In this document: positions 1-64,000 of the stretch, one piece after another | Position numbering within the stretch: position 1 is the first letter of the stretch | How the letters are laid out: the number at the start of each line of letters is the position of its first letter | Assembly: GCA_003213955.1 (NCBI GenBank) | Contig: QCMG01000003.1 | Location: forward strand, 9,769 to 73,768 | Source: Prochlorococcus sp. AG-418-M08 | GTDB lineage: Bacteria > Cyanobacteriota > Cyanobacteriia > PCC-6307 > Cyanobiaceae | Reading direction: 5' to 3' | Length of the DNA: 64,000 nucleotides | Notes under the pieces: generated by a model | The model's database searches: none | What the model was told of the DNA's origin: nothing | Seen by the model: the letters and a program-made list of their open reading frames with translations, nothing else | Translations under genes and position numbers: made by a program

Positions 1-1
1 A

Positions 2-847
2 GATATTTTCGAGAATATAGTTAATAAAGATTGTAATCAGCAAAATATATATGAAGGCAGTTTGTTAATGCCTATGGCTGGAGAAGGATCAAGATTTCGA
101 GACAAAGGATATAAAATACCTAAACCATTTATTAAAATTTCAGGTTCTGAAATGTATGTAAAGGCAATTAAAGATTTACCTAGAATGGAAACTATTAAAA
201 TAGTTACTAGGGAAGAATTAATTAAAAATAAAAAATCGAAATTTCATATTAAAGATAAAGAATTAAATGTAAGTTTAAAATCTATAAAAACTAATACTGA
301 TGGCCAAGCACGTACTGCTCTAAAAGCTTTTGAAGATAATGATATCAAATTAGAAAAGCCTTTAATAATAAGTGCTTGTGATATGGGAGTTATTTTTGAT
401 GAAAAAAAATATCAAACCCTTCTCTCTACAAACAAAATAGATATTTTAGTTTGGGGTTGTAAAGGTTATCCAGGTGCCCAACAAAAGCCAAATATGTATA
501 GTTGGATATATGAAAAAGGAGATTTTATCTCTAAAATTTCAGTGAAGAAAAATCTTATCAATCCACAAGAAGATTATGTTTTAATTGGTACATTTACATT
601 TAAAAAAGCTAAAGATTTTGTAAGGTCAGCAGAACTAAGTATTACTAGAGAGGAAAAAGTAAATGGAGAATACTATGTAGATAGTGTAATTAATAATGCA
701 ATTGAAATAGGTTTAAAAGTAGCATTATTTGAAGTTGATTACTTTATATGTTGGGGGACACCTGATGAATTAGAAACTTATAATTATTGGAAATCATGTT
801 TTAATAAATGGAAAGATCATCCATATAAAAACTCTTTACTAAGTTAA
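2..847 (+). CDS. Sugar-phosphate nucleotidyltransferase (NTP_transferase family), 5'-truncated by the window edge
   Basis: Motifs LMPMAGEGSRF..PKPFI, ACD and WGTPDEL. The frame is open from base 2 (DIFENIVNKDCNQQNIYEGSLLMP), so the true start is upstream and an extra N-terminal domain is likely. Confidence 0.8.
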   Translation, partial: DIFENIVNKDCNQQNIYEGSLLMPMAGEGSRFRDKGYKIPKPFIKISGSEMYVKAIKDLPRMETIKIVTREELIKNKKSKFHIKDKELNVSLKSIKTNTDGQARTALKAFEDNDIKLEKPLIISACDMGVIFDEKKYQTLLSTNKIDILVWGCKGYPGAQQKPNMYSWIYEKGDFISKISVKKNLINPQEDYVLIGTFTFKKAKDFVRSAELSITREEKVNGEYYVDSVINNAIEIGLKVALFEVDYFICWGTPDELETYNYWKSCFNKWKDHPYKNSLLS

Positions 848-1036
848 TAAATTTATATAAATCATAAAATTAAAACATATTAAAATTATTTTAATATATA
901 TAAATTAAAATCCTTATTAATTAAATATTTATTTTTTTTAAATAATTATTTAATTTATATATACATTTTCCTGTTTCATTATGTTTTTTATATTAAATTT
1001 TCATAATGAAGTAACTTTTTTCTACAAAGATTTATG

Positions 1037-1741
1037 ATGAAATATTCTATTGTAATTCCTTGCTTTAATGAAGAAGGAACTATTAAATTGATTCTTGAAA
1101 GAACAAAAAATCTTTTTATAGATAATAATATTGAATTAATTCTTGTAAATAATGGATCAACAGATAATTCAAAAAAAATACTTTCTGAAATTATAATAAA
1201 TTATCCTCATGCAAAATTTATTGATTTAGAAAAAAACCTTGGATATGGTGGAGGCATTTTAAAAGGTTTAAGACATTGCAAGGGTGAAATAATAGGTTGG
1301 ACTCATGCAGATCTTCAAACAGATCCTCTAGATTGTGTTACTGCGTTTAAAGAATATGAAAAAATATCTAAAAGACAAAATACCTTTATTAAAGGAAATA
1401 GAAAGAATAGACCTTTTAATGATCAATTTTTTACTTTTGGAATGAGTTTATTTGAAACATTTTTGCTCGGAAAATTAATTTATGATGTAAACGCGCAGCC
1501 AACAATTTTTCCAAAAAAATTTTATAATTCGTGGATTAATCCACCTAGAGATTTTTCTTTGGATTTATATTCCTACTATTTAGCAAAAAAAAATAATTAT
1601 AAAATAAAGAGAATAAGAGTTAATTTTCCTAAAAGGATATCAGGACAATCTAAATGGAATATAAATTTTATTTCAAGGATTAGATTCATCTTGCGAACAA
1701 TCAAATATAGCTTTAAATTAAAGTTAAATAAGGTTATTTAA
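1037..1741 (+). CDS. GT2 glycosyltransferase, polyprenol-phosphate sugar synthase (DPM1-like)
   Basis: SIVIPCFNEE, VNNGSTD, NLGYGG, HADLQTDP and R..GQSKW motifs; about 235 aa single domain. Confidence 0.85.
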   Translation: MKYSIVIPCFNEEGTIKLILERTKNLFIDNNIELILVNNGSTDNSKKILSEIIINYPHAKFIDLEKNLGYGGGILKGLRHCKGEIIGWTHADLQTDPLDCVTAFKEYEKISKRQNTFIKGNRKNRPFNDQFFTFGMSLFETFLLGKLIYDVNAQPTIFPKKFYNSWINPPRDFSLDLYSYYLAKKNNYKIKRIRVNFPKRISGQSKWNINFISRIRFILRTIKYSFKLKLNKVI

Positions 1742-1746
1742 AATAA

Positions 1747-2334
1747 TTGGAAATAATTGCCCATAGAATAAATACTATTGATCAATTAAAAAATTTAAAT
1801 ATTAACTTAGGAGTAGAGGTTGATATTAGATCTAATGAGAAAAATTTAATTATAAGTCATGATCCATTTTCAGATTACATAAATTTTAAAGACTGGTTAT
1901 CTTTTTATAATCATGGAACTTTAATATTGAATGTAAAAGAAAATGGTTTAGAAGAGGAATTGCTTAAAACAATGCATTATTTTAAGAAAGAGAATTTTTT
2001 TATTCTTGATCAATCATTCCCTTACCTTATAAATACAATAAAAAACGGTGAGAACAGATGTGCAGTAAGGTTATCAGAATATGAATCTATTAAAACTGTT
2101 TTATCTTTAAAGGGCAAAATAAATTGGGTTTGGATTGATTTCTTTACAAAATTCCCAGTAGATTTAGAAATTTATAAAATCTTAAAAAAACATAACTTCA
2201 AATTATGTATTGTTTCTCCAGAATTACAAGGACATACAAATTCAAAATGTTTGGATTTAAAAAATTATCTCAAATCTAATGAAATGTGCTTTGATGCTGT
2301 TTGTACAAAGAAAATTAAATTTTGGGCAGAATGA
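1747..2334 (+). CDS. Glycerophosphodiester phosphodiesterase / PLC-like TIM-barrel protein
   Basis: IIAHRIN, GVEVDIR, ISHDP and LNVKE motifs match the GDPD-like pattern; TTG start. Confidence 0.7.
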   Translation: MEIIAHRINTIDQLKNLNINLGVEVDIRSNEKNLIISHDPFSDYINFKDWLSFYNHGTLILNVKENGLEEELLKTMHYFKKENFFILDQSFPYLINTIKNGENRCAVRLSEYESIKTVLSLKGKINWVWIDFFTKFPVDLEIYKILKKHNFKLCIVSPELQGHTNSKCLDLKNYLKSNEMCFDAVCTKKIKFWAE

Positions 2335-4382
2335 CAATTTCTAATACAAAAAATTATATTTTTACTTTCTTCTTGGTAATAAAAATATTTTTTATAGTTT
2401 TAATAGTCCCAAGTATTCAAGATGTTTGGTTTGTCGATTTTATAAAAAATTCAATTAATAATCCTAGCTTAGATCCATGGTCAAATTATTTATCAAATTA
2501 TGGCGATTCTTTAGGATTCCCATATGGTCCAATAATGTTTTTAATTTTTATACCTTTATCTTTAATTTTTTGGACTTTAGGGCTACCTTTTGGACTAGAA
2601 GATTATTTTTTAGGTATTGGTTTTAGATCTAACTTATTAATATTTGATTTAATTTCTTTATTAGTTTTATCAAAGTTATTAGATAACAAAAAAAAGGAAA
2701 TTATTTTTTTTTATTGGTTATCTCCATTGATATTTTATGTTACTTATATTTATGGGCAATTAGATATCATCCCAACTACTATTGTACTTATTGGATATCT
2801 TAAGTTATATAAAAATGAATTTAAAAGTAGTGGCTACTTTTTTGGTTTAGCCATTGCAACAAAATTAAGTTTTGCTTTGATTATACCTTTTCCAATAATT
2901 TACCTTTGGCAAAATAAAAGATTATCTTTTGGTTTTAGCCCATTTATAAAATCTCTTTCAAAAATATTAGTCTTTTTTGTTCTTATACCAGTTATATCAA
3001 CTGGATATAGAGAAATGGTCTTATCTACGCCAGAAAAGGCATCTTTAATATCTTTTAATTTTTCTATTAACAATAACTTAAATATATTTATATTACCTTT
3101 AATATTTATTTTAATTATTTACTCAATTTGGAGACTTAAAAGATCAAATTTCACTTTACTTACTTCAATTACAGGTTTAGCCTTTCTAATTTCTACTTTA
3201 ATGATGCCTCCTTCTCCAGGCTGGTATTTATGGGCTCTGCCATTTTTAATAATTTATCAAATAAAGACTGATTTTAATGGTAAATTACTAATTTCCTTTT
3301 TTACAATTTTACCAATTATTATTATATTTCCAAATAATATTTTCTCAAAATTAAATTTTTTGAATTGGAATTTTAAATATAATACAACCTTTATAAATAA
3401 TCTTAATGAGGATTTAATTTATACACTTTTTATTAGTTTAGGTATACTTATTTCTATAAAGCTTTATAGAGAATCAATACAAAATAGTTATTATTACAAA
3501 TTAAATAAAAAAGCTCTTATTATTGGTATAACAGGTGGTCCATCATCAGGTAAAGACATCCTATCAAAATCAATAGTAGATATTCTTGGAGATCATTCAA
3601 CTTTATTTCTTAGAGAAAGAGATTATTTTAAATGGAATAAAAACTTAAATAATAAAGAAGGAAATAATTCCATTAATATCAAATCAAATGATTTATTAAA
3701 ATTAAACGCAGACTTGGATTTAATTTTAAATAAAAATGTTCTAAATAGAAAAACTATTAATAACTCTATTACTAAATTCAAAACTATGAAATCCTTTTCT
3801 AAGGATTTCATAGTTGTTAATGGATATCATATTTTTCTCCCAGATGCATTAAATAAATTTTTTAATATAAAAATCTTCTTAGATCCAGAACCTGAACTTA
3901 ATAAAAATTGGCTTAAAGATAAAATTGCTTCGCAACCTAATCATCCAAATATGAAAAATTATAAAGACTTAAAGAAATATAAGGATTTATATTCTGAACA
4001 GAAAACTTATTCTGATTTAATTTTTTCATTCTCTTATATAAATAAAGATATATTATCCTATAAAAAAATTCAAAATCTTCCTCTAAAAATGGATGTTTTT
4101 CTTAAGGATGGGATTTATGCAGAAAATCTATCAAAAGCATTAATTTCTATATGTGGTGTAAAGCTAAATTCAAATATTTCAAATACTGATTTTTCAGCAA
4201 AACTTTCCATAGAAGGAGATATTTGGTCAGAAGATATAAAATTAGCTGCAAGTAGATTAGTTCCTGATTTAGAAGAAATTATAGATTACAATGCAAAATG
4301 GCAATCTAATATAATTGGATTAATGCAATTAATAATTCTTATGCAAATTGCATATGTTTTTAAATATAAAATTGAGAATTAA
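2331..4382 (+). CDS. Multi-TM GT-C (GT87/PIG-M-like) glycosyltransferase fused to a C-terminal uridine kinase/PRK-like P-loop domain
   Basis: About 390 hydrophobic aa with FPYGP, YGQLD, IATK and PGWYLW, followed by IIGITGGPSSGKD and DYFKW. ATG at 2331 overlaps the upstream TGA (ATGA). Confidence 0.65.
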   Translation: MTISNTKNYIFTFFLVIKIFFIVLIVPSIQDVWFVDFIKNSINNPSLDPWSNYLSNYGDSLGFPYGPIMFLIFIPLSLIFWTLGLPFGLEDYFLGIGFRSNLLIFDLISLLVLSKLLDNKKKEIIFFYWLSPLIFYVTYIYGQLDIIPTTIVLIGYLKLYKNEFKSSGYFFGLAIATKLSFALIIPFPIIYLWQNKRLSFGFSPFIKSLSKILVFFVLIPVISTGYREMVLSTPEKASLISFNFSINNNLNIFILPLIFILIIYSIWRLKRSNFTLLTSITGLAFLISTLMMPPSPGWYLWALPFLIIYQIKTDFNGKLLISFFTILPIIIIFPNNIFSKLNFLNWNFKYNTTFINNLNEDLIYTLFISLGILISIKLYRESIQNSYYYKLNKKALIIGITGGPSSGKDILSKSIVDILGDHSTLFLRERDYFKWNKNLNNKEGNNSINIKSNDLLKLNADLDLILNKNVLNRKTINNSITKFKTMKSFSKDFIVVNGYHIFLPDALNKFFNIKIFLDPEPELNKNWLKDKIASQPNHPNMKNYKDLKKYKDLYSEQKTYSDLIFSFSYINKDILSYKKIQNLPLKMDVFLKDGIYAENLSKALISICGVKLNSNISNTDFSAKLSIEGDIWSEDIKLAASRLVPDLEEIIDYNAKWQSNIIGLMQLIILMQIAYVFKYKIEN

Positions 4383-5132
4383 ATGCCTCTCAAATTAATA
4401 AATGAAGAAAAGTTTAGGAAACTTCCAAAAGCAATAATATTCGATACGGATAATACTTTATATTCGTATGCTCCTGCTAATGAGTTAGCGTTAAAATCAG
4501 TTTTCACAAAAGCAGAAATATTATTAGATATAAACAAAAATTTATTTGAAGAAAAATTCAAAGAAGCTAGAGTTGAAATTAAAAAAAGAATTTGTAATCA
4601 AGCAAGTTCTCATAGTAGATTACTTTATTTTCAAAGAACAATAGAACTTCTGGGATTTAAAACACAGCTTTTATTAACCCTTGACTTGGAGCAAACATAT
4701 TGGAGAACATTTTTACAATCTTGCAAGTTATTTCCTAATGTAAGAGAACTTCTTCATAAACTCAATAATTTAAATATACAAACTGCTATTATTACAGACC
4801 TTAATTCCCAAATTCAGTTTAGAAAAATAATATTTTTCGGACTTGAGCAATATTTTGATTATGTTGTAACTTCTGAAGAAGCAGGTTTTGATAAACCAAG
4901 TAAAGCTCCTTTTGAACTAGCCCTAAAGAAATTAGATTTGATTCCTAATGAATGCTGGATGATTGGCGATAATCTAAATGCAGATATTTTAGGAGGCAAA
5001 AAATGTGGATTAACAACTTTGTATAAATACGAATCTAAAGATGAAAGTAAACAAAATGATATTATTCCTGATGCAAGTTTTAATGAATATAATAAAATCC
5101 TAAATCTGATAAAAAAGATTGAAGTCCAATAA
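4383..5132 (+). CDS. HAD-superfamily hydrolase (phosphatase)
   Basis: Motif I FDTDNTLY, motif II ITD, motif III KP, motif IV MIGDNLNADILG. Confidence 0.9.
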   Translation: MPLKLINEEKFRKLPKAIIFDTDNTLYSYAPANELALKSVFTKAEILLDINKNLFEEKFKEARVEIKKRICNQASSHSRLLYFQRTIELLGFKTQLLLTLDLEQTYWRTFLQSCKLFPNVRELLHKLNNLNIQTAIITDLNSQIQFRKIIFFGLEQYFDYVVTSEEAGFDKPSKAPFELALKKLDLIPNECWMIGDNLNADILGGKKCGLTTLYKYESKDESKQNDIIPDASFNEYNKILNLIKKIEVQ

Positions 5133-5273
5133 TTATTGAAAAAAAAATATTAACAATAACTGACAAATAATTTTCTTTTGCATAACTTAAGACATATTTA
5201 ATGTAAGTTTATTAGTGGTATATCTAAAAGATTAAAGGTCAATAAATTTCTTTTTAATTAAAAATTGCAATCC

Positions 5274-6326
5274 ATGAAAATTTTTTCTACATGCCCATTA
5301 TGCTTTTGTGATAATGCAACTATATTGTGGGAAGCTTCATCCTCGGAACAGGCTTCTCATTTCTTAAGCCCATTAGTTAATAAAGATAAGTATGAAAAGC
5401 TTAAAGAGCATATACAATATTTGCAAAAAGCATCTCTGGTATCTGTAAATAAATGCAGCGAATGTGGTTTCATATATAGTTTTCCAAATTTTGCTGGTGA
5501 CAAAAAGTTTTATGATTTAATTTTTTCAGATACTAATAAATATCCGCAGAATAGATGGGAATTTATAAAGAGTCTTGAAATTATAAAAAATTCAAAAATC
5601 ACAAACCCAAAGATTCTTGAAATAGGTTCTGGAGATGGAGCATTTATTAGGAAATTAGTAAAAAAAAGAATAACTACTAAAAATGCAATTACTGCAATAG
5701 AATATTCAACATATGGTAAATCAAAGATTAAGAATTTTGGAATTGAATGTCTATCAATAGATATTAAAGAGATTAACAATAGACTACCTCATAAAGAATA
5801 TGATTTTATATGTCTTTTTCAAGTACTAGAACACTTAGATAATATCCATAAATTAATAGATAGATTAAAAAAAATATTAAGTAAAAATGGACAACTTTTA
5901 ATAGCTGTTCCTAACGAAAAAATAATTAAATTTAATGAATTAAATGGTGCCTTGTTAGATATGCCGCCAAATCACATAGGTAGATGGTCTAAGAATACTT
6001 TTATTAAATATTGCGATCTTAATAATATAAATCTTGTAGAACATAAAGTTGAACCCTTTTCTCTCAAAAAATTTCTTTTTATGTTTTTTTCTTATAGATT
6101 TTTAAGAAAAGCACAAAATGTGAATTCAATTGCAGCATATATAAGATATAAATCAAATCAAAATTTAAAGAAAATTTTTACAATTATTTTTATAATTGCA
6201 GACTTTTTATTTTCGCCAAAACTCTTATTTAAGATTATTTTCTCTAGTGCCAAATTAGGAGGCGAAACTCAACTCGCTAGAATATCTAGAGTTAGCAAAA
6301 AAAATAAAGATTTACACCATCATTAA
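5274..6326 (+). CDS. Class I SAM-dependent methyltransferase with N-terminal Cys (Zn) motifs
   Basis: CPLC...CSECG, ILEIGSGDG, FQVLEHL, AVPN and PPNH; ATG at 5274 preferred over TTG at 5265. Confidence 0.85.
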   Translation: MKIFSTCPLCFCDNATILWEASSSEQASHFLSPLVNKDKYEKLKEHIQYLQKASLVSVNKCSECGFIYSFPNFAGDKKFYDLIFSDTNKYPQNRWEFIKSLEIIKNSKITNPKILEIGSGDGAFIRKLVKKRITTKNAITAIEYSTYGKSKIKNFGIECLSIDIKEINNRLPHKEYDFICLFQVLEHLDNIHKLIDRLKKILSKNGQLLIAVPNEKIIKFNELNGALLDMPPNHIGRWSKNTFIKYCDLNNINLVEHKVEPFSLKKFLFMFFSYRFLRKAQNVNSIAAYIRYKSNQNLKKIFTIIFIIADFLFSPKLLFKIIFSSAKLGGETQLARISRVSKKNKDLHHH

Positions 6327-6426
6327 AAATAAATTTTATTCAAAACAAGATTTATTTATACCATTTAGATTTTTTTAAAATTTTTTATTAATATAGGTAA
6401 ATATTAATTTTGTAATAAATATATTA

Positions 6427-7359
6427 ATGCAAACTATTTGTCCTATCTGCAGTAAGTTTAATTTTTTTAAAATAATTTCTAATTGCAAAGAAAATATACG
6501 TCTTACTGAAAAATCATATAATTACGGAAAATGCTTGAATTGCAATATTATAAGTCTATATCCAACTCCTGATGTACAAAATATTTCAAAGCATTATCAA
6601 TTTTTAAATAAAGAAAAAGAAAAAAATATTTCTAATAAAAAAACATTAGATCTCCTTTTTAAGATTAAAGATTATTATCAGAATAAAAAAAATATTAAAA
6701 ACACTCTTAGAAAAATTTTGAAATTTGGAGAAGAAGACTTTCCATATTTAGATAAGATCCGAGGAAAAAAATTACTTGATTTAGGAGCTGGAAATGGTTT
6801 TTTTTCATTGGCTGCAGAAAAAAAAGGGTTTCATGTTACTTCTATTGAACAAAACAAAAGTTCAATTAATTTTGCAAAAAGAATAGGTATAAAAATGATA
6901 GAAAGTGATATCAGCTCAAAAATATCTATGCAATATGCCTCAGAAGTTGATAACGTTATTTTGAATCACGTTTTCGAACATATTATTGATCCATACAATT
7001 TCTTGTCGATTTTACGGAAGAACATATCAAATCAGACTAGGGTTGTTATTTTAATTCCAAATGCAAATTCTATTTGGAGATTTGTTTTTAAAGAAAAGTG
7101 GTATGGGTGGGATCCTCCAATTCATGTACACTTGTATAACAAAAAAGCACTAGAAATTATTGTAAAAAATTCAGGTTTTAAAGTTGAACATTTATCTGCT
7201 ATAAATCGTATTGATTCTTTTTATGCTGCTTTAATACATGCAGGCAAAAATCCAAAAAATTTAAAACTAATTTTAAGACTTTTTATCTTTTCAATTCAAC
7301 CATTTTTAAAAATATTTAATTTAGCTCCAGAGTTATTATGCATAATTTCAAAAAAATAA
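6427..7359 (+). CDS. Class I SAM-dependent methyltransferase with N-terminal Cys motifs
   Basis: CPIC...CLNC, LLDLGAGNG, HVFEHI, IPN and PPIH. Confidence 0.85.
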   Translation: MQTICPICSKFNFFKIISNCKENIRLTEKSYNYGKCLNCNIISLYPTPDVQNISKHYQFLNKEKEKNISNKKTLDLLFKIKDYYQNKKNIKNTLRKILKFGEEDFPYLDKIRGKKLLDLGAGNGFFSLAAEKKGFHVTSIEQNKSSINFAKRIGIKMIESDISSKISMQYASEVDNVILNHVFEHIIDPYNFLSILRKNISNQTRVVILIPNANSIWRFVFKEKWYGWDPPIHVHLYNKKALEIIVKNSGFKVEHLSAINRIDSFYAALIHAGKNPKNLKLILRLFIFSIQPFLKIFNLAPELLCIISKK

Positions 7360-7615
7360 AAAAGTTTTTCCTTATAATTTCAGAATTTTTTGAAAAGATC
7401 ATTTGAAAATTAATAAGTCAATTAAAGAAAAAAAAACATAATAGATCATTTATCCCGACTATTTATAACTTTTAACAAATATTCAACAATTGAAGCAGAG
7501 TAGATTGGAATCCTACTAAATAGGAAATAAGATTAAAATTATACTTGTATATAAAAATTAATAGCATAATTCTGTTATAATATCCATCAAATTTATAAAA
7601 TACTAGTAACGATAA

Positions 7616-9475
7616 TTGAATAGAAATTATATATTAGGAATATCTTGTTTTTACCACGATAGTGCGGCTGTATTGATTCGCGATGGTGAAATCATTTCTG
7701 CAGTGCAAGAGGAGAGATTTACGAGAAAAAAGCATGATTCAAGATTCCCAAAAAATGCAGTCAAATATTGTTTAAAATCTAATAATTTAAATTTAATAGA
7801 TATTAAAAAAATTGTTTATTACGAAAAACCACTTTTAACATTTGAAAGACTTTTAGAAACTTACCTAGCAGTGGCTCCTAGAGGTGGAAGATCTTTTATA
7901 GCAGCAATGCAGGTTTGGTTAAAAGAAAAAATCTTTTTAAAATCAGAATTAAAGAAAAGCTTTAAGATTATTCAAAAAGAAATTAATGAAATAAAAGAAG
8001 CTCACATTCCAGAGATCCTTTTCGCAGAGCATCATCAATCTCATGCGGCTGCAGCTTTCTATCCAAGTCCTTTTAAAGAAGCAGTTATTCTTTGTATGGA
8101 TGGAGTAGGTGAGTGGGCTACAACTTCAGCATGGATAGGCAAGGGTAATAAAATAAAGCCACTTTGGGAGATAAGTTTCCCACATTCGTTAGGACTTTTA
8201 TACTCAGCTTTTACGTATTACTGCGGCTTTAAAGTGAATTCTGGTGAATATAAATTAATGGGTTTAGCTCCTTATGGTGAGCCTATTTATGTAGATGAGA
8301 TTAAAAATCACCTTATTGATATTAAGGATGATGGAACATTTAAATTAGATATGCGGTATTTCAAATACCATCGTGGTTTTCGTATGACTAGTAAAAAGTT
8401 CCATAAACTTTTTGGCCATTCACCAAGAGATACGGAAGAAGAACTAACTCAATTTCATATGGATTTAGCATCTTCTATTCAAAAAGTTACAGAGGAAATT
8501 ATTATAAAAATTGCTTTTTCTCTTAGGAGGGAAACAGGTATTAAAAATATTTGCCTCGCAGGCGGAGTAGCTTTAAATTGTGTGGCAAACGGCAAGTTAC
8601 TTAAGAAAGAGATATTTGATGATATTTGGATTCAACCTGCAAGTGGAGATGCAGGTTCAGCTCTTGGAGCAGCACTTATTGGATGGTACGAGTTTTACGA
8701 GAAGCCAAGGAAGGTGAATTCAAACGATTCAATGAAAGGAACTTATCTTGGTTGTAATTTTTCTAATGATCAAATTGTTAATTACTTAAGTAAAATAAAT
8801 GCTACTTTCAAAACATATAAAGATGAGAAAATTTTCGAAAAGATTGCCTTAGAACTTGATAAAGGCAAGGTAATTGGTTGGTTCAATGGGCCAATGGAAT
8901 TTGGTCCTAGGGCTCTTGGAGCTAGGTCAATCATAGGAGATCCTAGAAATAAAGATATGCAAAGTGTAATGAATTTAAAAATAAAATTCAGAGAAAGTTT
9001 TAGGCCATTTGCACCTTCAATACTTGAAGAAGACGTTAGCAGTCAATTTGAAATGACAAACAAAAGTCCATATATGTTAATGGTTTCTTCAGTAAAAAAA
9101 GAGCTTTGTACAAAATTAACAACAGAGCAAAAACAATTATTTGGTATAAATAAATTAAAAATTTCTCGATCTAAATTACCAGCAATTACTCATATTGATT
9201 ATTCTGCGAGAGTTCAAACAGTAAGTAAGGATACTAATCCACGTTATTACAACCTAATACATGCTTTTAAAAAGCTAACCAATTGTCCATTAATAGTTAA
9301 TACTTCATTTAACGTAAGGGGTGAACCAATAGTTTGCACACCACAAGATGCTTATCGCTGCTTTATGAGAACAGAGATGGATGTATTAGTTCTTCAAAAT
9401 CAGATACTTTATAAGAATGAGCAGTCTAAAGTAGAAAAAGATGAAAGTTGGAAACAGGAATTTGAATTAGATTAA
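7616..9475 (+). CDS. O-carbamoyltransferase (NodU/CmcH/SxtI family)
   Basis: GISCFYHDSAA, QEERF.R.KH, EHHQSHAA, DGVGE, GEYKLMGLAPYG, AGGVALNC, EFGPRALG.RS, KFRESFRPFAP and NTSFNVRGEPIV. Confidence 0.95.
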   Translation: MNRNYILGISCFYHDSAAVLIRDGEIISAVQEERFTRKKHDSRFPKNAVKYCLKSNNLNLIDIKKIVYYEKPLLTFERLLETYLAVAPRGGRSFIAAMQVWLKEKIFLKSELKKSFKIIQKEINEIKEAHIPEILFAEHHQSHAAAAFYPSPFKEAVILCMDGVGEWATTSAWIGKGNKIKPLWEISFPHSLGLLYSAFTYYCGFKVNSGEYKLMGLAPYGEPIYVDEIKNHLIDIKDDGTFKLDMRYFKYHRGFRMTSKKFHKLFGHSPRDTEEELTQFHMDLASSIQKVTEEIIIKIAFSLRRETGIKNICLAGGVALNCVANGKLLKKEIFDDIWIQPASGDAGSALGAALIGWYEFYEKPRKVNSNDSMKGTYLGCNFSNDQIVNYLSKINATFKTYKDEKIFEKIALELDKGKVIGWFNGPMEFGPRALGARSIIGDPRNKDMQSVMNLKIKFRESFRPFAPSILEEDVSSQFEMTNKSPYMLMVSSVKKELCTKLTTEQKQLFGINKLKISRSKLPAITHIDYSARVQTVSKDTNPRYYNLIHAFKKLTNCPLIVNTSFNVRGEPIVCTPQDAYRCFMRTEMDVLVLQNQILYKNEQSKVEKDESWKQEFELD

Positions 9476-9477
9476 TA

Positions 9478-9870
9478 ATGGAAAAAAATATATCAAAAAA
9501 AATACTAAGAGAATTTGGATTTCTTATTGGTTTTGCATTTCCATTTTTACTTGGATGGATTATTCCCTTTCTTGGAGGACATTCTTTTAGGACATGGACA
9601 TTATGGATTAGTTTTCCTTCTATAGTATTAGCTATTTCGAAACCTAAATTACTTTTATATCCCTATAAAACTTGGATGAAACTTGGATATATTCTAGGGT
9701 GGATAAATAGTCGTATAATACTCGGGTTAGTATTTATAGTTATTCTCCAGCCTATTGCATTAATAATGCGAATTTCTGGTCATGATCCTCTCAGGTTAAA
9801 AATTATTAATCAAAAATCGTATAGAGAAATTAAAACTAATAAAAAAATTAATTTGGAAAAGATTTTCTAA
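9478..9870 (+). CDS. SxtJ-family membrane protein
   Basis: LREFG..IG, WMKLG..LG.IN, P..LI.R..G.DPL; immediately follows the carbamoyltransferase. Confidence 0.85.
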   Translation: MEKNISKKILREFGFLIGFAFPFLLGWIIPFLGGHSFRTWTLWISFPSIVLAISKPKLLLYPYKTWMKLGYILGWINSRIILGLVFIVILQPIALIMRISGHDPLRLKIINQKSYREIKTNKKINLEKIF

Positions 9871-9871
9871 A

Positions 9872-10033
9872 ATGAAGGAATTATTTGAACTATTGGGTGA
9901 CATTTGGGACTTTCTTAAATCAAGAAAAAAATATTGGTTGGCCCCTTTGATCATTACAATTATTTTTATGGGAGCACTGCTAGTATTTACTCAAGGTTCC
10001 GTGGTAGCACCTTTTATATATAGTATTTTTTAA
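9872..10033 (+). CDS. 53-aa membrane peptide, DUF5989/SxtK-like (not in the supplied ORF track)
   Basis: Hand translation MKELFELLGDIWDFLKSRKKYWLAPLIITIIFMGALLVFTQGSVVAPFIYSIF*, with the RKK.WL.P and APFIY..F signature. Confidence 0.9.
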   Translation: MKELFELLGDIWDFLKSRKKYWLAPLIITIIFMGALLVFTQGSVVAPFIYSIF

Positions 10034-10362
10034 AATGAGAGAAATTTTCATTTTTATAGTTTTTATTAAAAGAAAATGAACTTAATGGCAATGGATTAAG
10101 AAGTAGTCTTAGTACTCTAAAGACTTGCTTATATGAAGCGGTTTAGTTATATATAAAAAATTTATCTTAAAGTTCTAATATTTTTGCTTACATAATTAGC
10201 ATTAATTAATTTTTGAGGTGGGGGATTTATCATTTTGATCAATTTACTTTAAAAATTTATTTAAGAACTTTTATAGTTTTAATTTATGACCAAAGAATAA
10301 ATTAATTTATTAAATATTATTATGTATAATTATGGTGAGTTTTTATAGAGTTTTTTGTCAAT

Positions 10363-11514
10363 TTGAAAATCAATAGAGAATTAATTATTAAATTTGGTTC
10401 TTTTGCAATAGTTTGCCCATCATTATTATTGATAATTTTTCTTGGAGACAGAATTTTACTTAATTTCTTGAATAGGAATAAAAACATAGTCAGATCAGAA
10501 CAACAAAGATTCTTTGATTATCCTATTGAAAAAATAAATGATAAGAATATTGGCAAATATATTTCTGAAGGTTCTTTATTAACAGAGGCTTCCAAAAGAT
10601 TATCACATCATGATTCTGTTCTAAATGACTTCAAATTAATTGGTGATGGTAAAGAAATTATATGGATATTTGGAGATTCTTGGTTAGAAGGAATTCGTAA
10701 AGAAAATATTAATAATAATATTATTGGAACAGAGCTTGATGAAGATTATAAATTAATTAGATTAATTGGAACTACATCTTATTCTCCATTATTAATGCAT
10801 CTAGCGTATAAAGATAGAATTTTACGTTACAAAGAAACTCCAGATAATGTTGTTATTTTCATAGATCAAACAGATATTGGAGATGATTATTGTAGATATA
10901 GGCCCTCAGTTTTAAGAGATAAAAAGGGCAAACTTATAGGCGTTTTAGATAATTACTTAGGCGTAAGTGGCATATATAGGAGCTGGTCTTTTCATCTAAC
11001 TATGAGAGAACACAAATCTGGCATTTTACTTGCAATACAAAGATTCATTCATGCTCTACATCTAAGATTAATTCCAAGTATTGAGGTATTAACTAATTGT
11101 ACCGAAAAAGAATTAATTGCTTGGCAAATGGGTTTAAATTCATCACCTTCAGGAGTAATAATAAAAAATTATGAAAAATATTTTTTAAATTCTATGAATG
11201 AATTTTTAGAAACAATATATAATGATAGTAAAAGAAAAAAAATATTATTAGTAACTCATGATTGGGCTAGACATTCACTCCCCAAAGAAAATAAAGATCA
11301 TCTTTCAAAAAATATTTCTACTTTAGTTGAAAAAATATCTAGAGCTAATAATATTAACCACTTACATGTAAAAACAGGCGATTATAAAAATAAGAACATC
11401 TCTGATATTTATCAATATCCTTCAGATAGATTTAGTCATCTTAGAGATTACACCTACTTAAGTAAGAGGATTGGAGAATCCTTAAAAAATATTATTCTAA
11501 AAGGGAAATTATAA
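10363..11514 (+). CDS. SGNH/GDSL-like hydrolase/acyltransferase with an N-terminal anchor
   Basis: N-terminal hydrophobic helix, block I IFGDSW, SYSP, and C-terminal D..SH. Confidence 0.6.
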   Translation: MKINRELIIKFGSFAIVCPSLLLIIFLGDRILLNFLNRNKNIVRSEQQRFFDYPIEKINDKNIGKYISEGSLLTEASKRLSHHDSVLNDFKLIGDGKEIIWIFGDSWLEGIRKENINNNIIGTELDEDYKLIRLIGTTSYSPLLMHLAYKDRILRYKETPDNVVIFIDQTDIGDDYCRYRPSVLRDKKGKLIGVLDNYLGVSGIYRSWSFHLTMREHKSGILLAIQRFIHALHLRLIPSIEVLTNCTEKELIAWQMGLNSSPSGVIIKNYEKYFLNSMNEFLETIYNDSKRKKILLVTHDWARHSLPKENKDHLSKNISTLVEKISRANNINHLHVKTGDYKNKNISDIYQYPSDRFSHLRDYTYLSKRIGESLKNIILKGKL

Positions 11515-11735
11515 TCTAATCTAAAAAGTTTGAAGTTTTTTAATTTATTTAATAAAGATAAATGAATTCAATATAAAAAAATAGATAAAATTTGTTTATT
11601 TAAATTTTTCTTTGAAGATTATTATGAATCCAGAATAAATTATTGGAACTTTTGAATAAATTAGTGAACCTTTTGCTAATTTTAACGAAATGAAAATTTA
11701 TTATAGATACTTTAAAATTACAAGAATTACTCTTA

Positions 11736-12536
11736 TTATATTTGGTTATATATTTTCAATTTTATTAAAAAATTTTTTAATTTTTTTTTAAACTTAAGGA
11801 TATTTATAAAACCATTTATTTTTGATTTAAATCGATAATCTCTATCTAAATATTTCAAATCATCTTTAGAATTTTTATTTATACAAATACAATTATGTCC
11901 AAAAGTAATACTTCTTATAGAGTTTACAGTATCAATATTAAAGCCTAGAGATTTTACTTTATTTTCTAATTTATTTTTTTGTTTCTCATTTAGAAATTCT
12001 CTGTTTAACCAATGAGCTAGAACACAAAAAGAGTTAACTATTGAATTTTTAGATTCTATCCCATAATTTGTTGGATATCCATAACAATCTGAATTCATCC
12101 AATATGAAGTTTCAATGTCTTCAATAATATATATACAATCTGAATTAAGTAAAGCTTTGAAAAATAAATTGAAAGTTAAAATTATATGTTCCGGTATATG
12201 TGATCCGTCATCAATTATTAAATCTATTGATTTAGATTGTAGTTCTTTCTGTATCTTTTTTAAATCAGTTAATGATGACTGGTCGCACTTGAAAACTTTA
12301 TAGCCATTACCAATTTCACTTTTATTTAAGTCTATTATATTTAAGAAAGAATTAGGAAAAAGTCTTTTCCAAAACTTTATACTTTGTCCTTCTCCATATC
12401 CAATTTCTAAAATTTGATTATTTATTTTAGATCTATTTAGAAAATCAGAATAAAATCTTTCATATCCATGATGAGTAACTTTATCAGTACCAGAAAAATT
12501 ACCTGCAAGTTTTATTTTATCTCTAGAAATATTCAT
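11736..12536 (-). CDS. Class I SAM-dependent sugar O-methyltransferase (MycE/ElmM-like)
   Basis: TDK...HGY, ILEIG, CDQS, DLIIDDGSH and YIIEDIETSYW. Confidence 0.8.
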   Translation of the reverse strand: MNISRDKIKLAGNFSGTDKVTHHGYERFYSDFLNRSKINNQILEIGYGEGQSIKFWKRLFPNSFLNIIDLNKSEIGNGYKVFKCDQSSLTDLKKIQKELQSKSIDLIIDDGSHIPEHIILTFNLFFKALLNSDCIYIIEDIETSYWMNSDCYGYPTNYGIESKNSIVNSFCVLAHWLNREFLNEKQKNKLENKVKSLGFNIDTVNSIRSITFGHNCICINKNSKDDLKYLDRDYRFKSKINGFINILKFKKKLKNFLIKLKIYNQI

Positions 12537-13044
12537 ATTTAATTTTATTAAATTTAGAGATTTTAATATAAATAGTAAAATTATAAAGACATTAGATTAA
12601 CAAATTTAGAAAATCTTTAAATATTTATTTACAACTAGTTAAAAGAAGGTAAATATATTTTGCCATAAAAATATACTAGAGTATTTTAATTTCATTTAGA
12701 CTAATCAAGATGAAATCAATAATCCTAAGCATTTCAGAGGAATTTTATGGCATGGTCGCAAATTCCATAATAGGTAAAAAAAGTTAGTATATTCAATTAC
12801 CATAAAATCATTAGATAATTAAATAGAATATAAATTAAATAAATTATTATCAGTTATTGATTAATAATGAGTGTTGTTTGATTTACTTAAGTAATAAGTT
12901 TTTCTAATTTTAAAAATAAATTAATGGTCATGGATTATGCAGTTTAGATTAGTCATTTTTTTAATACTAAATAATTAATTATTATATTGAAAATTGTTTT
13001 TAAAGAAATTTTTCTTAAAATATAGTTAAACTTGTTTTTTTAAA

Positions 13045-14217
13045 GTGCTTAATAAAGTAAAAAATCTTTTATTTATAGTAGAAAAAATAGGTCCATATCA
13101 TAACTCTAGATTCAATTACTTATCTAAATTTAAAAAATTTAAAATTTCCGTTATTGAAACAAATAGTGAATCTAGAACATATTTATGGGAAGAAGTAAAA
13201 AATACAAACTACACAATATACAAACTAAAAAACAATCAAAAAAGATATAAAAAATTTGCGGATATTAATCATCAAATCATTGGAATCTTATCTGAATCTA
13301 ATCCTGAGTTAATCTTTATAACAGGATGGTATGAGAAAACACACCATTTCTTAATCTATAAATCATATTTTAAAAAAATACCTATAATTATCTTAAGTGA
13401 TAGCAGATATAGGGATGATAAAAGAATCTTTTTTAAAGAAACTATAAAAAGAATATTACTTAAAAGTTTTAGTAGCGCAATAGTTGCAGGAAGAGAAAGT
13501 GCAGATTATCTTATGAAGTTAAATTTTAAAGAATGTGATATTTTCAGACCTTACAACGTAGTAGATAATAATTATTTTTTGAACCCCTATGTTAATAATA
13601 AAAATATTTATTCAAATTATTTCTTATGTATAGCTAGATTCATAAAGGTAAAAAATTATCAAAAGCTTATAAAAGGTTTTGAAATTTACAAGAACAAAAG
13701 GGGGGTTTTAAATCTTTTAATAATAGGTTCTGGACCAGAAGAAAAATTAATTAAAGAAATTAAAAATAAATCAAAATTCTCAAATTCTATTTTTTTAGAA
13801 TCATGGAAAAAAACAAGTTTATTACCTCAATATTATAAAGAAGCTAAAGCTACAGTTTTAGCAAGCACTAAGGAAACATGGGGTCTAGTAATTAACGAAT
13901 CAATGGCTGCAGGTACACCATGCATAGTAAGTAAAAATTGTGGTTGCTATTTAGATCTTATTGAAGAAGAAGAGACTGGTTGGGGCTTTGATCCAAATAA
14001 TGAAATAGAACTTTCTAATGTGTTTTTAAAAGTTGAAAAAATCAATCAAAAAGAGCTAAACAAAATGAAAAATAATATTAAATCAAAAATGAATAATTTT
14101 AATTTAGATAATTTTAGGCAAGCTGTTGATGAAGCAATAGAAAATTCATTAAAAAATAGGAAAGCCTCTTTTATTTCCTCAATATTGGCATATATTTTAT
14201 ATGCTCTAAAAAATTAA
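13045..14217 (+). CDS. GT4 glycosyltransferase
   Basis: IGPYH, CIARFIKVKN and ETWGLVINESMAAG (EX7E). Confidence 0.9.
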   Translation: MLNKVKNLLFIVEKIGPYHNSRFNYLSKFKKFKISVIETNSESRTYLWEEVKNTNYTIYKLKNNQKRYKKFADINHQIIGILSESNPELIFITGWYEKTHHFLIYKSYFKKIPIIILSDSRYRDDKRIFFKETIKRILLKSFSSAIVAGRESADYLMKLNFKECDIFRPYNVVDNNYFLNPYVNNKNIYSNYFLCIARFIKVKNYQKLIKGFEIYKNKRGVLNLLIIGSGPEEKLIKEIKNKSKFSNSIFLESWKKTSLLPQYYKEAKATVLASTKETWGLVINESMAAGTPCIVSKNCGCYLDLIEEEETGWGFDPNNEIELSNVFLKVEKINQKELNKMKNNIKSKMNNFNLDNFRQAVDEAIENSLKNRKASFISSILAYILYALKN

Positions 14218-14318
14218 TTTAAAATAATACAATTAAATTTAAACATCTAATTTTTTAAGTCTAATTAAATCATATAAAAAATTTTCCTTCAAAATTATAA
14301 TTTTGGTGTTTATAAGTT

Positions 14319-15104
14319 TCAAATCATTTCCCAATTAATTTTTGAGTGAAATTTACTTGTATTTATTAAATTTGATAATTTAGTTATATTTATTGATTCA
14401 TTCACTCTCCATCTTTCATTTATACCTGGGTGTGTACCAATTTCAATAGTTTCCGCTTTTCTTATGCTACAAATCTTTTCAGGCCAAGAATAATCTTCAT
14501 AATTTAAATTATTAAAGAAATATTTTGTTGTTTTGAATTTCTTTCTTATTAAATTTCCATAATATTTTTGCAACCAAAAGGAAGGTCTTGTTAATTTTTT
14601 TAAGAATTTATCTAGAAATATATTTTGTACAATTCTCATTTTTCTTATACCAACTTCATTACTAATTTCTGACAACTTATTAGATATTTGGGGATACTTA
14701 TGTAGATGTCCATGAGAATCAAAATGAGAAATTTTAATACCATAATCTTTTAAATAGGATACCTGAGCTAGGGCCTCTATTTTAATTTCATCCAAATTTA
14801 TTTTCCCAGTAAATAACTTGTTTCTAAAAATCGTTCCTTTATTAAAATACCCATCCTGATTAGTTAATGAAGGTATCATTTTTTTATCTAATATTGGTTT
14901 CTCGAAAGTATCGGCATGAAAATTTAAATGTAAACCAAATGAAAATTTTGGATTTTTTAATGCATAATTTATAGCTTTTTGGGTCCCCGGCATAGAGAGA
15001 ATTATAGTCGCACTAGTTAAATGACCCTGTTCAAATAATGTAATTGTTTTTTCGACAGTATCTTCTGAAATCCCAAAGTCATCAGCGTTTAAAATAAATT
15101 TCAT
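14319..15104 (-). CDS. YdjC/ChbG/HpnK-family carbohydrate deacetylase
   Basis: ILNADDFG, GLHLN, SHFDSHGHLH and EIGTHPG. Confidence 0.9.
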   Translation of the reverse strand: MKFILNADDFGISEDTVEKTITLFEQGHLTSATIILSMPGTQKAINYALKNPKFSFGLHLNFHADTFEKPILDKKMIPSLTNQDGYFNKGTIFRNKLFTGKINLDEIKIEALAQVSYLKDYGIKISHFDSHGHLHKYPQISNKLSEISNEVGIRKMRIVQNIFLDKFLKKLTRPSFWLQKYYGNLIRKKFKTTKYFFNNLNYEDYSWPEKICSIRKAETIEIGTHPGINERWRVNESINITKLSNLINTSKFHSKINWEMI

Positions 15105-15473
15105 AATAAAAAAGTTTTAATTATGGATATATTTAATAATTAAAATTAACAAAATTTTAGAGTAATCAACAAGATTATTTGTACAAAATATTTATTTTAT
15201 TAATTGTAATTTATAAATACTTATAAATTTAATCATTAATCAAAAGGATTATTTACAATTGTAATCAATTCTATCCATTTAAATAACCAAGTTGGTATTA
15301 ACTTCTCCTCCTCTTAAATTCCAATTTTTTTTACAAAATCATAACGAAATATACCTTTAAACCTTAAACTAAATTCTGAGTTCTTGACATGATAAAAATC
15401 TTATTAATAATCCCATCACAAATCATTGATTAATATATCTATGATTTCGACTATCAAACTATATTATTCTAAA

Positions 15474-16403
15474 TTATTCTTCTATTAGGATTTGATTAGA
15501 TATTCTTCCAAAAGCCTCTCTATATTTCCTAAAGTTTAATTTTTCTTTTTTCCCATAAATCATTTTTAATCTTTTAAATTCTAAAAGGTTTATTATGTTT
15601 TTTAAATTTATTTTTAATTTTCTATTTCTTGTTGAACCATTTTTCAAGGGAGCATAAAAATCAATTGGGAAATACCCACAAATATAATTCTTTGATAAAC
15701 GAGCCCTCAACATCAAGTCATGTTCTGAATTATCTAGAAAATAATTTCTTTCATCTAGATAATTCATTTGCTTTAATTTAGAGTTGTCAATAAGTAAAGG
15801 ACCCCTATTACAAGTATCAAAGATATAGAAATTATTTTTTTTAACATTTAGTTCTTTGAGGGATTTCTCAATATTAATTCCTAATTTTCCAGCACCATCT
15901 GAATCATTATTATAGTCAAAGAAATGTGCACATCTTCCAGATACTGCAATCAGATTTTCGATTTTATTAAATGGTTTACTTAGAATTAAATTATAACCTT
16001 TTATTAACATTTCCATATCAGCTTGAATTTCTAAAACAAATTTAGCTTTGGATAATTTAAATCCAATATTGTCGCATTTAGTCTCGAATAAGGGCCAATA
16101 TGTATCTATGATTCTTATCCTTTTGAAATTAATCCCAACTGGTTCAAAATTTTCAAAAAATTTTTTTAATAACTCTAATGTTTTATCATTAGAAAAATCG
16201 TTTATTATGATAATTTCATAATCTCCCAAGGTATTACTTATTATTGAAATAACATTTTTTATTATTATTTTTTCTTGATTAAATACAGGCATAACAATTG
16301 TATATTCAGCTTTATTATTTTCATAAAGTTTATCCATAGCAATTTTGTATTTCATAATCAATTTCTTGTGTGAAAAGATAACCAATAATTTACTAAATTT
16401 CAT
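15474..16403 (-). CDS. GT2 glycosyltransferase
   Basis: TIVMPVFNQE, INDFSND, EIQADM and EHDLMLR. The true start may be one of the downstream Mets. Confidence 0.8.
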   Translation of the reverse strand: MKFSKLLVIFSHKKLIMKYKIAMDKLYENNKAEYTIVMPVFNQEKIIIKNVISIISNTLGDYEIIIINDFSNDKTLELLKKFFENFEPVGINFKRIRIIDTYWPLFETKCDNIGFKLSKAKFVLEIQADMEMLIKGYNLILSKPFNKIENLIAVSGRCAHFFDYNNDSDGAGKLGINIEKSLKELNVKKNNFYIFDTCNRGPLLIDNSKLKQMNYLDERNYFLDNSEHDLMLRARLSKNYICGYFPIDFYAPLKNGSTRNRKLKINLKNIINLLEFKRLKMIYGKKEKLNFRKYREAFGRISNQILIEE

Positions 16404-16551
16404 AAGGTATAAAGATACCTTTTGGAGAAATATTAGTGTATAAATTATAAAGTTACATTTTACCTCATTTGACTTTGCAAGTCTAAAAAAGATCTTATCT
16501 AAGCTGAATTCTATGAATCTCTATTCTACTCCCACGTTCTCCATTAATAAA

Positions 16552-17619
16552 TTATTTTTTTCCAATTCTATCTCCTGAATAACCAGATTTCTTCATCATT
16601 TGGTTAGACCATTTAATATTATTTAAATACCATTTAATAGTTTTTTTTAAACCATCTTCGAAACTTATTAGAGGTTTCCAATCTAATTCTTTCTGTATTT
16701 TAGTAGAATTAATAGAATATCTTTTGTCATGCCCTGGTCTATCGATAACTTTTTTAATAAGATTCTCATGTGGAAACTTTTTGGGATCAATTTTATCTAA
16801 AATTTTACATATTTTTAATTGAACTTCTTTATTAGTTCTCTCACCAAAGCCTCCTACACAGTAATTACTTCCAATCTTCCCTTTTTCAGCTATTAGTAAT
16901 AAAGCTTCTACATGATCTTCTACATACAACCAATCTCTTATATTTAACCCATCTCCATAGAGTGGCATATATTCGCCATTAATTCCTTTTAAAATACTTA
17001 AAGGAATCAGTTTTTCTGGAAATTGATAGGGGCCATAATTATTACTACAATTTGAAATAATTGTTGGTAACCCGTAAGTATAATGCCAGCTCTTTACTAA
17101 GTGATCACTAGATGCTTTGCTTGAAGAATATGGACTTCTTGGGGAATATTTAGTATTTTCATCAAATTTACCATCTAGTCCCAATGAGCCGAATACTTCA
17201 TCTGTACTGACATGAATAAATCTAAAAAATTTTTTTTTAATATCGCTTGTTTTTTCCCAATATGCTCTAGATGCTTCAAGTAAGTTAAATGTTCCTATTA
17301 TATTACTCTCTAAAAAGTTTAATGGGTTATCAATTGAGCGGTCCACATGACTTTCGGCTGCAAGATGTATTATCAAATTAGGTTCAATTTCTTTTACTGT
17401 CTTTTCTAATATTTCTTTATTTCTTAAATCTATTTTTAAAAAATGATGCTGAGATTGATCATACTTAGAACTATTGATCCAAGAAAGATCGCTGGCATAG
17501 CCTAATTTATCAATATTGTAAATTAAATACTTTTTTTGCTTAAGAAGTTTTCTAATTAAAGTACCTCCAATAAATCCAGCTCCTCCAGTAACAATTATTT
17601 TTATTGGATTATTTTTCAT
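16552..17619 (-). CDS. rmlB: dTDP-glucose 4,6-dehydratase
   Basis: VTGGAGFIG, HLAAESHVDRSI, STDEVFG, YSSSKASSD, SNNYGPYQFPEKLIP and DRPGHD.RY. Confidence 0.97.
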   Translation of the reverse strand: MKNNPIKIIVTGGAGFIGGTLIRKLLKQKKYLIYNIDKLGYASDLSWINSSKYDQSQHHFLKIDLRNKEILEKTVKEIEPNLIIHLAAESHVDRSIDNPLNFLESNIIGTFNLLEASRAYWEKTSDIKKKFFRFIHVSTDEVFGSLGLDGKFDENTKYSPRSPYSSSKASSDHLVKSWHYTYGLPTIISNCSNNYGPYQFPEKLIPLSILKGINGEYMPLYGDGLNIRDWLYVEDHVEALLLIAEKGKIGSNYCVGGFGERTNKEVQLKICKILDKIDPKKFPHENLIKKVIDRPGHDKRYSINSTKIQKELDWKPLISFEDGLKKTIKWYLNNIKWSNQMMKKSGYSGDRIGKK

Positions 17620-17648
17620 CTCTATTAAATTCTTTGATAAAAATTATA

Positions 17649-18536
17649 TTAAAGGTTAAGTTCCTCAATCAATGCATCTCTCCAATTTAACTGCTTTAAT
17701 TTTAAAATTTTCTTAGTCAAACTTGAATCTAGAACAGAATATGAGGGCCTAACTGCTCTTGTTGAATATTCAGAAGAAAGAATAGGTTTAATATAAGCCA
17801 TTTTTTTTATTAAACCCTTTTTAAATGCGATTTGACTTACTGCAACAGCAACATCATACCAACTTGCTATTCCATCATCTGTAAATTGACTTATTTTTGG
17901 AAAGATTTTACCCAAATTACTATAGTAATTATTCATTTCTATTAGTTTCCAAACTGCATTTGCAAGTGAATTTGAACATGTGGGAGAACCTATCTGATCA
18001 CAAACGACATTTAGTTCTTCTTTTTCTTCATTAAGATCAATTATTTTTGTAGCAAAATTTTTACCTCGCTTGCTAATTAACCAACTTGTTCTTAATATCG
18101 AAAGCTGATTATGATCTACCAAAATATCTGATAAAAGCAACTCTGCATTGGCTTTAGTCTTTCCATAGGTATTAATGGGCGATAAAGTTTGATTTGCTAA
18201 ATATGGAGTATTCTGTTTTCCATCAAAAACATAATCAGTACTTATTTGAAGAAGTTTACCCCCAATCCCACGAAGTGCTTTTGCCATAAATTGAGGACCT
18301 TCTGAATTAATTGCATATGCTAATTCCTCCTCTTCTTCAGCTTTATCAACATTTGTATAAGCACCCGAATTAATAACCCAATCAGGTTTGTTGTAAATTA
18401 TGTATTCATAACACTCGATACCTTTTCTTAAATTAAAATCCATTTTATTTGGAATCAACAATTGAACATTCTTTGGACTTTTTTGAATAATAGATTTACC
18501 TAACTGTCCAGAAGATCCCACTAAAAGAATTTTCAC
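17649..18536 (-). CDS. rmlD: dTDP-4-dehydrorhamnose reductase
   Basis: GSSGQLG, AYTNVDKAE, ISTDYVFDG, YGKTK, DQIGSPT and RP.YS.L. Confidence 0.95.
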   Translation of the reverse strand: MKILLVGSSGQLGKSIIQKSPKNVQLLIPNKMDFNLRKGIECYEYIIYNKPDWVINSGAYTNVDKAEEEEELAYAINSEGPQFMAKALRGIGGKLLQISTDYVFDGKQNTPYLANQTLSPINTYGKTKANAELLLSDILVDHNQLSILRTSWLISKRGKNFATKIIDLNEEKEELNVVCDQIGSPTCSNSLANAVWKLIEMNNYYSNLGKIFPKISQFTDDGIASWYDVAVAVSQIAFKKGLIKKMAYIKPILSSEYSTRAVRPSYSVLDSSLTKKILKLKQLNWRDALIEELNL

Positions 18537-19120
18537 TAAAATAAATCTCCTTTTTCAAAAAGTTCTTTAAATATATTTCCCTGCTGATCTTTAGCAGATA
18601 ATTTAGGAATAAAGTTTTTTTCTTTAATGGGCCAGCTTATATTAATATCAGGATCTTTCCAATAAAGAGTTCTTTCAAAATCTTTAGCCCAAAAGTTTGT
18701 AACTCTATAACCAACTATAGCCTCTTTACTGAGCGTTAAAAATCCATGAGCAAAACCATTAGGTATCCAAAGTTGATTCTTGATATCAGAATTAATTTTT
18801 ATTCCTGCCCATTTAGTAAAAGTTTTTGATTCTTTTCTAAGATCAACAATTACATCATAAATCTCTCCTTTGACAACTCTTATTAATTTTCCTTGGCAAT
18901 AAGGATTTAATTGATAATGTAAGCCTCTTAAAGTTCCCTCTCTAGAATATGATTCATTATCTTGTACAAATTCTACTTCTAAATTGATAAGAGAATTGAA
19001 TTTATTTTTATTCCAAGTTTCAAAGAAATAACCCCTGTTATCAGAAAAAATTTGTGGGGTAAAGATTATTGGTCCATTAAATACATTAGATGATTCATCC
19101 TTTAAAAAATCAATCTTCAT
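18536..19120 (-). CDS. rmlC: dTDP-4-dehydrorhamnose 3,5-epimerase
   Basis: D.RGYFFE, FVQDN.S.S, LRGLHYQ and LWIP.GFAHGF. Confidence 0.95.
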   Translation of the reverse strand: MKIDFLKDESSNVFNGPIIFTPQIFSDNRGYFFETWNKNKFNSLINLEVEFVQDNESYSREGTLRGLHYQLNPYCQGKLIRVVKGEIYDVIVDLRKESKTFTKWAGIKINSDIKNQLWIPNGFAHGFLTLSKEAIVGYRVTNFWAKDFERTLYWKDPDINISWPIKEKNFIPKLSAKDQQGNIFKELFEKGDLF

Positions 19121-20031
19121 TATATTAATTCATCCTTTTTTTTAAACTTTGAATTTATTAGATTAATTAAATAACTTCCATATGAGCTTTTAGAAATTTC
19201 AGAAGCAAGTGCCATTAAGTCATCATCATTAATAAATTTATTTCGCCATGCCGTTTCTTCTGGCGAGCCTATCTTCAAACCTTGTCTTCTTTCTAAAGTT
19301 CTTATAAATGCTCCAGCTTCTTGAAGTGAATCAAATGTTCCAGTATCCAGCCATGCCATACCAGTGCCAAGTATCTGTACTTTTAAATTATTTTCAGAAA
19401 GATATATTTTATTGATATCAGTAATTTCTAATTCATTTCTAGTTGATGGAGTAAGTGTTTCAGCATAATCAATCACATTATTATCGTAAAAATAAAGACC
19501 AGTGACCGCATAGTTACTCTTTGGATTTGGTGGTTTTTCTACAATATCAATCACTTTATTCGTATCTTTGTCAAAATTCACAATCCCATATCGAGAAGGA
19601 TCGCTTACTGGATAAGCAAATAATGTTGCTCCTTTTTTTTCTTGATTTACTGTTTTTAAATTATTTTCAAAATTATTTCCGTAGAAAAGATTATCTCCAA
19701 GTATTAATGCTACATTTTTATCTTCTAAAAAATCTTTACCTAGCAAAAAAGCTTCTGCGATACCATCTGGAGAGGGCTGAGATTTGTATTGGATTTCAAT
19801 TCCCCACTGCATTCCATTACCTAGGAGGTCTTTAAAATCATTTAGATGGTGGGGATTACAGATAATAAGAATATCTCTTATCCCACAATTCATTAATGTT
19901 GTCAGTGGATAATAAATCATAGGCTTATCATAGATAGGCATTAACTGTTTGCTAAGAGCTTTAGTTAATGGATATAATCTTGTCCCAGCCCCTCCAGCAA
20001 GAATTATCCCTTTTCTTAAAACATCACTCAT
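19120..20031 (-). CDS. rmlA: Glucose-1-phosphate thymidylyltransferase
   Basis: KGIILAGGAGTRLYP.T, KQLMPIYDKPMIYYPL, LILGDN, EKP, ELEITD and WLDTGT. Confidence 0.97.
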   Translation of the reverse strand: MSDVLRKGIILAGGAGTRLYPLTKALSKQLMPIYDKPMIYYPLTTLMNCGIRDILIICNPHHLNDFKDLLGNGMQWGIEIQYKSQPSPDGIAEAFLLGKDFLEDKNVALILGDNLFYGNNFENNLKTVNQEKKGATLFAYPVSDPSRYGIVNFDKDTNKVIDIVEKPPNPKSNYAVTGLYFYDNNVIDYAETLTPSTRNELEITDINKIYLSENNLKVQILGTGMAWLDTGTFDSLQEAGAFIRTLERRQGLKIGSPEETAWRNKFINDDDLMALASEISKSSYGSYLINLINSKFKKKDELI

Positions 20032-20224
20032 TGGAGTACTTTGATATCAATTAAATTATAAAATTTTTTGAAACTCAAAATATTTTTTATAAATCATTCT
20101 TAATTAAGACAAATTTTTAACTTGTGATTAGATATTAATTCGGTATCTAGTAATAATCATTATAAATAATGATATTATGAATAAAGAAGAAAAGTTCTTT
20201 TCAAGAAAAAAATAACATTTTTTA

Positions 20225-21367
20225 ATGTATTCAAAAATAAAAAAAAAACTTAGATTCAATAGATTTACAAGAATAATAAGGTTTAAAAATAGAATCGCTG
20301 CAAACGAGGCTTGTACTTATTGGCTCAAAAACAATAAAAATAAATTTATATATGAAAAGCAAAATTTAAACTCTTTTAATTTGAATATCAATCCAATTGA
20401 TAATAAATTTATACCTTTTCCTTTAAGCTGGTCTAAACCATTAATTACCAGAGCAAGATTTATATACTCTTTTAATAACGTTATAATTTCCCCATTAGAA
20501 TCTCATATTTATTTTTATGATATTGATAAATCCTCATCAGATCTTGGAACTAAATTTGATAATGATAAATTATCACTATTTGATTTTTACAAAAAAAATG
20601 AACTTTTAGAAGCTAAAGAGTTACCTGGAAAAGTTTTACACTTAGGGATTTCATCAAATCCATCCAATTTTTATCATTGGATTCATGAAATATATGCACG
20701 AATATTAAGAGTTAAAAAAGAATATGATCTTAACAAATTTGATTATGTAGTTATGCCTAAATTAAATAATAAATTTCAGAAGGAAGCTTTAGAATTATTA
20801 AAATTTGATTCCAGTAAGATTTTAAGTAATGAAACTTTTTATAAATGTACTGGTGAATTAGTAACTGCTAATATCGATATTATTGCCTCAGGATTAGATC
20901 TAAGAAACTTTTTTTCAGATAATAAGGAGTTAAAGAGTGGTAAACTAAAAAAATATTTTTTAGATAGAGACTCCAATAGTGGGCAACAAAAACGAGAACT
21001 TATAAATTTTGATAAGTACAAATATAAATATATTGATGCAGGATTTGAATTTATAAAACCTGAAGAATTAACCTTTAAAGAACAAATAAAATTATTTCTT
21101 TCTGCTAAAGCTATTGTTGGTGTAAGTGGATCCGCTTTTTGTCTTGCTTCATTAATGAAAAAAGGTTCAAAGGTTGCAGAGATATTTTCCAAAAGTTTTG
21201 TTGATCCAGCTATTTCTAATATATGTGCAGCTGCAAATTTGAAATATGGGTTTTATATTGAAGATTCTTATAGACCTCAATCTGAAGAATACTGGTTGAG
21301 AGATGCTAATTCAAAAATAAATGCAAATTTATTAGACCATGACAAGATAATTGATTTCTTCAATTGA
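20225..21367 (+). CDS. GT61/DUF563-family glycosyltransferase
   Basis: NFYHWIHE, RELIN, PEELTFKEQI.LF..A..IVG..GSA and EIF. Confidence 0.8.
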   Translation: MYSKIKKKLRFNRFTRIIRFKNRIAANEACTYWLKNNKNKFIYEKQNLNSFNLNINPIDNKFIPFPLSWSKPLITRARFIYSFNNVIISPLESHIYFYDIDKSSSDLGTKFDNDKLSLFDFYKKNELLEAKELPGKVLHLGISSNPSNFYHWIHEIYARILRVKKEYDLNKFDYVVMPKLNNKFQKEALELLKFDSSKILSNETFYKCTGELVTANIDIIASGLDLRNFFSDNKELKSGKLKKYFLDRDSNSGQQKRELINFDKYKYKYIDAGFEFIKPEELTFKEQIKLFLSAKAIVGVSGSAFCLASLMKKGSKVAEIFSKSFVDPAISNICAAANLKYGFYIEDSYRPQSEEYWLRDANSKINANLLDHDKIIDFFN

Positions 21368-22131
21368 ATAATTACATCAATTTATTATTATCTATTGAAT
21401 TCATTTCGAAGGGGGTTTCTAAATAAAAAAAGAATTAAGGTTTGAGAATAAAGACTAATTAGTTACTAATGAGACCCCTTTTATGTTATGACATCCCTTT
21501 TAACCGCGGAATATGCAATATCAAAAAAGAGATAAGCAAAGAATTCTAATATCTATTTACTATAAAAGGGCGATATAGAAGAAGGATAATTAATTCGTCT
21601 TGAATTTAAATTAACAGCAAAATTAACATACACTTCAAAAAAACTAATATAATTAAAAGATTTAAGAAATTTTAGGGAATATGATCTATTTTTTTGTTTA
21701 TAGAATTTAACACATAGGAATTTAGAATTGAAATAAATAAAAATTCTAAATTAATTTCAGAGGAAGAAAGATATCTTAATATGGTGTATTTATTTTTTAA
21801 TTAATTAAAAAAATTTAGCAAGTTAACATCGAAGTGATTTTTATTTTCATTAATGATCTAATAATTCTGGAATATCTGCAAATAATTGCTTAAGTATAAA
21901 ACTCTTTAGGATTGAATAAAATATCATTAAAATCCCACCCCAAGACTTGAAAACCAATTGAAATAGAATAAAATATAATTTCTATTCGTATTTATAAGAA
22001 TATTATTAATTTTATTTAATTAATAATGATGATTATTCTTGAAAATATTCTTTTTAAAAATGATTAAATAAGTTTCATAATTCTTGATAATTGTGATTTT
22101 TTGTCATAACGTTAGTTAATTATTTAAATAT

Positions 22132-23745
22132 ATGCTTTTTATAAATATAAGTTATCTTCAAGTAATTTTATTATTAATATTAACTACGCATAAAAAAAAT
22201 ATGACTTTTTATGTAATTTATGAAAAGTATCCAAACTACATTTTTCTAAAATTTATATCTTTAATAAATTTTTTCTCATTAAATAATTATAAGATTAGTT
22301 CAATCAATAAATTCAGGAATAATTTCTTAGGGATAAAAGATCAAGATTCTATGGATGAAATGAATAAATATTTGGATAATTTATTTAATAATTCATTAAG
22401 AACTGGAGGTCAATTTTTTATAGAAAATAATTTATATAGTATTCTATGGCAATCAGTAGTAATAGATAAAATTTTTAATTATTACTTCTTCTTAGAAAAT
22501 TTTGATAAAGAAGAATTTAAATATTTTAGTTTTATATTTAAATTTTTATGTAAAGTAAGATTATGTGAAAAAATTTTTTTTATTAGGTTTACTATTCTTA
22601 AATCAACTGTTAAATACTTTTTATTTTTTATTAAAAATATTTTCATAGAAAAGATTAAAAATATATATAGTGAATCTAAGATGAGTAATTATTTTAATTT
22701 CTCCTCATTAATATTACACTCTTTCTCAAAAAAAAATAAAGTTCAAGAACAAGATTTTATATTTAATGCCATTAATTTATTCGCAAAGGATTACAGGGTT
22801 GAAAAAATTATTAATTACACAAATTTTGTTAATTTATTAATTAAAAATATATCATCAAAAATTAGATTAATAACTGCTTTAAAATTGATAAATTATTTAA
22901 TTATTTTAATAATTAAATTCATCATTTCTTTTAATTTTGCTAGAGAAACAAAACATTTAATTGATAAATTTATATATTTATGTTTGAAAAATCAAAAAAT
23001 AAAAAAACAACTTAGGATTTTCATTATTGACCCTGTTGATAATAATGCTATCCCTATTTTTTATTTTTTAAAAGAAAAAGGTAACAATATATGTTTTTCA
23101 TCTTTTTCATTAGGACATTATTATACACAAGCCTTTTCAGAATATAATGGCCCCTACAGTTGTGTTCTTTCTTCAAATGAAGGCTTTGAAGAAATAGTTA
23201 AAAGAAGCTTATTTAAAGGGCCTATTGAAAATTCAAAATGTTATTTAAGTCTAGCTAATTTAAAAATTAAGGGAACATCTAATTTATTAGATAATGAAGA
23301 CTCTTTTATAAAAATAATTGTAGTAGAACGTGGAGACAATTGGTATAGAGAAGTAAGTGTTTTTGAATCAATGTTTTTTGCATCTCTTCTTTATCAACTT
23401 GATTCAGGATATGAAAATATTAATATAATTATAAAAAAGAAAAAAAACGTATCTTATTTTGAGAATTATTTGGCATCAAAATTTCCAAATAATAAAATAC
23501 AATTTTCAGATGCTATTAGAGGTTATATGGGAGATTTTGAAAACAAAGATTTCATTTTGAGTCATGGAATTTCCTCTTTGGCTATAAAGTCATCAGAACT
23601 ATTTAACAAGCCATATATAATTTTTGATAAATCAGATAATTCCAAAAATACATGGGAAATTTTATATAGTAAATCAAAAGTCAAACCTATTTTTGTAAAT
23701 TCAAAGAATTCAATTTCAAACATAATAATGGGAAGTAGTAGATAA
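22132..23745 (+). CDS. Hypothetical polysaccharide biosynthesis protein, possible GT-B transferase
   Basis: Long ORF in very AT-rich DNA. The C-terminal D..LS.G.SS.A......KP.IIFD pattern resembles GT-B capsule/sialyltransferase-like tails. The start could be 22201. Confidence 0.5.
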   Translation: MLFINISYLQVILLLILTTHKKNMTFYVIYEKYPNYIFLKFISLINFFSLNNYKISSINKFRNNFLGIKDQDSMDEMNKYLDNLFNNSLRTGGQFFIENNLYSILWQSVVIDKIFNYYFFLENFDKEEFKYFSFIFKFLCKVRLCEKIFFIRFTILKSTVKYFLFFIKNIFIEKIKNIYSESKMSNYFNFSSLILHSFSKKNKVQEQDFIFNAINLFAKDYRVEKIINYTNFVNLLIKNISSKIRLITALKLINYLIILIIKFIISFNFARETKHLIDKFIYLCLKNQKIKKQLRIFIIDPVDNNAIPIFYFLKEKGNNICFSSFSLGHYYTQAFSEYNGPYSCVLSSNEGFEEIVKRSLFKGPIENSKCYLSLANLKIKGTSNLLDNEDSFIKIIVVERGDNWYREVSVFESMFFASLLYQLDSGYENINIIIKKKKNVSYFENYLASKFPNNKIQFSDAIRGYMGDFENKDFILSHGISSLAIKSSELFNKPYIIFDKSDNSKNTWEILYSKSKVKPIFVNSKNSISNIIMGSSR

Positions 23746-23899
23746 GTAACCTCATGGAATTTGATACTTATATAGATGTAATATAATAAATATTTCAAGA
23801 TTATTATAAGTATTATATTACTCTTAATATCTAAAAAGAATTTTTAAAAAAACTTCTTCCTGAAACAAATTTATAAAAGAATTAAAATAAAAAAATTAT

Positions 23900-24943
23900 T
23901 TAATTATCTAAATCATCAAATAAAACTAAATCACCATTCTTTATAAATTTATTTGCCTTTTTCCCAATAACCCGATTTAGATTTGATGCTGACAAACCAT
24001 TGCCTGGTCTCATCATTGCTATTGACTCAGAATCGATTATTTCACCAATTTCAATATTTCGCTTGGCGGTAATACTCTTTGTAGCCCATATTTTAGATTT
24101 TTTTTCATTTTCTGATATTGTCTTTTCATGACCTCCCAAAGCAACCTCTAGACCCCTAATGTCAGTTACTAATTCCTTTAAGGATTTTGAATCACAAGAA
24201 ACTTTCCAATCCTGAGCATTTGGAATATTTTTAAACAAAGTTATATGCTTCTCAATTATTGAAGCTCCTCTACAAACAGCCCCAATTGGAACTAAATTTC
24301 CCTCAGTATGATCTGAATATCCCACTGGCCCAGAAAAAAATTTCCTTATCTGATCAATAACGCTAAGATTAACTAAGTGTTTTGGTGTGGGATAGATTGT
24401 TGTGCAATGTAAAATCGCAAGTTCTCGACATCCGCAATCGTATAGAAATTCAATAGTCTCTTTGATCTCGTTCAATTTATACATTCCAGTTGATAATATT
24501 ATTGGTTTCTTAGTTAAAGCTATTTTTTTCAAAAATGGGAAATTACCTAATTCACCTGAACCTACTTTTATTGCAGAAACCTTAATTTCATTTACTAAAA
24601 AACTCAATACTTCCTCATGATGTGGTGTACACAAAAAGGTTAGATTATTTGCGATACAAGAATCTCTAGCATATTTAATAATCAAATCATCTAATTCTTT
24701 TTCTGAAATTCTAGAAAACCAATCTTTATCTTTTTTTGAAATAAACTTCTCAGTATAAAAATGTTGTGTTTTAAATGCATCTACTTTGGCATCAATGGAC
24801 ATTTTTATAAGAGGATCTAAATTTTGCTTTTCTCCAAGATGTGAAACACCAGCTTCAGCTATAATATAAGTAGGGCGATTTGCACCTATTATTTTTCCAT
24901 CAATATTGATTGTTGTTGAGAATTTAAGAAGCTTATCGGGCAC
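23900..24943 (-). CDS. neuB: Nonulosonic acid synthase (NeuB family) with a C-terminal SAF domain
   Basis: YIIAEAG, IKVGSGE, ILSTGM, LHC...YP, GYSDHT, IIEKH.TL and MRPG; GTG start overlaps the sqdB-like stop. Confidence 0.93.
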   Translation of the reverse strand: MPDKLLKFSTTINIDGKIIGANRPTYIIAEAGVSHLGEKQNLDPLIKMSIDAKVDAFKTQHFYTEKFISKKDKDWFSRISEKELDDLIIKYARDSCIANNLTFLCTPHHEEVLSFLVNEIKVSAIKVGSGELGNFPFLKKIALTKKPIILSTGMYKLNEIKETIEFLYDCGCRELAILHCTTIYPTPKHLVNLSVIDQIRKFFSGPVGYSDHTEGNLVPIGAVCRGASIIEKHITLFKNIPNAQDWKVSCDSKSLKELVTDIRGLEVALGGHEKTISENEKKSKIWATKSITAKRNIEIGEIIDSESIAMMRPGNGLSASNLNRVIGKKANKFIKNGDLVLFDDLDN

Positions 24944-26099
24944 TTTTATTATTCCAAAAATGAGTAGGTTCTATAATACTTGGATCAATTCTTTCACTAT
25001 ATTTTGAAACTGTATTAATCATTTTTATAATAAAATCTTCATTTAAATATTCTGGCTCTAAACCTAAATCAACTAGTGCACTATGTTTAGCATTAAAGTA
25101 ATGATTATCTAATTCTTTTCTTGGATTTGGGTATAGACCTATATCGACCTCTTTACCAATCATAATGCATGCTTTTTTTACCTTTTTAGCTAATTCAAGC
25201 ACAGTAAATTGTTCTGTAAATTGATTAAAAACTCTAAATTCTCCTTTGCTTGCTGGATTATTCAAAGCGATTTCAACACACTTTAGAGTATCTTTTATAT
25301 TTAACATTCCTCTTGTTTGACCCCCTTTGCCATAAACAGTTAAAGGAATACCCAGATATGCTTGAACAATAAATCTATTCAGGACAGTTCCGAAATACTG
25401 GTCATAATGAAAGCTGGTACATAATCTATCATCAATAATAGTTTCATCAGTTTCTATTCCATAAACTATACCTTGATTCAAATCTGTTACTCTAAAATCC
25501 CAAGACCTACAAACAAACTCCAGATTTGCTGAATCGTGCACTTTACTTAGATGATAAAAAGATGGTGGTCTTTTAGGATATAAAACTTTATCGCTTCTCC
25601 CATTGTGATTTATTTTTAACCAGCCTTCTTCAATATCTATATTTGGGGTTCCATATTCACCCATGGTTCCAAGTTTTATGATGTGAATATCAGGATTATT
25701 CCTTTGAATTGCAAAAATTAAATTAAGGGTTCCTAAAACATTATTTCTTTGAGTTTCAATACAATTATGCTGAGAAATCATTGAAAAAGGAGCAGAAGGT
25801 TGTTCTGCATAGTGGATAATAGCTTCTGGCTTAAAATCTGAAATTGTATTATTCAAAAATCTACTATTTTCACTTATATCTCCTAAAAATAATTTTATTT
25901 TATTTTGAGTTAAGTTTTCCCATATTTTTATTCTTTTATTTAGATTATTTACTGGAGTAAGTGGCTCAACTTCAGCCTGACTCTCCCAAAACCTTTTTAT
26001 ATAGTTATCTAAAACAGCAACATCATGACCTTTTTTAGAAAGATACATAGCGGTGGGCCATCCTAGATATCCATCACCCCCAAGAATTAAAACTTTCAT
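24933..26099 (-). CDS. sqdB: UDP-sulfoquinovose synthase (SqdB/SQD1/Agl3) homologue
   Basis: ILGGDGYLGWPTA, KLGTMGEYGTPNIDIEEG, SFYHLSKVHDS, TDLNQGIVYG, FGTVLNRF, GKGGQTRG and GEFRVFNQFTE are all SqdB-specific. Probably a paralogue, not the sulfolipid copy. Confidence 0.92.
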   Translation of the reverse strand: MKVLILGGDGYLGWPTAMYLSKKGHDVAVLDNYIKRFWESQAEVEPLTPVNNLNKRIKIWENLTQNKIKLFLGDISENSRFLNNTISDFKPEAIIHYAEQPSAPFSMISQHNCIETQRNNVLGTLNLIFAIQRNNPDIHIIKLGTMGEYGTPNIDIEEGWLKINHNGRSDKVLYPKRPPSFYHLSKVHDSANLEFVCRSWDFRVTDLNQGIVYGIETDETIIDDRLCTSFHYDQYFGTVLNRFIVQAYLGIPLTVYGKGGQTRGMLNIKDTLKCVEIALNNPASKGEFRVFNQFTEQFTVLELAKKVKKACIMIGKEVDIGLYPNPRKELDNHYFNAKHSALVDLGLEPEYLNEDFIIKMINTVSKYSERIDPSIIEPTHFWNNKSAR

Positions 26100-26792
26100 T
26101 CAACTTAAATTTAGATTCATTAGAATCTCAAGAATTTTAACATCATTAATGCCATCAACATCTATATTTCTTGGCCAATTTATTATTTCGTAGGCACTAG
26201 GAGATTGGAAAAAAGTTCCATTATTAATAAGATTTTCATATTTGGAGAGCAATAAATTGCCTAAACAAAAATATTTTGGTTTTAGTTGTTTATTGTAATA
26301 AGTCATTCTATCCTCTTCAAAAACAAATTTTACTTCATCATCTTCAATTTTCCTTTGATTCATAGCATGAAAGTTATGTGGAATATTCGTAATAGTTTGG
26401 GCAGTAAGATATTTATCATTTGATTTTATAGCTTTAAGTAAATTTATAAAATCAGATGGTTCTAAAAGAGGGCTTGTTGGTTGTATCAAGAAAACATATT
26501 CATATTTTTCATTAGACCTTTCTAAAAAATCCTTCACTACAGCATGAACATTTACTTCATCTCCAGCTAAGTTTTCTGGTCTTAAGTCAATTTCACAACC
26601 TGATTCAGATGCTATGGTTGCAATTTTTTTGTTGTCAGTGGAGCATATCAGTTTATCTATGATTCTCGATTTAATAGATGCATTGATGCAATATTTTATT
26701 AAAGGTACTCCACATATTGGGAAAATATTTTTTAGATGTATTCCTTTTGAGCCTCCTCTAGCTGGTATAAATCCAAGTATATTTTTTGTCAT
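26100..26792 (-). CDS. neuA: CMP-nonulosonate synthetase (acylneuraminate cytidylyltransferase)
   Basis: IPARGGSKGI..KN, STD, RPENLA.D, QPTSPL and IDVD. Confidence 0.92.
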   Translation of the reverse strand: MTKNILGFIPARGGSKGIHLKNIFPICGVPLIKYCINASIKSRIIDKLICSTDNKKIATIASESGCEIDLRPENLAGDEVNVHAVVKDFLERSNEKYEYVFLIQPTSPLLEPSDFINLLKAIKSNDKYLTAQTITNIPHNFHAMNQRKIEDDEVKFVFEEDRMTYYNKQLKPKYFCLGNLLLSKYENLINNGTFFQSPSAYEIINWPRNIDVDGINDVKILEILMNLNLS

Positions 26793-26950
26793 ATTAGATT
26801 CAAAAAATTAATAGCTATTTAATTACAAAGGCTTCAGTTTCACACCAAGCTTCAAAAAGATGGTAGCTATATTAAAGAATAATAAAATTATTATTGAATT
26901 TAGCATATTTAATAAAATCCTTAAATGATTTTTTTTAAATATTTTCATTA

Positions 26951-28099
26951 TTAAGTGGCATAAGATAAATTTTTAAGAATCAAGTTTTTATCAATTTTAA
27001 TTTTTGAGATATGATCAGCTATTTTTAAACCTGCTTTGCCGTTTCCATATAAATTTGAAGAACTTTTAATAATTTGATGATAATCTTTATCATAAAGAAT
27101 TTTTTTAATAGCATTCTCAATCTCTGTAATATTATGACTAACTGAGACTATGTTTTCAGAGCGTAATCTAAGATTTTGCCTGCGTCCAATATTTACTGTA
27201 GGCAACTTAAAAGCTGTTGATTCTATTATACCTGCAGAACTGTTACCAATAAATAAATTAGCAATATTCTGAAGCCCCCAAAAAAGCGGTGCCTCTAAAT
27301 TGCTAAAAATTTCCATATCAAGAAGCTCAGAATATTCGTTCAAAGCATTCATAATGCCCTCATAACCTGGATCACTACATGGTTTAATTGCTATTATTTT
27401 AAAATCAAAACTCCTTAATGATTCTAGAGTTATTTTCATTTGTAAGTATGATTTTTCTGGTTCAGTGGTCTCTGGATGTTGTAAAAGGATAACTATCTTT
27501 TTTTTTGTATTTAATGACAATAAATTTTTAACTTTACAAGCTGAAAAAAAATTTTTATCCATTATTTCATCCAAATGACAATCACCAACATTTAAAACTC
27601 TCCATTTTTCTTCTCCCATCATTTCAACATTTAATGCACTTTGTGAATTAGATACATAATGTAAATGGGATAATTTAGTAATAGAGTGTCGCATTTGTTC
27701 ATCAATAGATCCACTTAGATCGCCGCCTTGAATATGAGCTATAGGGACGCCTAAAGTGGTGGCAGCTAATGCTGCAGATAATACCTCTCCTCGATCTCCA
27801 TAAAGTATGCAAATATCAGGTTTAGATTCTTCCAAAGTTAACGAAATCCCTTTAACTGCATTAGAAAGTGCAATAGCTCTATCTAAAGTTGAAGATCCAT
27901 TTTGATAAAGTGGAATTTCATATTGAACTTCAAAATCTTTCTTAATTTCATTAACTGTGAACCCAAACTTTTTATCTAAATGTTGATCAGTAACTGCTAA
28001 TAAAAGATTTATATTTCTATTTTCATCTAATGCTTTTAGCATTTGTTTCATAGCTCCATATCCGCCTCTTTTCCCCGTTAAAACATATACCTTCCTCAT
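26951..28099 (-). CDS. neuC: Hydrolysing UDP-N-acetylhexosamine 2-epimerase
   Basis: TGKRGGYG, GDRGE, HIQGGD.SGSIDE..RH.ITKLSHLH, QHP.T, IGNSSAGIIE, NIG.RQ..R and YGNG.AG. Confidence 0.93.
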   Translation of the reverse strand: MRKVYVLTGKRGGYGAMKQMLKALDENRNINLLLAVTDQHLDKKFGFTVNEIKKDFEVQYEIPLYQNGSSTLDRAIALSNAVKGISLTLEESKPDICILYGDRGEVLSAALAATTLGVPIAHIQGGDLSGSIDEQMRHSITKLSHLHYVSNSQSALNVEMMGEEKWRVLNVGDCHLDEIMDKNFFSACKVKNLLSLNTKKKIVILLQHPETTEPEKSYLQMKITLESLRSFDFKIIAIKPCSDPGYEGIMNALNEYSELLDMEIFSNLEAPLFWGLQNIANLFIGNSSAGIIESTAFKLPTVNIGRRQNLRLRSENIVSVSHNITEIENAIKKILYDKDYHQIIKSSSNLYGNGKAGLKIADHISKIKIDKNLILKNLSYAT

Positions 28100-28449
28100 T
28101 TTAAAAATAATTAATTAGTAGTTAAAATATCATAATTTGTAAATAATTTATACTTTTTAGTATACTTATGAGTAATTTTTAAAAGTTATAATTAAATTCT
28201 ATTAAATTAAAAAACTATTATCTTAAAAATATAAATTTTATAAAAATTATCTGTTAGTACTAATTATATGTTTTTTAATAATAGTGATTAAAGTATTTGA
28301 ATTTAAAAATATTTTTAATCAATGATTAATATAATTTGGAAAAAATTTTTGGGATAAATATTTTCATTTCTCTAAAATATTCGTAAGAAAATATTATTAA
28401 ACTGATTAAAGACTATACTATTTTTTATAAAACCATAAAGAAGCTAATA

Positions 28450-29172
28450 ATGAATTGGGAACATTCAAGATTCTCAGATGATGAGATTTACCTTAATCAT
28501 AATAACTACAAAAAACCCAAACAGACACACAAGAAAATTCTAAATATAATTGATAGTCTTAATCCTGAAGCAGGCCAAACAATTTTAGATTGTGGTTGTG
28601 CAGCTGGGGAACTTATATATTTTCTAGTTAGTAATTTTAAAGAAATAAATATTTCTGGTTTTGATATTTCTCCAAAAATGATAAGTAAGGCTAAAGAGAA
28701 AATACCTGGTGTAGAATTCTTTGTACAGGATTTATCTCAAAAATTTTCAGATTGGTGCATAAAACCTAAGAAAGATATTGTTATCTTATCTGGAGTTATT
28801 CAAATTTTTGATGATTTTGAATATGTAATAAATAATCTCATATTATGCGCAAATAATAGAGGTAATATTATTATTTCTTTGCCATATAATAAAGATCCTA
28901 TAGACGTAATAATGAGATATAGAAGATTTAATGATAAAAAATGGGAATCTGGATGGAATATTACTTGTAAAGAATCTATTGAAAATTTTCTAAAAACAAA
29001 ACAGGAAATAAATAATTTCTTTTGGGATGATGTAACATCTCCTGATAATCTCTCTAAAAAAAAAAATGATCCCATGAGAAAATGGACTACGAATATAAAT
29101 GGTAAAAATACTACAGTTGTAGGAAGTAGCCAAATTATAAATCAAACAATATTAGTTATTAAACTTAATTAA
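28450..29172 (+). CDS. Class I SAM-dependent methyltransferase
   Basis: ILDCGCAAG, GFDIS..MI and D.V...GV.QIFDD. Confidence 0.85.
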   Translation: MNWEHSRFSDDEIYLNHNNYKKPKQTHKKILNIIDSLNPEAGQTILDCGCAAGELIYFLVSNFKEINISGFDISPKMISKAKEKIPGVEFFVQDLSQKFSDWCIKPKKDIVILSGVIQIFDDFEYVINNLILCANNRGNIIISLPYNKDPIDVIMRYRRFNDKKWESGWNITCKESIENFLKTKQEINNFFWDDVTSPDNLSKKKNDPMRKWTTNINGKNTTVVGSSQIINQTILVIKLN

Positions 29173-29247
29173 TAAAGAAACTCTTGTTTTAAAAGATTTT
29201 AATAAAAATTCAATATCTTAATCAAATCAATAGAAATAAGAATCAAT

Positions 29248-30435
29248 TTAAGAAATTTTATTTCTAAGTTTCCATTCCCCGTCTTCTTTTTTCCACAAAT
29301 GTTCACTTCTTCCCTTATCTATTATAATTTCGAATTCCGTTTCATCTAGAGAGATATAATCCAAGAAAAATTTATAATTTCTTTTTGGGAACTCCCCATC
29401 AAACTTTTTGACTAATGAAACTCCTTCTTCTCTTGTAATATGATGATTCCTTATTTCCGAAGAGGCATCATAAGTTGCTCTACCAATTCCATATTTTATA
29501 AATGTTGTGTAAAAGTGGAACCCATCAATTTTATCGTCAAGGGATGCATATGTTGAATAGGTGCCCTCAGACCTTATTGAATTATCTTTAAATCCACAAT
29601 TGTCAACTGCATAATAATAGTTCTCTTGAGGTATCCATTTTCTGTAATAACTCATAAAATGAACTTCTAAATTGTCTGATAAATTATTCAAGGGTTTATA
29701 CATATTTAAATCATTTTCAGAAATACCTTCATTGCTTAATTCGGAAAGGGTTAAACTCCCAATCCTCATCTCATCAACAGATCCCTTAAAAAAATTATTC
29801 GGCATTTTATTTTGATCCCAATCTAAATTACTACCACCCTCCGCTTGATTCTCTCCATAAAAAACTAAATCTATTCCATAATCCCTAGCGATCCTAGGCC
29901 CAATATATTTTTGCCCAATAATAAATGGTTGAAATGGATGAAGAAGATTTTTAAAAGCAAGTGACGTAAGTTTTTTATGAACAGATCTATCAGGTGTTAT
30001 TAATATATTATCGTGACCTGACTCTATCCACGCAACAAAATTTTTCCATCCGATGTCAGTATAACTATGAGGAGACCAAGTAACGGTAAGGGGATTCATT
30101 CCATATTTATTTTTAAGTATATGAGAGACATATGCACTATCTTTACCCCCGCTTCCTGGAACAACTACATCATAAGAACCATCTGATCTTCTATGCTTAT
30201 CAAGTAATATTAAAAGTTCTTCTTCTCTTTTCTGCCAATTTACGACATTGTATTTATATTCGTGATAGAGACATGCTGTACATATTCCATTTTTAAAACC
30301 TATGGTGTTTCTCTTCCTAGTTTGATTCTTTAAATTATTGTTTTTAAATTCAGGAATTGTACTAGGTCTTTGATTTGAAACTACACATTTTTTACAGTAA
30401 ATTACTTTTTCAGGCAGTCCCCAAAGTGCTTTCAT
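29248..30435 (-). CDS. N-acetyl sugar amidotransferase (WbuX/PseA/PtmG family, PP-loop)
   Basis: YCKKCV.SNQRP, C.AC, DVVVPGSGGKDS, YGEN.AE, YASLDDK.D and K.GIGRA..DAS.EIR. Confidence 0.93.
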   Translation of the reverse strand: MKALWGLPEKVIYCKKCVVSNQRPSTIPEFKNNNLKNQTRKRNTIGFKNGICTACLYHEYKYNVVNWQKREEELLILLDKHRRSDGSYDVVVPGSGGKDSAYVSHILKNKYGMNPLTVTWSPHSYTDIGWKNFVAWIESGHDNILITPDRSVHKKLTSLAFKNLLHPFQPFIIGQKYIGPRIARDYGIDLVFYGENQAEGGSNLDWDQNKMPNNFFKGSVDEMRIGSLTLSELSNEGISENDLNMYKPLNNLSDNLEVHFMSYYRKWIPQENYYYAVDNCGFKDNSIRSEGTYSTYASLDDKIDGFHFYTTFIKYGIGRATYDASSEIRNHHITREEGVSLVKKFDGEFPKRNYKFFLDYISLDETEFEIIIDKGRSEHLWKKEDGEWKLRNKIS

Positions 30436-30488
30436 AGAAGATTTTTTTTTATTTTAACTTAATAGAGAATAAAAATTAAAAAGGTAAA

Positions 30489-31082
30489 CTATCCTAATAA
30501 AATTTTTATTAATTCTCTACCTTTTCTTCCTGATAATTCAGGATGAAATTGGACTCCAATTTTATTATTTAGATTTGAAACTGCTACAAACTTTTTTTCA
30601 TTTATTTCATAAAATGCAAGCTCATCTTTCTCTCCAGTCCATAAGATCCCAAATGAATGGGAAAAATAATAATATCCACTCAAAAAAGACATCTCTTGAT
30701 GAATGAATTTTACATAGTTCCAGCCTGTATGAACTCTTTTTTGAATACTATTTGACGCAATAGAAATAACAGATTTATTACCGAAATTAAATCCTTTTAT
30801 AGAACCTTTTAAAGATTCATTACTATCTTTTTGTAGAAGGTGCATTCCCAAGCATATACCAAAAATCTTTTCAAAATTACTTTCAAGAATTAATTTCGTA
30901 ATACCTTTTTTGTCTAATTCATTTTTAACAAATTTAAAATTACCTACTCCTGGCAAAACAAGTATATCTGGTTTTATTGATAAATCCTGAATGTCGATCA
31001 GCCTCTGATTGAAAACTTTTTCAAATAATCTTTTTACATTAGCTGTGTTTGAAGAACTATAAGTTACAATTCCAATCCTCAT
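30489..31082 (-). CDS. HisH-like class I glutamine amidotransferase (WbuY/PtmE-type)
   Basis: LPGVG.F, GICLGMH (Cys nucleophile), YFSHS and QFHPE triad; ATG at 31082 overlaps the upstream TGA. Confidence 0.9.
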   Translation of the reverse strand: MRIGIVTYSSSNTANVKRLFEKVFNQRLIDIQDLSIKPDILVLPGVGNFKFVKNELDKKGITKLILESNFEKIFGICLGMHLLQKDSNESLKGSIKGFNFGNKSVISIASNSIQKRVHTGWNYVKFIHQEMSFLSGYYYFSHSFGILWTGEKDELAFYEINEKKFVAVSNLNNKIGVQFHPELSGRKGRELIKILLG

Positions 31083-31852
31083 TTTCTTACTTCCCATTTC
31101 CTTGATATTTCTTTTCTTATATTCTCTATATCTTTATAGTTATATATATAGTATTGAGATAAAGCTATTCCTTGAAATCCATAATTTAGAATATTTTCAT
31201 AATTGTAATTAATATGCATTGAACCAGAAATAATAGTATCAATATTTATTTTGCTCATTATTTTTAATTTAGATAAGGTAATGTCATTTACTTTTTTATT
31301 AACTCCATCAAAATCTATTAATCGTATCAAAACTTCAATCAAACCTTTGTCACAAAGACTTGATATGTAATCATATGCACTAAGATTGTGAGCTGGTTTA
31401 ATTAATTCTCTGCCGGCACTAATATAAAAATTAATATCACCATTATTTTCTACTCTTATTGATGGAGAAAAAACTATTGCTTGTGAACCAAATTCCTTAA
31501 ATAGTGTTTCTATTGGTATTTTATTTTGAAGAATTGCAGAATTTAAGGCTACTCTACAGGCTCCTTTTTCTAAAAGATTTTCAATTTCCTCTATAGAATT
31601 AATTCCACCTTGAACAGTAATTGGAATATGTATATTACGACAAATAAACTTTAAGAGATCTAAGTCAATATGAGTATCATATAAACTCCCTGTAATGTTG
31701 TTTATGTAAATTTCATCAGCTATAAAATCATCATTTCTTTTAGAGAGAAATTCGTCTAAATCTTCAATTACCCGAAGCCCTTCAAATCTCTTCCCTTTAA
31801 TTACTTTGTTTCCCTTAATATCAATTTTAGCAATAATTCTTTTAGTAGTCAT
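31079..31852 (-). CDS. HisF-like TIM barrel (WbuZ-type)
   Basis: KRII..IDI.G.KVIKG..FEGLR, PITVQGGI and VALNS; divergent C-terminal half. Confidence 0.85.
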   Translation of the reverse strand: MTTKRIIAKIDIKGNKVIKGKRFEGLRVIEDLDEFLSKRNDDFIADEIYINNITGSLYDTHIDLDLLKFICRNIHIPITVQGGINSIEEIENLLEKGACRVALNSAILQNKIPIETLFKEFGSQAIVFSPSIRVENNGDINFYISAGRELIKPAHNLSAYDYISSLCDKGLIEVLIRLIDFDGVNKKVNDITLSKLKIMSKINIDTIISGSMHINYNYENILNYGFQGIALSQYYIYNYKDIENIRKEISRKWEVRK

Positions 31853-32163
31853 ATATATTTTTTTATTTTTCCAACTTAGATAAGTATAAATTTATCTTAA
31901 AACCTTTATTTTTTGTTTTATATCTATTTTTTATAAAAAAAGTATAATTAAAATTCATAAGTTATACCAACCTTAAATATTAGATTACTAGATATGTAGT
32001 TTATTCCTAGTTATTGTTTTAATCTCATAATTTTTTATTTTTTTAAGAAAAAAAAATTAATAAATTTTGAAAAAAATCATTATTTCTAAGTAAAAGAAGT
32101 TGAAAATAATTACCTGACCATAATTATTACAAAACAGGAATTTAAGTTATATTAAAAAAAACA

Positions 32164-33669
32164 TTGGTTTATATGTTAATAAATGCTCTAAAATCAATAA
32201 AAATAAAAGCTACAAATAAAGCTAAAAAATTATCCAGACCCTTCACGACTATAAGAGTTCTTGGTGATATTATTGATCATGCCTCTGAGAATAAAAAAGA
32301 ACTCAAAAATATTATAAATAGTGGTCAATGGTTGGCTAGCTATATTCCTTATATGAAGAATAAAACTGGGGTTATTGTAGGTAATTTTCTATCTGTAAAT
32401 TATGGTATTAGAAATGATACAAGTATTTTAGTTGGGTTAGTTGATAGCAACTTTAATGTAAAAGGAGGAAAATTATTTAAATTAAAACTAAGAGAAATTC
32501 TTGTTCTAAACAGAAATGATCTTCAAGAATTATCTTCAGATAATGAAGTGGAATATTGTATTGTATGCGCTATAAATTCCAAAATTCCAAAAAACCGAGG
32601 GGAGAATGAGTTGAGATTTTGGGGGACATGGAGTGAATTTTCTTCCTTTGTTCATTCAATGCCATTACCTAATTCAATAAATATATTGAGAAAAAGTTTG
32701 AAAAGACTCAAGAATATACCTCTTGAAAGAATGCATTACCCTAATTCATCCAATGAAGTATTACATTTTGGCCCATTAAATAAGAAATTCAACATTAAAC
32801 AAAGAGGAGACTTATCAGGCAAAATATACGCACAATATGGTTATACAGTTCTGCTTAATCAAGAAAAACAAATCACATCATGCTTTCATAACTCTAATTT
32901 CGAAAGAAAAACTAGGCTGACAAATATTAACAACAACTGGATAAGACATGTAGTACCAATACCTCCTTTAGAAAATATTGATCTAAAATTATTTTTTGGT
33001 GAAGCTTGCTCAAAAGGATCAACTTTTTTAGCTTCTCTTTTTGAAAAACAAAATATCCATTCATCCCCTTGTTGTTTAGAAGAGAAAAAAATAACTGTTG
33101 ATCCAAGTGATTCTTTTAATGCAAGCAAAATATTTGATAAAAAGGTTTCATCGAGAAATGATAGATGGTTGATATTCACTCCAATAGAAGGTTTGCACGA
33201 TATTGGATATATTTCAATATTTTATGAAAATGAAAAAAATAAAAGATGTTTTGATTCGGTTCATTCTCAGGCTTTCAAAAATAATCCAAAGGAAAAAAAA
33301 AGGTTAATTAACAAACCTAAAAGAACTTTAAAATTTGCTCCATTTATCATTACCGAAAAAGATATTAATCATTCATTTCTTGTTGTATTAGGGGAATGGC
33401 AACGTGATATAAAGATTAGAGTAAGGATATATGCAGCTGATGATCCAAATTACGAGACTTTGATTTTTGAAAAAATTACACGTCAAGAAGTTAAATACAT
33501 TAATTTACAAGAAAAGTTAGATCTTAAATATAAAAAGAGCTTACTAACTAAGACATTTTTATGCCAAATAGAAAGTGAGGAAGGAAATCTAGATGGATAT
33601 TTAATAAATGCACATGAAAATAAATATGGAGTTCATAAATTGGCAATAGATCATTTAACTGGTGGTTAA
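32164..33669 (+). CDS. Hypothetical protein (about 500 aa), no family recognised
   Basis: Long ORF with normal composition. TTG start in the track; ATG at 32173 is also plausible. Confidence 0.6.
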   Translation: MVYMLINALKSIKIKATNKAKKLSRPFTTIRVLGDIIDHASENKKELKNIINSGQWLASYIPYMKNKTGVIVGNFLSVNYGIRNDTSILVGLVDSNFNVKGGKLFKLKLREILVLNRNDLQELSSDNEVEYCIVCAINSKIPKNRGENELRFWGTWSEFSSFVHSMPLPNSINILRKSLKRLKNIPLERMHYPNSSNEVLHFGPLNKKFNIKQRGDLSGKIYAQYGYTVLLNQEKQITSCFHNSNFERKTRLTNINNNWIRHVVPIPPLENIDLKLFFGEACSKGSTFLASLFEKQNIHSSPCCLEEKKITVDPSDSFNASKIFDKKVSSRNDRWLIFTPIEGLHDIGYISIFYENEKNKRCFDSVHSQAFKNNPKEKKRLINKPKRTLKFAPFIITEKDINHSFLVVLGEWQRDIKIRVRIYAADDPNYETLIFEKITRQEVKYINLQEKLDLKYKKSLLTKTFLCQIESEEGNLDGYLINAHENKYGVHKLAIDHLTGG

Positions 33670-33837
33670 TACATCTTTTGCAAAGTCCCATTATAGTTGA
33701 GGATTACATTGTTAATTATTGAAATTTTGAATCAAAAAACGCAAAGAATATCACATAACTAATTTTTTTTTTAATCAGGTAATGATTTAATTTTTTTATA
33801 TAATTAGGGAAAATATTAGATTAATTCTTCATATTGG

Positions 33838-34791
33838 TTAGTTTTTTATCAAATTATTAATAATTCTGCTTAAATAAGACTTAATCCTTGGTCTAACTTT
33901 TTTATTAGTTTTCCAAGAATTTTTATTATAAAATTTATTACAATTAAATATTAATTTTTCATGGTAACTTTTAATCCATGCACTGTTAGGGGAAAATACT
34001 GTACCTCGCCATTTAGTTTTTTTAGCAATATCAAAAGGCAAAGCTCTGAAATATTTATTAAAAGTATGATATAAAATTATATATTGTTCTAAAGAACCAA
34101 AGCCATAACTTTTATAATATTTCTCTTCAAAAGGTAGAGATTCCTTTTCTTCAGCATAAGCGAGTTTCAGTATAGGATTTGTATGAGGACTATCATGATA
34201 AGAAAGAGTTCCTTGTTCATCTCTTTTAGTAATAGATTCTAAAAATTTTCTAATTATTTTCATATTTCCTGCAAAATATAAGTCTTCAAAATAAGTGCCC
34301 TTTGAATTAAATTTTGGTACTAAGATAGTATCTTTTTCATAATTTTCCTTTAAGAAATCATAAATCTCTTGAAGATTTATTATTAGATCAGTTCTAATTT
34401 TAATTACATAATTAATGTCCTTTCTTATTTTTTTAAGTCCAAATAAACAACCATAAAATTGATAAAACATATTATTTTTTGATACGTAAGAGTCATTTAT
34501 CCACCATTTATCTGGTAATTTGGGAACCTTATTTTTATTAAATTTATAAATCTCAATTGAATTATCCTCATATTCAAGAATCTCATCATCCCAAGTACTT
34601 AAAATAATTTGATTAAAAAGATGTCCATATTTTTTTAATAATTTTTTTATTGATTTTCTACAATCATATGAAACTACGTCACCAATTTCTAAATTTTTGA
34701 GGTCAGCACATGCATTTTTACCTGATCTACCTACACTTTTTAATGGACCTTGAATTAATAATGCTACTTTAAAATTATTAGTATTTTTCAT
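33838..34791 (-). CDS. WavE-like lipopolysaccharide synthesis protein
   Basis: LLIQGP, IILSTW, N...Q....L.GL, YVIKIRTD and D.YFAG. Confidence 0.7.
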   Translation of the reverse strand: MKNTNNFKVALLIQGPLKSVGRSGKNACADLKNLEIGDVVSYDCRKSIKKLLKKYGHLFNQIILSTWDDEILEYEDNSIEIYKFNKNKVPKLPDKWWINDSYVSKNNMFYQFYGCLFGLKKIRKDINYVIKIRTDLIINLQEIYDFLKENYEKDTILVPKFNSKGTYFEDLYFAGNMKIIRKFLESITKRDEQGTLSYHDSPHTNPILKLAYAEEKESLPFEEKYYKSYGFGSLEQYIILYHTFNKYFRALPFDIAKKTKWRGTVFSPNSAWIKSYHEKLIFNCNKFYNKNSWKTNKKVRPRIKSYLSRIINNLIKN

Positions 34792-35287
34792 TCTGAGAAT
34801 TTTTCGAGATCTTCATAAAATAACATATTAAATAGTGGCCACTTAATACTCAAATTTTATTCTGCCAATGCCTATTAAATTATTACGAGTAATTATTATT
34901 AAATCGTCTAACTATAAAGTAGAAGTTTCGACCAGTATCAAGAGCCAAAGGTTTTAATTTTATGGTTTAATTTCATATAGAAAATAAAAACAGATCAAGT
35001 ATTAAGAATTTATATTTTTGAATGGGACTTTTTATTAACTAACTAATTAGGTTAATGAGATTGTTTTCTATAAAAAAAAATTTAAAATTATTGTAGCTAT
35101 AGAAAAATTATTTAAAGATTAAAAGTAATTATTAGTTTATCTAACTGCTAAGAGTGCTCTAAAATTTGAGTAATTTCTTAAATTTATATATTTTTCTGCT
35201 TTATTGCTTCAATTTTTAAAAAGAAAAAATTAATAATATTTATAAATGTAATAGAATTAATAATTAATAATTTAGTTTTTCAATAAT

Positions 35288-35809
35288 ATGAAATTTTTTA
35301 TCCTTGATGTAGATGGGGTTATGACTAATGGGAATTTTTATTATAGCGTTGAAGGAAAAGTTTTAAAAAGTTTTGGACCTGATGATAGTGATGCATTATC
35401 AATACTAAAGAAATACATGAGCATAGAATTTATTACAGGAGATAAAAAGGGCTTTAATATTAGTAAAAAAAGAATTACTGATGACATGGGTTACAAACTA
35501 AGCTTAGTTAGTACTATGAGAAGAAAAGAATGGATACAAGAAAAATACAATTTAAATGATGTAATATACATGGGTGATGGCATATTTGATGTACTTGTTA
35601 TGAATGCGGTTGGATATTCAATTGCACCTGCTAATGCCGACAAAAATGCTATAGATAAAGCTGATTTCGTTACAGAAAGAATAGGAGGTAACAGAGCTGT
35701 TTCAGAAGCTTGTTTGCATATTCTTAAAAAGTTTTATGGTTTACAATCATTGGAAGATGAAATTAATTCTAGGAATAAATTAGATACTGGGGAATGGAAT
35801 ATATGCTGA
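35288..35809 (+). CDS. KdsC/YrbI-like HAD phosphatase
   Basis: LDVDGVMT.G..YYS.EG...K.F...D, ITGD, YMGD..FD, PANA and GG..AV.E. Confidence 0.85.
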   Translation: MKFFILDVDGVMTNGNFYYSVEGKVLKSFGPDDSDALSILKKYMSIEFITGDKKGFNISKKRITDDMGYKLSLVSTMRRKEWIQEKYNLNDVIYMGDGIFDVLVMNAVGYSIAPANADKNAIDKADFVTERIGGNRAVSEACLHILKKFYGLQSLEDEINSRNKLDTGEWNIC

Positions 35810-36966
35810 GGAGTTTCCTAGAGAGGACAATAAAAAGTAATAAGATCACCCTATTGGGAGTTGGCCCAATGAGTTTAAATTGTGTAAATGCTACCATAGC
35901 AATATCAAATCAGTATTCTCTTCCTATTTTTTTGATAGCGAGTAGAAGGCAAATTGACTCAAAAGATTTTAATGGTGGTTACGTAAATAATTGGGATACA
36001 AAACAATATTCAGATTATGTATTAAATAGAGATAAGGGAGGGAAAGTAATTTTAGCTAGAGATCATGGAGGGCCGTGGCAAAATCCTTTTGAAGTCGAGA
36101 AGAAATTAAGTTTATCAATGGCATTAGATTCTGCTAAAAAGTCTTTTAAAGAAGATATAGATTGCGGTTTTAAAATATTACATATAGATACTTGCATAGA
36201 TATACATTGTGATGTTAAAGCCAAGGAGTCTTTGGAAAGATTATTTGACTTATATGAATTTTGTTGGAATTATGCTCAATCTAAAAACAAAGAAGTAATT
36301 TTTGAAATTGGTACTGAAGAACAAAGTGGCAGTACAAATAAAATATTAGAGTTGGAATATAACTTAAATGAGATTACAAACTTTTGCGATAACAACTTTC
36401 TCCCAAGACCAGCTTTTGTAGTTGTACAAACTGGTACAAAAGTTATGGAAACAAGGAATGTAGGCTCATTTGATAAACCTTTAAGAGTTGAGAATGAAAT
36501 TCCTGCCCTCATTCAAGTACCTAAAATAGTAGAAATCTGCAGAAAATATAATATTTTTATAAAAGAGCATAATGCTGATTATTTGTCTGATGATGCCTTA
36601 AAGTGGCATCCTAGATTAGGCATTCATGCTTCAAATGTTGCCCCAGAATTTGGAGTAACTGAAACGCTATCTTTTATTAAAATTTTAGAAGACAATAATC
36701 AAAAAAAATTAGCTGATGAGTTTCTAAGCATATCTTTTCAATCTGATTACTGGAGAAAATGGATGTTAAAAGATTCAAAAGCTGATGATAGGCAGAGAGC
36801 TATTATAGGAGGTCATTATATATTTGGAACGAATAAGTTTAAAGAAATCAAAAAGAGGGCAACATTTGATTTACTAAAAAAAGATATAGATTTAGATTCT
36901 TATTTAGAGGATAATATAAAAAAAAGTATCATTAGGTATTTAAAAAATTTTAGATTAATTAAATAG
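35803..36966 (+). CDS. GatZ/KbaZ-like (tagatose-6-phosphate 4-epimerase-type) TIM barrel
   Basis: ASRRQID, RDHGGPWQ, LHIDT, EIGTEE, VVQTGT, KEHNADY and NVAPEFG parallel the GatZ motifs GDHLGP, HLD, GTE, VVQPG, EAHSTDY and KVGP. Start is 35794 or 35803. Confidence 0.75.
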   Translation: MLRSFLERTIKSNKITLLGVGPMSLNCVNATIAISNQYSLPIFLIASRRQIDSKDFNGGYVNNWDTKQYSDYVLNRDKGGKVILARDHGGPWQNPFEVEKKLSLSMALDSAKKSFKEDIDCGFKILHIDTCIDIHCDVKAKESLERLFDLYEFCWNYAQSKNKEVIFEIGTEEQSGSTNKILELEYNLNEITNFCDNNFLPRPAFVVVQTGTKVMETRNVGSFDKPLRVENEIPALIQVPKIVEICRKYNIFIKEHNADYLSDDALKWHPRLGIHASNVAPEFGVTETLSFIKILEDNNQKKLADEFLSISFQSDYWRKWMLKDSKADDRQRAIIGGHYIFGTNKFKEIKKRATFDLLKKDIDLDSYLEDNIKKSIIRYLKNFRLIK

Positions 36967-36968
36967 AG

Positions 36969-37793
36969 ATGAAAAGAGTAGCAACAATTATCTTGAATAG
37001 AAACTTACCTGAACCAACGGAAAAGTTATATGAACATATCTATAATAATGAGAATAATCTCACAGATATATTTGTGATAGAAGCAGGTTCAGATAAAGAA
37101 TTGGTTTCTAAGTATTGTACTTGGCATGTAAAAAAAGACGATGTTTTAGTCAAAGGCCTGAGGTATTGCAGAGGTATGAATTATGCCTTATTTGAATTAA
37201 GTAAAAGTAAAAAGTTTGAATCATATGATGCATTTTTTTTACTTACAAATGACACAATTTTATGTCAAAAAAATACCCTCGAGAGACTTCTTGAAATCCT
37301 TGATAATCATAAGCAACTTGGAATAATATCTCCTTGTTCTGAAAAATGGGGAGAAAAATATCTTCTCTTAGAAGAAAAAACAAAGTATTTTTGGTTTATT
37401 CATAATAATGCATTTATGCTAAGAAAAGAGTTTGTAGAGGGAATAGCAATTAAAAAAAACCCAAGCTATTTAAATTTCGTATTTGATGGGAATAATTTCA
37501 GAGGCTTCCTCTCGGAAAGTGAATTGATTGCTAAGGCATACGCAAATAATTGGGCAGCAGGAGTGACAACTAAAGTTTATGCCGAGGAAAATGAATCTTA
37601 TTTATTGAATCATTCTGACCTAATAAAAACAGAGACTTATGAGGAGAATCTTAAACTTTATATAGAGGAGGGATTGCTTTGGATAAAAGAAAAATATGGA
37701 TTTGACAGTCATTGGACAATGCATCAATATGTAAAGTCTTTCTATGATAAATTTTTTGATTACAACCCAGAGTATTTAAAATACAAAATTTAA
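36969..37793 (+). CDS. GT2-like (GT-A fold) glycosyltransferase
   Basis: ATIILNRN, FVIEAGSD, GMNYAL, LLTNDT and GIISP. Confidence 0.65.
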   Translation: MKRVATIILNRNLPEPTEKLYEHIYNNENNLTDIFVIEAGSDKELVSKYCTWHVKKDDVLVKGLRYCRGMNYALFELSKSKKFESYDAFFLLTNDTILCQKNTLERLLEILDNHKQLGIISPCSEKWGEKYLLLEEKTKYFWFIHNNAFMLRKEFVEGIAIKKNPSYLNFVFDGNNFRGFLSESELIAKAYANNWAAGVTTKVYAEENESYLLNHSDLIKTETYEENLKLYIEEGLLWIKEKYGFDSHWTMHQYVKSFYDKFFDYNPEYLKYKI

Positions 37794-37798
37794 ATTAT

Positions 37799-38143
37799 AT
37801 GGATGTTATTGAAAAACCATGGGGCAAAGAAGAAATTTTGCAAATCAATAGTAAATATATGGTTAAAAGATTAACAATGTATAAAGGTCATCGTTGTAGT
37901 CTGCAGTATCACTTAAAAAAAATAGAAACTATTTTTGTTTTAAAAGGAAAACTCAACATACTATCCGGAAAAGATAAAAATTCTCTTGAATCTGTGATAT
38001 ATGAAGATGGCCAATTTATAACTTTGTTTCCTGGAAATATTCATAGAATGGAAGCAATTGAAGATTGTGTTTACCTAGAGGCATCTACTCCTGAAATGGA
38101 TGATGTTGTAAGAATAAAAGACGATTACAATAGAATAAATTAA
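37799..38143 (+). CDS. Cupin (mannose-6-phosphate isomerase type II C-terminal-like)
   Basis: EKPWG.E, SLQYH..K.ET and PG..HR..A. Confidence 0.85.
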   Translation: MDVIEKPWGKEEILQINSKYMVKRLTMYKGHRCSLQYHLKKIETIFVLKGKLNILSGKDKNSLESVIYEDGQFITLFPGNIHRMEAIEDCVYLEASTPEMDDVVRIKDDYNRIN

Positions 38144-39708
38144 TGTCTTATAAAGTCATAATTCCTACTGCAGGACTTGGAAGTAGATTGGGAAAATTGA
38201 CAAAGAATATAAATAAATCACTTATTAGTGTTTCCAATAAACCGATTATATCTTGGCAATTTGAAAAATTTAATGATGATTGTGAAATAATTATTCCGTT
38301 GGGATACAAAGGAAAGATTGTTAAAGAATTTTTAGAGCTAGTATATCCAAAAAGAAAAATAAAATTTGTTGAGATCCATAATTTTGAAGGGCCAAATTCT
38401 GGCTTAGGTCATACTCTATTAAAATGTGAAGAATATCTAAAAGAAAAATTTATATTTTTAGCTTGCGATTGTATGTTTAAAGAAAAGATTCCAGATTGTA
38501 ATACCAATTGGTTAGGTTATTCTTCATCAATTCCAAAAAATAATAACTATAGAATGGTTGAAATCACAAATGGGCAAGCAAGAAAAATTCATGAAAAAGA
38601 TCAAAAACAATTGCCGAATTTTTATCCATATATTGGCATTTGTAATATTATAAATTTCGAATTATTTTGGGATTCCTTGAGAAATAGTCTTGATAGATCA
38701 GTAGAGGAAGGTGAAGCTTTTGGAATAAATGCTATATTACAGAAAAATATAGAATTTACAGTATTACCTTTTACATGGTCTGATACTGGAAGTTTAAAAG
38801 GTTTAGAAGATACAAGAATTAACTATAAACTTAAAAATGAGTTAAATATCTTAGAAAAAGATAATGAGCACATTTGGTTTATCGATAATAAGGTTGTTAA
38901 GTTTTCTACTGATAAACAATTTATTCAAAATAGAGTAAAAAGAGTAAGTTTTCTTAAAGGGTATGTTCCAGATATCATAGATTACTCAGAAAATATGTAT
39001 TTATACAAAAAATTCAAAGGTGAGGTTTTTTCCTCTCTGAATGACATTAATAAATTCAAAAAATTACTTATTTTTAGCAAGAAATTCTGGAAAAAATATG
39101 AATTAGAAAATTTTAAGTATAGTGAATTTGAAAATTTTTGCAAAACTTTCTATAAAGATAAAACTATTCAAAGAACTAAAGATTTTTATAAAAATTTTAA
39201 AAGATTTGATAACTTAGATTACATTAACGGTATAAAAGTAAACCGTTTTAATTCAATTATGGGTTTAATTAACTGGGAAGATATATGTAAAGGTATTCCA
39301 GTTAGATTTCATGGGGATTTTCACTTTGAAAACATACTATTTAGTAAAAATGAATTTATGTTTATTGATTGGAGGCAAGATTTTGGCGGCCATCTAGAAT
39401 ATGGAGATATTTATTATGATTTATCTAAATTATTACATGGAATAATAGTTAATCATTCAATAATAAAACAAAAAAAATTTAAGGTTGATTGGAATAAAAA
39501 TAAACTTAATTATTCAATTAATAAATATGAATTCCAATATGATTGCGAAAAAGTATTTTATGATTGGCTTGATAAGGAAAATTTTAATATTAAAAAAGTA
39601 AACATAATAACAGGACTAATTTTTCTTAATATAGCTTCTCTACATCATTATCCATACTGTCTACTTTTATATGGATTAGGAATAGAAAAGCTTGATCAGA
39701 ATGTATAA
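38143..39708 (+). CDS. Bifunctional nucleotidyltransferase + APH/choline-kinase-like phosphotransferase
   Basis: N-terminal IPTAGLGSRL....K.L, ACD and W.DTG; C-terminal FHGDFHFENI (Brenner motif), FIDWR and GD.YYDL.KL. Confidence 0.85.
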   Translation: MSYKVIIPTAGLGSRLGKLTKNINKSLISVSNKPIISWQFEKFNDDCEIIIPLGYKGKIVKEFLELVYPKRKIKFVEIHNFEGPNSGLGHTLLKCEEYLKEKFIFLACDCMFKEKIPDCNTNWLGYSSSIPKNNNYRMVEITNGQARKIHEKDQKQLPNFYPYIGICNIINFELFWDSLRNSLDRSVEEGEAFGINAILQKNIEFTVLPFTWSDTGSLKGLEDTRINYKLKNELNILEKDNEHIWFIDNKVVKFSTDKQFIQNRVKRVSFLKGYVPDIIDYSENMYLYKKFKGEVFSSLNDINKFKKLLIFSKKFWKKYELENFKYSEFENFCKTFYKDKTIQRTKDFYKNFKRFDNLDYINGIKVNRFNSIMGLINWEDICKGIPVRFHGDFHFENILFSKNEFMFIDWRQDFGGHLEYGDIYYDLSKLLHGIIVNHSIIKQKKFKVDWNKNKLNYSINKYEFQYDCEKVFYDWLDKENFNIKKVNIITGLIFLNIASLHHYPYCLLLYGLGIEKLDQNV

Positions 39709-39716
39709 TTAATATT

Positions 39717-40046
39717 ATGAATATTAAGGAAAAATCATTAGCTTACTTCAAGTCTTTCTCTAATAAAAATCTAGAGGAATTGAAAATTTTTTTTAGTGAG
39801 GATGTTTATTTAAGAGATTGGGAAATTGAAGCTAAAGGTATTAAGAAAGTTTTAGAAGCAAATAAAAATATCTTCGATTCTGTTGAAAGTATTAATGTAG
39901 AACCAATTAATATTTACGAAAATAAAAATTTTATTATTGCTGAATTAGAAATCCTAGTCAATCAAATTGATAAATTACTCGTTGTTGATATTATTAGTTT
40001 TGATTCATCATTCAGGATTAATTCAATAAAAGCATATAAAGGGTAG
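39717..40046 (+). CDS. NTF2/SnoaL-like protein
   Basis: YF..FS.K.LE.L...F.EDV.L.DW, with C-terminal I..I.AY; 109 aa. Confidence 0.8.
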   Translation: MNIKEKSLAYFKSFSNKNLEELKIFFSEDVYLRDWEIEAKGIKKVLEANKNIFDSVESINVEPINIYENKNFIIAELEILVNQIDKLLVVDIISFDSSFRINSIKAYKG

Positions 40047-40194
40047 TAAATTTTTTGCAAATCCAAGCTAAATTTTTCATTTACACAATAAAATAATTTC
40101 ATGGTAGAAAATCCTTATAATTAGCCTTGAAAAGTACTTATAAAAATTATCTAATTATATTCCAGACAAATTTATTTAACTAGTAATATTTTGA

Positions 40195-40267
40195 TGGAGC
40201 CAAGCGGACTTGAACCGCTGACCCCCTGCATGCCATGCAGGTGCTCTACCAACTGAGCTATGGCCCC
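40195..40267 (-). tRNA. tRNA-Ala (anticodon GGC)
   Basis: Reverse complement GGGGCCATAGCTCAGTTGGTAGAGCACCTGCATGGCATGCAGGGGGTCAGCGGTTCAAGTCCGCTTGGCTCCA folds as a 73-nt cloverleaf with a G3-U70 pair and GGC anticodon; CCA is not encoded. Confidence 0.98.
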
Positions 40268-40633
40268 ATATCCTAAGACAACAGTTATAGAGATTTATCC
40301 AAAGATTTCTTTAGTAACTGCCGATATTTTTATAGTACTTTATAGAGTTTGGCAAATGGATTCTGCGCCTAAAAATGCTCTCAGAGATTTACAAGTTGTA
40401 GCATGCTTTATGGTACTTATTAAAGATATTACTCACCTTCTTTTAAATCGATAATTGTGCATTGTAGGGCTTTAAATTTTACTATTCTACTTGTTTTTTT
40501 AAAGATTTTTAACTTTCATTAATTCAATCTAATATCTCTGACTTTTTATTTAGCATGGTGTTGATTAATTACTAAATCTAAAAAGTAAAAAATTTAATAT
40601 TATAAATGTTAGGATTAGTAAATTTGAAAATTG

Positions 40634-41461
40634 ATGTCTACAGTAGTTTTCACTTCCAATTCTTTGAGACATAAAGCATTTGCAGCAATAATAAATAACA
40701 ATCCAAATATCGATTTATTAAAAGTTTTTCATGAAGACGGGTCCCCCCTTAATGAATTGATTAAGAAAAGGGAAAAAAATATTATTGAGTTAGGACATCT
40801 AGAAGCAAGATCTATTGCGGAAAAAGATTTTTTTGAATTATATATTAATTCTCAAAACAAAATACAAGCTATCTCAGAAATTGTTCCAAGATCCTGGTTC
40901 TCCAGTAAAGCTTGTCTTGAGATTTTAAAAGAATTAAATCCAAGTCAAATTTTGGTCTATGGAACTTCAATAATAAAAGGTGAAATAATTAATTATTTTA
41001 AAAAGAAGATTTTAAATCTACATCTAGGTCTGAGCCCTTTTTATAGGGGTGCAGGTACTAATTATTTTCCCTTTGTTAATAATGAACCTGAATATGCAGG
41101 AAGTACTTTTATGTATCTTGATCAAGGCATTGATACTGGGGAAATCATTCATCAATTTAGACCATTAATTAATATAAATGATTCATTTCATCAATTTTCA
41201 AATAGATTTCTAATTAGTTCTTTTAAGACCTACTCAAAAATTGCTGAGAGAAATTTGAAATTTGGTTTATGTGAACCATTTTCAACTAATAATATTAAAA
41301 ATAAAAAAAGGCTAGTCTATAAGAAATCTGATTTTACTAGTGAAAGCGTAATTAAATTGTATAAGAATCTAAAAAACGGTATGCTTGATAAATATCTTCT
41401 TAATAAAGAAGAGAAATGCAATAATGTCCCTATTCTCCAACAAGATTGGCTTGAAGTTTAG
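40634..41461 (+). CDS. N10-formyl-THF-dependent formyltransferase (sugar N-formyltransferase-like)
   Basis: YGTSIIK, NLHLGLSPFYRG.GTN and LDQGIDTG.II.Q. Confidence 0.85.
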   Translation: MSTVVFTSNSLRHKAFAAIINNNPNIDLLKVFHEDGSPLNELIKKREKNIIELGHLEARSIAEKDFFELYINSQNKIQAISEIVPRSWFSSKACLEILKELNPSQILVYGTSIIKGEIINYFKKKILNLHLGLSPFYRGAGTNYFPFVNNEPEYAGSTFMYLDQGIDTGEIIHQFRPLININDSFHQFSNRFLISSFKTYSKIAERNLKFGLCEPFSTNNIKNKKRLVYKKSDFTSESVIKLYKNLKNGMLDKYLLNKEEKCNNVPILQQDWLEV

Positions 41462-41466
41462 AATTG

Positions 41467-42408
41467 ATGAAAGCATTAATGTACCATTATGTAAGGAAAT
41501 TCAATTCTAATTTTCCTTTCTCAAAACATAAGAAAATTGAAGATTTTGTAAATGAAATAAAAAACTTAATTAGCTTAGGCTACAAATTTAAAAATGTAAC
41601 AGAAGCAATTAAATCCCTTGAAACAGAGGAAGATACTCAGAAGATAATATTACTAACTTTCGATGATGGACTAAAAGACCATTTTAATGTAGCTAAGATA
41701 TTAAACAATTTAGGTATTAAAAAAGCGACATACTATATACCTACTAAACCATATTTAGACAACAAAATTCTTCATGTCCATAAGGCACATTTAATATTAT
41801 CTAAAGAGGGAGAAAAATCATTAGACTTACTTTTTGAAGCATGTAATAATTTAGGAATTTCATTATCAGATCATAGTAACTATAAGGTTGAAAAAGAAAA
41901 ATTCAAAAATGCTTATTCAAGATGGGATACCAATTCAAAAATAAAAGAGTTTAAAAGTTTAATTAATTATTATGGATCAATTGGAGTTAGGGATTTACTA
42001 CTAGATGAAATAATAAGCCAAATAGGAATTAAATTAAAAGCAAATGATTTATATCTTTCATTTAATGAGATTAAAGAAATATCTGAAATGGGATTTGAAA
42101 TAGGAAGTCATGGAGTAAGCCATACGTTACTAGCAAGATTAGATAAAAATACCCAAAAAGAAGAATTATATAATTCAAAGAAATTACTCGAAGAATTAAC
42201 TTCTAGAAATATAAATTCATTTTGCTATCCTTATGGTGGTAAAAAAAGTTATAACAAATATACTTTAGAATTATTTAAAGAAGTTGATTATCACAATGCC
42301 ATATCAGTAGAAAATAAAGATATAAATAAAGAAACTATTAAAAATAATTTTTTTGAAATTCCTAGATATGATTGCAATCAGATTAAAGATTTATTTTTAA
42401 AGAAATAA
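41467..42408 (+). CDS. Polysaccharide deacetylase (CE4/NodB)
   Basis: LMYHYVR, LTFDDG..DH, IGSHG.SH..L, FCYPYG and PR.DC. Confidence 0.9.
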   Translation: MKALMYHYVRKFNSNFPFSKHKKIEDFVNEIKNLISLGYKFKNVTEAIKSLETEEDTQKIILLTFDDGLKDHFNVAKILNNLGIKKATYYIPTKPYLDNKILHVHKAHLILSKEGEKSLDLLFEACNNLGISLSDHSNYKVEKEKFKNAYSRWDTNSKIKEFKSLINYYGSIGVRDLLLDEIISQIGIKLKANDLYLSFNEIKEISEMGFEIGSHGVSHTLLARLDKNTQKEELYNSKKLLEELTSRNINSFCYPYGGKKSYNKYTLELFKEVDYHNAISVENKDINKETIKNNFFEIPRYDCNQIKDLFLKK

Positions 42409-42842
42409 TTTTTTCTACAATTTTTAAAATTAATATTATTTAAGTATGCATGAAAAACTGTACCTAGCGCTTGACACAAACTCTTTATATTAATTTTACA
42501 AACCCTGATATAGATATCGATTAAACCTTTTGTTTTGAGTTGCATATTATTATGATGCTCTAAAAGCTGATCTAAAGCGGCATATTGCAAGACGCAATTA
42601 TCAATAAATTTTAAAATTTACCTTATAAAATCTGGAATTCCAATAATACTTTAGAGCGTTTGATTATTAAGTTTTAACAATCTTTCTTACACTAATAATA
42701 AAATATTCATCACCTACTTAAATATTAAGTTGGGGATAGTAAATTCTAAAAAGAAGATAAAACAAACTCTTTTATAAAGAGTTTATTTTAAATATTTATA
42801 AAGGAAACTAAGTTTAGTTTTATTTACCCAAGCCTAATATTA

Positions 42843-44144
42843 TCAATAACTACTTAATGCCGAATGATAAGCCTCAATATACTTTTTAGCAATAATTCTT
42901 GAATCCCAATATTTTTTAGCTTTTAATCGTGCTTGTGATGAAAGTTTTTTATTTCTTTCTTCATCCTCTAAAATCCAATTTATACCATATGCTAAAGATT
43001 TAGGATCATATGGATCAGCCAAATATCCAGTTTCTTGATGACTAACAATATCAATTAAACCTCCAATCTTGAATGCTGCAACAGGTGTTGCGCATGCATG
43101 AGCTTCAGATGCCGTTTGACCATAAGATTCTTGTATAGATGGAACGACCATTACATCTGCTGCTGAATAAACAACTCTAAGAGATAAATCATCATTAAAA
43201 GAACCTAAGAAATCTATTGGCAAATTATCTATAAATTCCTTATTACTTTCTTCTCCAAAAACTAAAATTTGAATTTTATGTTCAATATCTTCAAAATAAG
43301 AATCTCTCAAAATATTTAAAGCCTCTTTTAAGATATGAGATCCTTTTCTGGTATCTTTAGTCCCACCAATTGCTCCAAATAAAATAACTTTCTTATTTTT
43401 ATCAATGCCTAGTATATTTTTAGCATGTAATTTATTGATAGGCATCCAATGTTTTGTATTTATTGGATATGGTATTAAATGTATTGGCCAATTCATCATT
43501 AATGAACTTTTTTTTACGCACTCAAATAACCAATTAGATGTCGCTACTATATTTATTGGTTTTGTCCAGGATCTTTTCTTTCTCTTCCAAGTCCATCTAT
43601 TTATGTCAAATCCGTTTTCGTCAAAAATCCTACTTTTTGATGAATAATTTTCTCTATATCTAAAATCATTAATTTCTATGCCATTCTTATTAATAGGTGG
43701 ATGAGTATAATGCTCAGCTCCACAAAAAGGCCATTGATCATGTAATGTCCAAAAAATTGGGCCTTTTAATTTTCCTATTTCCTCAATTGATATTGTATTA
43801 TCCCCTAACCAATGAAGATGGGTTATTTCATTAGATGAATTATTGCTATTTATTTCTTTTAATAATCCAGTGTTTGGATAAGCAATACTATGAGCTGATT
43901 GATTCGATGTTTTAAAATTACTTTTTAAAAATCTCGATATTCTTGGTTGCAATCTTTTCCACAAATATGAATTATTTTTTAAAGAAATAACTTTTGGATC
44001 ATAACTATACTTCTTAATAACCTTCATCGAAGAATCTATTGAATAATCACTTTTACAATCTTCAAGACATCTATGGATTCTATAAGCAGCTCTAGAAGCT
44101 CCGCCAATTAAATCGTTATTACTTAAATGCACTATAGATAACAT
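42843..44144 (-). CDS. GT4 glycosyltransferase
   Basis: GGASRAAYR.H, WTLHD.WPFCG..H, RKG and ESYGQTASEA..C.TPV. Confidence 0.92.
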   Translation of the reverse strand: MLSIVHLSNNDLIGGASRAAYRIHRCLEDCKSDYSIDSSMKVIKKYSYDPKVISLKNNSYLWKRLQPRISRFLKSNFKTSNQSAHSIAYPNTGLLKEINSNNSSNEITHLHWLGDNTISIEEIGKLKGPIFWTLHDQWPFCGAEHYTHPPINKNGIEINDFRYRENYSSKSRIFDENGFDINRWTWKRKKRSWTKPINIVATSNWLFECVKKSSLMMNWPIHLIPYPINTKHWMPINKLHAKNILGIDKNKKVILFGAIGGTKDTRKGSHILKEALNILRDSYFEDIEHKIQILVFGEESNKEFIDNLPIDFLGSFNDDLSLRVVYSAADVMVVPSIQESYGQTASEAHACATPVAAFKIGGLIDIVSHQETGYLADPYDPKSLAYGINWILEDEERNKKLSSQARLKAKKYWDSRIIAKKYIEAYHSALSSY

Positions 44145-44279
44145 TAATGTTATTAGAACATAAATTCAATCTTACCCTATTTTCACTACTTAAGTAAGTA
44201 AACTATTTACTCTAAAAGTTAATTATTATTTTGAATATTTATATATAAAGAGAAAAACTTTTTTTCTAACTTTTCATTT

Positions 44280-45413
44280 CTATAAGACTTTTATTAAATT
44301 AGTTATTGTTCTATCCCAAGTAAAACTTTTATGTTGCCTTAAAAGTTTTTTTCTTAAACTTATATATTTTTCATAGGGATTGAAAATATCAATAATCCAA
44401 CTATAAACAATTAAAGGACTTGGATTAGCATCGAACATCTTCCCAAAATTAGATTTTGGTAAAGTTGAAGAAATACCTCCAACATCATGGCAAATTACTG
44501 GAACACCAAGTATTAAACATTCTCTATTAGATATTCCAAAAGCCTCAGCTTTTGAAAATAGAGTCCCAAAGTGCCAAGATTTCAATTCTTCGATAAAAAG
44601 ATCTAAATTTAAAAATTTATCTATAAATCCAACATACTTTATGCTGGGATGGTTAGGAACAGTATTCTTTTTAGGTCCAATTACTCTAATTTCAAAAGGA
44701 ACATTATTTTGATTAAAAGTATCCGCTAATTTTATTAAGAAATTACCACCTTTTCTTTCCCAATCAAGACCAATAAAGCCAACAATTATAGGATTATTAG
44801 TAGAAGGTTCTGGGGGCGTTAATAGTAACTTGCTTCTATCAATTTTTGTTGTATCTAAATTTGCACCTCCAGGTACAAGAGAAATTTTAGATTTATCAAT
44901 TTTATAATCTTTGATTAATGATTTAATTGCCCAACTTGAACGGCAAATAATTTTATTGGCTCTTAAATAATTTAATTTTTCTCGATTAATTATCTCACTT
45001 TTATAAGAATTACTTATTAGATTAGAGAGTCTATATTCATCAAGTATTTGTAATAGAGTGGCGTCGATATAAAAATATACATCCCATTTTTGAGGCCATG
45101 GATAACTTGGTAAAAGTTGATAAATACTAAATATAGTTAATTCTTGATCTTCTAAATATCTTATTTGCTTAATTAACTTTTTTGAATAAACTTCACTCCA
45201 TTGAAACCCTTGAGGTTTTCCATACTTCAAGAATTGTATAAAGTTCCATATTAATTTCCAATACTTTAACTTTTGATAATCAAGACTAATCGCTTTATCT
45301 ATCAATCCATATTGTTTTCCAGTTTTAAAAAAATTATATGGTAACCCTCCGTGAGTAGTATATGAATTAGCATCTCCATTACATATTAAATATCTTTTAT
45401 TTAATTTTTTCAT
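44280..45413 (-). CDS. GT4 glycosyltransferase
   Basis: PGGANL, FIGLDWERKGG and EAFGISNRE...GVPV. Confidence 0.9.
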   Translation of the reverse strand: MKKLNKRYLICNGDANSYTTHGGLPYNFFKTGKQYGLIDKAISLDYQKLKYWKLIWNFIQFLKYGKPQGFQWSEVYSKKLIKQIRYLEDQELTIFSIYQLLPSYPWPQKWDVYFYIDATLLQILDEYRLSNLISNSYKSEIINREKLNYLRANKIICRSSWAIKSLIKDYKIDKSKISLVPGGANLDTTKIDRSKLLLTPPEPSTNNPIIVGFIGLDWERKGGNFLIKLADTFNQNNVPFEIRVIGPKKNTVPNHPSIKYVGFIDKFLNLDLFIEELKSWHFGTLFSKAEAFGISNRECLILGVPVICHDVGGISSTLPKSNFGKMFDANPSPLIVYSWIIDIFNPYEKYISLRKKLLRQHKSFTWDRTITNLIKVL

Positions 45414-45890
45414 AAAATATAAATATTGTTTTTATAAGAATAATGCTTTAAGGGTAAAATCATAATTAATAATATTTAAAAGTTTATTAGAAGCACTCTT
45501 TTAATAAGATAAAAAATAACTTTTTTAATATTGATTTATTTAAAAAAATGACTATTTAAAATTTACTTTAAGTTTTATCTTTGGTAAAGGTGCAAGACAA
45601 GAATTTTTAAAACCAATTTAAATTTTAATTAAATATTACGCTCCTAATCATATGAACTTCATTTATTCGGAATAAATACATATGGGGCAAGCTAGATTTT
45701 TCTTACAATATTTAAGAATAAATACGAATCAACCTATATTTAATTCATACCAAGAATTTATATTATTTTTAATAATGAGATACATAATCGAATAATTATT
45801 TTTTGAGTATGTTTAGCTTAAATATCAACTGGAAATTAATTCCATAATATTTTAATATAGTTTCTTAATAAGCATAATTTATTTCTAAAA

Positions 45891-46832
45891 TTGGAAAAAT
45901 TACATCCTGATTTAAGAACCAAAATTATAGCTCTTGCATTATTTAAATCATGTAGACCAAAACAATGGACAAAGAACTTTCTAATTTTTGCAGTTATTTT
46001 ATTTTCTTTTATCTTTAATAAATTAGTATTTATTAATTGTTTATTAGGCTTTATAAGTTTTTGTTTTATTTCATCTTCAATTTATTTATTTAACGATATT
46101 AAAGATATATCAAAAGACAAACTACACCCTAAAAAAAAGTTCAGACCTATTCCTAATGGAAAATTACCCATAAATATAGCTATCAAAAGCTCTATTTTAT
46201 TAGCATTTATAAGTCTTATCTTTGGTTATTTAATATCATTTAAATTTTTTATAATAATTATTATTTATGGGATTATCCAAATCGCATATTGTTTAAGATT
46301 TAAAAAAGAACCAATTTTAGATGTTTTATGCATTGCATCAGGTTTTATGCTGAGGGCTCTTTCTGGAGTCGCAGCTTCAGAAATAGGTTTTTCTCCTTGG
46401 TTTATTTTAACTATTGGTCTTTTAGCATTATTTCTTGCTGTTGAGAAGAGAAAAGCTGAATTAAACTTTTACATCAAGGAATCTATATTAACCAGAGAAA
46501 TATTAAAGAAATATACTTTGCCTCTTCTCGAACGATATGCCAATTTATTAGCCACAAGTACTTTTATTAGTTATAGTTTATGGGCTGCAGGACCATCATT
46601 AAACGGTGCACAATCTTCATGGATGTTATTATCTATACCTTTTGTTCTAGTTGGTATTTTTAGATATCAATTCATAAGTGATAATAAAATTTCAAGCATA
46701 AGGAAAGCTCACGGCAATTATATTTCTACAGAAAATCCAGAGTTAATTTTGCTTTATGACAAAGGGATTCGATTTTCAATTATTGGATGGTTACTAACAA
46801 TTATATGCGTAGGACTATTTCTCACTTACTAA
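45891..46832 (+). CDS. Polyprenyl-phosphate phosphoribosyltransferase (UbiA family, DPPR synthase-like)
   Basis: RPKQWTKN, Y..NDI.D...D..HP.K..RP...G, D...IA.GF.LR..G and KRKAEL. Confidence 0.9.
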   Translation: MEKLHPDLRTKIIALALFKSCRPKQWTKNFLIFAVILFSFIFNKLVFINCLLGFISFCFISSSIYLFNDIKDISKDKLHPKKKFRPIPNGKLPINIAIKSSILLAFISLIFGYLISFKFFIIIIIYGIIQIAYCLRFKKEPILDVLCIASGFMLRALSGVAASEIGFSPWFILTIGLLALFLAVEKRKAELNFYIKESILTREILKKYTLPLLERYANLLATSTFISYSLWAAGPSLNGAQSSWMLLSIPFVLVGIFRYQFISDNKISSIRKAHGNYISTENPELILLYDKGIRFSIIGWLLTIICVGLFLTY

Positions 46833-46897
46833 TAATTTATATTCTAAAAAGGTTTAAAACATATTAAATTAAGATCATTCTAAAAAGAATTTGAAAC

Positions 46898-47836
46898 ATG
46901 AAAATTTTTATTCCTGGAGGTGCTGGATTGGTAGGCATAAATCTAATAGCAGCTATTAAAGAAAAATATCCAAAATGGGAACTAATAGTTGTTGATAAGA
47001 AATATCGTTCAATAAAAGTTGCAGAAGAAATTTTTCCAGATGTTAAATTTATTTGTGAGGATTTAACTAATGATATTAATCAAAGCTGGCCTTTAGAAAT
47101 TAAAGAATGCGATGTTTGTATAATGCTTCAAGCTGAAATTGGATCAAAAAGATCAAATTTATTTGAATTAAATAATGTTTTCTCTACCAAAATAATATTA
47201 AAGCAACTGAAGATTGCAGGAATTGAAAGAGTGATACATGTAAGCAGTTCAGTGGTTAATTCAAAAAGTGATGATTTATATACTGTCACTAAAAGGAAAC
47301 AAGAATTACTCGTTGCTGATATTTTTCCAAAATGCGTCGTTTTAAGACCTACTTTAATGTTTGGATGGTTTGATAGAAAACATCTTGGTTGGTTAGCAAA
47401 TTTTATGGTCAAATATCCTTTTTTTCCAATCCCTGCGAAAGGAGACTTTGTAAGACAACCACTATTCGTTGGTGATTTTTCCTCTATAATAATAAGTTGT
47501 ATTATAGATTCATCCATTACCGGAAAATATAATATATCTGGTTTAGAAAAAATTAAATATTTAAAACTAATGAGAATGCTAAAGGAAATTAAATCCTCAC
47601 AAATTTTCTTTATCCATTTACCAATACCAATATTTGCTTTTTTATTAAAGATTTGGTCTTTAATTTCAGAAAATCCTGCCTTTACTACTTCACAACTATA
47701 TTCACTTATTGCTGGGGATCAATTTGAAATTATAGATTGGCCAAATATTTTTAATGTAAAATCTACACCATTTAAAGAAGCATTAAAAATAACTCACAAA
47801 CATAAAAAATTTAGCAAAATAAATATACCATTTTAA
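46898..47836 (+). CDS. NAD-dependent epimerase/dehydratase (atypical SDR)
   Basis: PGGAGLVG, HVSSS, Y..TK..QE, LRPTLMFG and QPL.V.DF. Confidence 0.85.
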   Translation: MKIFIPGGAGLVGINLIAAIKEKYPKWELIVVDKKYRSIKVAEEIFPDVKFICEDLTNDINQSWPLEIKECDVCIMLQAEIGSKRSNLFELNNVFSTKIILKQLKIAGIERVIHVSSSVVNSKSDDLYTVTKRKQELLVADIFPKCVVLRPTLMFGWFDRKHLGWLANFMVKYPFFPIPAKGDFVRQPLFVGDFSSIIISCIIDSSITGKYNISGLEKIKYLKLMRMLKEIKSSQIFFIHLPIPIFAFLLKIWSLISENPAFTTSQLYSLIAGDQFEIIDWPNIFNVKSTPFKEALKITHKHKKFSKINIPF

Positions 47837-48133
47837 TTAAATTAATTCATTTTGAAAAACATTTTTATCATAGATAACTTAATAATATAAAAAAAGAACA
47901 TAAGCAAAAGTATTAAATTAAATCGATATCTAGTTAGAAAATATTTTAAAAATCAAAAAATATAGAGTAAAAATTTCAAAATAAAATAAAAATAACTTAA
48001 AATAATCTAGGAAAAAAGATCCATGAATATAAAATCTTTGGTGATAGATTAAAATGAGATTAAATATTATTCAAGTTAATTATGGATTAGAATATCAAAA
48101 TAAATTATCTTAGTAAATCAGTCATATATTCCT

Positions 48134-48868
48134 ATGAAGGATAATTATTTCAAGAGTGCATTTATACTTGGAGGGACAAGTACTATAGCTAAATCGATAT
48201 GTATAAAATTGGCTGAAAATGGTTGTAAAAAGTTTCATCTCGTTAGTAGAGATCCAGCAGCAAACAAACAATTAGTAGAGAAATTAAGAATTTTTTATAA
48301 ATCTGAAGTTACTGAAGAAAAGAATGATTTGTTATTAAATAATTCTTTGATAAACAACTTCAAACCAAAGGTAGACTTTTATGACATTTATTTAATAGCT
48401 CCAGGATTAATTGGGAATAATAATCTTGCCAATTCAAATTCAAAAGAGGCACTTAAAATTAGTTCGATAAATTATACAGGCATTATTCCATGGCTGATAG
48501 AAATAATGACTGAAAATCGAATTAAATATAAAGGTAGTTTGTGGGTCTTAAGTTCTGTCGCATCAGATAGAGGTAGACCCTCAAACTATCATTATGGTGC
48601 CTCTAAGGCAGCATTATCTATTTTCTGTGAAGGGCTTCTTCTACGCTGTGTTAATAAACCTTTTTCAGTAAGAATTATAAAAGCAGGATATATAACTTCT
48701 CCGATGACTGATGCGGCACCTAAGTTTCTTTGTACTTCTCCAAATAGAGTTGCCTCTATACTTTTAAAGAATCCTTATAAAAGAGGGATCGAATATCTTC
48801 CATGGTGGTGGAATTTAATTATGATTGCAGTTCGTAAATTACCTTCTTATTTAGCCGCAAAATTATGA
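48134..48868 (+). CDS. DprE2-like SDR (polyprenyl-phospho-2-keto-pentose reductase)
   Basis: ILGGTS.IA, NY.G, SSVA.DRGR.SNY.YGASKA and IK.G...SPMT. Confidence 0.85.
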   Translation: MKDNYFKSAFILGGTSTIAKSICIKLAENGCKKFHLVSRDPAANKQLVEKLRIFYKSEVTEEKNDLLLNNSLINNFKPKVDFYDIYLIAPGLIGNNNLANSNSKEALKISSINYTGIIPWLIEIMTENRIKYKGSLWVLSSVASDRGRPSNYHYGASKAALSIFCEGLLLRCVNKPFSVRIIKAGYITSPMTDAAPKFLCTSPNRVASILLKNPYKRGIEYLPWWWNLIMIAVRKLPSYLAAKL

Positions 48869-50244
48869 CAGAAAATTTAAAAAATTTTTCTAAAACTATT
48901 TCAGGATGGGGTCGCAACTCAAAAGCTTTAGTAAAAATTCTAAATCCTAAAAACAAAGAAGAATTACAAGACATTATTACAAATTCAAAAAAAAATTCTC
49001 TTATTGCGAGAGGTCTTGGAAGATCTTATGGCGATGCTGCTCAATTAAATAAAGGATCTGTTATTAATCTGGCTTATTTTCAAAATATTTATTTAAATAA
49101 AGCGAAAGGAATTGTAATTGTTGGAGGTGGAGTTAGCTTTAACGACTTGTTAAAAAAAATAATCCCAGAGGGATTTTTCTTGCCAGTTTCTCCAGGGACA
49201 AGAAATGTGACAGTTGGAGGCGCTATCGCTGCAGACGTTCATGGTAAAAATCACCATGTAAATGGCAGCTTTGGTAATCATGTAATTAATTTATTAATAG
49301 TAGATGGTTTAGGCCAAATTAAAAGTCTAAGTCCTAGAAAAAATGCGAATAAATCTGAAAAGGACAAATTTTGGGCGACCATAGGGGGTATGGGTTTAAC
49401 AGGAGTAATTATTGAAGCATCATTCTCTCTTATTCCTATTAAAACTTCAAAAATTAGTGTAGACACCTCAAGACACAAAGATATTGATTCTCTCATGGAA
49501 GAGATGATTATTTGCGATAACAAATTTCAATATAGTGTTGCCTGGTTGGACACACTTAATAAAAGCGGGAGAGGAATTCTTACTTGTGGTAATCACGCTA
49601 GCCCTGAACAACTAAAAAAGAAATTTGAAATTGATAATCCTTTAGGCTATTTGCCAAAATCATTAGCTACTGCTCCTCCTTTCATACCTAATGGTATTTT
49701 AAATAGATTAACAGTAAATGCTTTCAATGAAGCATATTTTAGAAAAGCTCCAAAATCAAAAAAACAAGAATTACAAGACATAACAAGTTTTTTTCATCCT
49801 CTTGATGGCATTCAAGAATGGAATAGAATATATGGCCCAAAAGGATTTCTTCAATACCAATTTGTAGTTCCTGATAGCTCAGCAAATTTAATAAAAGAAT
49901 CTATTGAGATATTTAGAAAAATTGGAATACCTAGTTTTCTTACTGTATTAAAAAGATTTGGGGAAGGAAATTATGCTTTTCTATCATTTCCTAAAAAAGG
50001 ATGGACTTTAGCTGTAGATATTCCATTATCTATACCTAAGCTTGATAGAACATTATTTGAATTAGATATAAAAATAGCTGAAGCTGGGGGAAGAATATAT
50101 TTAGCAAAAGATTCTAGACAATCTTCAGATATTCTCTCACTAACATATCCTAAATTAAATGAATGGAAAGTAATACAAAAATCAATGGATCCAAAAAGAA
50201 TTTTCTCTTCTGATTTAGCAATGCGACTGAATTTAATTAAATAA
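48865..50244 (+). CDS. DprE1-like FAD-linked oxidase (polyprenyl-phosphoribose 2'-oxidase)
   Basis: GWGR, RGLGRSYGDAA, PVSPGT..VTVGGAIA.D.HGKNHH..GSFG, FLQYQFVVP, FL.VLK.FG and GGR.YLAKDSR. Confidence 0.92.
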   Translation: MTENLKNFSKTISGWGRNSKALVKILNPKNKEELQDIITNSKKNSLIARGLGRSYGDAAQLNKGSVINLAYFQNIYLNKAKGIVIVGGGVSFNDLLKKIIPEGFFLPVSPGTRNVTVGGAIAADVHGKNHHVNGSFGNHVINLLIVDGLGQIKSLSPRKNANKSEKDKFWATIGGMGLTGVIIEASFSLIPIKTSKISVDTSRHKDIDSLMEEMIICDNKFQYSVAWLDTLNKSGRGILTCGNHASPEQLKKKFEIDNPLGYLPKSLATAPPFIPNGILNRLTVNAFNEAYFRKAPKSKKQELQDITSFFHPLDGIQEWNRIYGPKGFLQYQFVVPDSSANLIKESIEIFRKIGIPSFLTVLKRFGEGNYAFLSFPKKGWTLAVDIPLSIPKLDRTLFELDIKIAEAGGRIYLAKDSRQSSDILSLTYPKLNEWKVIQKSMDPKRIFSSDLAMRLNLIK

Positions 50245-50443
50245 ATACTATATTAAAACTCTGAAATTTTATTCCCTATACTTGTAAAATTTTATGTATA
50301 TTTTCTAAGTAAACTTGTTATTGCATAAATTTAATTTTGATATTTTAATAAATAATCCAAGTAAATTTTTTATGATTGCGATAATTTACTAATGAAAGGT
50401 TACATTATATTGAATATATTGATAATTTTTTTAAATTAATTCA

Positions 50444-51619
50444 ATGCAACGATCTCTAAGAAAGAATTCAATAATTATAGGTTTTTTAAGTTGGATATTT
50501 AGTATTTTCCTTTTTTCCCCAAGATTAACTCTTTTTCTTGGGGAAGGATCTGGAACCACACGTCGAGATGATATTTTAGCGCAGTGTTTTGACCCTTTCA
50601 CAAAAAATCTTAAAGAGCCGATACTAGCTTATCGTATTATTCAGCCATCAATAGCTAAAGCTTTGGGATGGTGCGGTGAAAAACGTGAATTCTTAGCCTT
50701 ATTGGGATCCCCAGGAATTGCATATATCACACTAATCTTAACTCTTATAATTTTAAATTTATCTTTAAAAAAGAGATTCAGTAATAGTTTGTCCCTATTA
50801 GCTACTTTCGGATTAGCTACTACTCACTTAACGCAATGGGTAAACACGCATTGGGGACATCCTGATTCATTAACCTTTTTACCTATTAGTCTATTGATGA
50901 TGTCTCGTCAGCCAATACTTATAATTATTGCTACTTCAATTGGATGCATTAATGATGAGAGAATTATCCTTTCATTACCTTTTATATTGCTTTGGTGGTG
51001 GCCAAAAAACAAATCATGGAATCAAAGCCTAAAAAATCTTTTCCCATTAATTTTGTCTTCCTTTATTGGAATAGCTATAGCTTTTTTTATCAAAGTATCT
51101 TTACAACAAGGATTAATTGGTCCAGGGATCTTTGAACCTTATGAAGTAGATACTATTAATGGATATTTTCGGATATTTAATCCTTCCAATTGGTTGGGAT
51201 TGGCTTTTATGGTTTTTCTTGGATTTAGATGGCTCTGGATTATTCCTATCTTTGCTTTAGTGATTCTCTTCAAAGGTAGGTTATCTCTTCGATCATTTAT
51301 ATTTATTATTTCATCTTTACTTGCTATTTTAGCAACTTTTACAGTGGCAGATGTGAGTCGGTCATGTGCATTCTTTTTCCCTATGATTCCTGTTGCTATG
51401 GAAATTCTTAAAGATCAATCTACTTGGTCTGAATCAAAATTAAAATTTTGGATTAGTTGGATTATTGGCCTAAATGTCATAACACCTGCTTTAAAAGTTT
51501 ATGGTATACCTCCCGATTGGTGGGCTGTTAGTCCTCTTGAATGGGCAACTCCTGCACTACCTCTTCCAATTAATATGTGGAAATGGCTTACTTCTCCAAA
51601 TGGAGCAATTACTTGGTAA
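50444..51619 (+). CDS. Polytopic membrane protein, putative GT-C glycosyltransferase
   Basis: About 10 hydrophobic segments, an early periplasmic-type loop (RRDD, YRIIQP) and acidic residues (HPDS, NDER); sits within the DPA-type cluster. Confidence 0.5.
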   Translation: MQRSLRKNSIIIGFLSWIFSIFLFSPRLTLFLGEGSGTTRRDDILAQCFDPFTKNLKEPILAYRIIQPSIAKALGWCGEKREFLALLGSPGIAYITLILTLIILNLSLKKRFSNSLSLLATFGLATTHLTQWVNTHWGHPDSLTFLPISLLMMSRQPILIIIATSIGCINDERIILSLPFILLWWWPKNKSWNQSLKNLFPLILSSFIGIAIAFFIKVSLQQGLIGPGIFEPYEVDTINGYFRIFNPSNWLGLAFMVFLGFRWLWIIPIFALVILFKGRLSLRSFIFIISSLLAILATFTVADVSRSCAFFFPMIPVAMEILKDQSTWSESKLKFWISWIIGLNVITPALKVYGIPPDWWAVSPLEWATPALPLPINMWKWLTSPNGAITW

Positions 51620-52035
51620 TAAATAAGTATTTTGAAGGCATTTTTTTTATTTGGTAATTATCTATTCATTGGCACCAGTCTTATTATAAATTTTTTAGAC
51701 TTGAATATAATTAATTTGAATTTAATTTTTTATATTACTAATCATAATTCTAAGACAAAGTAAATCCTTAGAAAAATTTTTATTTATGGATTTTTCTATT
51801 CAAATATTTAATTTATTATTAAAAATTTGGAAGAATTACAAAATTGAATCTTTATCTATTTCAAGAATTTGTATATTTTCGCTAAAGTTTTATATAAAAT
51901 TGTAATTTTTTCACTTATTATTATTGAAAGGTAGATATCTATAAAGAAGACTTAAAGATATCCAAAAGTGATTAACAATATAGCTAAATTATGATTGATC
52001 CTACCTCTAAATAATTCTTAAAATTCATTATTAAA

Positions 52036-53331
52036 ATGAGAGTTAAATCAGATAAAGTTGCTGTAATTGGTGCCGGACCAATGGGGCTCGCAGTAGCTTA
52101 TGAATTAATTTTAAAAGGTTATAAGCCAGAGATTTTTGAAGCTGATAATAGATTAGGCGGAATGGCAGCATCATTTAATTTTGATGGATTAGAAATTGAA
52201 AGATATTACCATTTTCACTGTCTAAATGACTATGCATTTTTTGATTTACTTGATGAAATAGGACTAAAAAAAGAATTAAGATGGAAAAAAACTAAAATGG
52301 GTTTTTTTTACCAAAATAAATTATATAAATGGGGGTCTTTAAGTTCAGTATTATTTTTTAATAAAGTTTCAATACTTACAAGAATTAGATATCTTTTACA
52401 TGCTTTAAGATGTCTCACAAAAAAAGACTGGAATAATTTAGATAAAATTTCAGCAATTGATTGGTTAAAAAATTGGCTTGGTAAAGAGGGTTACAATATT
52501 TTATGGGAGAAACTGTTCGTATATAAGTTTTATAATTTTTCTGGAACAATTTCTGCCGCATGGATTTGGAGCAGAATCAAGAGATTAGGAAGATCAAGAA
52601 AAAAGTTAATAGAAAATCTTGGTTATCTAAACAATGGATCTTTAGAACTTATAAATAAATTAGAAAAAATAATAAAAAATAACGGAGGGGTCATACACCT
52701 ATCCAACCCAATTTTATGTATTAATCCAATAAAAAATGGAGGAGCGCAATTAAAATCATTTAATAAAACAGATTCCTATGATAGTGTCATATCTACAATT
52801 CCTATTCCACTTCTAACTAAAATATTTAAAGCAAGCAGAATCAATAGACGCATTATTAAAAATTATGAGAAAACCATATCCATAGCATGTGCATGCGTAA
52901 TTTTAAAAACCAGCAAAAAAATAACAACTAATTTCTGGACGAACATAAATGATGATAGATTCTCAATACCAGGGATAGTTGAAATGAGTAATTTGAGAGA
53001 ACTTAATGCTCATATTATTTATGTGCCATTTTATATGCCCACAAATCATCCTAACTATTTAAAATCCAATGAAATTCTTATCAAAGAGGCATGGGATTGC
53101 GTTAAAGCAATAAATCCAAATTTAGAAGATAAAGACTTAATAAGTTCATGTTGTAATCGGTATAAATATGCACAGCCAGTTATTTGCACAGAATATAAAA
53201 AAAATTTGCCATCACAAGAACCATTTAAGAGGATATTTACAGTAGATACAACTTTCTATTATCCAGAAGACAGAGGAATTAGCGAGAGCATTGGATTAGG
53301 AAGAGATTTAGTAAGAAATAATTTTGAATAA
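52036..53331 (+). CDS. NAD(P)/FAD-dependent oxidoreductase (amine oxidase/HemY-like fold)
   Basis: VIGAGPMGL......L...G....IFEA..RLGGMA, ERYYH, AQP and YP.DRG. Confidence 0.88.
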   Translation: MRVKSDKVAVIGAGPMGLAVAYELILKGYKPEIFEADNRLGGMAASFNFDGLEIERYYHFHCLNDYAFFDLLDEIGLKKELRWKKTKMGFFYQNKLYKWGSLSSVLFFNKVSILTRIRYLLHALRCLTKKDWNNLDKISAIDWLKNWLGKEGYNILWEKLFVYKFYNFSGTISAAWIWSRIKRLGRSRKKLIENLGYLNNGSLELINKLEKIIKNNGGVIHLSNPILCINPIKNGGAQLKSFNKTDSYDSVISTIPIPLLTKIFKASRINRRIIKNYEKTISIACACVILKTSKKITTNFWTNINDDRFSIPGIVEMSNLRELNAHIIYVPFYMPTNHPNYLKSNEILIKEAWDCVKAINPNLEDKDLISSCCNRYKYAQPVICTEYKKNLPSQEPFKRIFTVDTTFYYPEDRGISESIGLGRDLVRNNFE

Positions 53332-53407
53332 GAAAATATGTAAAAATTTCTTTATTATTTCGAAAATATATAATTACTTTTTACTTAAATATTTTTGACA
53401 TTTTAAA

Positions 53408-53857
53408 TTATTTTTTCTTTTTAAAAACAAAAAACTTCATCATTATAAAATTAAATAAAGCAGAAATTAAAGTTGCTACAAAAAAAGAAATTAGAATACT
53501 AATTGTTTCTTTATTTTGAAGTAAGTGAAGTGAAAAGCTGTTAGAAAAAATATTAAGTCCTAAAGAAATTGAATAAACTAATGAAAAAAATAATGGAGTT
53601 GATTTTTTTGCTTTTACATTAAAAGTTATATTTTTATTTCCATAATAAGAAAAAACTGCTCCCATTATAAAACTAACAAACTTTGAAAATTTGATTGAAC
53701 CAGTGAAATAAAATAGAAATAAATAAGACAACGTATCAATTAATACTGAGGTTATCCCAATAATTACAAAAAAAATAGATTCTTTTTTAGTTGAGGAATG
53801 AGGGATCACCTCAAGAAGATTTTTACCTTTTTGTCGGAATTTATTATAGGTCTTCAT
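53408..53857 (-). CDS. GtrA-family membrane protein (lipid-linked sugar flippase)
   Basis: Four hydrophobic helices, F..IG....LID, NK..TF and NF...K.FVF. Confidence 0.88.
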   Translation of the reverse strand: MKTYNKFRQKGKNLLEVIPHSSTKKESIFFVIIGITSVLIDTLSYLFLFYFTGSIKFSKFVSFIMGAVFSYYGNKNITFNVKAKKSTPLFFSLVYSISLGLNIFSNSFSLHLLQNKETISILISFFVATLISALFNFIMMKFFVFKKKK

Positions 53858-53921
53858 TTATAAAAATTTTTTCACTTTTAAGATCTGAAAAAAGAAATTT
53901 ATAAGTAATTTCTTCAAACTA

Positions 53922-55322
53922 TTATGTTGTGCCTAAAGTCCATACTTTGAAACCAATATCTTCTAATCTTTCTTTATCTAAACAAATCCTTGAATCAAAA
54001 ATCCATGCAGGTTTTCTCATTACCTCAAAAATATTCTTCCAATCTAAGTCTATAAATTCTTCCCAATCTGTTAGTACTAAAATAGCGTCAGCTTGTTGAG
54101 CAGCTTTAAAAGCCGAATCACTAACCACGACATTATTTTCATTTATTATCTCATTGAATTCTATTAATATTTCCTTTTCACTAACTTGAGGATCAAAAAA
54201 ATTTAATTTTGCACCTTCCTGGAGTAAGTTTTTAGAAATATTTATACTTGGAGATTCTCTCTTATCATTTGTATTAGCCTTAAATGAAAATCCAAATATT
54301 GCTAATTTTTTATTAGTTAATGTTCCAAATAAATTTCTGATTACCAAAGATGATATTCTTTTTTGCTGCCATGTATTAATATCAACTACTTTTTCCCAGT
54401 AATCTGCCACTTCATTTAATCCATAGTATCTACATAAATATACAAGATTTAAAATATCTTTTTTAAAACAACTTCCTCCAAAACCAGGTCCTGATTTCAA
54501 AAATTTTTTCCCTATTCTTGTATCAGTTCCAATTGCTTTAGCTACTTCATTAATATTAGCTCCAGTCACCTCACAAAGTGCAGAAATAGAATTTATGGAT
54601 GAAAGTCTTTGAGCTAAAAAAGCATTAGCAACTAATTTTGATAACTCTGAACTCCATAAATTTGTGGTTATTATCTTTTCTGGATTTACCCAATTTTTAT
54701 ATATATCAGATATTAAATTAATTGAATCATCATCCTCTCCACCAATTAAAACTCTATCAGGATTTTGGAGATCGTTAATAGCAGAACCCTCGGCAAGAAA
54801 TTCAGGATTAGATATTATTGAAAAAGTTTGACTTTTATTATCTACAGATGAGTCATTATTATGTTCAGCTGTATTTAAAATTGTTTTTATAGTTTCAGCG
54901 GTTTTTACTGGTAAAGTACTTTTTTCAATGACAATTGTATGGTTTTTTGAAAATTTAGCTATTTGTCTTGCTGAAGATTCTATCCATTTCAAGTCACTTG
55001 CGTAACCAGCTCCAACACCTCTTTTTTTTGTTGGTGTATTTACTGATATGAAAATTATATCTGCTTTAGCAATATTTTCTTCTACTTTTGTTGAAAAGAA
55101 AAGATTTTTTCCTCTACACTTCTTAACTATTTTTTCTAAGCCAGGCTCAAATACTGGCAACTTAGATAAATCCTCATTATTCCAAGCATTAATTCGCTCA
55201 GGATTTAAATCTACTACGTTAACTTTCCAGTCAGGACAGTTCAATGCTATTACTGACATAGTTGGGCCTCCAACATATCCAGCACCAATGCAACAAATAA
55301 TCTTATTTAGTTTATTTTTCAT
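53922..55322 (-). CDS. ugd: UDP-glucose 6-dehydrogenase
   Basis: IGAGYVGGP, EKSTLP, SNPEFLAEG, GFGGSCFKKD and FKANT.D.RES. Confidence 0.97.
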   Translation of the reverse strand: MKNKLNKIICCIGAGYVGGPTMSVIALNCPDWKVNVVDLNPERINAWNNEDLSKLPVFEPGLEKIVKKCRGKNLFFSTKVEENIAKADIIFISVNTPTKKRGVGAGYASDLKWIESSARQIAKFSKNHTIVIEKSTLPVKTAETIKTILNTAEHNNDSSVDNKSQTFSIISNPEFLAEGSAINDLQNPDRVLIGGEDDDSINLISDIYKNWVNPEKIITTNLWSSELSKLVANAFLAQRLSSINSISALCEVTGANINEVAKAIGTDTRIGKKFLKSGPGFGGSCFKKDILNLVYLCRYYGLNEVADYWEKVVDINTWQQKRISSLVIRNLFGTLTNKKLAIFGFSFKANTNDKRESPSINISKNLLQEGAKLNFFDPQVSEKEILIEFNEIINENNVVVSDSAFKAAQQADAILVLTDWEEFIDLDWKNIFEVMRKPAWIFDSRICLDKERLEDIGFKVWTLGTT

Positions 55323-55477
55323 TTATAAATAATTTTATTATGTTTTTCGAAAAGTCTTTATATTTGACTTAAAAGAAAAATATTTCATATCTTAGTCATT
55401 AAAACAAATTAAACATTAAATGTTCACCTAAATAATTTACTATAGTTTTAGATCAAAAGAACATAAATAACAATTTA

Positions 55478-56404
55478 ATGAAAAGAAATTTAGTTACTGG
55501 CGGTAGTGGCTTCTTGGGATCACATTTGTCAAAAAGATTATTAGAAAGAGGAGAAGAAGTAATTTGTATAGATAATTTTTTTACTGGAACTAAAAAAAAT
55601 ATTGAGCCACTTATAAATCATCCCTATTTTGAACTTATAAGACATGATGTCACAGAACCAATAAAAATTGAGGTAGATAAAATTTGGCATTTAGCGTGCC
55701 CTGCTTCTCCAATTCATTATCAATTTAATCCGATAAAAACGACTAAAACAAGTTTTTTAGGAACGTATAACATGTTGGGATTAGCAAAAAGAGTTGGGGC
55801 AAAGTTTTTATTAGCTAGTACGAGTGAGGTTTATGGAGATCCTGAAGAACATCCTCAGACAGAATCTTACAAGGGCTCTGTAAATACAACTGGGATAAGA
55901 AGTTGTTACGATGAAGGGAAAAGAATTGCAGAAACTCTTTGCTCAGATTACAAAAGAGTTAATGGCGTTGATACGAGAATAATGAGAATATTTAATACCT
56001 ATGGACCAAATATGAGATTTGATGATGGAAGAGTAGTAAGCAACTTTATAATTCAAGCTTTAAAAAATGACAAAATTACACTTTATGGGGACGGGGAACA
56101 AACTAGATCATTTTGTTATGTTGATGATTTAATTGAGGGAATGATTCTTCTTATGGAAAGTAATTATCAGATGCCAATGAATATTGGAAATCCAAAAGAA
56201 TTTTCAATAAAAGAATTAGCTTATTTAGTGAGAGATTTAATAAATCCTAATTTGGAATTTGAATATAAAGACTTGCCTCAAGATGACCCTAAACAGAGAA
56301 AACCTTCTATTGTATTGGCTAAGAAAGTTTTGAATTGGGAACCTAAAATTGTATTAAAAGAAGGGCTTATAAAAACAATCAAATGGTTTAAAAGTAATTT
56401 ATGA
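55478..56404 (+). CDS. uxs: UDP-glucuronate decarboxylase (UDP-xylose synthase)
   Basis: [55 protein letters not shown] and DDP.QRKP. Confidence 0.95.
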
Positions 56405-56436
56405 GAAATTTGCTTATGTATTTTTATCTTAAATAT

Positions 56437-57051
56437 TTAAATTTTTCTCCAAACTGCTAGAAGTTTCCCCTGAAAAACCACATTGTCTAAATTCAACTCA
56501 ATCGCTTCATAAGCTGGATTTGCTGCCTCAAGAAAGACTTTTTCTCCTCTTTTAAAAAAATATTTTAAAGTTGTACCCAATCCTGGTACCATAGCACTAA
56601 CAATTGTTCCATTTCTTAATGAGTATGAGTTGGTTATAGGCTCCATCAAAACCATATCACCATCAGCAATGCAGGCATCTATCATAGAATCACCATTAAC
56701 TGAAAGGGCAAAGACATCCTTCTTTTTTAAAACATCAGCAATATCTAAATTTTCATTAACATCAGAATAAGTTTCAATTAACCCTCCTGCGGCTACTGAT
56801 CCCATAACAGGAATACCTTCTATAACGTCATCGATTAATTGAAGTGTCCTAGCTTTACCTTCTTGCCATGAAATATAACCTTTTTCTTGCAAATGTTTTA
56901 AACGGCTTTGAATTGGGGCAGGAGATTTTAACCCCATCGCCTGCATCATCTGTCTTATTGAAGGGCTATGCTGAAAGTCTCTCATATATTCTTTTATCCA
57001 TCCATAAAGCTCATTTTGAGCCTCTGTTAGATTTTCAGAAGAATTAACCAC
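56437..57051 (-). CDS. lexA: LexA repressor
   Basis: wHTH region (SPSIRQM), Ala-Gly cleavage site VAAG, catalytic Ser (GDSM) and Lys (TLK). GTG at 57051 is the likely start; the track gives 57066. Confidence 0.95.
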   Translation of the reverse strand: MVNSSENLTEAQNELYGWIKEYMRDFQHSPSIRQMMQAMGLKSPAPIQSRLKHLQEKGYISWQEGKARTLQLIDDVIEGIPVMGSVAAGGLIETYSDVNENLDIADVLKKKDVFALSVNGDSMIDACIADGDMVLMEPITNSYSLRNGTIVSAMVPGLGTTLKYFFKRGEKVFLEAANPAYEAIELNLDNVVFQGKLLAVWRKI

Positions 57052-57067
57052 AATACAAAAGTTCACT

Positions 57068-57081
57068 AATACATTTGTACC
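57068..57081 (-). promoter_or_regulatory. Putative cyanobacterial LexA (SOS) box upstream of lexA
   Basis: Minus strand GGTACAAATGTATT matches the RGTAC-N3-DGTWCB consensus with one mismatch, about 17 nt upstream of the GTG. Confidence 0.6.
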
Positions 57082-57109
57082 TCTTTTCTATTACTAGTGC
57101 AAGTGCTCT

Positions 57110-58036
57110 TTAGGAAAGCAAACACGCTAAAAGAGCTTGTTGAGAATGCATTCTATTTTCTGCTTGATCAAAAATTCTACTTTTATTACTGTCAATTATT
57201 TCATCAGTTATCTCTTTAGACCGATAAGCAGGAAGGCAGTGAAGAATAATTGCTTCTTTATCGGCTTTTTTTACTAAATTCCTATCAATAGTAAATCCAT
57301 TGAAATCTTTATCTTTATTTTCCTTAAGATTTTCCTCTCCCATAGAAGACCACACATCTGTATACAAAACATTAGCTCCTGAAACAGCACTATGAGGATC
57401 ATTAGTAATTTTTAATAAATTCTTATCTTTGTATATTTCTAATGCCTTTTTAATTATAGATGAATTAGGTTCATAACCTTTAGGGCAAGCAATTCTAACT
57501 TCCACTCCTAATAATGCCCCACAAAGAATAATAGAATTTGCAACATTGTTACCATCACCAATAAAAGTTAAAACTACATTTTTGAAATCAAGAAATTCCT
57601 CCTTAATTGTTAAAAAATCAGCAAGAGCTTGGCATGGGTGTTCTAAATCTGTTAAGGCATTTATAACTGGTTTCGCTGACCACTTAGAATATTCTTCCAA
57701 ATCCGAATGACTAAAAGTTCTAATTGCAATAATATCGCAATATCTACTTAAAACTCTTGCTGTATCTTTAATTGGTTCACCTCTCCCTATCTGTGAGGTT
57801 GTTGGATTTAGATCAATAGTGGTTCCTCCAAGTCTTGACATTGCAACCTGAAAACTGACTCTCGTACGTGTAGATGACTTATTAAAAATTAAACCTAAAA
57901 CTTTGTTTTTTAGTTCAATATTAAGCTCTTTATTTTTTAATTGTTTTGCAAGTTTTAATATATGAAGTACTTCTTCAGTTGACATGTCCAAGCTTGATAA
58001 AAAGTTTTTATTACCAAGCTTGTTAGGTTTAAGCAT
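57110..58036 (-). CDS. argF: Ornithine carbamoyltransferase
   Basis: SSTRTRVSF, HPCQ, YTDVW.SMG and HCLP. Confidence 0.97.
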   Translation of the reverse strand: MLKPNKLGNKNFLSSLDMSTEEVLHILKLAKQLKNKELNIELKNKVLGLIFNKSSTRTRVSFQVAMSRLGGTTIDLNPTTSQIGRGEPIKDTARVLSRYCDIIAIRTFSHSDLEEYSKWSAKPVINALTDLEHPCQALADFLTIKEEFLDFKNVVLTFIGDGNNVANSIILCGALLGVEVRIACPKGYEPNSSIIKKALEIYKDKNLLKITNDPHSAVSGANVLYTDVWSSMGEENLKENKDKDFNGFTIDRNLVKKADKEAIILHCLPAYRSKEITDEIIDSNKSRIFDQAENRMHSQQALLACLLS

Positions 58037-58063
58037 AATATATCTAATAAAGTTTAGATTCTA

Positions 58064-59926
58064 CTATGCAGGCATTTTAGTTTCTGCAAGGAGATTTTTT
58101 AGGTCTTCACCTTCAATAACTTCTTCTTGAAGAATTTTTTGGGAAATAGATTCAAGCAATGTCAAATTATTCCTTAAAATGTTTAATGCCGTTTCATGAG
58201 CATCATCTACCAGATCCCTTACTTCTTTATCAATTGCTTGAGCTGTTGCATCACTAACAGATCTCCTAGGATTGTTACCATTACCTAAAAATTGCCCACC
58301 ACCTTGCTTGTCATAAGCAAGAGGGCCAAGAATATCACTCATTCCGAAAGTGCCCACCATTTGTTCAGCTATATCAGTTGCTCTTTGAAGATCATTTGAG
58401 GCACCTGTTGTGATTTTCCCAAAGACTACCTCCTCCGCTGAACGACCTCCTAAAAGTGTTGCTATTTGACCTTTCAATTCCTCTTTTGAATTAAGAAATC
58501 TTTCTTCTGTTGGAAGTTGTAGTGTATATCCAAGTGCACTCATACCTCTAGGAACAATTGAAATTTTTGCTACTTTTGATCCTCCTGGCATAAGATGTCC
58601 AACAATGGCATGGCCCACTTCATGGTAGGCTACGACTTTTTTCTCATCATCTTGAAGAACTCTGCTCTTTTTCTCTAGACCTGCTACAACTCTCTCAATA
58701 GCCTCACTTAAATCTTGTTGTTCAACACTTTTTCTTTTGGCTCTAGCAGCTAACAAAGCAGCTTCATTAACCATATTAGCTAAATCTGCTCCTGCAAATC
58801 CACTAGTAGCTTGTGCGATGGAATCTAAATCAATTGACTCAGATAATTTTACTTTTTTGGTGTAGATCTCTAGAATTGTTTTTCTACCAGACAAGTCAGG
58901 CCTATCAACTAAAACTTGTCTATCAAATCTACCAGGTCTCAATAAAGCTGCATCAAGAACTTCGGGTTGATTTGTTGCTGCAAGAACAATAACAGGTTTA
59001 TCTGCTGAGGCAAATCCATCCATTTCTGTGAGTAATTGATTTAGCGTTTGTTCTCTTTCATCATTACCACCAACAACACCCATGGAACCAGAACGGCTCT
59101 TACCAATGGCATCCAATTCATCTATGAAAATAATGCAAGGAGCCTTTTTTTTAGCTTGTTCAAACAAATCTCTTACTCTTGCTGCACCAGCTCCTACAAA
59201 AAGCTCCACGAATTCAGAACCTGAAATGATGAAAAAAGGCACTTCGGCTTCACCTGCAACAGCTTTTGAAAGCAGAGTTTTTCCTGTTCCTGGAGGTCCA
59301 ACTAAAAGAACACCCTTAGGAATTCTTGCTCCAATATCAGTATATCTCTCTGGTTTCTTTAGAAAATCAACTATTTCAGTGAGTTCATCTTTAGCTTCAT
59401 CTACACCAGCAACATCTTCGAAAGTTATTTTTGATTCATCATCAGGCACATAAACTTTAGCTTTACTTTTTGTAAAACTTAATGCTCCTTGAGCACCACC
59501 GCCCCCCATACTTCTTCTAGCAAAAAATTGTAATACTAATATGAAAATCAATGGTGGAACAACCCAACTCAATATAGTTGAGAAGAAATTTGGTTTTTTA
59601 GGTGGGGCAGCTGCAAACTCAACACCTTTACTTTCCAATCTTTGCGGTAAATCCATATCAAAAATTGGAGTGGTTGCAAGTACTGATGGAGCTCCTTCTT
59701 CTGCTCCATTTAATTCATATCTAATTTGTTCTTGTGTAATATATGCTCTCTTAACTTCACCATCATTAACCTGATCAATAAATAAAGAGTATGGAACTCT
59801 TGGTATTTGCATGTTTTGATTAGGGAATAAGCTACTAAATAAAAGCAGTGCTCCAACACCTATCAAAATAATATTTACTATTCCGAATCTTCTATTTGGT
59901 TGATTATCGTCTTGTCTTATTGGCAT
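58064..59926 (-). CDS. ftsH: ATP-dependent zinc metalloprotease FtsH
   Basis: Two TM segments, GPPGTGKT, Walker B IFIDE, SRH RPGRFDR and HEVGH. Confidence 0.98.
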
Positions 59927-60039
59927 AGTTATTATCGTTTATGGAACTATTATAAACTAAACGAACAAGTTCCGTACCTGTATAACTTTTTTTGGGTAAG
60001 AACCGAACGGTACTTTAATCAAAAAACATACCAAGTTTT

Positions 60040-61128
60040 TTAAATATTACTCTTTACAAATATATCGGTCCCGATAAAACTAATTTCAGAAGCATTTAAA
60101 TTAAGCACATCATTCATATCTGTAAATTCAAAATCATTAAAGGGATTCATACTACTAACACCTCCTAATATCTTTGGTGCAATAAAAGTCATTAATTCTT
60201 GAATACATCCTGCTTTAATTGCTGAAGTTGCCAACTTAGGCCCACATTCCCAAAGAACATTATTACATCCTTTTTTAGCTAGTAAATTAGAAATCAATTT
60301 TGGATTATCAGAGGATATCTCTGCAACCTCTACACATTTTGGAATTCTCTTTAAATACATTTTATTTGCAGTAGAAGCATCATAAATAACAAGAGTCCTA
60401 GCTAAATTACAATCCCACAAATTTGACTTTGCTGGCAAATCTAAAGTTTTTGTAAAAACTACTCTTAAGGGCTCTGGATTTCTAAGACCTCGAGAAGTCA
60501 AAAAAGGATTATCTTTTCTTAATGTATTACCACCAATAACTATTGCATCAAAGCCTGCCCTATAAGAATGGACCAAGGATCTTGAGTCTTCACTTGTAAT
60601 CCACTTACTTTTACCATTTTTAAGTCCAACCCTTCCATCCATACTCATTGCCCATTTAAGTACACCAAAAGCACTATTGGTAATATTTCTATGGATAAAA
60701 GACCTATTTAATTCTTTAGATTCTTTCTCACATAAGCCTTTATGAACTTTTATCCCAGCATCTTTAAGTAATTGAATACCTTTTCCTGAAACTCTTCTAT
60801 CAGGATCTTCAATAGAAATATATACTTTTCTTATTCCAAAGGCAATTATTTTATCTACACATGGAGGTGTTTTGCCGTGATGACAACAAGGTTCCAGATT
60901 TACATATATAGTCCCACCACTTGCATCTTTTTTTAGGTTATTAAAAGCCATTGCTTCGGCATGAGGCATTCCTGATTTGTAATGGAACCCCTCCGAGATA
61001 AGATTTCCATCTTTATCTAGTATCACTGCCCCTACCATAGGATTAGGGCTTGTTGTACCTTTACCTAATGAAGCTAAAAAAATAGCTCTTTTCATCCATT
61101 TAATATTACTGATATTGCTATTAAGCAT
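60040..61128 (-). CDS. ribD: Bifunctional riboflavin deaminase/reductase
   Basis: PNPMVG, HAE, EPCCH.GKTPPC, K.AMS.DG and ECG..LA. Confidence 0.96.
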   Translation of the reverse strand: MLNSNISNIKWMKRAIFLASLGKGTTSPNPMVGAVILDKDGNLISEGFHYKSGMPHAEAMAFNNLKKDASGGTIYVNLEPCCHHGKTPPCVDKIIAFGIRKVYISIEDPDRRVSGKGIQLLKDAGIKVHKGLCEKESKELNRSFIHRNITNSAFGVLKWAMSMDGRVGLKNGKSKWITSEDSRSLVHSYRAGFDAIVIGGNTLRKDNPFLTSRGLRNPEPLRVVFTKTLDLPAKSNLWDCNLARTLVIYDASTANKMYLKRIPKCVEVAEISSDNPKLISNLLAKKGCNNVLWECGPKLATSAIKAGCIQELMTFIAPKILGGVSSMNPFNDFEFTDMNDVLNLNASEISFIGTDIFVKSNI

Positions 61129-61142
61129 CTCTCAAAAAAGCA

Positions 61143-61643
61143 TCAAGCTAATGATCTCCATTCTTTAACAACAAAGGGGGGGACAGGTAACTCTGAAAAA
61201 ACGCCTGATAATGATAGTCTCAGTGGTCTATTTTTATCAATAGAGTTTATGAGTTGGTTCAAATCAAACTCCGCTGCAGCCTGTCTCCCATCGTTAGCTA
61301 ATTCAAAATTTAAAGATGTTTTGTCATCTAAAAACCACTGTTTTCTCCCAGAATCGACTTGTAAACTTGTTGGATGATCAATACGAAGATTACCAGGATA
61401 TCCTATTACCCTCAAGATCAATTTATCTTCAAAAAGTGGTGACTTATACGCTACTAGTTGCCATGTTTCAAAATCTAAATCTCTTAAAAACTCACTACTA
61501 GCATTCATTAATTCCCCATTAATTTCTGTTTTTGATATTTCTGCATGAACTTTTATTGGGTTAAAAAATAAAAAAATTATTATTGCCAGAGGAAATAAAC
61601 CTTTGAAAAAATTATTTTTATTTAATTTTGTAATTTTCTTCAT
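61143..61643 (-). CDS. Conserved cyanobacterial secreted protein (DUF3122-like)
   Basis: Signal-peptide-like N-terminus, then S.E.LRD....WQLVA, LR..G.PG and VPPFVV.EW. Confidence 0.75.
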   Translation of the reverse strand: MKKITKLNKNNFFKGLFPLAIIIFLFFNPIKVHAEISKTEINGELMNASSEFLRDLDFETWQLVAYKSPLFEDKLILRVIGYPGNLRIDHPTSLQVDSGRKQWFLDDKTSLNFELANDGRQAAAEFDLNQLINSIDKNRPLRLSLSGVFSELPVPPFVVKEWRSLA

Positions 61644-61869
61644 TTTCAGAATCCATAAGTGCGTCTAAAGTGACTGCGGTTCTAACAAGTGATTGATACC
61701 TTCTTAAGATTTTACGGTTTTTTTCAATAACTCGGGATAAATTTGCAGTATCTTTCTCAGAATAACTAGATGATAAATCACTAGAGTCTTCTTCTATTAA
61801 CTCAAAATTACTTTCTTTATTAATTAGAGTTAACAATAATTCGTGTAATCGCTTTCTCCTGTCGTACAA
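61618..61869 (-). CDS. Small conserved hypothetical protein
   Basis: Helical 83-aa ORF (RYQSLVRTAVTLDAL.DSE) overlapping the next gene in operon fashion. Confidence 0.7.
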   Translation of the reverse strand: MYDRRKRLHELLLTLINKESNFELIEEDSSDLSSSYSEKDTANLSRVIEKNRKILRRYQSLVRTAVTLDALMDSENEENYKIK

Positions 61870-61949
61870 ATAATTTATTATTACTCAAATAATATTAGGA
61901 TAATTTACTAAAACATACAAATAAATTTAGTGATGCCTCTTGAAAATTT

Positions 61950-63230
61950 ATGTCTGAAGTAAAAAGAAAAATACACGTGGTAGGAATTAATTCTTTTGAA
62001 TTTAAAGAATTACCAATGAAATTACAAAATTTATTTTTAGAAACAAATAATATTGCAATTCCAGAATCTTATTTTAAAGATATTAAAATATGGGTTGAAA
62101 GGAATATAAAACAAAAAAAATTATTTTTTGCTAGTAGGAGTGACAAAAAACTGATTAATTGGCTTAAATCGCTAAAAACTGATGTGATTTTAATTTCCAG
62201 GGGTGATCCTCTTTGGTTTGGTATAGGAAGAATACTTCTAGAAAATTTTTCAAAGGATGAATTATGTTTTTATCCATCAAATACTTGTGTTCAAATAGCC
62301 TTTAGCAAACTAAAAATACCTTGGCAAGAAGCAGATTATGTAAGTATTCATGGAAGAGATTCAATAAAATTAATCGAGACTTTAAAATTGAAGCCTTCAA
62401 TATTAGCTATACTTACAGATACTAAAAATAAAGGTTTAGAGATAATTCAAAAAAATTTATTAGAGTTAAATCTAAATGATAGTTACGAATTTTGGCTCTG
62501 TGAAGAATTAGGCTTAAAAAATGAAAAGATAAGAAAATTAAATGTAAGAGATAAATTCCCTTCTGATATTTCCGAACTAAATATTGTTATTCTCTTAAAA
62601 AAAGAAAATCTAAAAATAGATAAAGATATTCCTCTTTTTGGTTTACAAGACAATACCTTTAAAACTTTTAAAGATAGACCAAATTTATTAACCAAGAGGG
62701 AAATTAGAATCCAAATATTAGCTGATTTAGAATTGCCAGAAAATGGAATAATTTGGGATATTGGAGCTGGTTGCGGCTCGATTGGTTTAGAGGCATTGAA
62801 ATTAAGGCCCAATTTAAGTTTATTTAGTATTGATAAAAGAATTGGATCAAAAGAATTAATTGCGGAAAATGCAAAAAGATTAGGCGTGAGTGCTGAAGAT
62901 ATTTTTGAAGAGGATATAAATAATTTATTAATCTCAAATAGTATTAAGTCTCTCAAAAATGCAAATAGAGTAGTAATAGGTGGTTGTGATAAGAATACTA
63001 AGCTAAGAGTTATCGAAAAATTATCTATAAATATGAATTCTGGAGATATTATTGTTATTCCTTTTATAGATATACAAATTATTAAGGATTTAAAAGATGC
63101 ATTAAAAGAAAATAATTTCTCAGTCAGTTTAAATTTAATACAAACCTATAAAAGTTTAAGTATTTCAGAGGGAATAAGATTAGAGCCTAACAACCCCGTA
63201 TTTTTGCTTAGAGGTAAAAAACTATCTTAA
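61950..63230 (+). CDS. cbiET: Bifunctional cobalt-precorrin-7 C5-methyltransferase / precorrin-6B C15-methyltransferase
   Basis: IHVVG, GDPLWFGIG, SIHGR, TK.EIR, WDIGAG.GSI and IGG. Confidence 0.9.
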   Translation: MSEVKRKIHVVGINSFEFKELPMKLQNLFLETNNIAIPESYFKDIKIWVERNIKQKKLFFASRSDKKLINWLKSLKTDVILISRGDPLWFGIGRILLENFSKDELCFYPSNTCVQIAFSKLKIPWQEADYVSIHGRDSIKLIETLKLKPSILAILTDTKNKGLEIIQKNLLELNLNDSYEFWLCEELGLKNEKIRKLNVRDKFPSDISELNIVILLKKENLKIDKDIPLFGLQDNTFKTFKDRPNLLTKREIRIQILADLELPENGIIWDIGAGCGSIGLEALKLRPNLSLFSIDKRIGSKELIAENAKRLGVSAEDIFEEDINNLLISNSIKSLKNANRVVIGGCDKNTKLRVIEKLSINMNSGDIIVIPFIDIQIIKDLKDALKENNFSVSLNLIQTYKSLSISEGIRLEPNNPVFLLRGKKLS

Positions 63231-63238
63231 TCTAAAGA

Positions 63239-64000
63239 TTACTTATTAGGCTTGCCAACATGCGGCAAACCCCAACCTAATTTATTTCTTAATACTTGAA
63301 AAAACTCATGATCCTCTAGTCTTATAAACTTTACAGAATGTTTACTTTTTCTTATGAGAACTCTATCTTCAGGCCAAACATAACAACCAGCATTTCCATC
63401 AACTACCATTACTAACCTTTCAGGAGTAGCAGGGAAAACTGTAACAGGTTCTGAATCATTAAAGACTAAGGCCCTTGAAGCTAGAGAATGAGGAGCTATG
63501 GGAGTTAATTGAACTACTGGGCAATCTGGTGTTATGACTGGACCTCCTGCACTTAGAGAATAAGCTGTTGAGCCAGTTGGAGTAGAAAGAATAACTCCAT
63601 CAGCAGAAATATCTACTGGAGCATGTCTACCTATGGATATCTCAAAATGACACATACTTGTAAGAGGTTCTCTATGAAGGGCCATTTCATTCAAGCAAAA
63701 AGATTCCCACCTTCTTTGTTCATTTCTCATTACACTGATAATTAAGCTTTTTCTTTCTTCTATATCCCAATTACCGGTAATAAGTTTATCAATTGCTTCT
63801 TCTAAATTTGAAAGATATGCCTCTGCAAGGAATCCTAAATGACCAGTATTAATTGTGAGTATTGGGATTTTTGCAGGAGCAGTCTGCCGAGCAGCAGAAA
63901 GGACTGTTCCATCTCCTCCAAGAACAATCGCAAACTCTATAGAAGAATCAAACCCCTCTGGAACACAATTCGAATACCCCAAAGGACGAACGTGTTGATC
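63239..64000 (-). CDS. nadK: NAD(+) kinase, 5'-truncated by the window edge
   Basis: LGGDGT, GHLGFL, NE, DG....TP.GSTAY.LSAGGP and PIAPH; the frame stays open to base 64000 ([11 protein letters not shown]). Confidence 0.95.

Follow-up and report, generated by a model that had tools for sequence, protein, structure and literature searches.

Organization of the Locus

The neuC, neuA, sqdB, and neuB genes form, from ORF reading of the 64,000-nt stretch of DNA analyzed (the window), a single compact minus-strand operon, located in a surface-glycan genomic island of a Prochlorococcus-like genome (Prochlorococcus sp. AG-418-M08). Its first gene, neuC (26951..28099), encodes a hydrolysing UDP-HexNAc 2-epimerase, and is followed by neuA (26100..26792), for a CMP-nonulosonate synthetase (cytidylyltransferase), by a full-length homologue of SQD1/SqdB (24933..26099), and by neuB (23900..24943), for a nonulosonate synthase of a distinctive subfamily with an NAQDWKVS signature. 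The SqdB-like protein, an SQD1/SqdB paralogue of the Pro101 type, is the proposed C6-sulfonating enzyme. A first, sequence-only reading had placed the four genes at these coordinates, exactly where the ORFs lie, and had described a full-length SqdB homologue coupled inside a nonulosonate operon, with which the ORFs, family scores, and junctions agree. The sqdB ATG comes immediately after the neuA TGA (...AGTTGA followed by ATGAAAGTT), and sqdB and neuB overlap by 11 nt, the neuB GTG lying at 24943 and the sqdB TAA ending at 24933; both junctions, noted in that reading, are seen in the sequence. The NeuB N-terminus obtained from the GTG at 24943 matches those of its relatives in alignment. Motif searches for psaA/psaB and rbcL gave matches, and one for psbA gave none.

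Upstream, and divergent from neuC, a class I SAM methyltransferase gene (28450..29172, plus strand; Methyltransf_31/25/12 matches) may encode a tailoring enzyme, a weakly supported role; a clear homologue was found at only one of the other loci harboring a similar cassette. Other kinds of methyltransferase are often found beside the cassette. A WbuX/HisH-like/HisF-like set (29248..31852, minus strand), corresponding to an N-acetyl-sugar amidotransferase (TIGR03573, 316 bits; HisH model, 115 bits; WbuZ, 122 bits), is a candidate accessory to the sulfo-sugar pathway proposed below. Of the 41 cassette loci that span at least 11 kb, 9 have a WbuX homologue, which in seven cases is 53-60% identical.

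The sequence-only reading had recognized no sqdX, LegB/PseB, LegC/PseC, or NeuD-type gene in the window. Likewise, no match to DegT/LegC/PseC, PseB/LegB, or a NeuD-type acetyltransferase was obtained among the scanned window ORFs of at least 100 aa, a set that takes in all but a few of those of 100-250 aa. For 4,6-dehydratases of the LegB/PseB/PglF type, no scanned ORF rises above noise; with TIGR04180 and TIGR03589, only RmlB and the SqdB-like protein gave matches, and these are weak cross-hits. The single DegT gene of the genome lies on contig C6 in a core context, between photolyase and fabI/hisB genes.

The SqdB-Like Protein and the Canonical Copy

The SqdB-like protein aligns over residues 2-383 with Arabidopsis SQD1 (PDB 1QRR; 477 bits, E 4e-142), to which it is about 57% identical over its full length. 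Against NF041015, the UDP-sulfoquinovose synthase equivalog model, it scores 438 bits, under the cut-off of 575, which is a strict one, since the canonical sqdB product of the same genome also falls under it (334 bits). It keeps GxxGxxG, H96, T145-M146-G147-E148-Y149, S180, and Y182-H183-x-x-K186, and with them the catalytic triad T145/Y182/K186, E148/Y149, and the [ST]MG...YHxxK family motif of UDP-sulfoquinovose synthases (PMC8987622). Its segments GTMGEYGTP and SFYHLSKV are invariant across 18 relatives, and Agl3 needs the equivalents of H96, M146, and S180 (PMC4388408, PMC8987622). The acid/base pair of dehydratases (TDE/TDK) is absent from the protein. As TMG-EY, His183, GxxGxxG, and T145/Y182/K186 are kept, the 4-keto-5,6-ene/sulfite mechanism is expected for this enzyme.

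The protein also carries substitutions relative to SQD1, namely R101P, R229S, and D231H. The family segment AEQRSAP reads AEQPSAP, with Pro in all of the best 120 database matches, and in Agl3 the R101A mutation abolishes activity (PMC4388408). R101P and R229S might impair the handling of UDP-Glc or sulfite, rather than make room for an N-acetyl group. In the hhalign alignment, P101 corresponds to K84 of GalE. Its counterpart in WbpP is presumably G102, and the WbpP G102K mutant still prefers N-acetyl substrates. A model with two smaller walls of the N-acetyl pocket, in which SQD1 N228 was equated with GalE N199 (WbpP A209), was rejected, as hhalign places GalE N199 at 239; of these correspondences, that of P101 with K84 alone is supported.

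A canonical sqdB (Arg101) adjoins a GT4 SqdX-like gene on contig C4 of the same genome, forming the sulfolipid pair; the operon SqdB is, therefore, an extra paralogue. The sequence-only reading had held that a sole sqdB copy in the operon would speak against its interpretation; the genome has two. The C4-type gene is core in the genus (128 of 151 genomes), and among these 151 genomes the operon type is limited to the present one, with a divergent copy, also beside NeuB, in one other. No sqdX/SQD2/SqdD or Agl-type transferase gene adjoins the operon copy.

NeuC, NeuA, and NeuB

NeuC scores 352 bits with TIGR03568, over the cut-off of 236, and 224 bits with PF02350. NeuA matches PF02348 (CTP_transf_3; 87 bits) and, under its cut-off, the PseF model (116 bits). 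NeuB, the only one in the genome, combines PF03102 (205 bits) with a SAF domain, and scores 291 bits with TIGR03569, under the cut-off of 400. In alignment with Neisseria meningitidis NeuB (1XUU), the AEAG, GSGE, SDHT, EKH, and RPG motifs are conserved, and the equivalents of E25, E134, H215, E234, H236, and Arg314 are kept. The subfamily has invariants of its own (W75, R78, H108, K247, and K289), and the added invariant basic residues are found in substrate-side segments: His replaces F112, a Lys follows D247, Lys replaces A291, and R78 lies in the beta2-alpha2 loop. In eukaryotic NANS, the same fold accepts the C6-anionic ManNAc-6-P (PMC8208679).

Recurrence of the Linkage

Members of the SqdB clade occur with members of the NeuB subfamily, and conversely, in many unrelated bacterial lineages. 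The linkage, which the sequence-only reading had suggested looking for in other genomes, is not unique to this one: NeuA, SqdB, and NeuB are adjacent in seven of seven near relatives (60-72% identity), and sqdB stays linked to neu genes through at least four different gene orders. The separate SqdB clade that had been predicted is present on the tree (SH-aLRT 99), where it gathers the neu-linked sequences, including the operon SqdB; 16 of its 18 rows are linked, against zero of 44 rows of the Arg type. Reciprocally, when well-flanked metagenome loci were retrieved through the cassette-type NeuB alone, a Pro-type SqdB was present within 6 kb of it in 25 out of 28. The partner is missing within the flanks for two of the 18 SqdB clade members and three of the 28 NeuB loci.

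Over 49 cassette loci, the only near-universal partners of the SqdB gene are NeuB, NeuC, and NeuA, a NeuC homologue lying within 6 kb at 36 of them. Several loci also possess a second complete NeuB/NeuC/NeuA set, of the ordinary type. Pro101 predates the neu linkage and also occurs in 29 genes that are not linked, some of them in Solirubrobacterales, so that it does not mark the pathway. The SqdB protein gave no match in a collection of phage records.

Sulfite Supply

A sulfite source is available to the proposed pathway. The genome itself encodes cysH, and in two members of the SqdB clade (genomes of 0.6 and 1.0 Mb) the gene immediately upstream of that for SqdB encodes an APS reductase with the CC..CxxC and ECGLH motifs. 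APS reductase produces sulfite. Neither sulfite reductase nor ATP sulfurylase was found in the 0.6-Mb and 1.0-Mb genomes, both of which are possibly incomplete. The retained SQD1 signature and the APS reductase beside clade members support the use of sulfite by the SqdB-like enzyme. The argument that these small genomes lack GalU, forcing UDP-GlcNAc as substrate, was dropped: one of them has a near-cut-off GalU match, so the test does not discriminate.

Proposed Pathway and Alternatives

The reading that we prefer, tentatively and as possible rather than probable, is that the four genes constitute a self-contained, horizontally mobile, and widespread module making a CMP-9-deoxy-9-sulfo nonulosonate via a C6-sulfonated UDP-GlcNAc. 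The SQD1-type paralogue would oxidize a UDP-hexose at C4, the likeliest being UDP-GlcNAc (or else UDP-Glc), and eliminate the 6-hydroxyl to give the 4-keto-5,6-ene; it would then add sulfite onto C6 and reduce C4 again, yielding UDP-6-deoxy-6-sulfo-GlcNAc. This product would feed NeuC, which would remove UDP and epimerize C2. The specialized NeuB would condense the resulting 6-sulfo-ManNAc with PEP, hexose C6 becoming C9, and NeuA would convert the putative 9-sulfo product into its CMP-activated form, ready to be transferred to a surface glycan. Such a pathway would require that an SQD1-family enzyme sulfonate UDP-GlcNAc, that the NeuB subfamily be adapted to a 6-sulfo hexose, and that NeuC and NeuA also accept the sulfonated intermediates; there is, to our knowledge, no known example of a NeuC or NeuB that takes a 6-sulfonated sugar. 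Sequence and gene neighborhood, the basis of this reading throughout, point to the sugar without proving it, and the sulfonated-nonulosonate interpretation of the sequence-only reading is, as a whole, partly supported. Literature searches gave no published description of an sqdB-neu link or of such a sulfonated sialic-acid-like sugar; what they returned were synthetic inhibitors and mentions of unrelated matters.

The paralogue could instead make ordinary UDP-sulfoquinovose, or a close analogue, for a separate residue of a glycan that also bears an ordinary nonulosonate from NeuC, NeuB, and NeuA, gene proximity then reflecting a shared glycan and not a shared pathway. The similarity to SQD1 and the intact catalytic signature fit this, Sulfolobus Agl3 offers a precedent for sulfoquinovose in a surface glycan (PMC4388408), there are Pro-type enzymes without neu genes, and precursor genes are often mixed in glycan loci. 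Nevertheless, we consider it rather unlikely: no conserved glycosyltransferase travels with the module (the top family occurs at 7 of the 49 cassette loci), the partner NeuB belongs to a dedicated, remodelled subfamily seldom seen without the SqdB gene, loci needing an ordinary nonulosonate have the second complete neu set, and a UDP-sulfoquinovose synthase is already encoded on C4.

It is improbable that the paralogue adds no sulfite and acts as a UDP-HexNAc 5,6- or 4,6-dehydratase (compare Pen/TunA and PseB/LegB), starting a route to a 9-deoxy nonulosonate. The protein has no dehydratase acid/base motif and retains TMG and His183, which are specific to SQD1; aminotransferase, acetyltransferase, and 4-reductase genes do not accompany the cassette here, nor generally elsewhere; and APS reductase adjoins clade members in genomes in which sulfite reductase was not found. 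These points outweigh the formation of UDP-glucose-5,6-ene by Agl3 without sulfite (PMC4388408, PMC8987622), the loss of two arginines (101 and 229) near active-site segments, and the opening of every Leg/Pse pathway by an SDR. A reaction in which the 4-keto-5,6-ene takes up another nucleophile (a thiol, a sulfide, or an amine), so that the nonulosonate is C9-thio or otherwise C9-substituted, would suit the general Michael-acceptor character of the enone and the changed pocket residues 101, 229, and 231, but is very improbable, as the APS reductase adjacency indicates sulfite and no precedent was found.

Significance and Comparison with Known Systems

If the sulfo-nonulosonate pathway exists, it would define a new chemical class of nonulosonic acids, with a carbon-bound sulfonate instead of an ester, and the sulfite-addition chemistry of SQD1, which is rare, would gain a second role in biology. 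As a surface residue, the product would bear two negative charges; it would also bring to the marine sulfur cycle a new organosulfonate, contributed by many heterotrophs as well as by the most abundant type of phototroph. Picocyanobacterial islands of this kind encode surface structures recognized by phages; a rare cap that is strongly anionic and probably sialidase-resistant would thus matter for the escape of individual strains from phages. The pathway can be tested directly with four recombinant enzymes.

Like SQD1, Agl3, and SqdB, the operon copy is an extended SDR with GxxGxxG, T145/Y182/K186, TMG-EY, and His183, and differs from them by Pro101, Ser229, and His231 and by scoring under the NCBIfam equivalog cut-off. 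Unlike SQD1 and SqdB, it lacks an SqdX/SQD2/SqdD partner and sits between neuA and neuB, the sulfolipid role of SqdB being already filled by the other copy.

With the CMP-Neu5Ac pathway of E. coli K1 and Neisseria meningitidis, the operon shares the NeuC, NeuB, and NeuA families and the path from UDP-HexNAc, through a ManNAc-type hexose and a nonulosonate, to a CMP-sugar, but it contains an SDR gene and no NeuD. The metal and catalytic residues of Neu5Ac NeuB persist in its NeuB, as does the equivalent of Arg314, but this NeuB forms a separate subfamily, in which the beta2-alpha2 loop (W..R) is shorter and Lys/His residues are added. As in the NANS route, a NeuB-fold enzyme is proposed to condense PEP with a C6-anionic ManNAc into a C9-anionic nonulosonate; the anion of that route is a phosphate ester, later removed, whereas a stable C-S sulfonate is proposed here, and the cassette has no kinase or dedicated phosphatase. 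Finally, the proposed pathway resembles the legionaminic and pseudaminic acid pathways in that an SDR would act on UDP-HexNAc before NeuC/NeuB/NeuA-like steps and C9 would bear no hydroxyl. It departs from them in having no 4,6-dehydratase motif, aminotransferase, or N-acetyltransferase, and C4 would regain its hydroxyl instead of being aminated.

The neuC-neuA-sqdB-neuB operon and its genome

The sequence-only reading had placed neuC at 26951-28099, neuA at 26100-26792, an SqdB homologue at 24933-26099, and neuB at 23900-24943, and all four ORFs are found there, on the minus strand. Profile searches make their family-level names unambiguous: NeuC passes its equivalog cut-off (352 vs 236 bits), and the other three are family members scoring below equivalog level, with 116 bits for NeuA against the PseF model (cut-off 206), 438 bits for the SqdB homologue (cut-off 575), and 291 bits for NeuB (cut-off 400). 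The alignment of the SqdB homologue to Arabidopsis SQD1 spans the full length (477 bits). The gene junctions had also been read correctly, as the neuA TGA directly abuts the sqdB ATG, and the neuB GTG lies 11 nt within the end of sqdB. Translated from that GTG, the NeuB N-terminus aligns with its relatives. The operon observation is real and non-random.

The source genome (1.66 Mb, 29 contigs, about 30% G+C) encodes psaA, psaB, and rbcL, and belongs to a genus represented by at least 151 genomes at species level (0.8-1.9 Mb). It is probably that of a Prochlorococcus-like picocyanobacterium. A second SqdB homologue of 397 aa, with the motif AEQRAAP (that is, Arg at SQD1 position 101), is encoded on contig C4 (12960-14153), where it is directly adjoined by a GT4 SqdX-like gene (C4:11799-12932). 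This pair (C4:11799-14153, or L008:7799-10153 in locus numbering) lies outside the window, between gcvP and rplT, and its GT4 is 44-47% identical to those beside Arg-type sqdB genes in Alicyclobacillus and a Caldilineaceae genome. The C4-type sqdB is core, being present in 128 of the 151 genus genomes and, where completeness is 90% or more, in 50 of 51; together with the GT4, it makes up the canonical sulfolipid pair. The operon SqdB is only 43% identical to the C4 protein and is absent from the other 150 genus genomes, one divergent relative aside, which marks it as an additional, acquired paralogue. The relative, found in genome G127 (contig C2:140151-141314; 51% identity, one in-frame TAA), sits directly downstream of a cassette-type NeuB, and may be explained by a second acquisition now in decay or by a sequencing error.

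A surface-glycan island of low G+C occupies the window from position 1 to about 56,400, where it ends at argF, ftsH, and ribD. It contains a tRNA-Ala gene, glycosyltransferases, methyltransferases, a carbamoyltransferase, rmlABCD, a WbuX/HisH/HisF amidotransferase set, and a UDP-glucose dehydrogenase. The acetamidino-forming WbuX/HisH/HisF set (29248-31852) adjoins the neuC-neuA-sqdB-neuB cassette; among the 41 cassette loci that reach 11 kb, 9 hold a WbuX homologue, with 53-60% identity in seven. No FucNAc pathway (FnlA/CapE-type gene), which would offer this set another obvious substrate, was found in the window. At 45891-50244, a UbiA-family prenyltransferase, an epimerase-like gene, a short-chain dehydrogenase, and an FAD_binding_4 oxidase stand in a row that resembles the mycobacterial decaprenyl-phospho-arabinose (DprE1/DprE2) route. 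Another operon (35288-40046), which may be a second activated-sugar pathway, comprises a KdsC/Kdn-9-P-phosphatase-like HAD protein, two proteins without NCBIfam match, a cupin, a nucleotidyltransferase fusion, and a small sixth gene (39717-40046).

Distribution of the linkage

The 80 GTDB loci retrieved with an SqdB profile divide into 42 Arg-type and 38 Pro/Ala-type, according to the residue at position 101. All seven neu-bearing loci are Pro-type, and both sqdX-linked loci are Arg-type. In a maximum-likelihood tree, the Pro/Ala type constitutes one group (SH-aLRT 94), within which a nested clade of 18 rows (SH-aLRT 99) contains the window gene and counts 16 neu-linked genes. The separate SqdB clade that had been predicted is, thus, recovered. 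The other 29 Pro/Ala-type genes are unlinked (22 in a mainly Solirubrobacterales clade, and 7 from Acidobacteriota and Chloroflexi) and fall outside the linked clade, so that Pro101 is older than the linkage and not its marker. Unlinked genes at loci L015, L016, L027, L087, and other Solirubrobacterales loci adjoin a multi-pass membrane protein and a GT2 which, by eye only, looks like a polyprenol-phosphate sugar synthase; this setting suggests that Actinomycetota may route a sulfo-sugar through a lipid carrier.

A search of genomes for sqdB within neu operons, which had been proposed as a check, showed NeuA-SqdB-NeuB to be adjacent, with NeuC upstream, in 7/7 near relatives looked up (60-72% identity; 33% to 68% G+C). 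The linkage is not unique to this genome, nor is the operon copy, given the gene on C4, its only sqdB. Other members display the orders NeuB-NeuC-x-NeuA-SqdB, NeuC-SqdB-SDR-NeuA-NeuB, or NeuB-SqdB, which argues that the association has outlasted rearrangement. SqdB-like genes (50-61% identity) also lie beside NeuB, NeuA, or NeuC on IMG/VR contigs classed as viral (L191-L196, L199, L206, L207, L214, L253, and L268), and on three others of that class (L223, L224, and L249) cysH adjoins a more distant SqdB-like gene.

Proposed route and competing readings

No PseB/LegB-type dehydratase, DegT aminotransferase, or NeuD/PseH-type acetyltransferase was found among the scanned window ORFs. A single NeuB and a single DegT are encoded genome-wide, the latter in a core context; a Leg or Pse route would, therefore, be left without a visible upstream half. 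In the proposed route, the best supported of the readings considered, UDP-GlcNAc would be sulfonated at C6 by the SQD1-type paralogue, NeuC would act on the sulfonated UDP-sugar, a specialised NeuB would follow, and NeuA would deliver a CMP-9-deoxy-9-sulfo-Neu5Ac-like sugar. Judging from sequence, the cassette may make a sulfonated nonulosonate, which we rate at a little below even. UDP-GlcNAc is favoured over UDP-Glc because the characterised NeuC-family enzymes are all known to act on 2-acetamido sugars, and because the cassette NeuB keeps the equivalent of Arg314, the residue in contact with the N-acetyl group. A sub-variant giving 9-sulfo-Kdn from UDP-sulfoquinovose is still conceivable.

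A literature search returned no paper that connects nonulosonate genes to sqdB or to sulfoquinovose synthase, and no description of a natural 9-sulfo sialic acid or 6-sulfo-GlcNAc nucleotide. A recent nucleotide-sugar survey left out compositions with both N and S, so that sugars of the 6-sulfo-GlcNAc or 9-sulfo type would be missed. The sulfonated-nonulosonate interpretation made from sequence is, overall, plausible and partly supported, short of proof; if confirmed, the cassette route would be of high interest.

A reciprocal search of metagenome contigs relied on a profile of the cassette NeuB alone, keeping those 28 loci whose flanks reach 4 kb or more on each side. A Pro-type SqdB homologue lies within 6 kb of the cassette NeuB in 25 of them; of the remaining three loci, one does not bear the NeuB signature. 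Across 49 cassette loci, NeuB, NeuC, and NeuA alone are nearly always present as neighbours, followed by a 2-hydroxyacid-dehydrogenase-like gene (17/49), an ABC exporter (13/49), and WbuX (9/49). No glycosyltransferase family exceeds 7/49, and several loci have, a few kb off, an additional NeuB-NeuC-NeuA set of the ordinary type. The inherited unit is, thus, a four-enzyme module and not a glycan assembly line. The best-placed rival, according to which UDP-sulfoquinovose would serve as a separate glycan residue, is unlikely, though not negligible. The D-2-hydroxyacid-dehydrogenase-like gene, absent from the window, often lies between NeuC and NeuA (e.g., L107:6251-7210 and L108:4935-5906).

The SqdB paralogue retains the NAD motif, H96, T145-M146-G147-E148-Y149, S180, and Y182-H183-x-x-K186. 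This set covers all residues whose alanine mutant impaired Agl3, the Sulfolobus UDP-sulfoquinovose synthase, except Arg101, and Ser185 replaces Agl3 Thr185. A sulfite-independent dehydratase role for the paralogue is improbable; its sequence matches the [ST]MG...YxxxK pattern that sets sulfoquinovose synthases apart from 4,6- and 5,6-dehydratases (PMC8987622). Position 101 is Pro in the paralogue and in all 120 best database matches, and corresponds to GalE Lys84 in an hhalign comparison. Its counterpart in WbpP would be Gly102, part of the wall of the sugar pocket. WbpP G102 is named among sugar-contacting residues in a preprint. The substitutions that distinguish the linked clade are R36K, D40E, D78N, A113C, Y160W, I161L, P173L, A204V, R229S, and D231H.

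The source genome has one cysH. In two sister members of the linked clade, L011 (Saccharibacteria, 0.6 Mb) and L010 (1.0 Mb), a PAPS_reduct protein of 225-232 aa (150-152 bits) is encoded immediately upstream of the SqdB gene (L011, 3025-3723; L010, 9293-9970), giving the order NeuC-MT-NeuA-CysH-SqdB-NeuB in L011. Both proteins bear the CC...CxxC and C-terminal ECGLH motifs of APS reductases, and each is the only clear CysH of its genome. Neither a sulfite reductase nor a recognisable ATP sulfurylase was found in the two genomes, both of which may be incomplete. The simplest reading of this gene arrangement would be that the SqdB enzyme has a sulfite supply dedicated to it. The use of another nucleophile instead of sulfite is very improbable. 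The four readings weighed here leave part of the probability unassigned.

Comparison with characterised NeuB enzymes

For comparison, the cassette NeuBs were set against N. meningitidis NeuB and the second, ordinary copies. Residues for catalysis and metal binding are retained, as is the Arg314 equivalent. The cassette NeuBs differ in carrying Phe112->His, Asn184->Thr, Phe288->Trp, and Ala291->Lys, together with a one-residue insertion and an invariant NAQDWKVS motif, which has a Lys two residues past the Asp247 equivalent; their beta2-alpha2 loop is shortened, with invariant Trp75 and Arg78. According to a published analysis, the alpha2-beta2 loop of human NANS binds the phosphate of ManNAc-6-P, to which residue 134 is close (PMC8208679). 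The extra basic residues of the cassette NeuB could, by analogy, hold a C6 sulfonate.

Follow-up and report, generated by a model that had tools for sequence, protein, structure and literature searches.

Here we describe a gene cassette, widespread and unstudied, whose most likely role is to convert a common ketose phosphate into a rare, nucleotide-activated sugar of the cell surface. It is represented by six intact ORFs on the + strand, at positions 35288-40046 of the window (the 64-kb stretch of Prochlorococcus DNA analysed here), within a cell-surface sugar island. We give a probability of about one half to the reading that the six genes represent one local copy of a cassette that moves horizontally. 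On this reading its enzymes would take a central ketose phosphate through an unusual monosaccharide to an NDP-sugar, which a dedicated GT2-like transferase would then use in building a surface glycan of the O-antigen or capsule type. A literature search on the cassette found no paper.

Organisation and distribution of the cassette

The original prediction described six genes joined by overlaps or by gaps of less than 10 nt, and all six ORFs lie where it placed them; in order, the junctions are an overlap of 16 nt, gaps of 2 and 5 nt, an overlap of 1 nt and a gap of 8 nt. The domain set it proposed was also recovered, comprising a KdsC-type HAD, a distant GatZ-like protein, a GT2-like protein, a PMI-type cupin, a nucleotidyltransferase/APH-kinase and a weakly matching SnoaL-like protein. 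A spacer of 496 nt (34792..35287), between a divergent WavE-like gene and the first gene of the cassette, is presumed to be the promoter region; an uninformative consensus promoter scan returned fewer sites than shuffled sequence.

Of 61 loci spread over many phyla, almost every one retains the order HAD, GatZ-like, GT2-like, cupin and nucleotidyltransferase/kinase; Prochlorococcus, Synechococcus, SAR11, Chlorobium, Legionella and Massilia are among the carriers. Within Prochlorococcus the cassette is rare, being found in 3/201 genomes. A survey of operon conservation had been suggested alongside the original prediction; having run it, we find the first five genes in constant order at about 60 loci, an arrangement far beyond chance, and the claim of a single biosynthetic unit is upheld by a conserved rather than a chance cluster. 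Moreover, the loci are always glycan clusters, containing glycosyltransferases, flippases, Wzm/Wzt or MsbA-like ABC transporters, ManC and sugar dehydrogenases or epimerases. The type of glycosyltransferase found downstream varies between loci, as expected of a sugar-supply module.

The remaining gene is not part of this core. The SnoaL/NTF2-like protein (39717..40046, 109 aa) matches PF12680 (SnoaL_2) at 1.5e-4 and 22.7 bits, under the gathering score of 27, and a PDB search gave no informative match. It had been counted as an operon member; homologues occur in only about 12 of 62 loci, at varying places within the cassette, and we propose an optional tailoring or helper role for it. Most cassettes carry as their usual sixth gene a 378-aa C-methyltransferase-like gene (PF08484), which is absent from this genome; elsewhere the optional slot holds this protein or an AroE-family dehydrogenase. 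A few cassettes are adjoined by an aldose 1-epimerase, suggesting a free reducing sugar ahead of the kinase.

Predicted functions of the core proteins

The first gene (35288..35809, 173 aa) encodes a KdsC/YrbI-type, capless (C0) HAD sugar-phosphate phosphatase, which adjoins the cassette in 54/65 loci. It matches TIGR01670 (KdsC/YrbI) at 9.4e-22 and 77.6 bits, under the cut-off of 106.95, followed among NCBIfam models by KdsC and KDN-9-P phosphatase. Its score against PF08282 exceeds gathering, and the motifs DVDGV and GDGxxD are present.

The second gene product (35794..36966, 390 aa) is a distant GatZ/KbaZ-like enzyme of class II aldolase fold. The match to PF08013 (3.7e-4) is under the gathering score. 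A structure model (pLDDT 84) searched with Foldseek gave E. coli GatZ (2fiq, TM 0.73) and 3txv as top hits, then class II FBP aldolases, with only 14-17% identity to GatZ in structural alignments. Alignment with E. coli GatZ by hhalign (94.6% probability) pairs D90/H91, E175 and H259 with GatZ D87/H88, E171 and H257. GatZ/KbaZ proteins are reported as F6P/T6P 4-epimerases that use Asp87, His88, Glu171 and His257 (PMC11907403). Each of the four residues proposed for catalysis in E. coli GatZ is therefore kept, and all are invariant across the GatZ-like family. GatZ E44 is replaced by Ile in the window's protein. R51, R52 and R89 are invariant arginines specific to the family; the substrate may therefore bear another anionic group. 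We predict a metal-dependent retro-aldol/aldol enzyme, namely a ketose-phosphate C4 epimerase or a relative of one. The non-catabolic use of a GatZ-type enzyme put forward in the original prediction is well founded, because the gene sits in glycan-assembly loci without gatY, PTS or other catabolic genes.

Pfam, NCBIfam and PDB sequence searches gave no match for the soluble 274-aa protein encoded at 36969..37793. Its structure model (pLDDT 70) has a GT-A fold, and the top Foldseek hits are SpsA (GT2, E 2.4e-5), DPM synthase and PcManGT. The alignment contains the motifs ILNRN, EAGSD, LLTNDT and FDGxNFRG..SESE; distant relatives have NDV and DED motifs and one of them weakly matches PF00535. 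This GT2-like protein is about 63% identical across phyla and its length is nearly always 274 aa.

The small cupin (37799..38143, 114 aa) is a homologue of the type II phosphomannose isomerase domain. It matches PF01050 at 2.5e-9 and 37.8 bits, exceeding the gathering score of 23.6, as well as the C-terminus of TIGR01479 (GMP_PMI), and shares 27% identity with a ManC C-terminus across 109 aa (E 9e-9). The cupin thus aligns along its whole length with the ManC isomerase domain, with the motifs PWG, SLQxH..E, H and DD(I/V)VR in common, and an aldose-ketose isomerase is predicted. Clustering places the cupin in 62/65 loci, the remainder being truncated contigs or ORF-calling artefacts.

The fifth gene (38143..39708, 521 aa) encodes a fusion of an N-terminal nucleotidyltransferase domain (38143..38840, approximately aa 1-232) and a C-terminal APH-family kinase domain (38841..39708, approximately aa 233-521). 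The former carries the motif IPTAGxGSRL and scores 18.7 bits against NTP_transferase, just under gathering. Its family profile best matches glucose-1-P thymidylyltransferase in the PDB (3hl3, residues 5-224, E 2.9e-8), followed by G1P cytidylyltransferase and HddC (5xhw/6jq8, E ~2e-6), while NCBIfam matches are to Arch_glmU, AglF, RmlA and, weakly, MurU. By sequence, this domain looks like a sugar-1-phosphate transferase and not like LicC. The latter domain scores 27.2 bits against PF01636 (APH), above gathering. This family was found in 23/23 members of the fusion family and Choline_kinase in 0/23. The motifs HGDFHFEN and DWRQDF are invariant and the APH catalytic motifs are intact; a PDB sequence search with the kinase domain detected no relative. 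It is predicted to be an anomeric sugar kinase.

Proposed pathway and alternative readings

We infer the substrates, the order of steps and the sugar as follows. The GatZ-like enzyme, with its metal-bound Asp/His/Glu/His site, would cleave a 2-ketose omega-phosphate between C3 and C4 and rejoin the two parts, yielding a C4 epimer, for example tagatose-6-P from fructose-6-P, or likewise a heptulose or pentulose phosphate. The KdsC-type HAD would then take off the terminal phosphate, an irreversible step that would draw the equilibrium, and the PMI-like cupin would turn the ketose into the matching aldose; in the case of tagatose this would be talose, the 4-epimer of mannose. These two steps could occur in either order. 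The APH-type kinase domain would phosphorylate the anomeric hydroxyl, the fused nucleotidyltransferase domain would form the NDP-sugar, and the 274-aa GT2-like protein would move the sugar onto a conserved acceptor such as a lipid-linked primer. The feedstock ketose phosphates are central metabolites, therefore an isomerase is needed only downstream, which points to an aldose end product. Several points weigh against this reading. The known substrates of KdsC-type phosphatases are ulosonate phosphates of 8 and 9 carbons, and the type is not known to act on hexose phosphates; the C-methyltransferase-like partner normally requires an enolisable keto sugar. The low identity of the GatZ-like protein to GatZ and its family-specific arginines also count against it, as do the kinase domain, for which no relative of known specificity was detected, and the failure of the HAD, GatZ-like, GT2-like and methyltransferase proteins to co-diverge with the two types of the cupin and nucleotidyltransferase/kinase pair described below.

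The original prediction had instead taken ketose-6-P through an epimerase, a kinase acting on the anomeric C2 and a phosphatase acting on C6 to an NDP-ketose (for example tagatose or a heptulose), which the GT2-like protein would transfer. The intact GatZ-like catalytic set is in keeping with this. Moreover, every known substrate of a KdsC-type HAD, to go by the family names, is a terminally phosphorylated 2-keto sugar, therefore a ketose omega-phosphate is a natural substrate, and the C-methyltransferase-like, NTF2/SnoaL-like and AroE-family partners all suit chemistry beside a free keto group. Ketose activation for polysaccharides is, to our knowledge, largely uncharted, which we count in favour. 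However, the product is less likely to be an NDP-ketose because the universal PMI-like cupin is left without a role, the transferase domain resembles aldose-1-P transferases, and an aldose 1-epimerase accompanies some cassettes; nor are APH-type kinases known to phosphorylate a ketose at its tertiary anomeric hydroxyl. We therefore do not favour this route and regard it as unlikely.

A little less likely again is a two-arm scheme of the sucrose-phosphate-synthase type, in which the GatZ-like enzyme gives a ketose-phosphate acceptor, the GT2-like protein glycosylates it and the HAD dephosphorylates the glycoside. The NDP-sugar donor would come from the cupin and nucleotidyltransferase/kinase arm or from the common pool, by analogy with SPS/SPP, TPS/TPP, GpgS/GpgP and mannosylfructose-phosphate synthase/phosphatase. 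In its favour are the phylogenies. The cupin and nucleotidyltransferase/kinase pair falls into two deep types with 33% identity between them; the HAD, GatZ-like and GT2-like proteins have 64-66% identity both within and between these types. On the HAD, GatZ-like and GT2-like trees, 6-7 changes are required to account for the type B cassettes, compared with 1 on the cupin and nucleotidyltransferase/kinase trees. These three proteins thus evolve as a block independent of the pair, which is unexpected if the GT2-like protein closely reads the nucleotidyltransferase/kinase product. The GT2-like protein is also unusually uniform for a polysaccharide transferase, and P0494, a distant relative, has a HAD-like N-terminus fused on. 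However, P0494 is remote and on a short contig, and the methyltransferase likewise fails to co-diverge with the two types, such that the block pattern may mean merely two interchangeable versions of the pair. Furthermore, the cassette always lies within polymer-assembly loci with flippases, ABC exporters and more transferases, not osmolyte loci, and a free disaccharide would need re-activation before entering a polymer.

We consider it improbable that the fusion acts in the manner of LicA/LicC, phosphorylating a small alcohol, polyol or sugar at a hydroxyl other than an anomeric one to give a CDP-activated phosphodiester donor, whereby the glycan would gain a phospho-substituent as with phosphocholine, CDP-glycerol, CDP-ribitol or CDP-6-glucitol. 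LicC (1jyk, 1.7e-6) is the best PDB match of the transferase domain in a single-sequence search, inositol-1-P cytidylyltransferase models match weakly and family members are labelled 'choline kinase' in some source databases. By family profile, however, sugar-1-P transferases are the top PDB matches and the only ones over the full length, and the LicC match is confined to the N-terminal 70 residues (3-73); the Choline_kinase family is matched by no member, and the cassette has no conserved neighbour of the LicD or CDP-alcohol transferase type. Moreover, known CDP-ketose and CDP-polyol routes take an existing sugar phosphate directly, with neither kinase nor phosphatase.

Lastly, a catabolic tagatose/galactitol-type pathway or the chance juxtaposition of unrelated genes, to which the database label 'tagatose-bisphosphate aldolase non-catalytic subunit' on the GatZ-like protein might point, is contradicted by genomic context and synteny and is very improbable, as the GatY-type aldolase, PTS, tagatose kinase and regulator of the E. 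coli gat operon are absent nearby and about 60 loci keep synteny with transferase, nucleotidyltransferase and glycan genes.

Comparison with known pathways

The preferred route to an NDP-aldose has counterparts in several characterised systems. In GDP-heptose synthesis the logic of a C-C bond enzyme followed by isomerase, kinase, phosphatase and transferase is established. The GDP-D-glycero-alpha-D-manno-heptose route (GmhA, HddA, GmhB, HddC) shares with the cassette the conversion of a ketose omega-phosphate to an aldose, C1 phosphorylation, terminal dephosphorylation and nucleotidylation. The parallel drawn in the original prediction holds for the kinase/phosphatase/nucleotidyltransferase logic, whereas the likeness to HddA, GmhB and HddC is one of analogy and not homology, with an APH-type instead of a GHMP kinase and a KdsC- instead of a GmhB-type phosphatase, although HddC itself is homologous to the transferase domain. 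The isomerase is a PMI-type cupin in place of the SIS protein GmhA. Beyond this route the cassette adds the GatZ-type step, a built-in GT2-like transferase and the fusion of kinase and transferase.

Other systems also share features with the cassette. The GatZ-like protein resembles GatZ/KbaZ and the Agrobacterium and Sinorhizobium tagatose-6-P 4-epimerases (PF08013; 2fiq, 3txv; PMC11907403) in fold and in the Asp-His, Glu and His positions; however, GatZ/KbaZ serve galactitol or N-acetylgalactosamine catabolism, and the cassette's enzyme is in a setting of anabolic glycan synthesis. In GDP-mannose synthesis, bifunctional ManC (PMI-GMP) joins a PMI-type cupin to a sugar-1-P nucleotidyltransferase, as the cassette does with genes overlapping by 1 nt, but here the two come in the opposite order, with the cupin as a protein of its own, and a phosphatase and anomeric kinase stand in place of the ManB mutase step. 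In the AmgK-MurU and NahK-GlmU salvage pairs, too, a sugar-1-P nucleotidyltransferase acts after an APH-fold kinase; in the cassette the two are fused and within a de novo route. The Kdo pathway (KdsD, KdsA, KdsC, KdsB) similarly has a KdsC-family phosphatase after a barrel enzyme making a 2-keto sugar omega-phosphate. The cassette differs in having no KdsA/NeuB-type synthase and no CMP-ulosonate synthetase, and its 274-aa protein has GT2 motifs, not those of KdsB.

A further functional match is GDP-octose synthesis for lincomycin, with the transaldolase LmbR, isomerase LmbN, kinase LmbP, phosphatase LmbK and guanylyltransferase LmbO (PMC4351081). In this pathway too, ketose phosphates are handled first by a C-C bond enzyme and then pass through isomerase, kinase, phosphatase and nucleotidyltransferase steps, giving five functions that correspond one-to-one with five of the cassette's activities. 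The enzymes are not homologous, the nucleotidyltransferases perhaps excepted, and GDP-octose serves a Streptomyces antibiotic rather than a surface glycan. On our best reading, the cassette would thus follow the logic of the GDP-heptose and GDP-octose routes, assembled from unrelated enzymes.

A packed gene cassette within a glycan island

Six forward-strand ORFs span positions 35288 to 40046 and encode, in order, a HAD phosphatase (35288-35809), a GatZ-like protein (35794-36966), a 274-aa GT2-like protein (36969-37793), a cupin (37799-38143), a nucleotidyltransferase (NT)/kinase fusion (38143-39708) and a SnoaL-like protein (39717-40046). The successive junctions are a 16-nt overlap, a 2-nt gap, a 5-nt gap, a 1-nt overlap and an 8-nt gap. 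ORF coordinates and junctions thus confirm the original prediction of six tightly packed genes at this locus, and the pattern to which they belong proved considerably broader than that prediction could see. Hereafter the cassette denotes the first five genes, the SnoaL-like gene being optional. The window is AT-rich (GC about 25-30%) and the host genome is 1.66 Mb, with a completeness of 98.8%.

Upstream, a spacer of 496 nt separates the cassette from a divergent WavE-like gene (33838-34791, reverse strand). Promoter and terminator scanning gave no usable signal, consensus promoter sites being fewer than in shuffled sequence. Downstream, a reverse-strand tRNA-Ala(GGC) gene (40193-40268) lies 147 nt past the last gene. 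Because tRNA genes are common borders of genomic islands, it may mark the site at which the cassette, or the island, was inserted. The surrounding region is a glycan island comprising a GATase/HisF-like pair, GT4 transferases, a formyltransferase, a polysaccharide deacetylase and a UbiA-type transferase. Within it, a reverse-strand trio (29248-31852) consists of a 395-aa ORF with no Pfam match, a class I glutamine amidotransferase and a HisF-like cyclase, which we take to resemble the WbuX/WbuY/WbuZ-type amidotransferase sets of acetamidino-sugar pathways. A 501-aa ORF on the forward strand (32164-33669), with neither a Pfam match nor a predicted membrane helix, has the amidotransferase genes on one side and the WavE-like gene on the other. 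Just past the tRNA, a formyltransferase-domain protein and the polysaccharide deacetylase are encoded 2 nt apart on the forward strand (40631-42408) and probably form a further pair of sugar-tailoring enzymes in the island. None of the window's own cassette neighbours, including the WavE-like gene (homologues at E < 1e-5), recurs beside the cassette in 65 other loci. A specific WavE-cassette link was therefore rejected, and the pairing looks local rather than functional.

Conservation and distribution

The loci compared comprised 61 from named genomes and 4 from metagenome assemblies, with ORFs called mechanically. A scan of genome contigs with a single fusion protein returned no relatives, and a scan with the GT2-like alignment succeeded. 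Public data contain homologues at 45-65% identity of the fusion, the GatZ-like protein and the GT2-like protein, amounting for each to well over 1,000 clusters; in the protein collection, clustered at 90% identity, there are more than 1,300 clusters for the fusion and approximately 1,600 for the GT2-like protein. The predicted operon held up well across the 65 loci, where the order HAD-GatZ-GT2like-cupin-NT/kinase is kept almost everywhere and glycan genes form the flanks. Carriers include Prochlorococcus, Synechococcus, Pelagibacteraceae, Chlorobium ferrooxidans, Legionella, Massilia, Pseudoduganella, Nitrotoga, Luminiphilus, Polynucleobacter, Planctomycetota, Riflebacteria, Oscillospiraceae and Synergistaceae. 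Occurrence is sporadic: within the host genus 3 of 201 species-level genomes have the cassette, the figure for the phylum is effectively 1 of 401, and the plasmid and phage collections contained no homologues of the GT2-like protein. The cassette is strongly conserved and well defined, and horizontal transfer has carried it into surface-glycan islands of ecologically dominant bacteria. In high-GC loci, some long ORFs gave the appearance of cupin-kinase and GatZ-transferase fusions; these were rejected as ORF-calling artefacts, the genes being in different frames.

Clustering of all locus ORFs identified a 378-aa methyltransferase directly after the fusion in 44 of the 65 loci (e.g. L007:10737-11891). 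PF08484, the C-methyltransferase C-terminal domain, scores above gathering in this protein, which is absent from both the window and the whole host genome. In one database protein (P0052, 905 aa) the kinase protein is fused to a methyltransferase of this type. Only some 12 loci have a SnoaL homologue, and its position varies; aldose 1-epimerase genes adjoin some cassettes. The flanks are always glycan-assembly genes, differing by locus: a GT-B-like 405-aa protein with a Wzx-like flippase, WbsX, acetyltransferases, a GtrB-like GT2 with large polytopic proteins, MsbA-like or Wzm/Wzt exporters, ManC and sugar dehydrogenases. In one complete genome (L069:7292-9465) the cassette begins directly after Wzm/Wzt, with the Wzt C-terminal domain present, which links the cassette there to ABC-transporter-dependent O-polysaccharide. 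In such polysaccharides terminal residues can control chain length.

Assignment of the cassette enzymes

The first protein is, at 173 aa, of capless HAD size and contains both the DxDG and GDxxxD motifs (DVDGV at residues 7-11, GDGIFD near residue 96). Its best-matching family by far is KdsC/YrbI (TIGR01670, E 9.4e-22), with 77.6 bits against a curated cut-off of 106.95, and the KdsC and KDN-9-P phosphatase models rank next.

The second protein scores 19.7 bits against PF08013, below the gathering threshold of 26.7. Despite this weak match, several lines of sequence comparison and structural modelling place it close to GatZ. Homologues approximately 60% identical to it bear precomputed PF08013 matches, a profile of 26 homologues retrieves both GatZ-type structures in the PDB, and hhalign aligns it with E. 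coli GatZ at a probability of 94.6%. In a Foldseek search with the AlphaFold model (pLDDT 84), E. coli GatZ (2fiq; TM 0.73, E 1.5e-13) and 3txv (E 4.8e-14) outrank all class II FBP aldolases, and the predicted fold is a class II aldolase-type TIM barrel. Residues D90/H91, E175 and H259, which hhalign pairs with D87/H88, E171 and H257 of GatZ, are invariant across the 26 family sequences. In GatZ itself, Asp87, His88, Glu171 and His257 have been proposed to serve Zn-dependent retro-aldol/aldol epimerisation at C4, converting fructose-6-P to tagatose-6-P (PMC11907403). Moreover, R51, R52 and R89 are invariant and specific to the GatZ-like family, and Ile occupies the position of GatZ E44.

The 274-aa protein had no sequence match in Pfam, PF00535 included, in NCBIfam or in the PDB. 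A model of moderate confidence (pLDDT 70) gave SpsA, DPM synthase and PcManGT as top Foldseek matches (probability 1.00, TM 0.45-0.52), and the predicted structure has a GT-A fold with a nucleotide-binding N-terminal half. GT2-style motifs are visible in the family alignment. The DxD position is an invariant N94-D95-T96, with one Asp only, and SESE stands where remote relatives, recovered by an exhaustive profile search, have a classical DED motif; one such relative matches PF00535 with 20.2 bits, below gathering. The fold matches, the motifs and these relatives together suggest that the label GT2-like is right at the level of fold and motif. Neighbourhoods of the remote relatives, on short contigs, provided no informative context. 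Weak Foldseek matches to CMP-Kdo and CMP-Kdn synthetases had raised the idea of a CMP-sugar synthetase in a KdsA/KdsC/KdsB-like trio; this was rejected, as the motifs follow GT2 rather than KdsB.

The cupin matches PF01050 with 37.8 bits, above the gathering threshold of 23.6, and aligns over its full length with the ManC C-terminal isomerase domain, sharing the PWG, SLQxH..E, H and DDxVR motifs. In the fusion, the NT domain carries AGLGSRL, corresponding to the GxGxR(L) signature, and scores just below gathering for PF00483 (18.7 against 21.2 bits). Its family profile aligns over residues 5-224 with the glucose-1-P thymidylyltransferase 3hl3 (E 2.9e-8), sugar-binding subdomain included, and also end to end with HddC. 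The kinase domain matches APH (PF01636) with 27.2 bits against a gathering threshold of 23.2; all 23 fusion family members examined also match this family, and HGDFHFEN (the HxDxxxxN loop) and IDWRQDF (the metal Asp) are invariant. A search of the PDB with the kinase profile yielded nothing usable and no detectable relative of known specificity. The SnoaL-like protein falls below gathering for PF12680 (22.7 against 27 bits) and has no significant PDB sequence match.

Two versions of the cupin and fusion pair

A second cassette type was found in eight loci (L021, L033, L034, L038, L043, L044, L046 and L058). Here the cupin is duplicated (a bicupin of approximately 250 aa), the fusion is diverged and there is usually an AroE-family dehydrogenase (TIGR00507, 211 bits, above the aroE cut-off of 200). 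Identity between the two types is only 33% for the cupin and the fusion; for the HAD (64%), GatZ-like (65%), GT2-like (64%) and methyltransferase (49%) proteins it is the same as within a type. In FastTree trees, built without support tests, the second-type cupins and fusions each form one clade (1 change), and second-type loci are scattered on the HAD, GatZ-like, GT2-like and methyltransferase trees (6-7 changes). These identity and tree patterns argue for two old versions of the cupin and NT/kinase pair, which are interchangeable and are not followed by the other cassette genes.

A proposed nucleotide-sugar pathway

Sequence comparison and analogy with known pathways indicate that the cassette is most likely a nucleotide-sugar pathway, built from an unprecedented set of enzyme families. 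Our search of the literature, subscription journals being outside its scope, found no paper on it. The GatZ-like enzyme would epimerise a ketose phosphate or otherwise re-form its C3-C4 bond, the KdsC-type HAD would take off the terminal phosphate, the PMI-like cupin would convert the ketose to an aldose, the kinase and transferase domains of the fusion would make the NDP-sugar and the GT2-like enzyme would transfer its sugar. Starting from fructose-6-P, the route would pass through tagatose and yield a sugar of the talose type; the substrate could equally well be a heptulose or pentulose phosphate. The aldose 1-epimerase beside some cassettes would fit a free reducing sugar before the kinase.

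The original prediction had the route end in an NDP-ketose. Two observations suit such a product: the optional C-methyltransferase-like, NTF2-like and dehydrogenase partners could act beside a free keto group, and KdsC-type enzymes act on 2-keto sugars. However, the PMI-like cupin, which is universal, would be left without a role, and the sugar-1-P-like transferase and the APH kinase would have to handle a tertiary anomeric centre, for which we know of no precedent. Anabolic use of GatZ and the activation logic stand, while the predicted ketose end product is doubtful. It is improbable that this is the first dedicated route to an NDP-ketose (NDP-tagatose or NDP-heptulose) or, in a related reading, that it makes a monosaccharide unrecorded in bacterial glycans. 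If true, the former would explain how ketoses come to be incorporated into bacterial polysaccharides, a long-standing question, and the latter would mean that such a sugar is displayed by plankton abundant in the sea and in fresh water, Prochlorococcus, SAR11 and Polynucleobacter among them.

The block evolution of the cassette genes has also suggested that the GT2-like enzyme and the HAD work as a pair in the manner of sucrose-phosphate synthase, as has a database protein (P0494, 421 aa; L071:1043-2308, on a short contig) in which a remote GT2-like relative is fused to a small HAD-like N-terminal domain; such a pairing fits poorly with the polymer-assembly context. We disfavour a LicA/LicC-type route to a phospho-substituent, since LicC aligns to residues 3-73 only of the NT profile and none of 23 fusion family members matches Choline_kinase (PF01633). 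A catabolic role is contradicted by gene context: the GatY/KbaY aldolase and PTS genes typical of the E. coli gat operon are found neither in the window nor in the 65 related loci, and this, with the glycan surroundings, supports the anabolic use of GatZ originally predicted.

A nucleotide-sugar pathway of this kind would give an anabolic role to the GatZ enzyme family, which is, to our knowledge, known only from sugar catabolism. Moreover, the 274-aa transferase and the kinase domain both appear to have no close characterised relative, and the cassette could yield enzymes for rare-sugar nucleotide synthesis. Once identified, the sugar would be a further component of the surface chemistry on which recognition by phages and grazers in the ocean depends.

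Lastly, the route is proposed on the basis of a one-to-one match with an established strategy. In the biosynthesis of the lincomycin GDP-octose, a C-C bond enzyme acting on a ketose phosphate is followed by an isomerase, an anomeric kinase, a terminal phosphatase and a nucleotidyltransferase (PMC4351081). The enzyme set of the cassette maps one to one onto this scheme and onto that of NDP-heptose, and by this analogy the predicted kinase, phosphatase and nucleotidyltransferase logic of activation appears to hold. Every step in the cassette, except perhaps the transferase, comes from an unrelated protein family: where the GDP-heptose pathway has a SIS isomerase, a GHMP kinase and a GmhB-type HAD, the cassette has a cupin, an APH kinase and a KdsC-type HAD. 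Its resemblance to GmhA/HddA/GmhB is one of logic only, and the cassette would represent a third case in which the isomerase-kinase-phosphatase-nucleotidyltransferase strategy was assembled independently.

Follow-up and report, generated by a model that had tools for sequence, protein, structure and literature searches.

Polyprenyl-phosphate pentofuranose systems which add side chains have been described, and homologues of DprE1 and DprE2 accompany every one of them that contains arabinofuranose (Araf) (PMC11127046). The mycobacterial DPA pathway comprises Rv3806c, Rv3807c, the pair DprE1/DprE2, Rv3789 and the GT-C enzymes Aft and Emb. Citrobacter youngae O1 and O2 have a three-component extracytoplasmic system: ORF15 (PPPRS-PRP), ORF14 (a MATE flippase) and ORF12 (GT136) (PMC11127046). 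In Pseudomonas (para)aeruginosa the genes PsPA7_6245-6251, together with TfpW, serve the glycosylation of pilin with D-Araf; the phosphatase and GtrA of this system are dispensable or replaceable (bioRxiv 10.1101/2020.04.19.049825). The Gtr cassettes of Shigella and Salmonella (GtrA, GtrB, Gtr*) are serotype-converting and glucosylate the O-antigen.

We have found a related cassette in a stretch of 64,000 nt from Prochlorococcus sp. AG-418-M08, which we will call the window. The genome has 1.66 Mb and a G+C content of 25-30%. Judging from its genes, the cassette rather likely provides lipid-linked D-Araf derived from PRPP, which a GT-C-like protein would transfer as a strain-variable decoration of a surface glycan. 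Its features and those of its surroundings are as follows:

42843..45413, minus strand: two GT4 glycosyltransferase genes in the recipient operon, which may build the acceptor glycan (Pfam Glycos_transf_1, both)
45420..53400 (approximate), plus strand: six-gene pentofuranose cassette, inserted in comparison with a cassette-less relative
45891..46832, plus strand: UbiA-type polyprenyl-phosphate 5-phosphoribosyltransferase, similar to Rv3806c (NF008978, PDB 8j8j)
46898..47836, plus strand: extended SDR of 312 aa, NDUFA9-like (Pfam Epimerase, PDB)
47994..48021, no strand: deletion scar at the site of the cassette GtrA in the closest relative (comparison with L016)
48134..48868, plus strand: DprE2-like classical SDR, presumed 2-keto reductase (overlap with dprE1; NF053786 below cut-off)
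48865..50244, plus strand: DprE1, FAD-dependent polyprenyl-phosphate-ribose 2'-oxidase (NF053785, PDB 4aut)
50444..51619, plus strand: polytopic membrane protein of 391 aa, putative GT-C (AlphaFold2 model and Foldseek)
52036..53331, plus strand: 431-aa FAD oxidoreductase, fold similar to PPOX/phytoene desaturase (NF005560, AlphaFold2 and Foldseek)
53408..53857, minus strand: small membrane protein of the GtrA family, candidate flippase of the recipient operon (PF04138)
53922..55322, minus strand: UDP-glucose 6-dehydrogenase (UGDH), first gene of the recipient operon (TIGR03026)

The limits of the cassette are apparent from a relative that lacks it. When locus L063 of the cassette-less genome G053 is compared with the window by blastn, position 53371 is joined directly to 45437, and in G053 the genes UGDH-GtrA-GT4a-GT4b are contiguous. 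By this comparison the region 45420-53400, approximately, is a clean insertion of six genes in a conserved UGDH-GtrA-GT4-GT4 operon. UGDH is above its family cut-off (TIGR03026, 334.6 bits against 189.8), and both GT4 genes are kept whether the cassette is present (L016) or absent (L063). The cassette lies inside a GT4/UGDH polysaccharide operon, itself part of a large sugar island. A Synechococcus version (L014) is also flanked by GT4 homologues, one of which overlaps dprE1. A preliminary description had named five genes between 45891 and 53857, and all of them are found where it placed them; it had missed two more in the same run, the extended SDR (46898-47836) and the FAD oxidoreductase (52036-53331).

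The first enzyme passes the equivalog cut-off for decaprenyl-phosphate phosphoribosyltransferase (NF008978, 233.9 bits against 207) and matches the structure of Rv3806c (PDB 8j8j, 1.6e-40). Aligned with the functional residues reported for Rv3806c, 9 out of 11 are conserved: the residues which bind PRPP and polyprenyl phosphate are kept (R22, K28, N73, D77, K87, R90, Y138, K143 and K191), and those for Mg2+ are likewise counted among the conserved ones (PMC10994848). Among 14 control genomes this family has a match only in Corynebacterium glutamicum. DprE1 also passes its equivalog cut-off (NF053785, 513 bits against 500) and matches PDB 4aut (2.9e-104). In the alignment its residues H126, K128 and K415 correspond to the catalytic H132, K134 and K418 of Mycobacterium tuberculosis. 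The Cys that determines sensitivity to benzothiazinones, which had been suggested as a check, is Ala383 here, a difference from the mycobacterial enzyme.

The DprE2-like SDR reaches only 103 bits with NF053786, well under the equivalog cut-off of 250, and its best family, PRK07102 (153 bits), is likewise below its own cut-off. It is coupled to dprE1: the 4-nt overlap that had been proposed is present as ATGA in the sequence (...aaattATGAcag...). We have compared 19 loci centred on DprE1, of 12-20 kb each, and two further loci with a cassette that were reached by other routes. The DprE2-like SDR adjoins DprE1 in 18 of the 19 and in both of the others; in L051, the exception, the two are about 1.3 kb apart. 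The triad of UbiA, DprE1 and DprE2 is found together in all 19 and in the two additional loci. The central proposal of the preliminary description, a pathway of mycobacterial type, is sustained by this linkage, by two enzymes above their equivalog cut-offs and by their conserved functional residues.

The GtrA gene had also been attributed to the pathway. It is indeed found at 53408-53857 (PF04138, 54.9 bits, cut-off 26.1), but it is not a gene of the cassette. G053 has a copy with 81% identity, translationally coupled to GT4a, and relatives of this GtrA are found only in genomes without DprE1. Since the cassette was inserted in the UGDH-GtrA-GT4-GT4 operon, this gene belongs to the recipient. 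The cassette has lost a GtrA of its own: region 7029-7516 of the closest relative (L016), which contains a GtrA of 147 aa, has no counterpart between positions 47993 and 48022 of the window. The two GtrA proteins share 26% identity. The sister genome has lost its GtrA at the exact site where the second one persists here, a reciprocal loss which suggests that one copy is sufficient.

A phosphatase is also missing from the cassette, which has neither an equivalent of Rv3807c, present in the mycobacterial pathway, nor an HAD-PRP domain; the synthase differs in this respect from that of C. youngae, which has a PRP phosphatase domain fused to it. Sister cassettes encode an HAD-LPG_synthase_TM protein, which has no homologue in this genome. 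The deletion at 47994-48021 and the absence of an encoded phosphatase could mean that the cassette is crippled in this strain and yields no finished product. We find this very unlikely. The six ORFs are all intact, with dN/dS values of 0.12-0.20 for each gene and dS similar to that of the flanking core genes, both measured with the relative L016; these values indicate purifying selection on every one of them. The second GtrA has been kept precisely where the sister lost its own, and Pseudomonas can do without the phosphatase and replace GtrA by ArnE/F (bioRxiv 10.1101/2020.04.19.049825).

The 391-aa membrane protein has no match in Pfam or NCBIfam. Its AlphaFold2 model (pLDDT 83.5, pTM 0.87) was compared with the PDB by Foldseek, and nearly all of the top 23 matches are GT-C enzymes, including AglB, STT3, ArnT, ALG9, EmbB, PglB and PimE. 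Their probability is mostly 0.9-1.0, with a lowest value of 0.47; the matches are weak (best E-values 0.015-0.1, TM 0.40-0.48). The protein belongs to a family with 988 representatives, and none of 44 diverse members has a Pfam match. Residues R40, R64, D141, D171-E172-R173 and D303 are conserved. A homologue with 27% identity is found inside the Synechococcus cassette. From the model, it is probably a glycosyltransferase with a GT-C fold from an undescribed family. The suggestion that it is a GT-C is therefore supported at the level of the fold, while the E-values are weak and members of the family are also found in genomes without DprE1, beside other sugar modules, so that a pentofuranose donor is presumed for it.

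The GT-C enzymes AglB, STT3 and PglB are oligosaccharyltransferases, and their presence among the top fold matches raises the question of whether the acceptor is a protein of the cell surface, for instance a type IV pilin, instead of a polysaccharide or a lipid-anchored glycan. The group IV pilin of Pseudomonas is a precedent (bioRxiv 10.1101/2020.04.19.049825). However, the model shows no periplasmic soluble domain, and elsewhere the members of the family are neighbours of nucleotide-sugar and GT2 genes. The insertion site is a glycan operon, and no pilin family was found among about 40 ORFs, a subset of those in the window, which were scanned with Pfam. A protein acceptor appears highly improbable.

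The two remaining genes of the cassette encode conserved redox enzymes with no role in the classical pathway. The FAD oxidoreductase has 427 bits with NF005560 (cut-off 252); its AlphaFold2 model (pLDDT 94.3) resembles PPOX (3lov, 2ive) and PDS (5mog), with TM 0.78-0.81. It is present in all eight picocyanobacterial cassettes of this DprE1 clade, adjoins GtrA in five of them and within the genus accompanies DprE1 wherever the contig extends far enough. The extended SDR, found in six of the eight, retains the motifs GxxGxxG and YxxxK. It matches Pfam Epimerase (8.5e-8), and its nearest PDB structure is NDUFA9, the 39-kDa subunit of complex I (1.7e-15). By resemblance, both would be peripheral membrane enzymes with lipid-bound, hydrophobic substrates, and they probably tailor either the lipid-linked sugar or its carrier. 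Their conservation means that the final sugar may differ from plain D-Araf. They might act on the lipid-linked sugar as another oxidase/reductase pair, for example by C3 epimerization or an oxidative modification, to give a xylo or lyxo pentofuranose, a keto form or some other modified form. In C. youngae O2 a single SDR makes undecaprenyl-P-Xylf from undecaprenyl-P-Ribf (PMC11127046). On the other hand, the SDR is missing in two cassettes which keep the flavoprotein (L044, L049), so they are not an obligate pair. Relatives of the flavoprotein exceed the NF005560 cut-off in two control genomes without the UbiA phosphoribosyltransferase, presumably the archaea Haloferax and Methanosarcina, so the family is not bound to pentoses. 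A different sugar is a possibility to be kept in mind, but an unlikely one.

The same enzymes could instead modify the polyprenyl carrier, for example by saturation or desaturation of an isoprene unit, so that polyprenyl-P-D-Araf would be built on an altered lipid. The nearest folds of the flavoprotein are phytoene desaturase and protoporphyrinogen oxidase, and its side-matches in NCBIfam are HpnE and carotene desaturases; those of the SDR are HpnA, OleD and 3-beta-HSD. Archaea, whose polyprenol carriers are modified, have relatives of the flavoprotein. We know of no such modification in bacterial pentofuranose donors, and the close association with DprE1-type cassettes and with GtrA favours a sugar-loaded intermediate. 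We consider a modified carrier quite unlikely.

If D-Araf is the product, PRPP would be converted to polyprenyl-P-ribofuranose by the UbiA-type transferase, and a phosphatase encoded outside the cassette would remove the 5-phosphate. Oxidation at C2' by DprE1 and reduction by the DprE2-like SDR would then give polyprenyl-phospho-D-arabinofuranose; for this step DprE1 is assigned by family membership and DprE2 by gene coupling. The donor would reach the periplasmic face with the help of a GtrA-family protein, which would have to be that of the recipient operon because the copy of the cassette is deleted. There the 391-aa protein may transfer the pentofuranose to a membrane-proximal acceptor, most likely a lipid-linked or lipid-anchored polysaccharide made from UDP-sugars by the neighbouring GT4 enzymes. 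Against the D-Araf pathway we count the sub-cut-off DprE2, the missing 5'-phosphatase, the deleted cognate GtrA, the GT-C assignment at fold level and the two extra redox enzymes.

The locus shares with the mycobacterial pathway a UbiA-type, PRPP-dependent transferase whose functional residues are the same, an equivalog-level DprE1, here translationally coupled to its partner, a nearby GtrA-family protein and a predicted GT-C transferase. It differs by a transferase whose sequence shows no relationship to Emb or Aft, by its two additional redox enzymes and by its host, a Gram-negative phototroph in which the cassette is accessory and not essential. In Pseudomonas UbiA, GtrA, DprE1 and DprE2 are also clustered in a Gram-negative genomic island, and the sister locus L016 also has GtrA between the synthase and epimerase genes; however, here there is no TfpW-like transferase beside a pilin gene, and the setting is a polysaccharide operon. 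With C. youngae it would share a PRPP-derived polyprenyl-P-pentofuranose, optional epimerases, a flipping step and a GT-C which places the sugar on a surface glycan, either complete or still growing, as an addition that sets related strains apart. The flippase candidate is of the GtrA family instead of MATE, the GT-C is smaller, has no carbohydrate-binding module and belongs to no recognized family, and the flavoprotein and the extended SDR are additional. Like the Gtr cassettes, it appears as a small addition which uses a polyprenyl-phosphate-sugar donor, a GtrA-family protein and a GT-C to decorate a glycan already present, the GT-C of Gtr being serotype-specific. Its donor would come from PRPP through a UbiA enzyme and epimerases and not from a GT2 (GtrB), and no prophage context is seen.

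Within the genus 16 of 201 genomes have DprE1, and within the phylum 15 of 401, a patchy distribution which points to an accessory, strain-variable cassette. The masking of phage receptors, as suggested in the preliminary description, would be plausible for a hypervariable surface island. Such systems are already known and are common in bacteria; the novelty is mainly the host, Prochlorococcus, the most abundant photosynthetic bacterium of the ocean.

The genome of Prochlorococcus sp. AG-418-M08 comprises 1.66 Mb in 29 contigs and is 98.8% complete. The G+C content of the window is 20–37%, and its closest loci in public genomes belong to Prochlorococcus sp. Between 45.9 and 53.9 kb we have found seven ORFs. 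A preliminary description placed here a polyprenyl-phospho-D-arabinofuranose pathway of mycobacterial type; all the genes it named are present, and the ATGA overlap between the stop of dprE2 and the start of dprE1 is real. That description had overlooked two genes inside the run, an SDR of 312 aa and a flavoprotein.

Genes of the region, with profile scores and family cut-offs in bits
45891–46832, plus strand: UbiA, 313 aa; NF008978 (decaprenyl-phosphate phosphoribosyltransferase) 233.9, cut-off 207
46898–47836, plus strand: extended SDR, 312 aa; GGAGLVG and YTVTK motifs kept
48134–48868, plus strand: classical SDR; best named relative DprE2 (NF053786) 103, cut-off 250
48865–50244, plus strand: DprE1; NF053785 513, cut-off 500
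50444–51619, plus strand: membrane protein, 391 aa; no family match
52036–53331, plus strand: FAD oxidoreductase (the flavoprotein), 431 aa; NF005560 427, cut-off 252
53408–53857, minus strand: GtrA-family gene; PF04138 54.9
53922–55322, minus strand: UDP-glucose dehydrogenase

There are no Rfam matches in 45300–54000 and no convincing small ORFs in the gap of 416 nt at 51620–52035. A scan for promoters and terminators is uninformative, since it gave fewer sites than shuffled sequence.

The central enzymes of the pathway are well preserved. UbiA can be aligned with M. tuberculosis Rv3806c, as solved by cryo-EM (8j8j), at 1.6e-40, and its functional residues were read from this alignment. In Rv3806c polyprenyl phosphate is bound by K28 and K191, Mg2+ by N73 and D77, and pyrophosphate by the cluster R22, K87, R90, Y138 and K143 (PMC10994848). 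All of them are kept in the window; among the residues compared the differences are limited to Y157, which is Phe here, and K208, which is Glu. UbiA is predicted to be a PRPP-using polyprenyl-phosphate 5-phosphoribosyltransferase of the Rv3806c type. Its family is a specific marker, because Corynebacterium glutamicum is the sole match to NF008978 among 14 control genomes. DprE1 is aligned end to end with the M. smegmatis enzyme (4aut, 2.9e-104). The catalytic H132, K134 and K418 of M. tuberculosis correspond to H126, K128 and K415, all kept, as expected for a predicted FAD_binding_4 oxidase with the His/Lys/Lys set. We also checked the cysteine which determines benzothiazinone sensitivity: Cys387 is replaced by Ala383, and Asn385 by Thr381. 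Given this alanine, and judging from mycobacterial Cys387 variants, the enzyme is expected to escape covalent inhibitors of the benzothiazinone type. The DprE2-like SDR, whose score lies below the cut-off of its family, is the putative NADH-dependent 2-keto reductase partner of DprE1 by gene coupling: in 18 of the 19 loci centred on DprE1 the two genes are adjacent, as they are in both other cassette loci, and in locus L051 about 1.3 kb separates them.

That the cassette is an insertion becomes apparent by comparison with G053, a genome negative for DprE1. There the UDP-glucose dehydrogenase, GtrA and two glycosyltransferases, GT4a and GT4b, are contiguous; GtrA and GT4a overlap by 4 nt, and GtrA is 81% identical to that of the window. 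The two sequences are collinear, with 87–89% nucleotide identity, except for 7.9 kb at about 45420–53400. The six genes from UbiA to the flavoprotein have therefore been inserted between GtrA and GT4a, on the strand opposite to these two. Neither direct repeats nor a target duplication were seen at its ends, and a blastn overlap of 48 nt is an A+T-rich extension. This synteny rules out that GtrA is a part of the cassette. The preliminary description had counted it as a member of the pathway, but it belongs to the recipient operon. Seven genomes of the genus have relatives of the window GtrA and none of them has DprE1. One of these relatives is found inside a GT2/GT-C module which resembles window 2–5132.

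The closest relative with the cassette is L016, from Prochlorococcus sp. AG-442-M23. It has a GtrA of a different type, found in cassettes, between the SDR and dprE2 (L016 7029–7516). This gene has been lost from the window, where a scar is left at 47994–48021; conversely, the flank GtrA is absent from L016 (12812–12938, compared with window 53345–53894). The two types are non-orthologous, with 26% identity, and their loss is reciprocal. Exactly one GtrA is kept in each genome, which suggests that either copy can serve. For the six cassette genes compared with L016, dN/dS is 0.12–0.20 and dS 0.41–0.58, the same dS range as in the flanking core genes. The cassette is being maintained, and its genes have diverged in step with what surrounds them.

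On the right flank of the island we find the core genes lexA, argF, ftsH and ribD; the 55 kb to the left are densely filled with sugar genes. At 40631–42408 a gene with a formyltransferase domain immediately precedes one with a polysaccharide-deacetylase domain, beside a tRNA-Ala (40193–40268); together with the UDP-glucose dehydrogenase (53922–55322) and an SDR at 55478–56404 they recall parts of the Arn route to 4-amino-arabinose. At 2–5132 there is a module for lipid-carried sugars, with a nucleotidyltransferase, a GT2, a GDPD-like protein, a GT-C fusion and a HAD protein. It has no GtrA; its counterpart in genome G052 (L064 6830–13169) includes one, of the same subfamily as the gene at 53408–53857.

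Of 201 species-level genomes of the genus, 16 have DprE1, three of them with a score above the equivalog cut-off; so do 15 of 401 cyanobacterial genomes, these 15 from 11 of 155 genera. We found no paper on a DprE1, decaprenylphosphoryl or phosphoribosyltransferase pathway in Prochlorococcus, Synechococcus or cyanobacteria. Stretches of 12–20 kb around DprE1 from 19 genomes, plus loci found otherwise, were compared by BLAST. UbiA, DprE1 and DprE2 occur together in every one of the 19 DprE1-centred loci. Eight picocyanobacterial cassettes form a close clade, with a DprE1 at least 53% identical to that of the window. All eight have the flavoprotein, six have the 312-aa SDR and four a fusion of a HAD phosphatase with LPG_synthase_TM (MprF-type). 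The cassette-type GtrA occurs throughout the eight, apart from the closest analogue positions of the window. In a Synechococcus locus, L014, a single operon unites all the close-clade genes with a homologue of the 391-aa protein, 439 aa long (27% identity, 5e-21). The fusion is found there at 12695–14221, and also in L044, L049, L050, L033 and L041; it may act on the lipid-linked pentose both as its 5'-phosphatase and as its flippase. It has no homologue in the genome of the window. Beside UbiA, other Prochlorococcus cassettes have different polytopic proteins, including a PMT_2 GT-C. The genus also has a second, distant clade of DprE1 (L045 7564–8994, L046 and L047), with 36–38% identity to the window enzyme. 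It lacks the flavoprotein and the 312-aa SDR and has a HAD-UbiA fusion (L045); its divergence and gene content suggest an independent acquisition.

The 391-aa protein has no match in Pfam or NCBIfam, and none of 44 diverse members of its family matches Pfam. It was modelled from an alignment of 30 relatives, with pLDDT 83.5 and pTM 0.87. When the model was compared with PDB folds, the first 23 matches were nearly all GT-C glycosyltransferases, including AglB, STT3, ArnT, ALG9, EmbB, PglB and PimE. The probability is 0.9–1.0 for most of them, with weak E values (0.015–0.1 for the best) and TM scores of 0.40–0.48; EmbB (6x0o) has E 0.15, a likeness at the level of fold only. About 11 transmembrane helices are seen in the model; R40 and D42 or D43 lie in the loop 24–88, which has two short helices. 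The conserved polar residues of the family (R40, D42/D43, R64, D141, D171-E172-R173 and D303-R306) would lie in loops of the outer face according to the topology, which fits a candidate binding site for a polyprenyl-phosphate sugar. The comparison with PDB folds supports a GT-C fold, and the protein is a candidate transferase of an unclassified family.

A pattern scan of genome contigs with the GT-C alignment gave three Prochlorococcus loci; the size of the family was revealed by an exhaustive profile search, with 988 representatives at E ≤ 0.001. Within the genus it is found in five of 201 genomes. Two of these are DprE1-negative and have high-scoring homologues, about 50% identical (49–51%: L052 9154–10362 in G024, L054 14103–15311 in G098). 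A third DprE1-negative genome has just the more distant paralogue type of 437–441 aa, which in G024 and G098 is also present, 10–28 kb from the other homologue. In G024 the homologue adjoins a DegT aminotransferase, a nucleotidyltransferase, a dehydratase and a GT2. Since it occurs in DprE1-negative genomes with other sugar genes alongside, the family is not tied to one donor.

Two additional redox enzymes complete the cassette. Nearest to the 312-aa SDR (1.7e-15) is NDUFA9, the subunit of complex I with 39 kDa, which is peripheral to the membrane. The flavoprotein model (pLDDT 94.3) superposes best on protoporphyrinogen oxidases (PPOX) and phytoene desaturase (PDS), with TM 0.78–0.81; another structural relative is 3ka7 from Methanosarcina mazei. 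Relatives of both types are membrane-sited and have hydrophobic substrates. The flavoprotein is not a UDP-galactopyranose mutase: a GLF domain is missing, and the fold search places mutases far behind PPOX and PDS. The literature on archaeal polyprenol reductases gave no lead. NF005560 is above its cut-off in nine of the 201 genomes of the genus, eight of them with DprE1. It is also above it in two of the 14 controls, apparently Haloferax volcanii and Methanosarcina acetivorans, neither of which has a UbiA phosphoribosyltransferase match, so the family has a wider role. That both enzymes modify the carrier lipid seems very improbable to us. They might form a second oxidation/reduction pair which acts on the lipid-linked sugar and changes the pentose; this is rather unlikely. 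A specific form of such a change can be proposed, although it is improbable: in picocyanobacterial and many Gram-negative DPA-like cassettes (after decaprenyl-phospho-arabinose), the PPOX-like flavoprotein, with the NDUFA9-like SDR where present, would add to DprE1/DprE2 a second redox pair of unrelated fold. The donor would be a pentofuranose undocumented in any glycan, for example D-lyxofuranose (C2 and C3 inverted), delivered by the unclassified GT-C family.

From its genes, the product is probably a pentofuranose of the D-Araf type. Polyprenyl-P-ribose-5-P would be formed from PRPP and polyprenyl phosphate, as family and residues indicate. It would then be dephosphorylated by a phosphatase from outside the cassette: no gene of this kind, either Rv3807c PAP2 or HAD-PRP, is found within 45420–53400. 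In Pseudomonas this step is dispensable or redundant (bioRxiv 10.1101/2020.04.19.049825). DprE1, by its family, and the DprE2-like SDR, by gene coupling, would epimerise C2' to the arabino form. The retained GtrA may help to present or flip the donor, and the 391-aa protein would then, on the outer face, add the sugar to an acceptor close to the membrane. Judging from the context, and from the absence of a periplasmic domain in this protein, the likely acceptor is the glycan of the GT4 enzymes of the recipient operon, rather than pilin.

In its logic, the proposed pathway corresponds to the polyprenyl-P-pentofuranose side-chain systems of Kelly et al. (PMC11127046), with the mycobacterial epimerase pair added. 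With mycobacterial DPA synthesis the cassette has in common an Rv3806c-type UbiA and DprE1 with its catalytic residues. However the cassette has no dedicated 5'-phosphatase, although HAD-UbiA fusions exist in sister Prochlorococcus cassettes (L045); the 391-aa protein is not of the Emb/Aft family; and the GtrA-family gene, of the same family as Rv3789, is the recipient operon's own. In the three-component GT136-type system (PMC11127046) there is a HAD-family PRP phosphatase, neither fused nor adjacent to the window UbiA, which has no HAD domain, and a MATE flippase, which is not found among the ORFs scanned in 42.8–57 kb; the only candidate flippase there is the GtrA from the host operon. TfpW, which arabinosylates pilin in Pseudomonas, is beside the pilin gene, while none of about 40 window ORFs scanned matches a pilin family in Pfam. 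Four features set the cassette apart from its mycobacterial, Citrobacter and Pseudomonas counterparts: the lack of a phosphatase, a flippase candidate of the GtrA family supplied by the host operon in place of a MATE protein, a GT-C-like protein of an unclassified family and two extra redox enzymes.

The cassette is real and well preserved, and it gives a kind of system already known a host that is both new and of ecological importance. In concept the gain is modest, because pathways of this type have been in print since 2024 and are common among bacteria of the environment. Three components recur with the pathway well beyond cyanobacteria: the GT-C-like family, unclassified and with about 1000 sequence clusters, the PPOX-like flavoprotein and the NDUFA9-like SDR. 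To our knowledge the surface glycans of Prochlorococcus are almost uncharacterised chemically. Islands for such glycans are thought to decide phage killing and grazing among these cells; a possible masking of phage receptors, which the preliminary description had proposed, would fit the context of a hypervariable surface island. By analogy, the cassette would behave like a serotype-converting add-on, and strains which carry it are directly comparable with cassette-less siblings sharing the same acceptor operon. For roughly one of every twelve species-level genomes in the genus we predict a surface glycan with a pentofuranose derived from PRPP, probably D-Araf.
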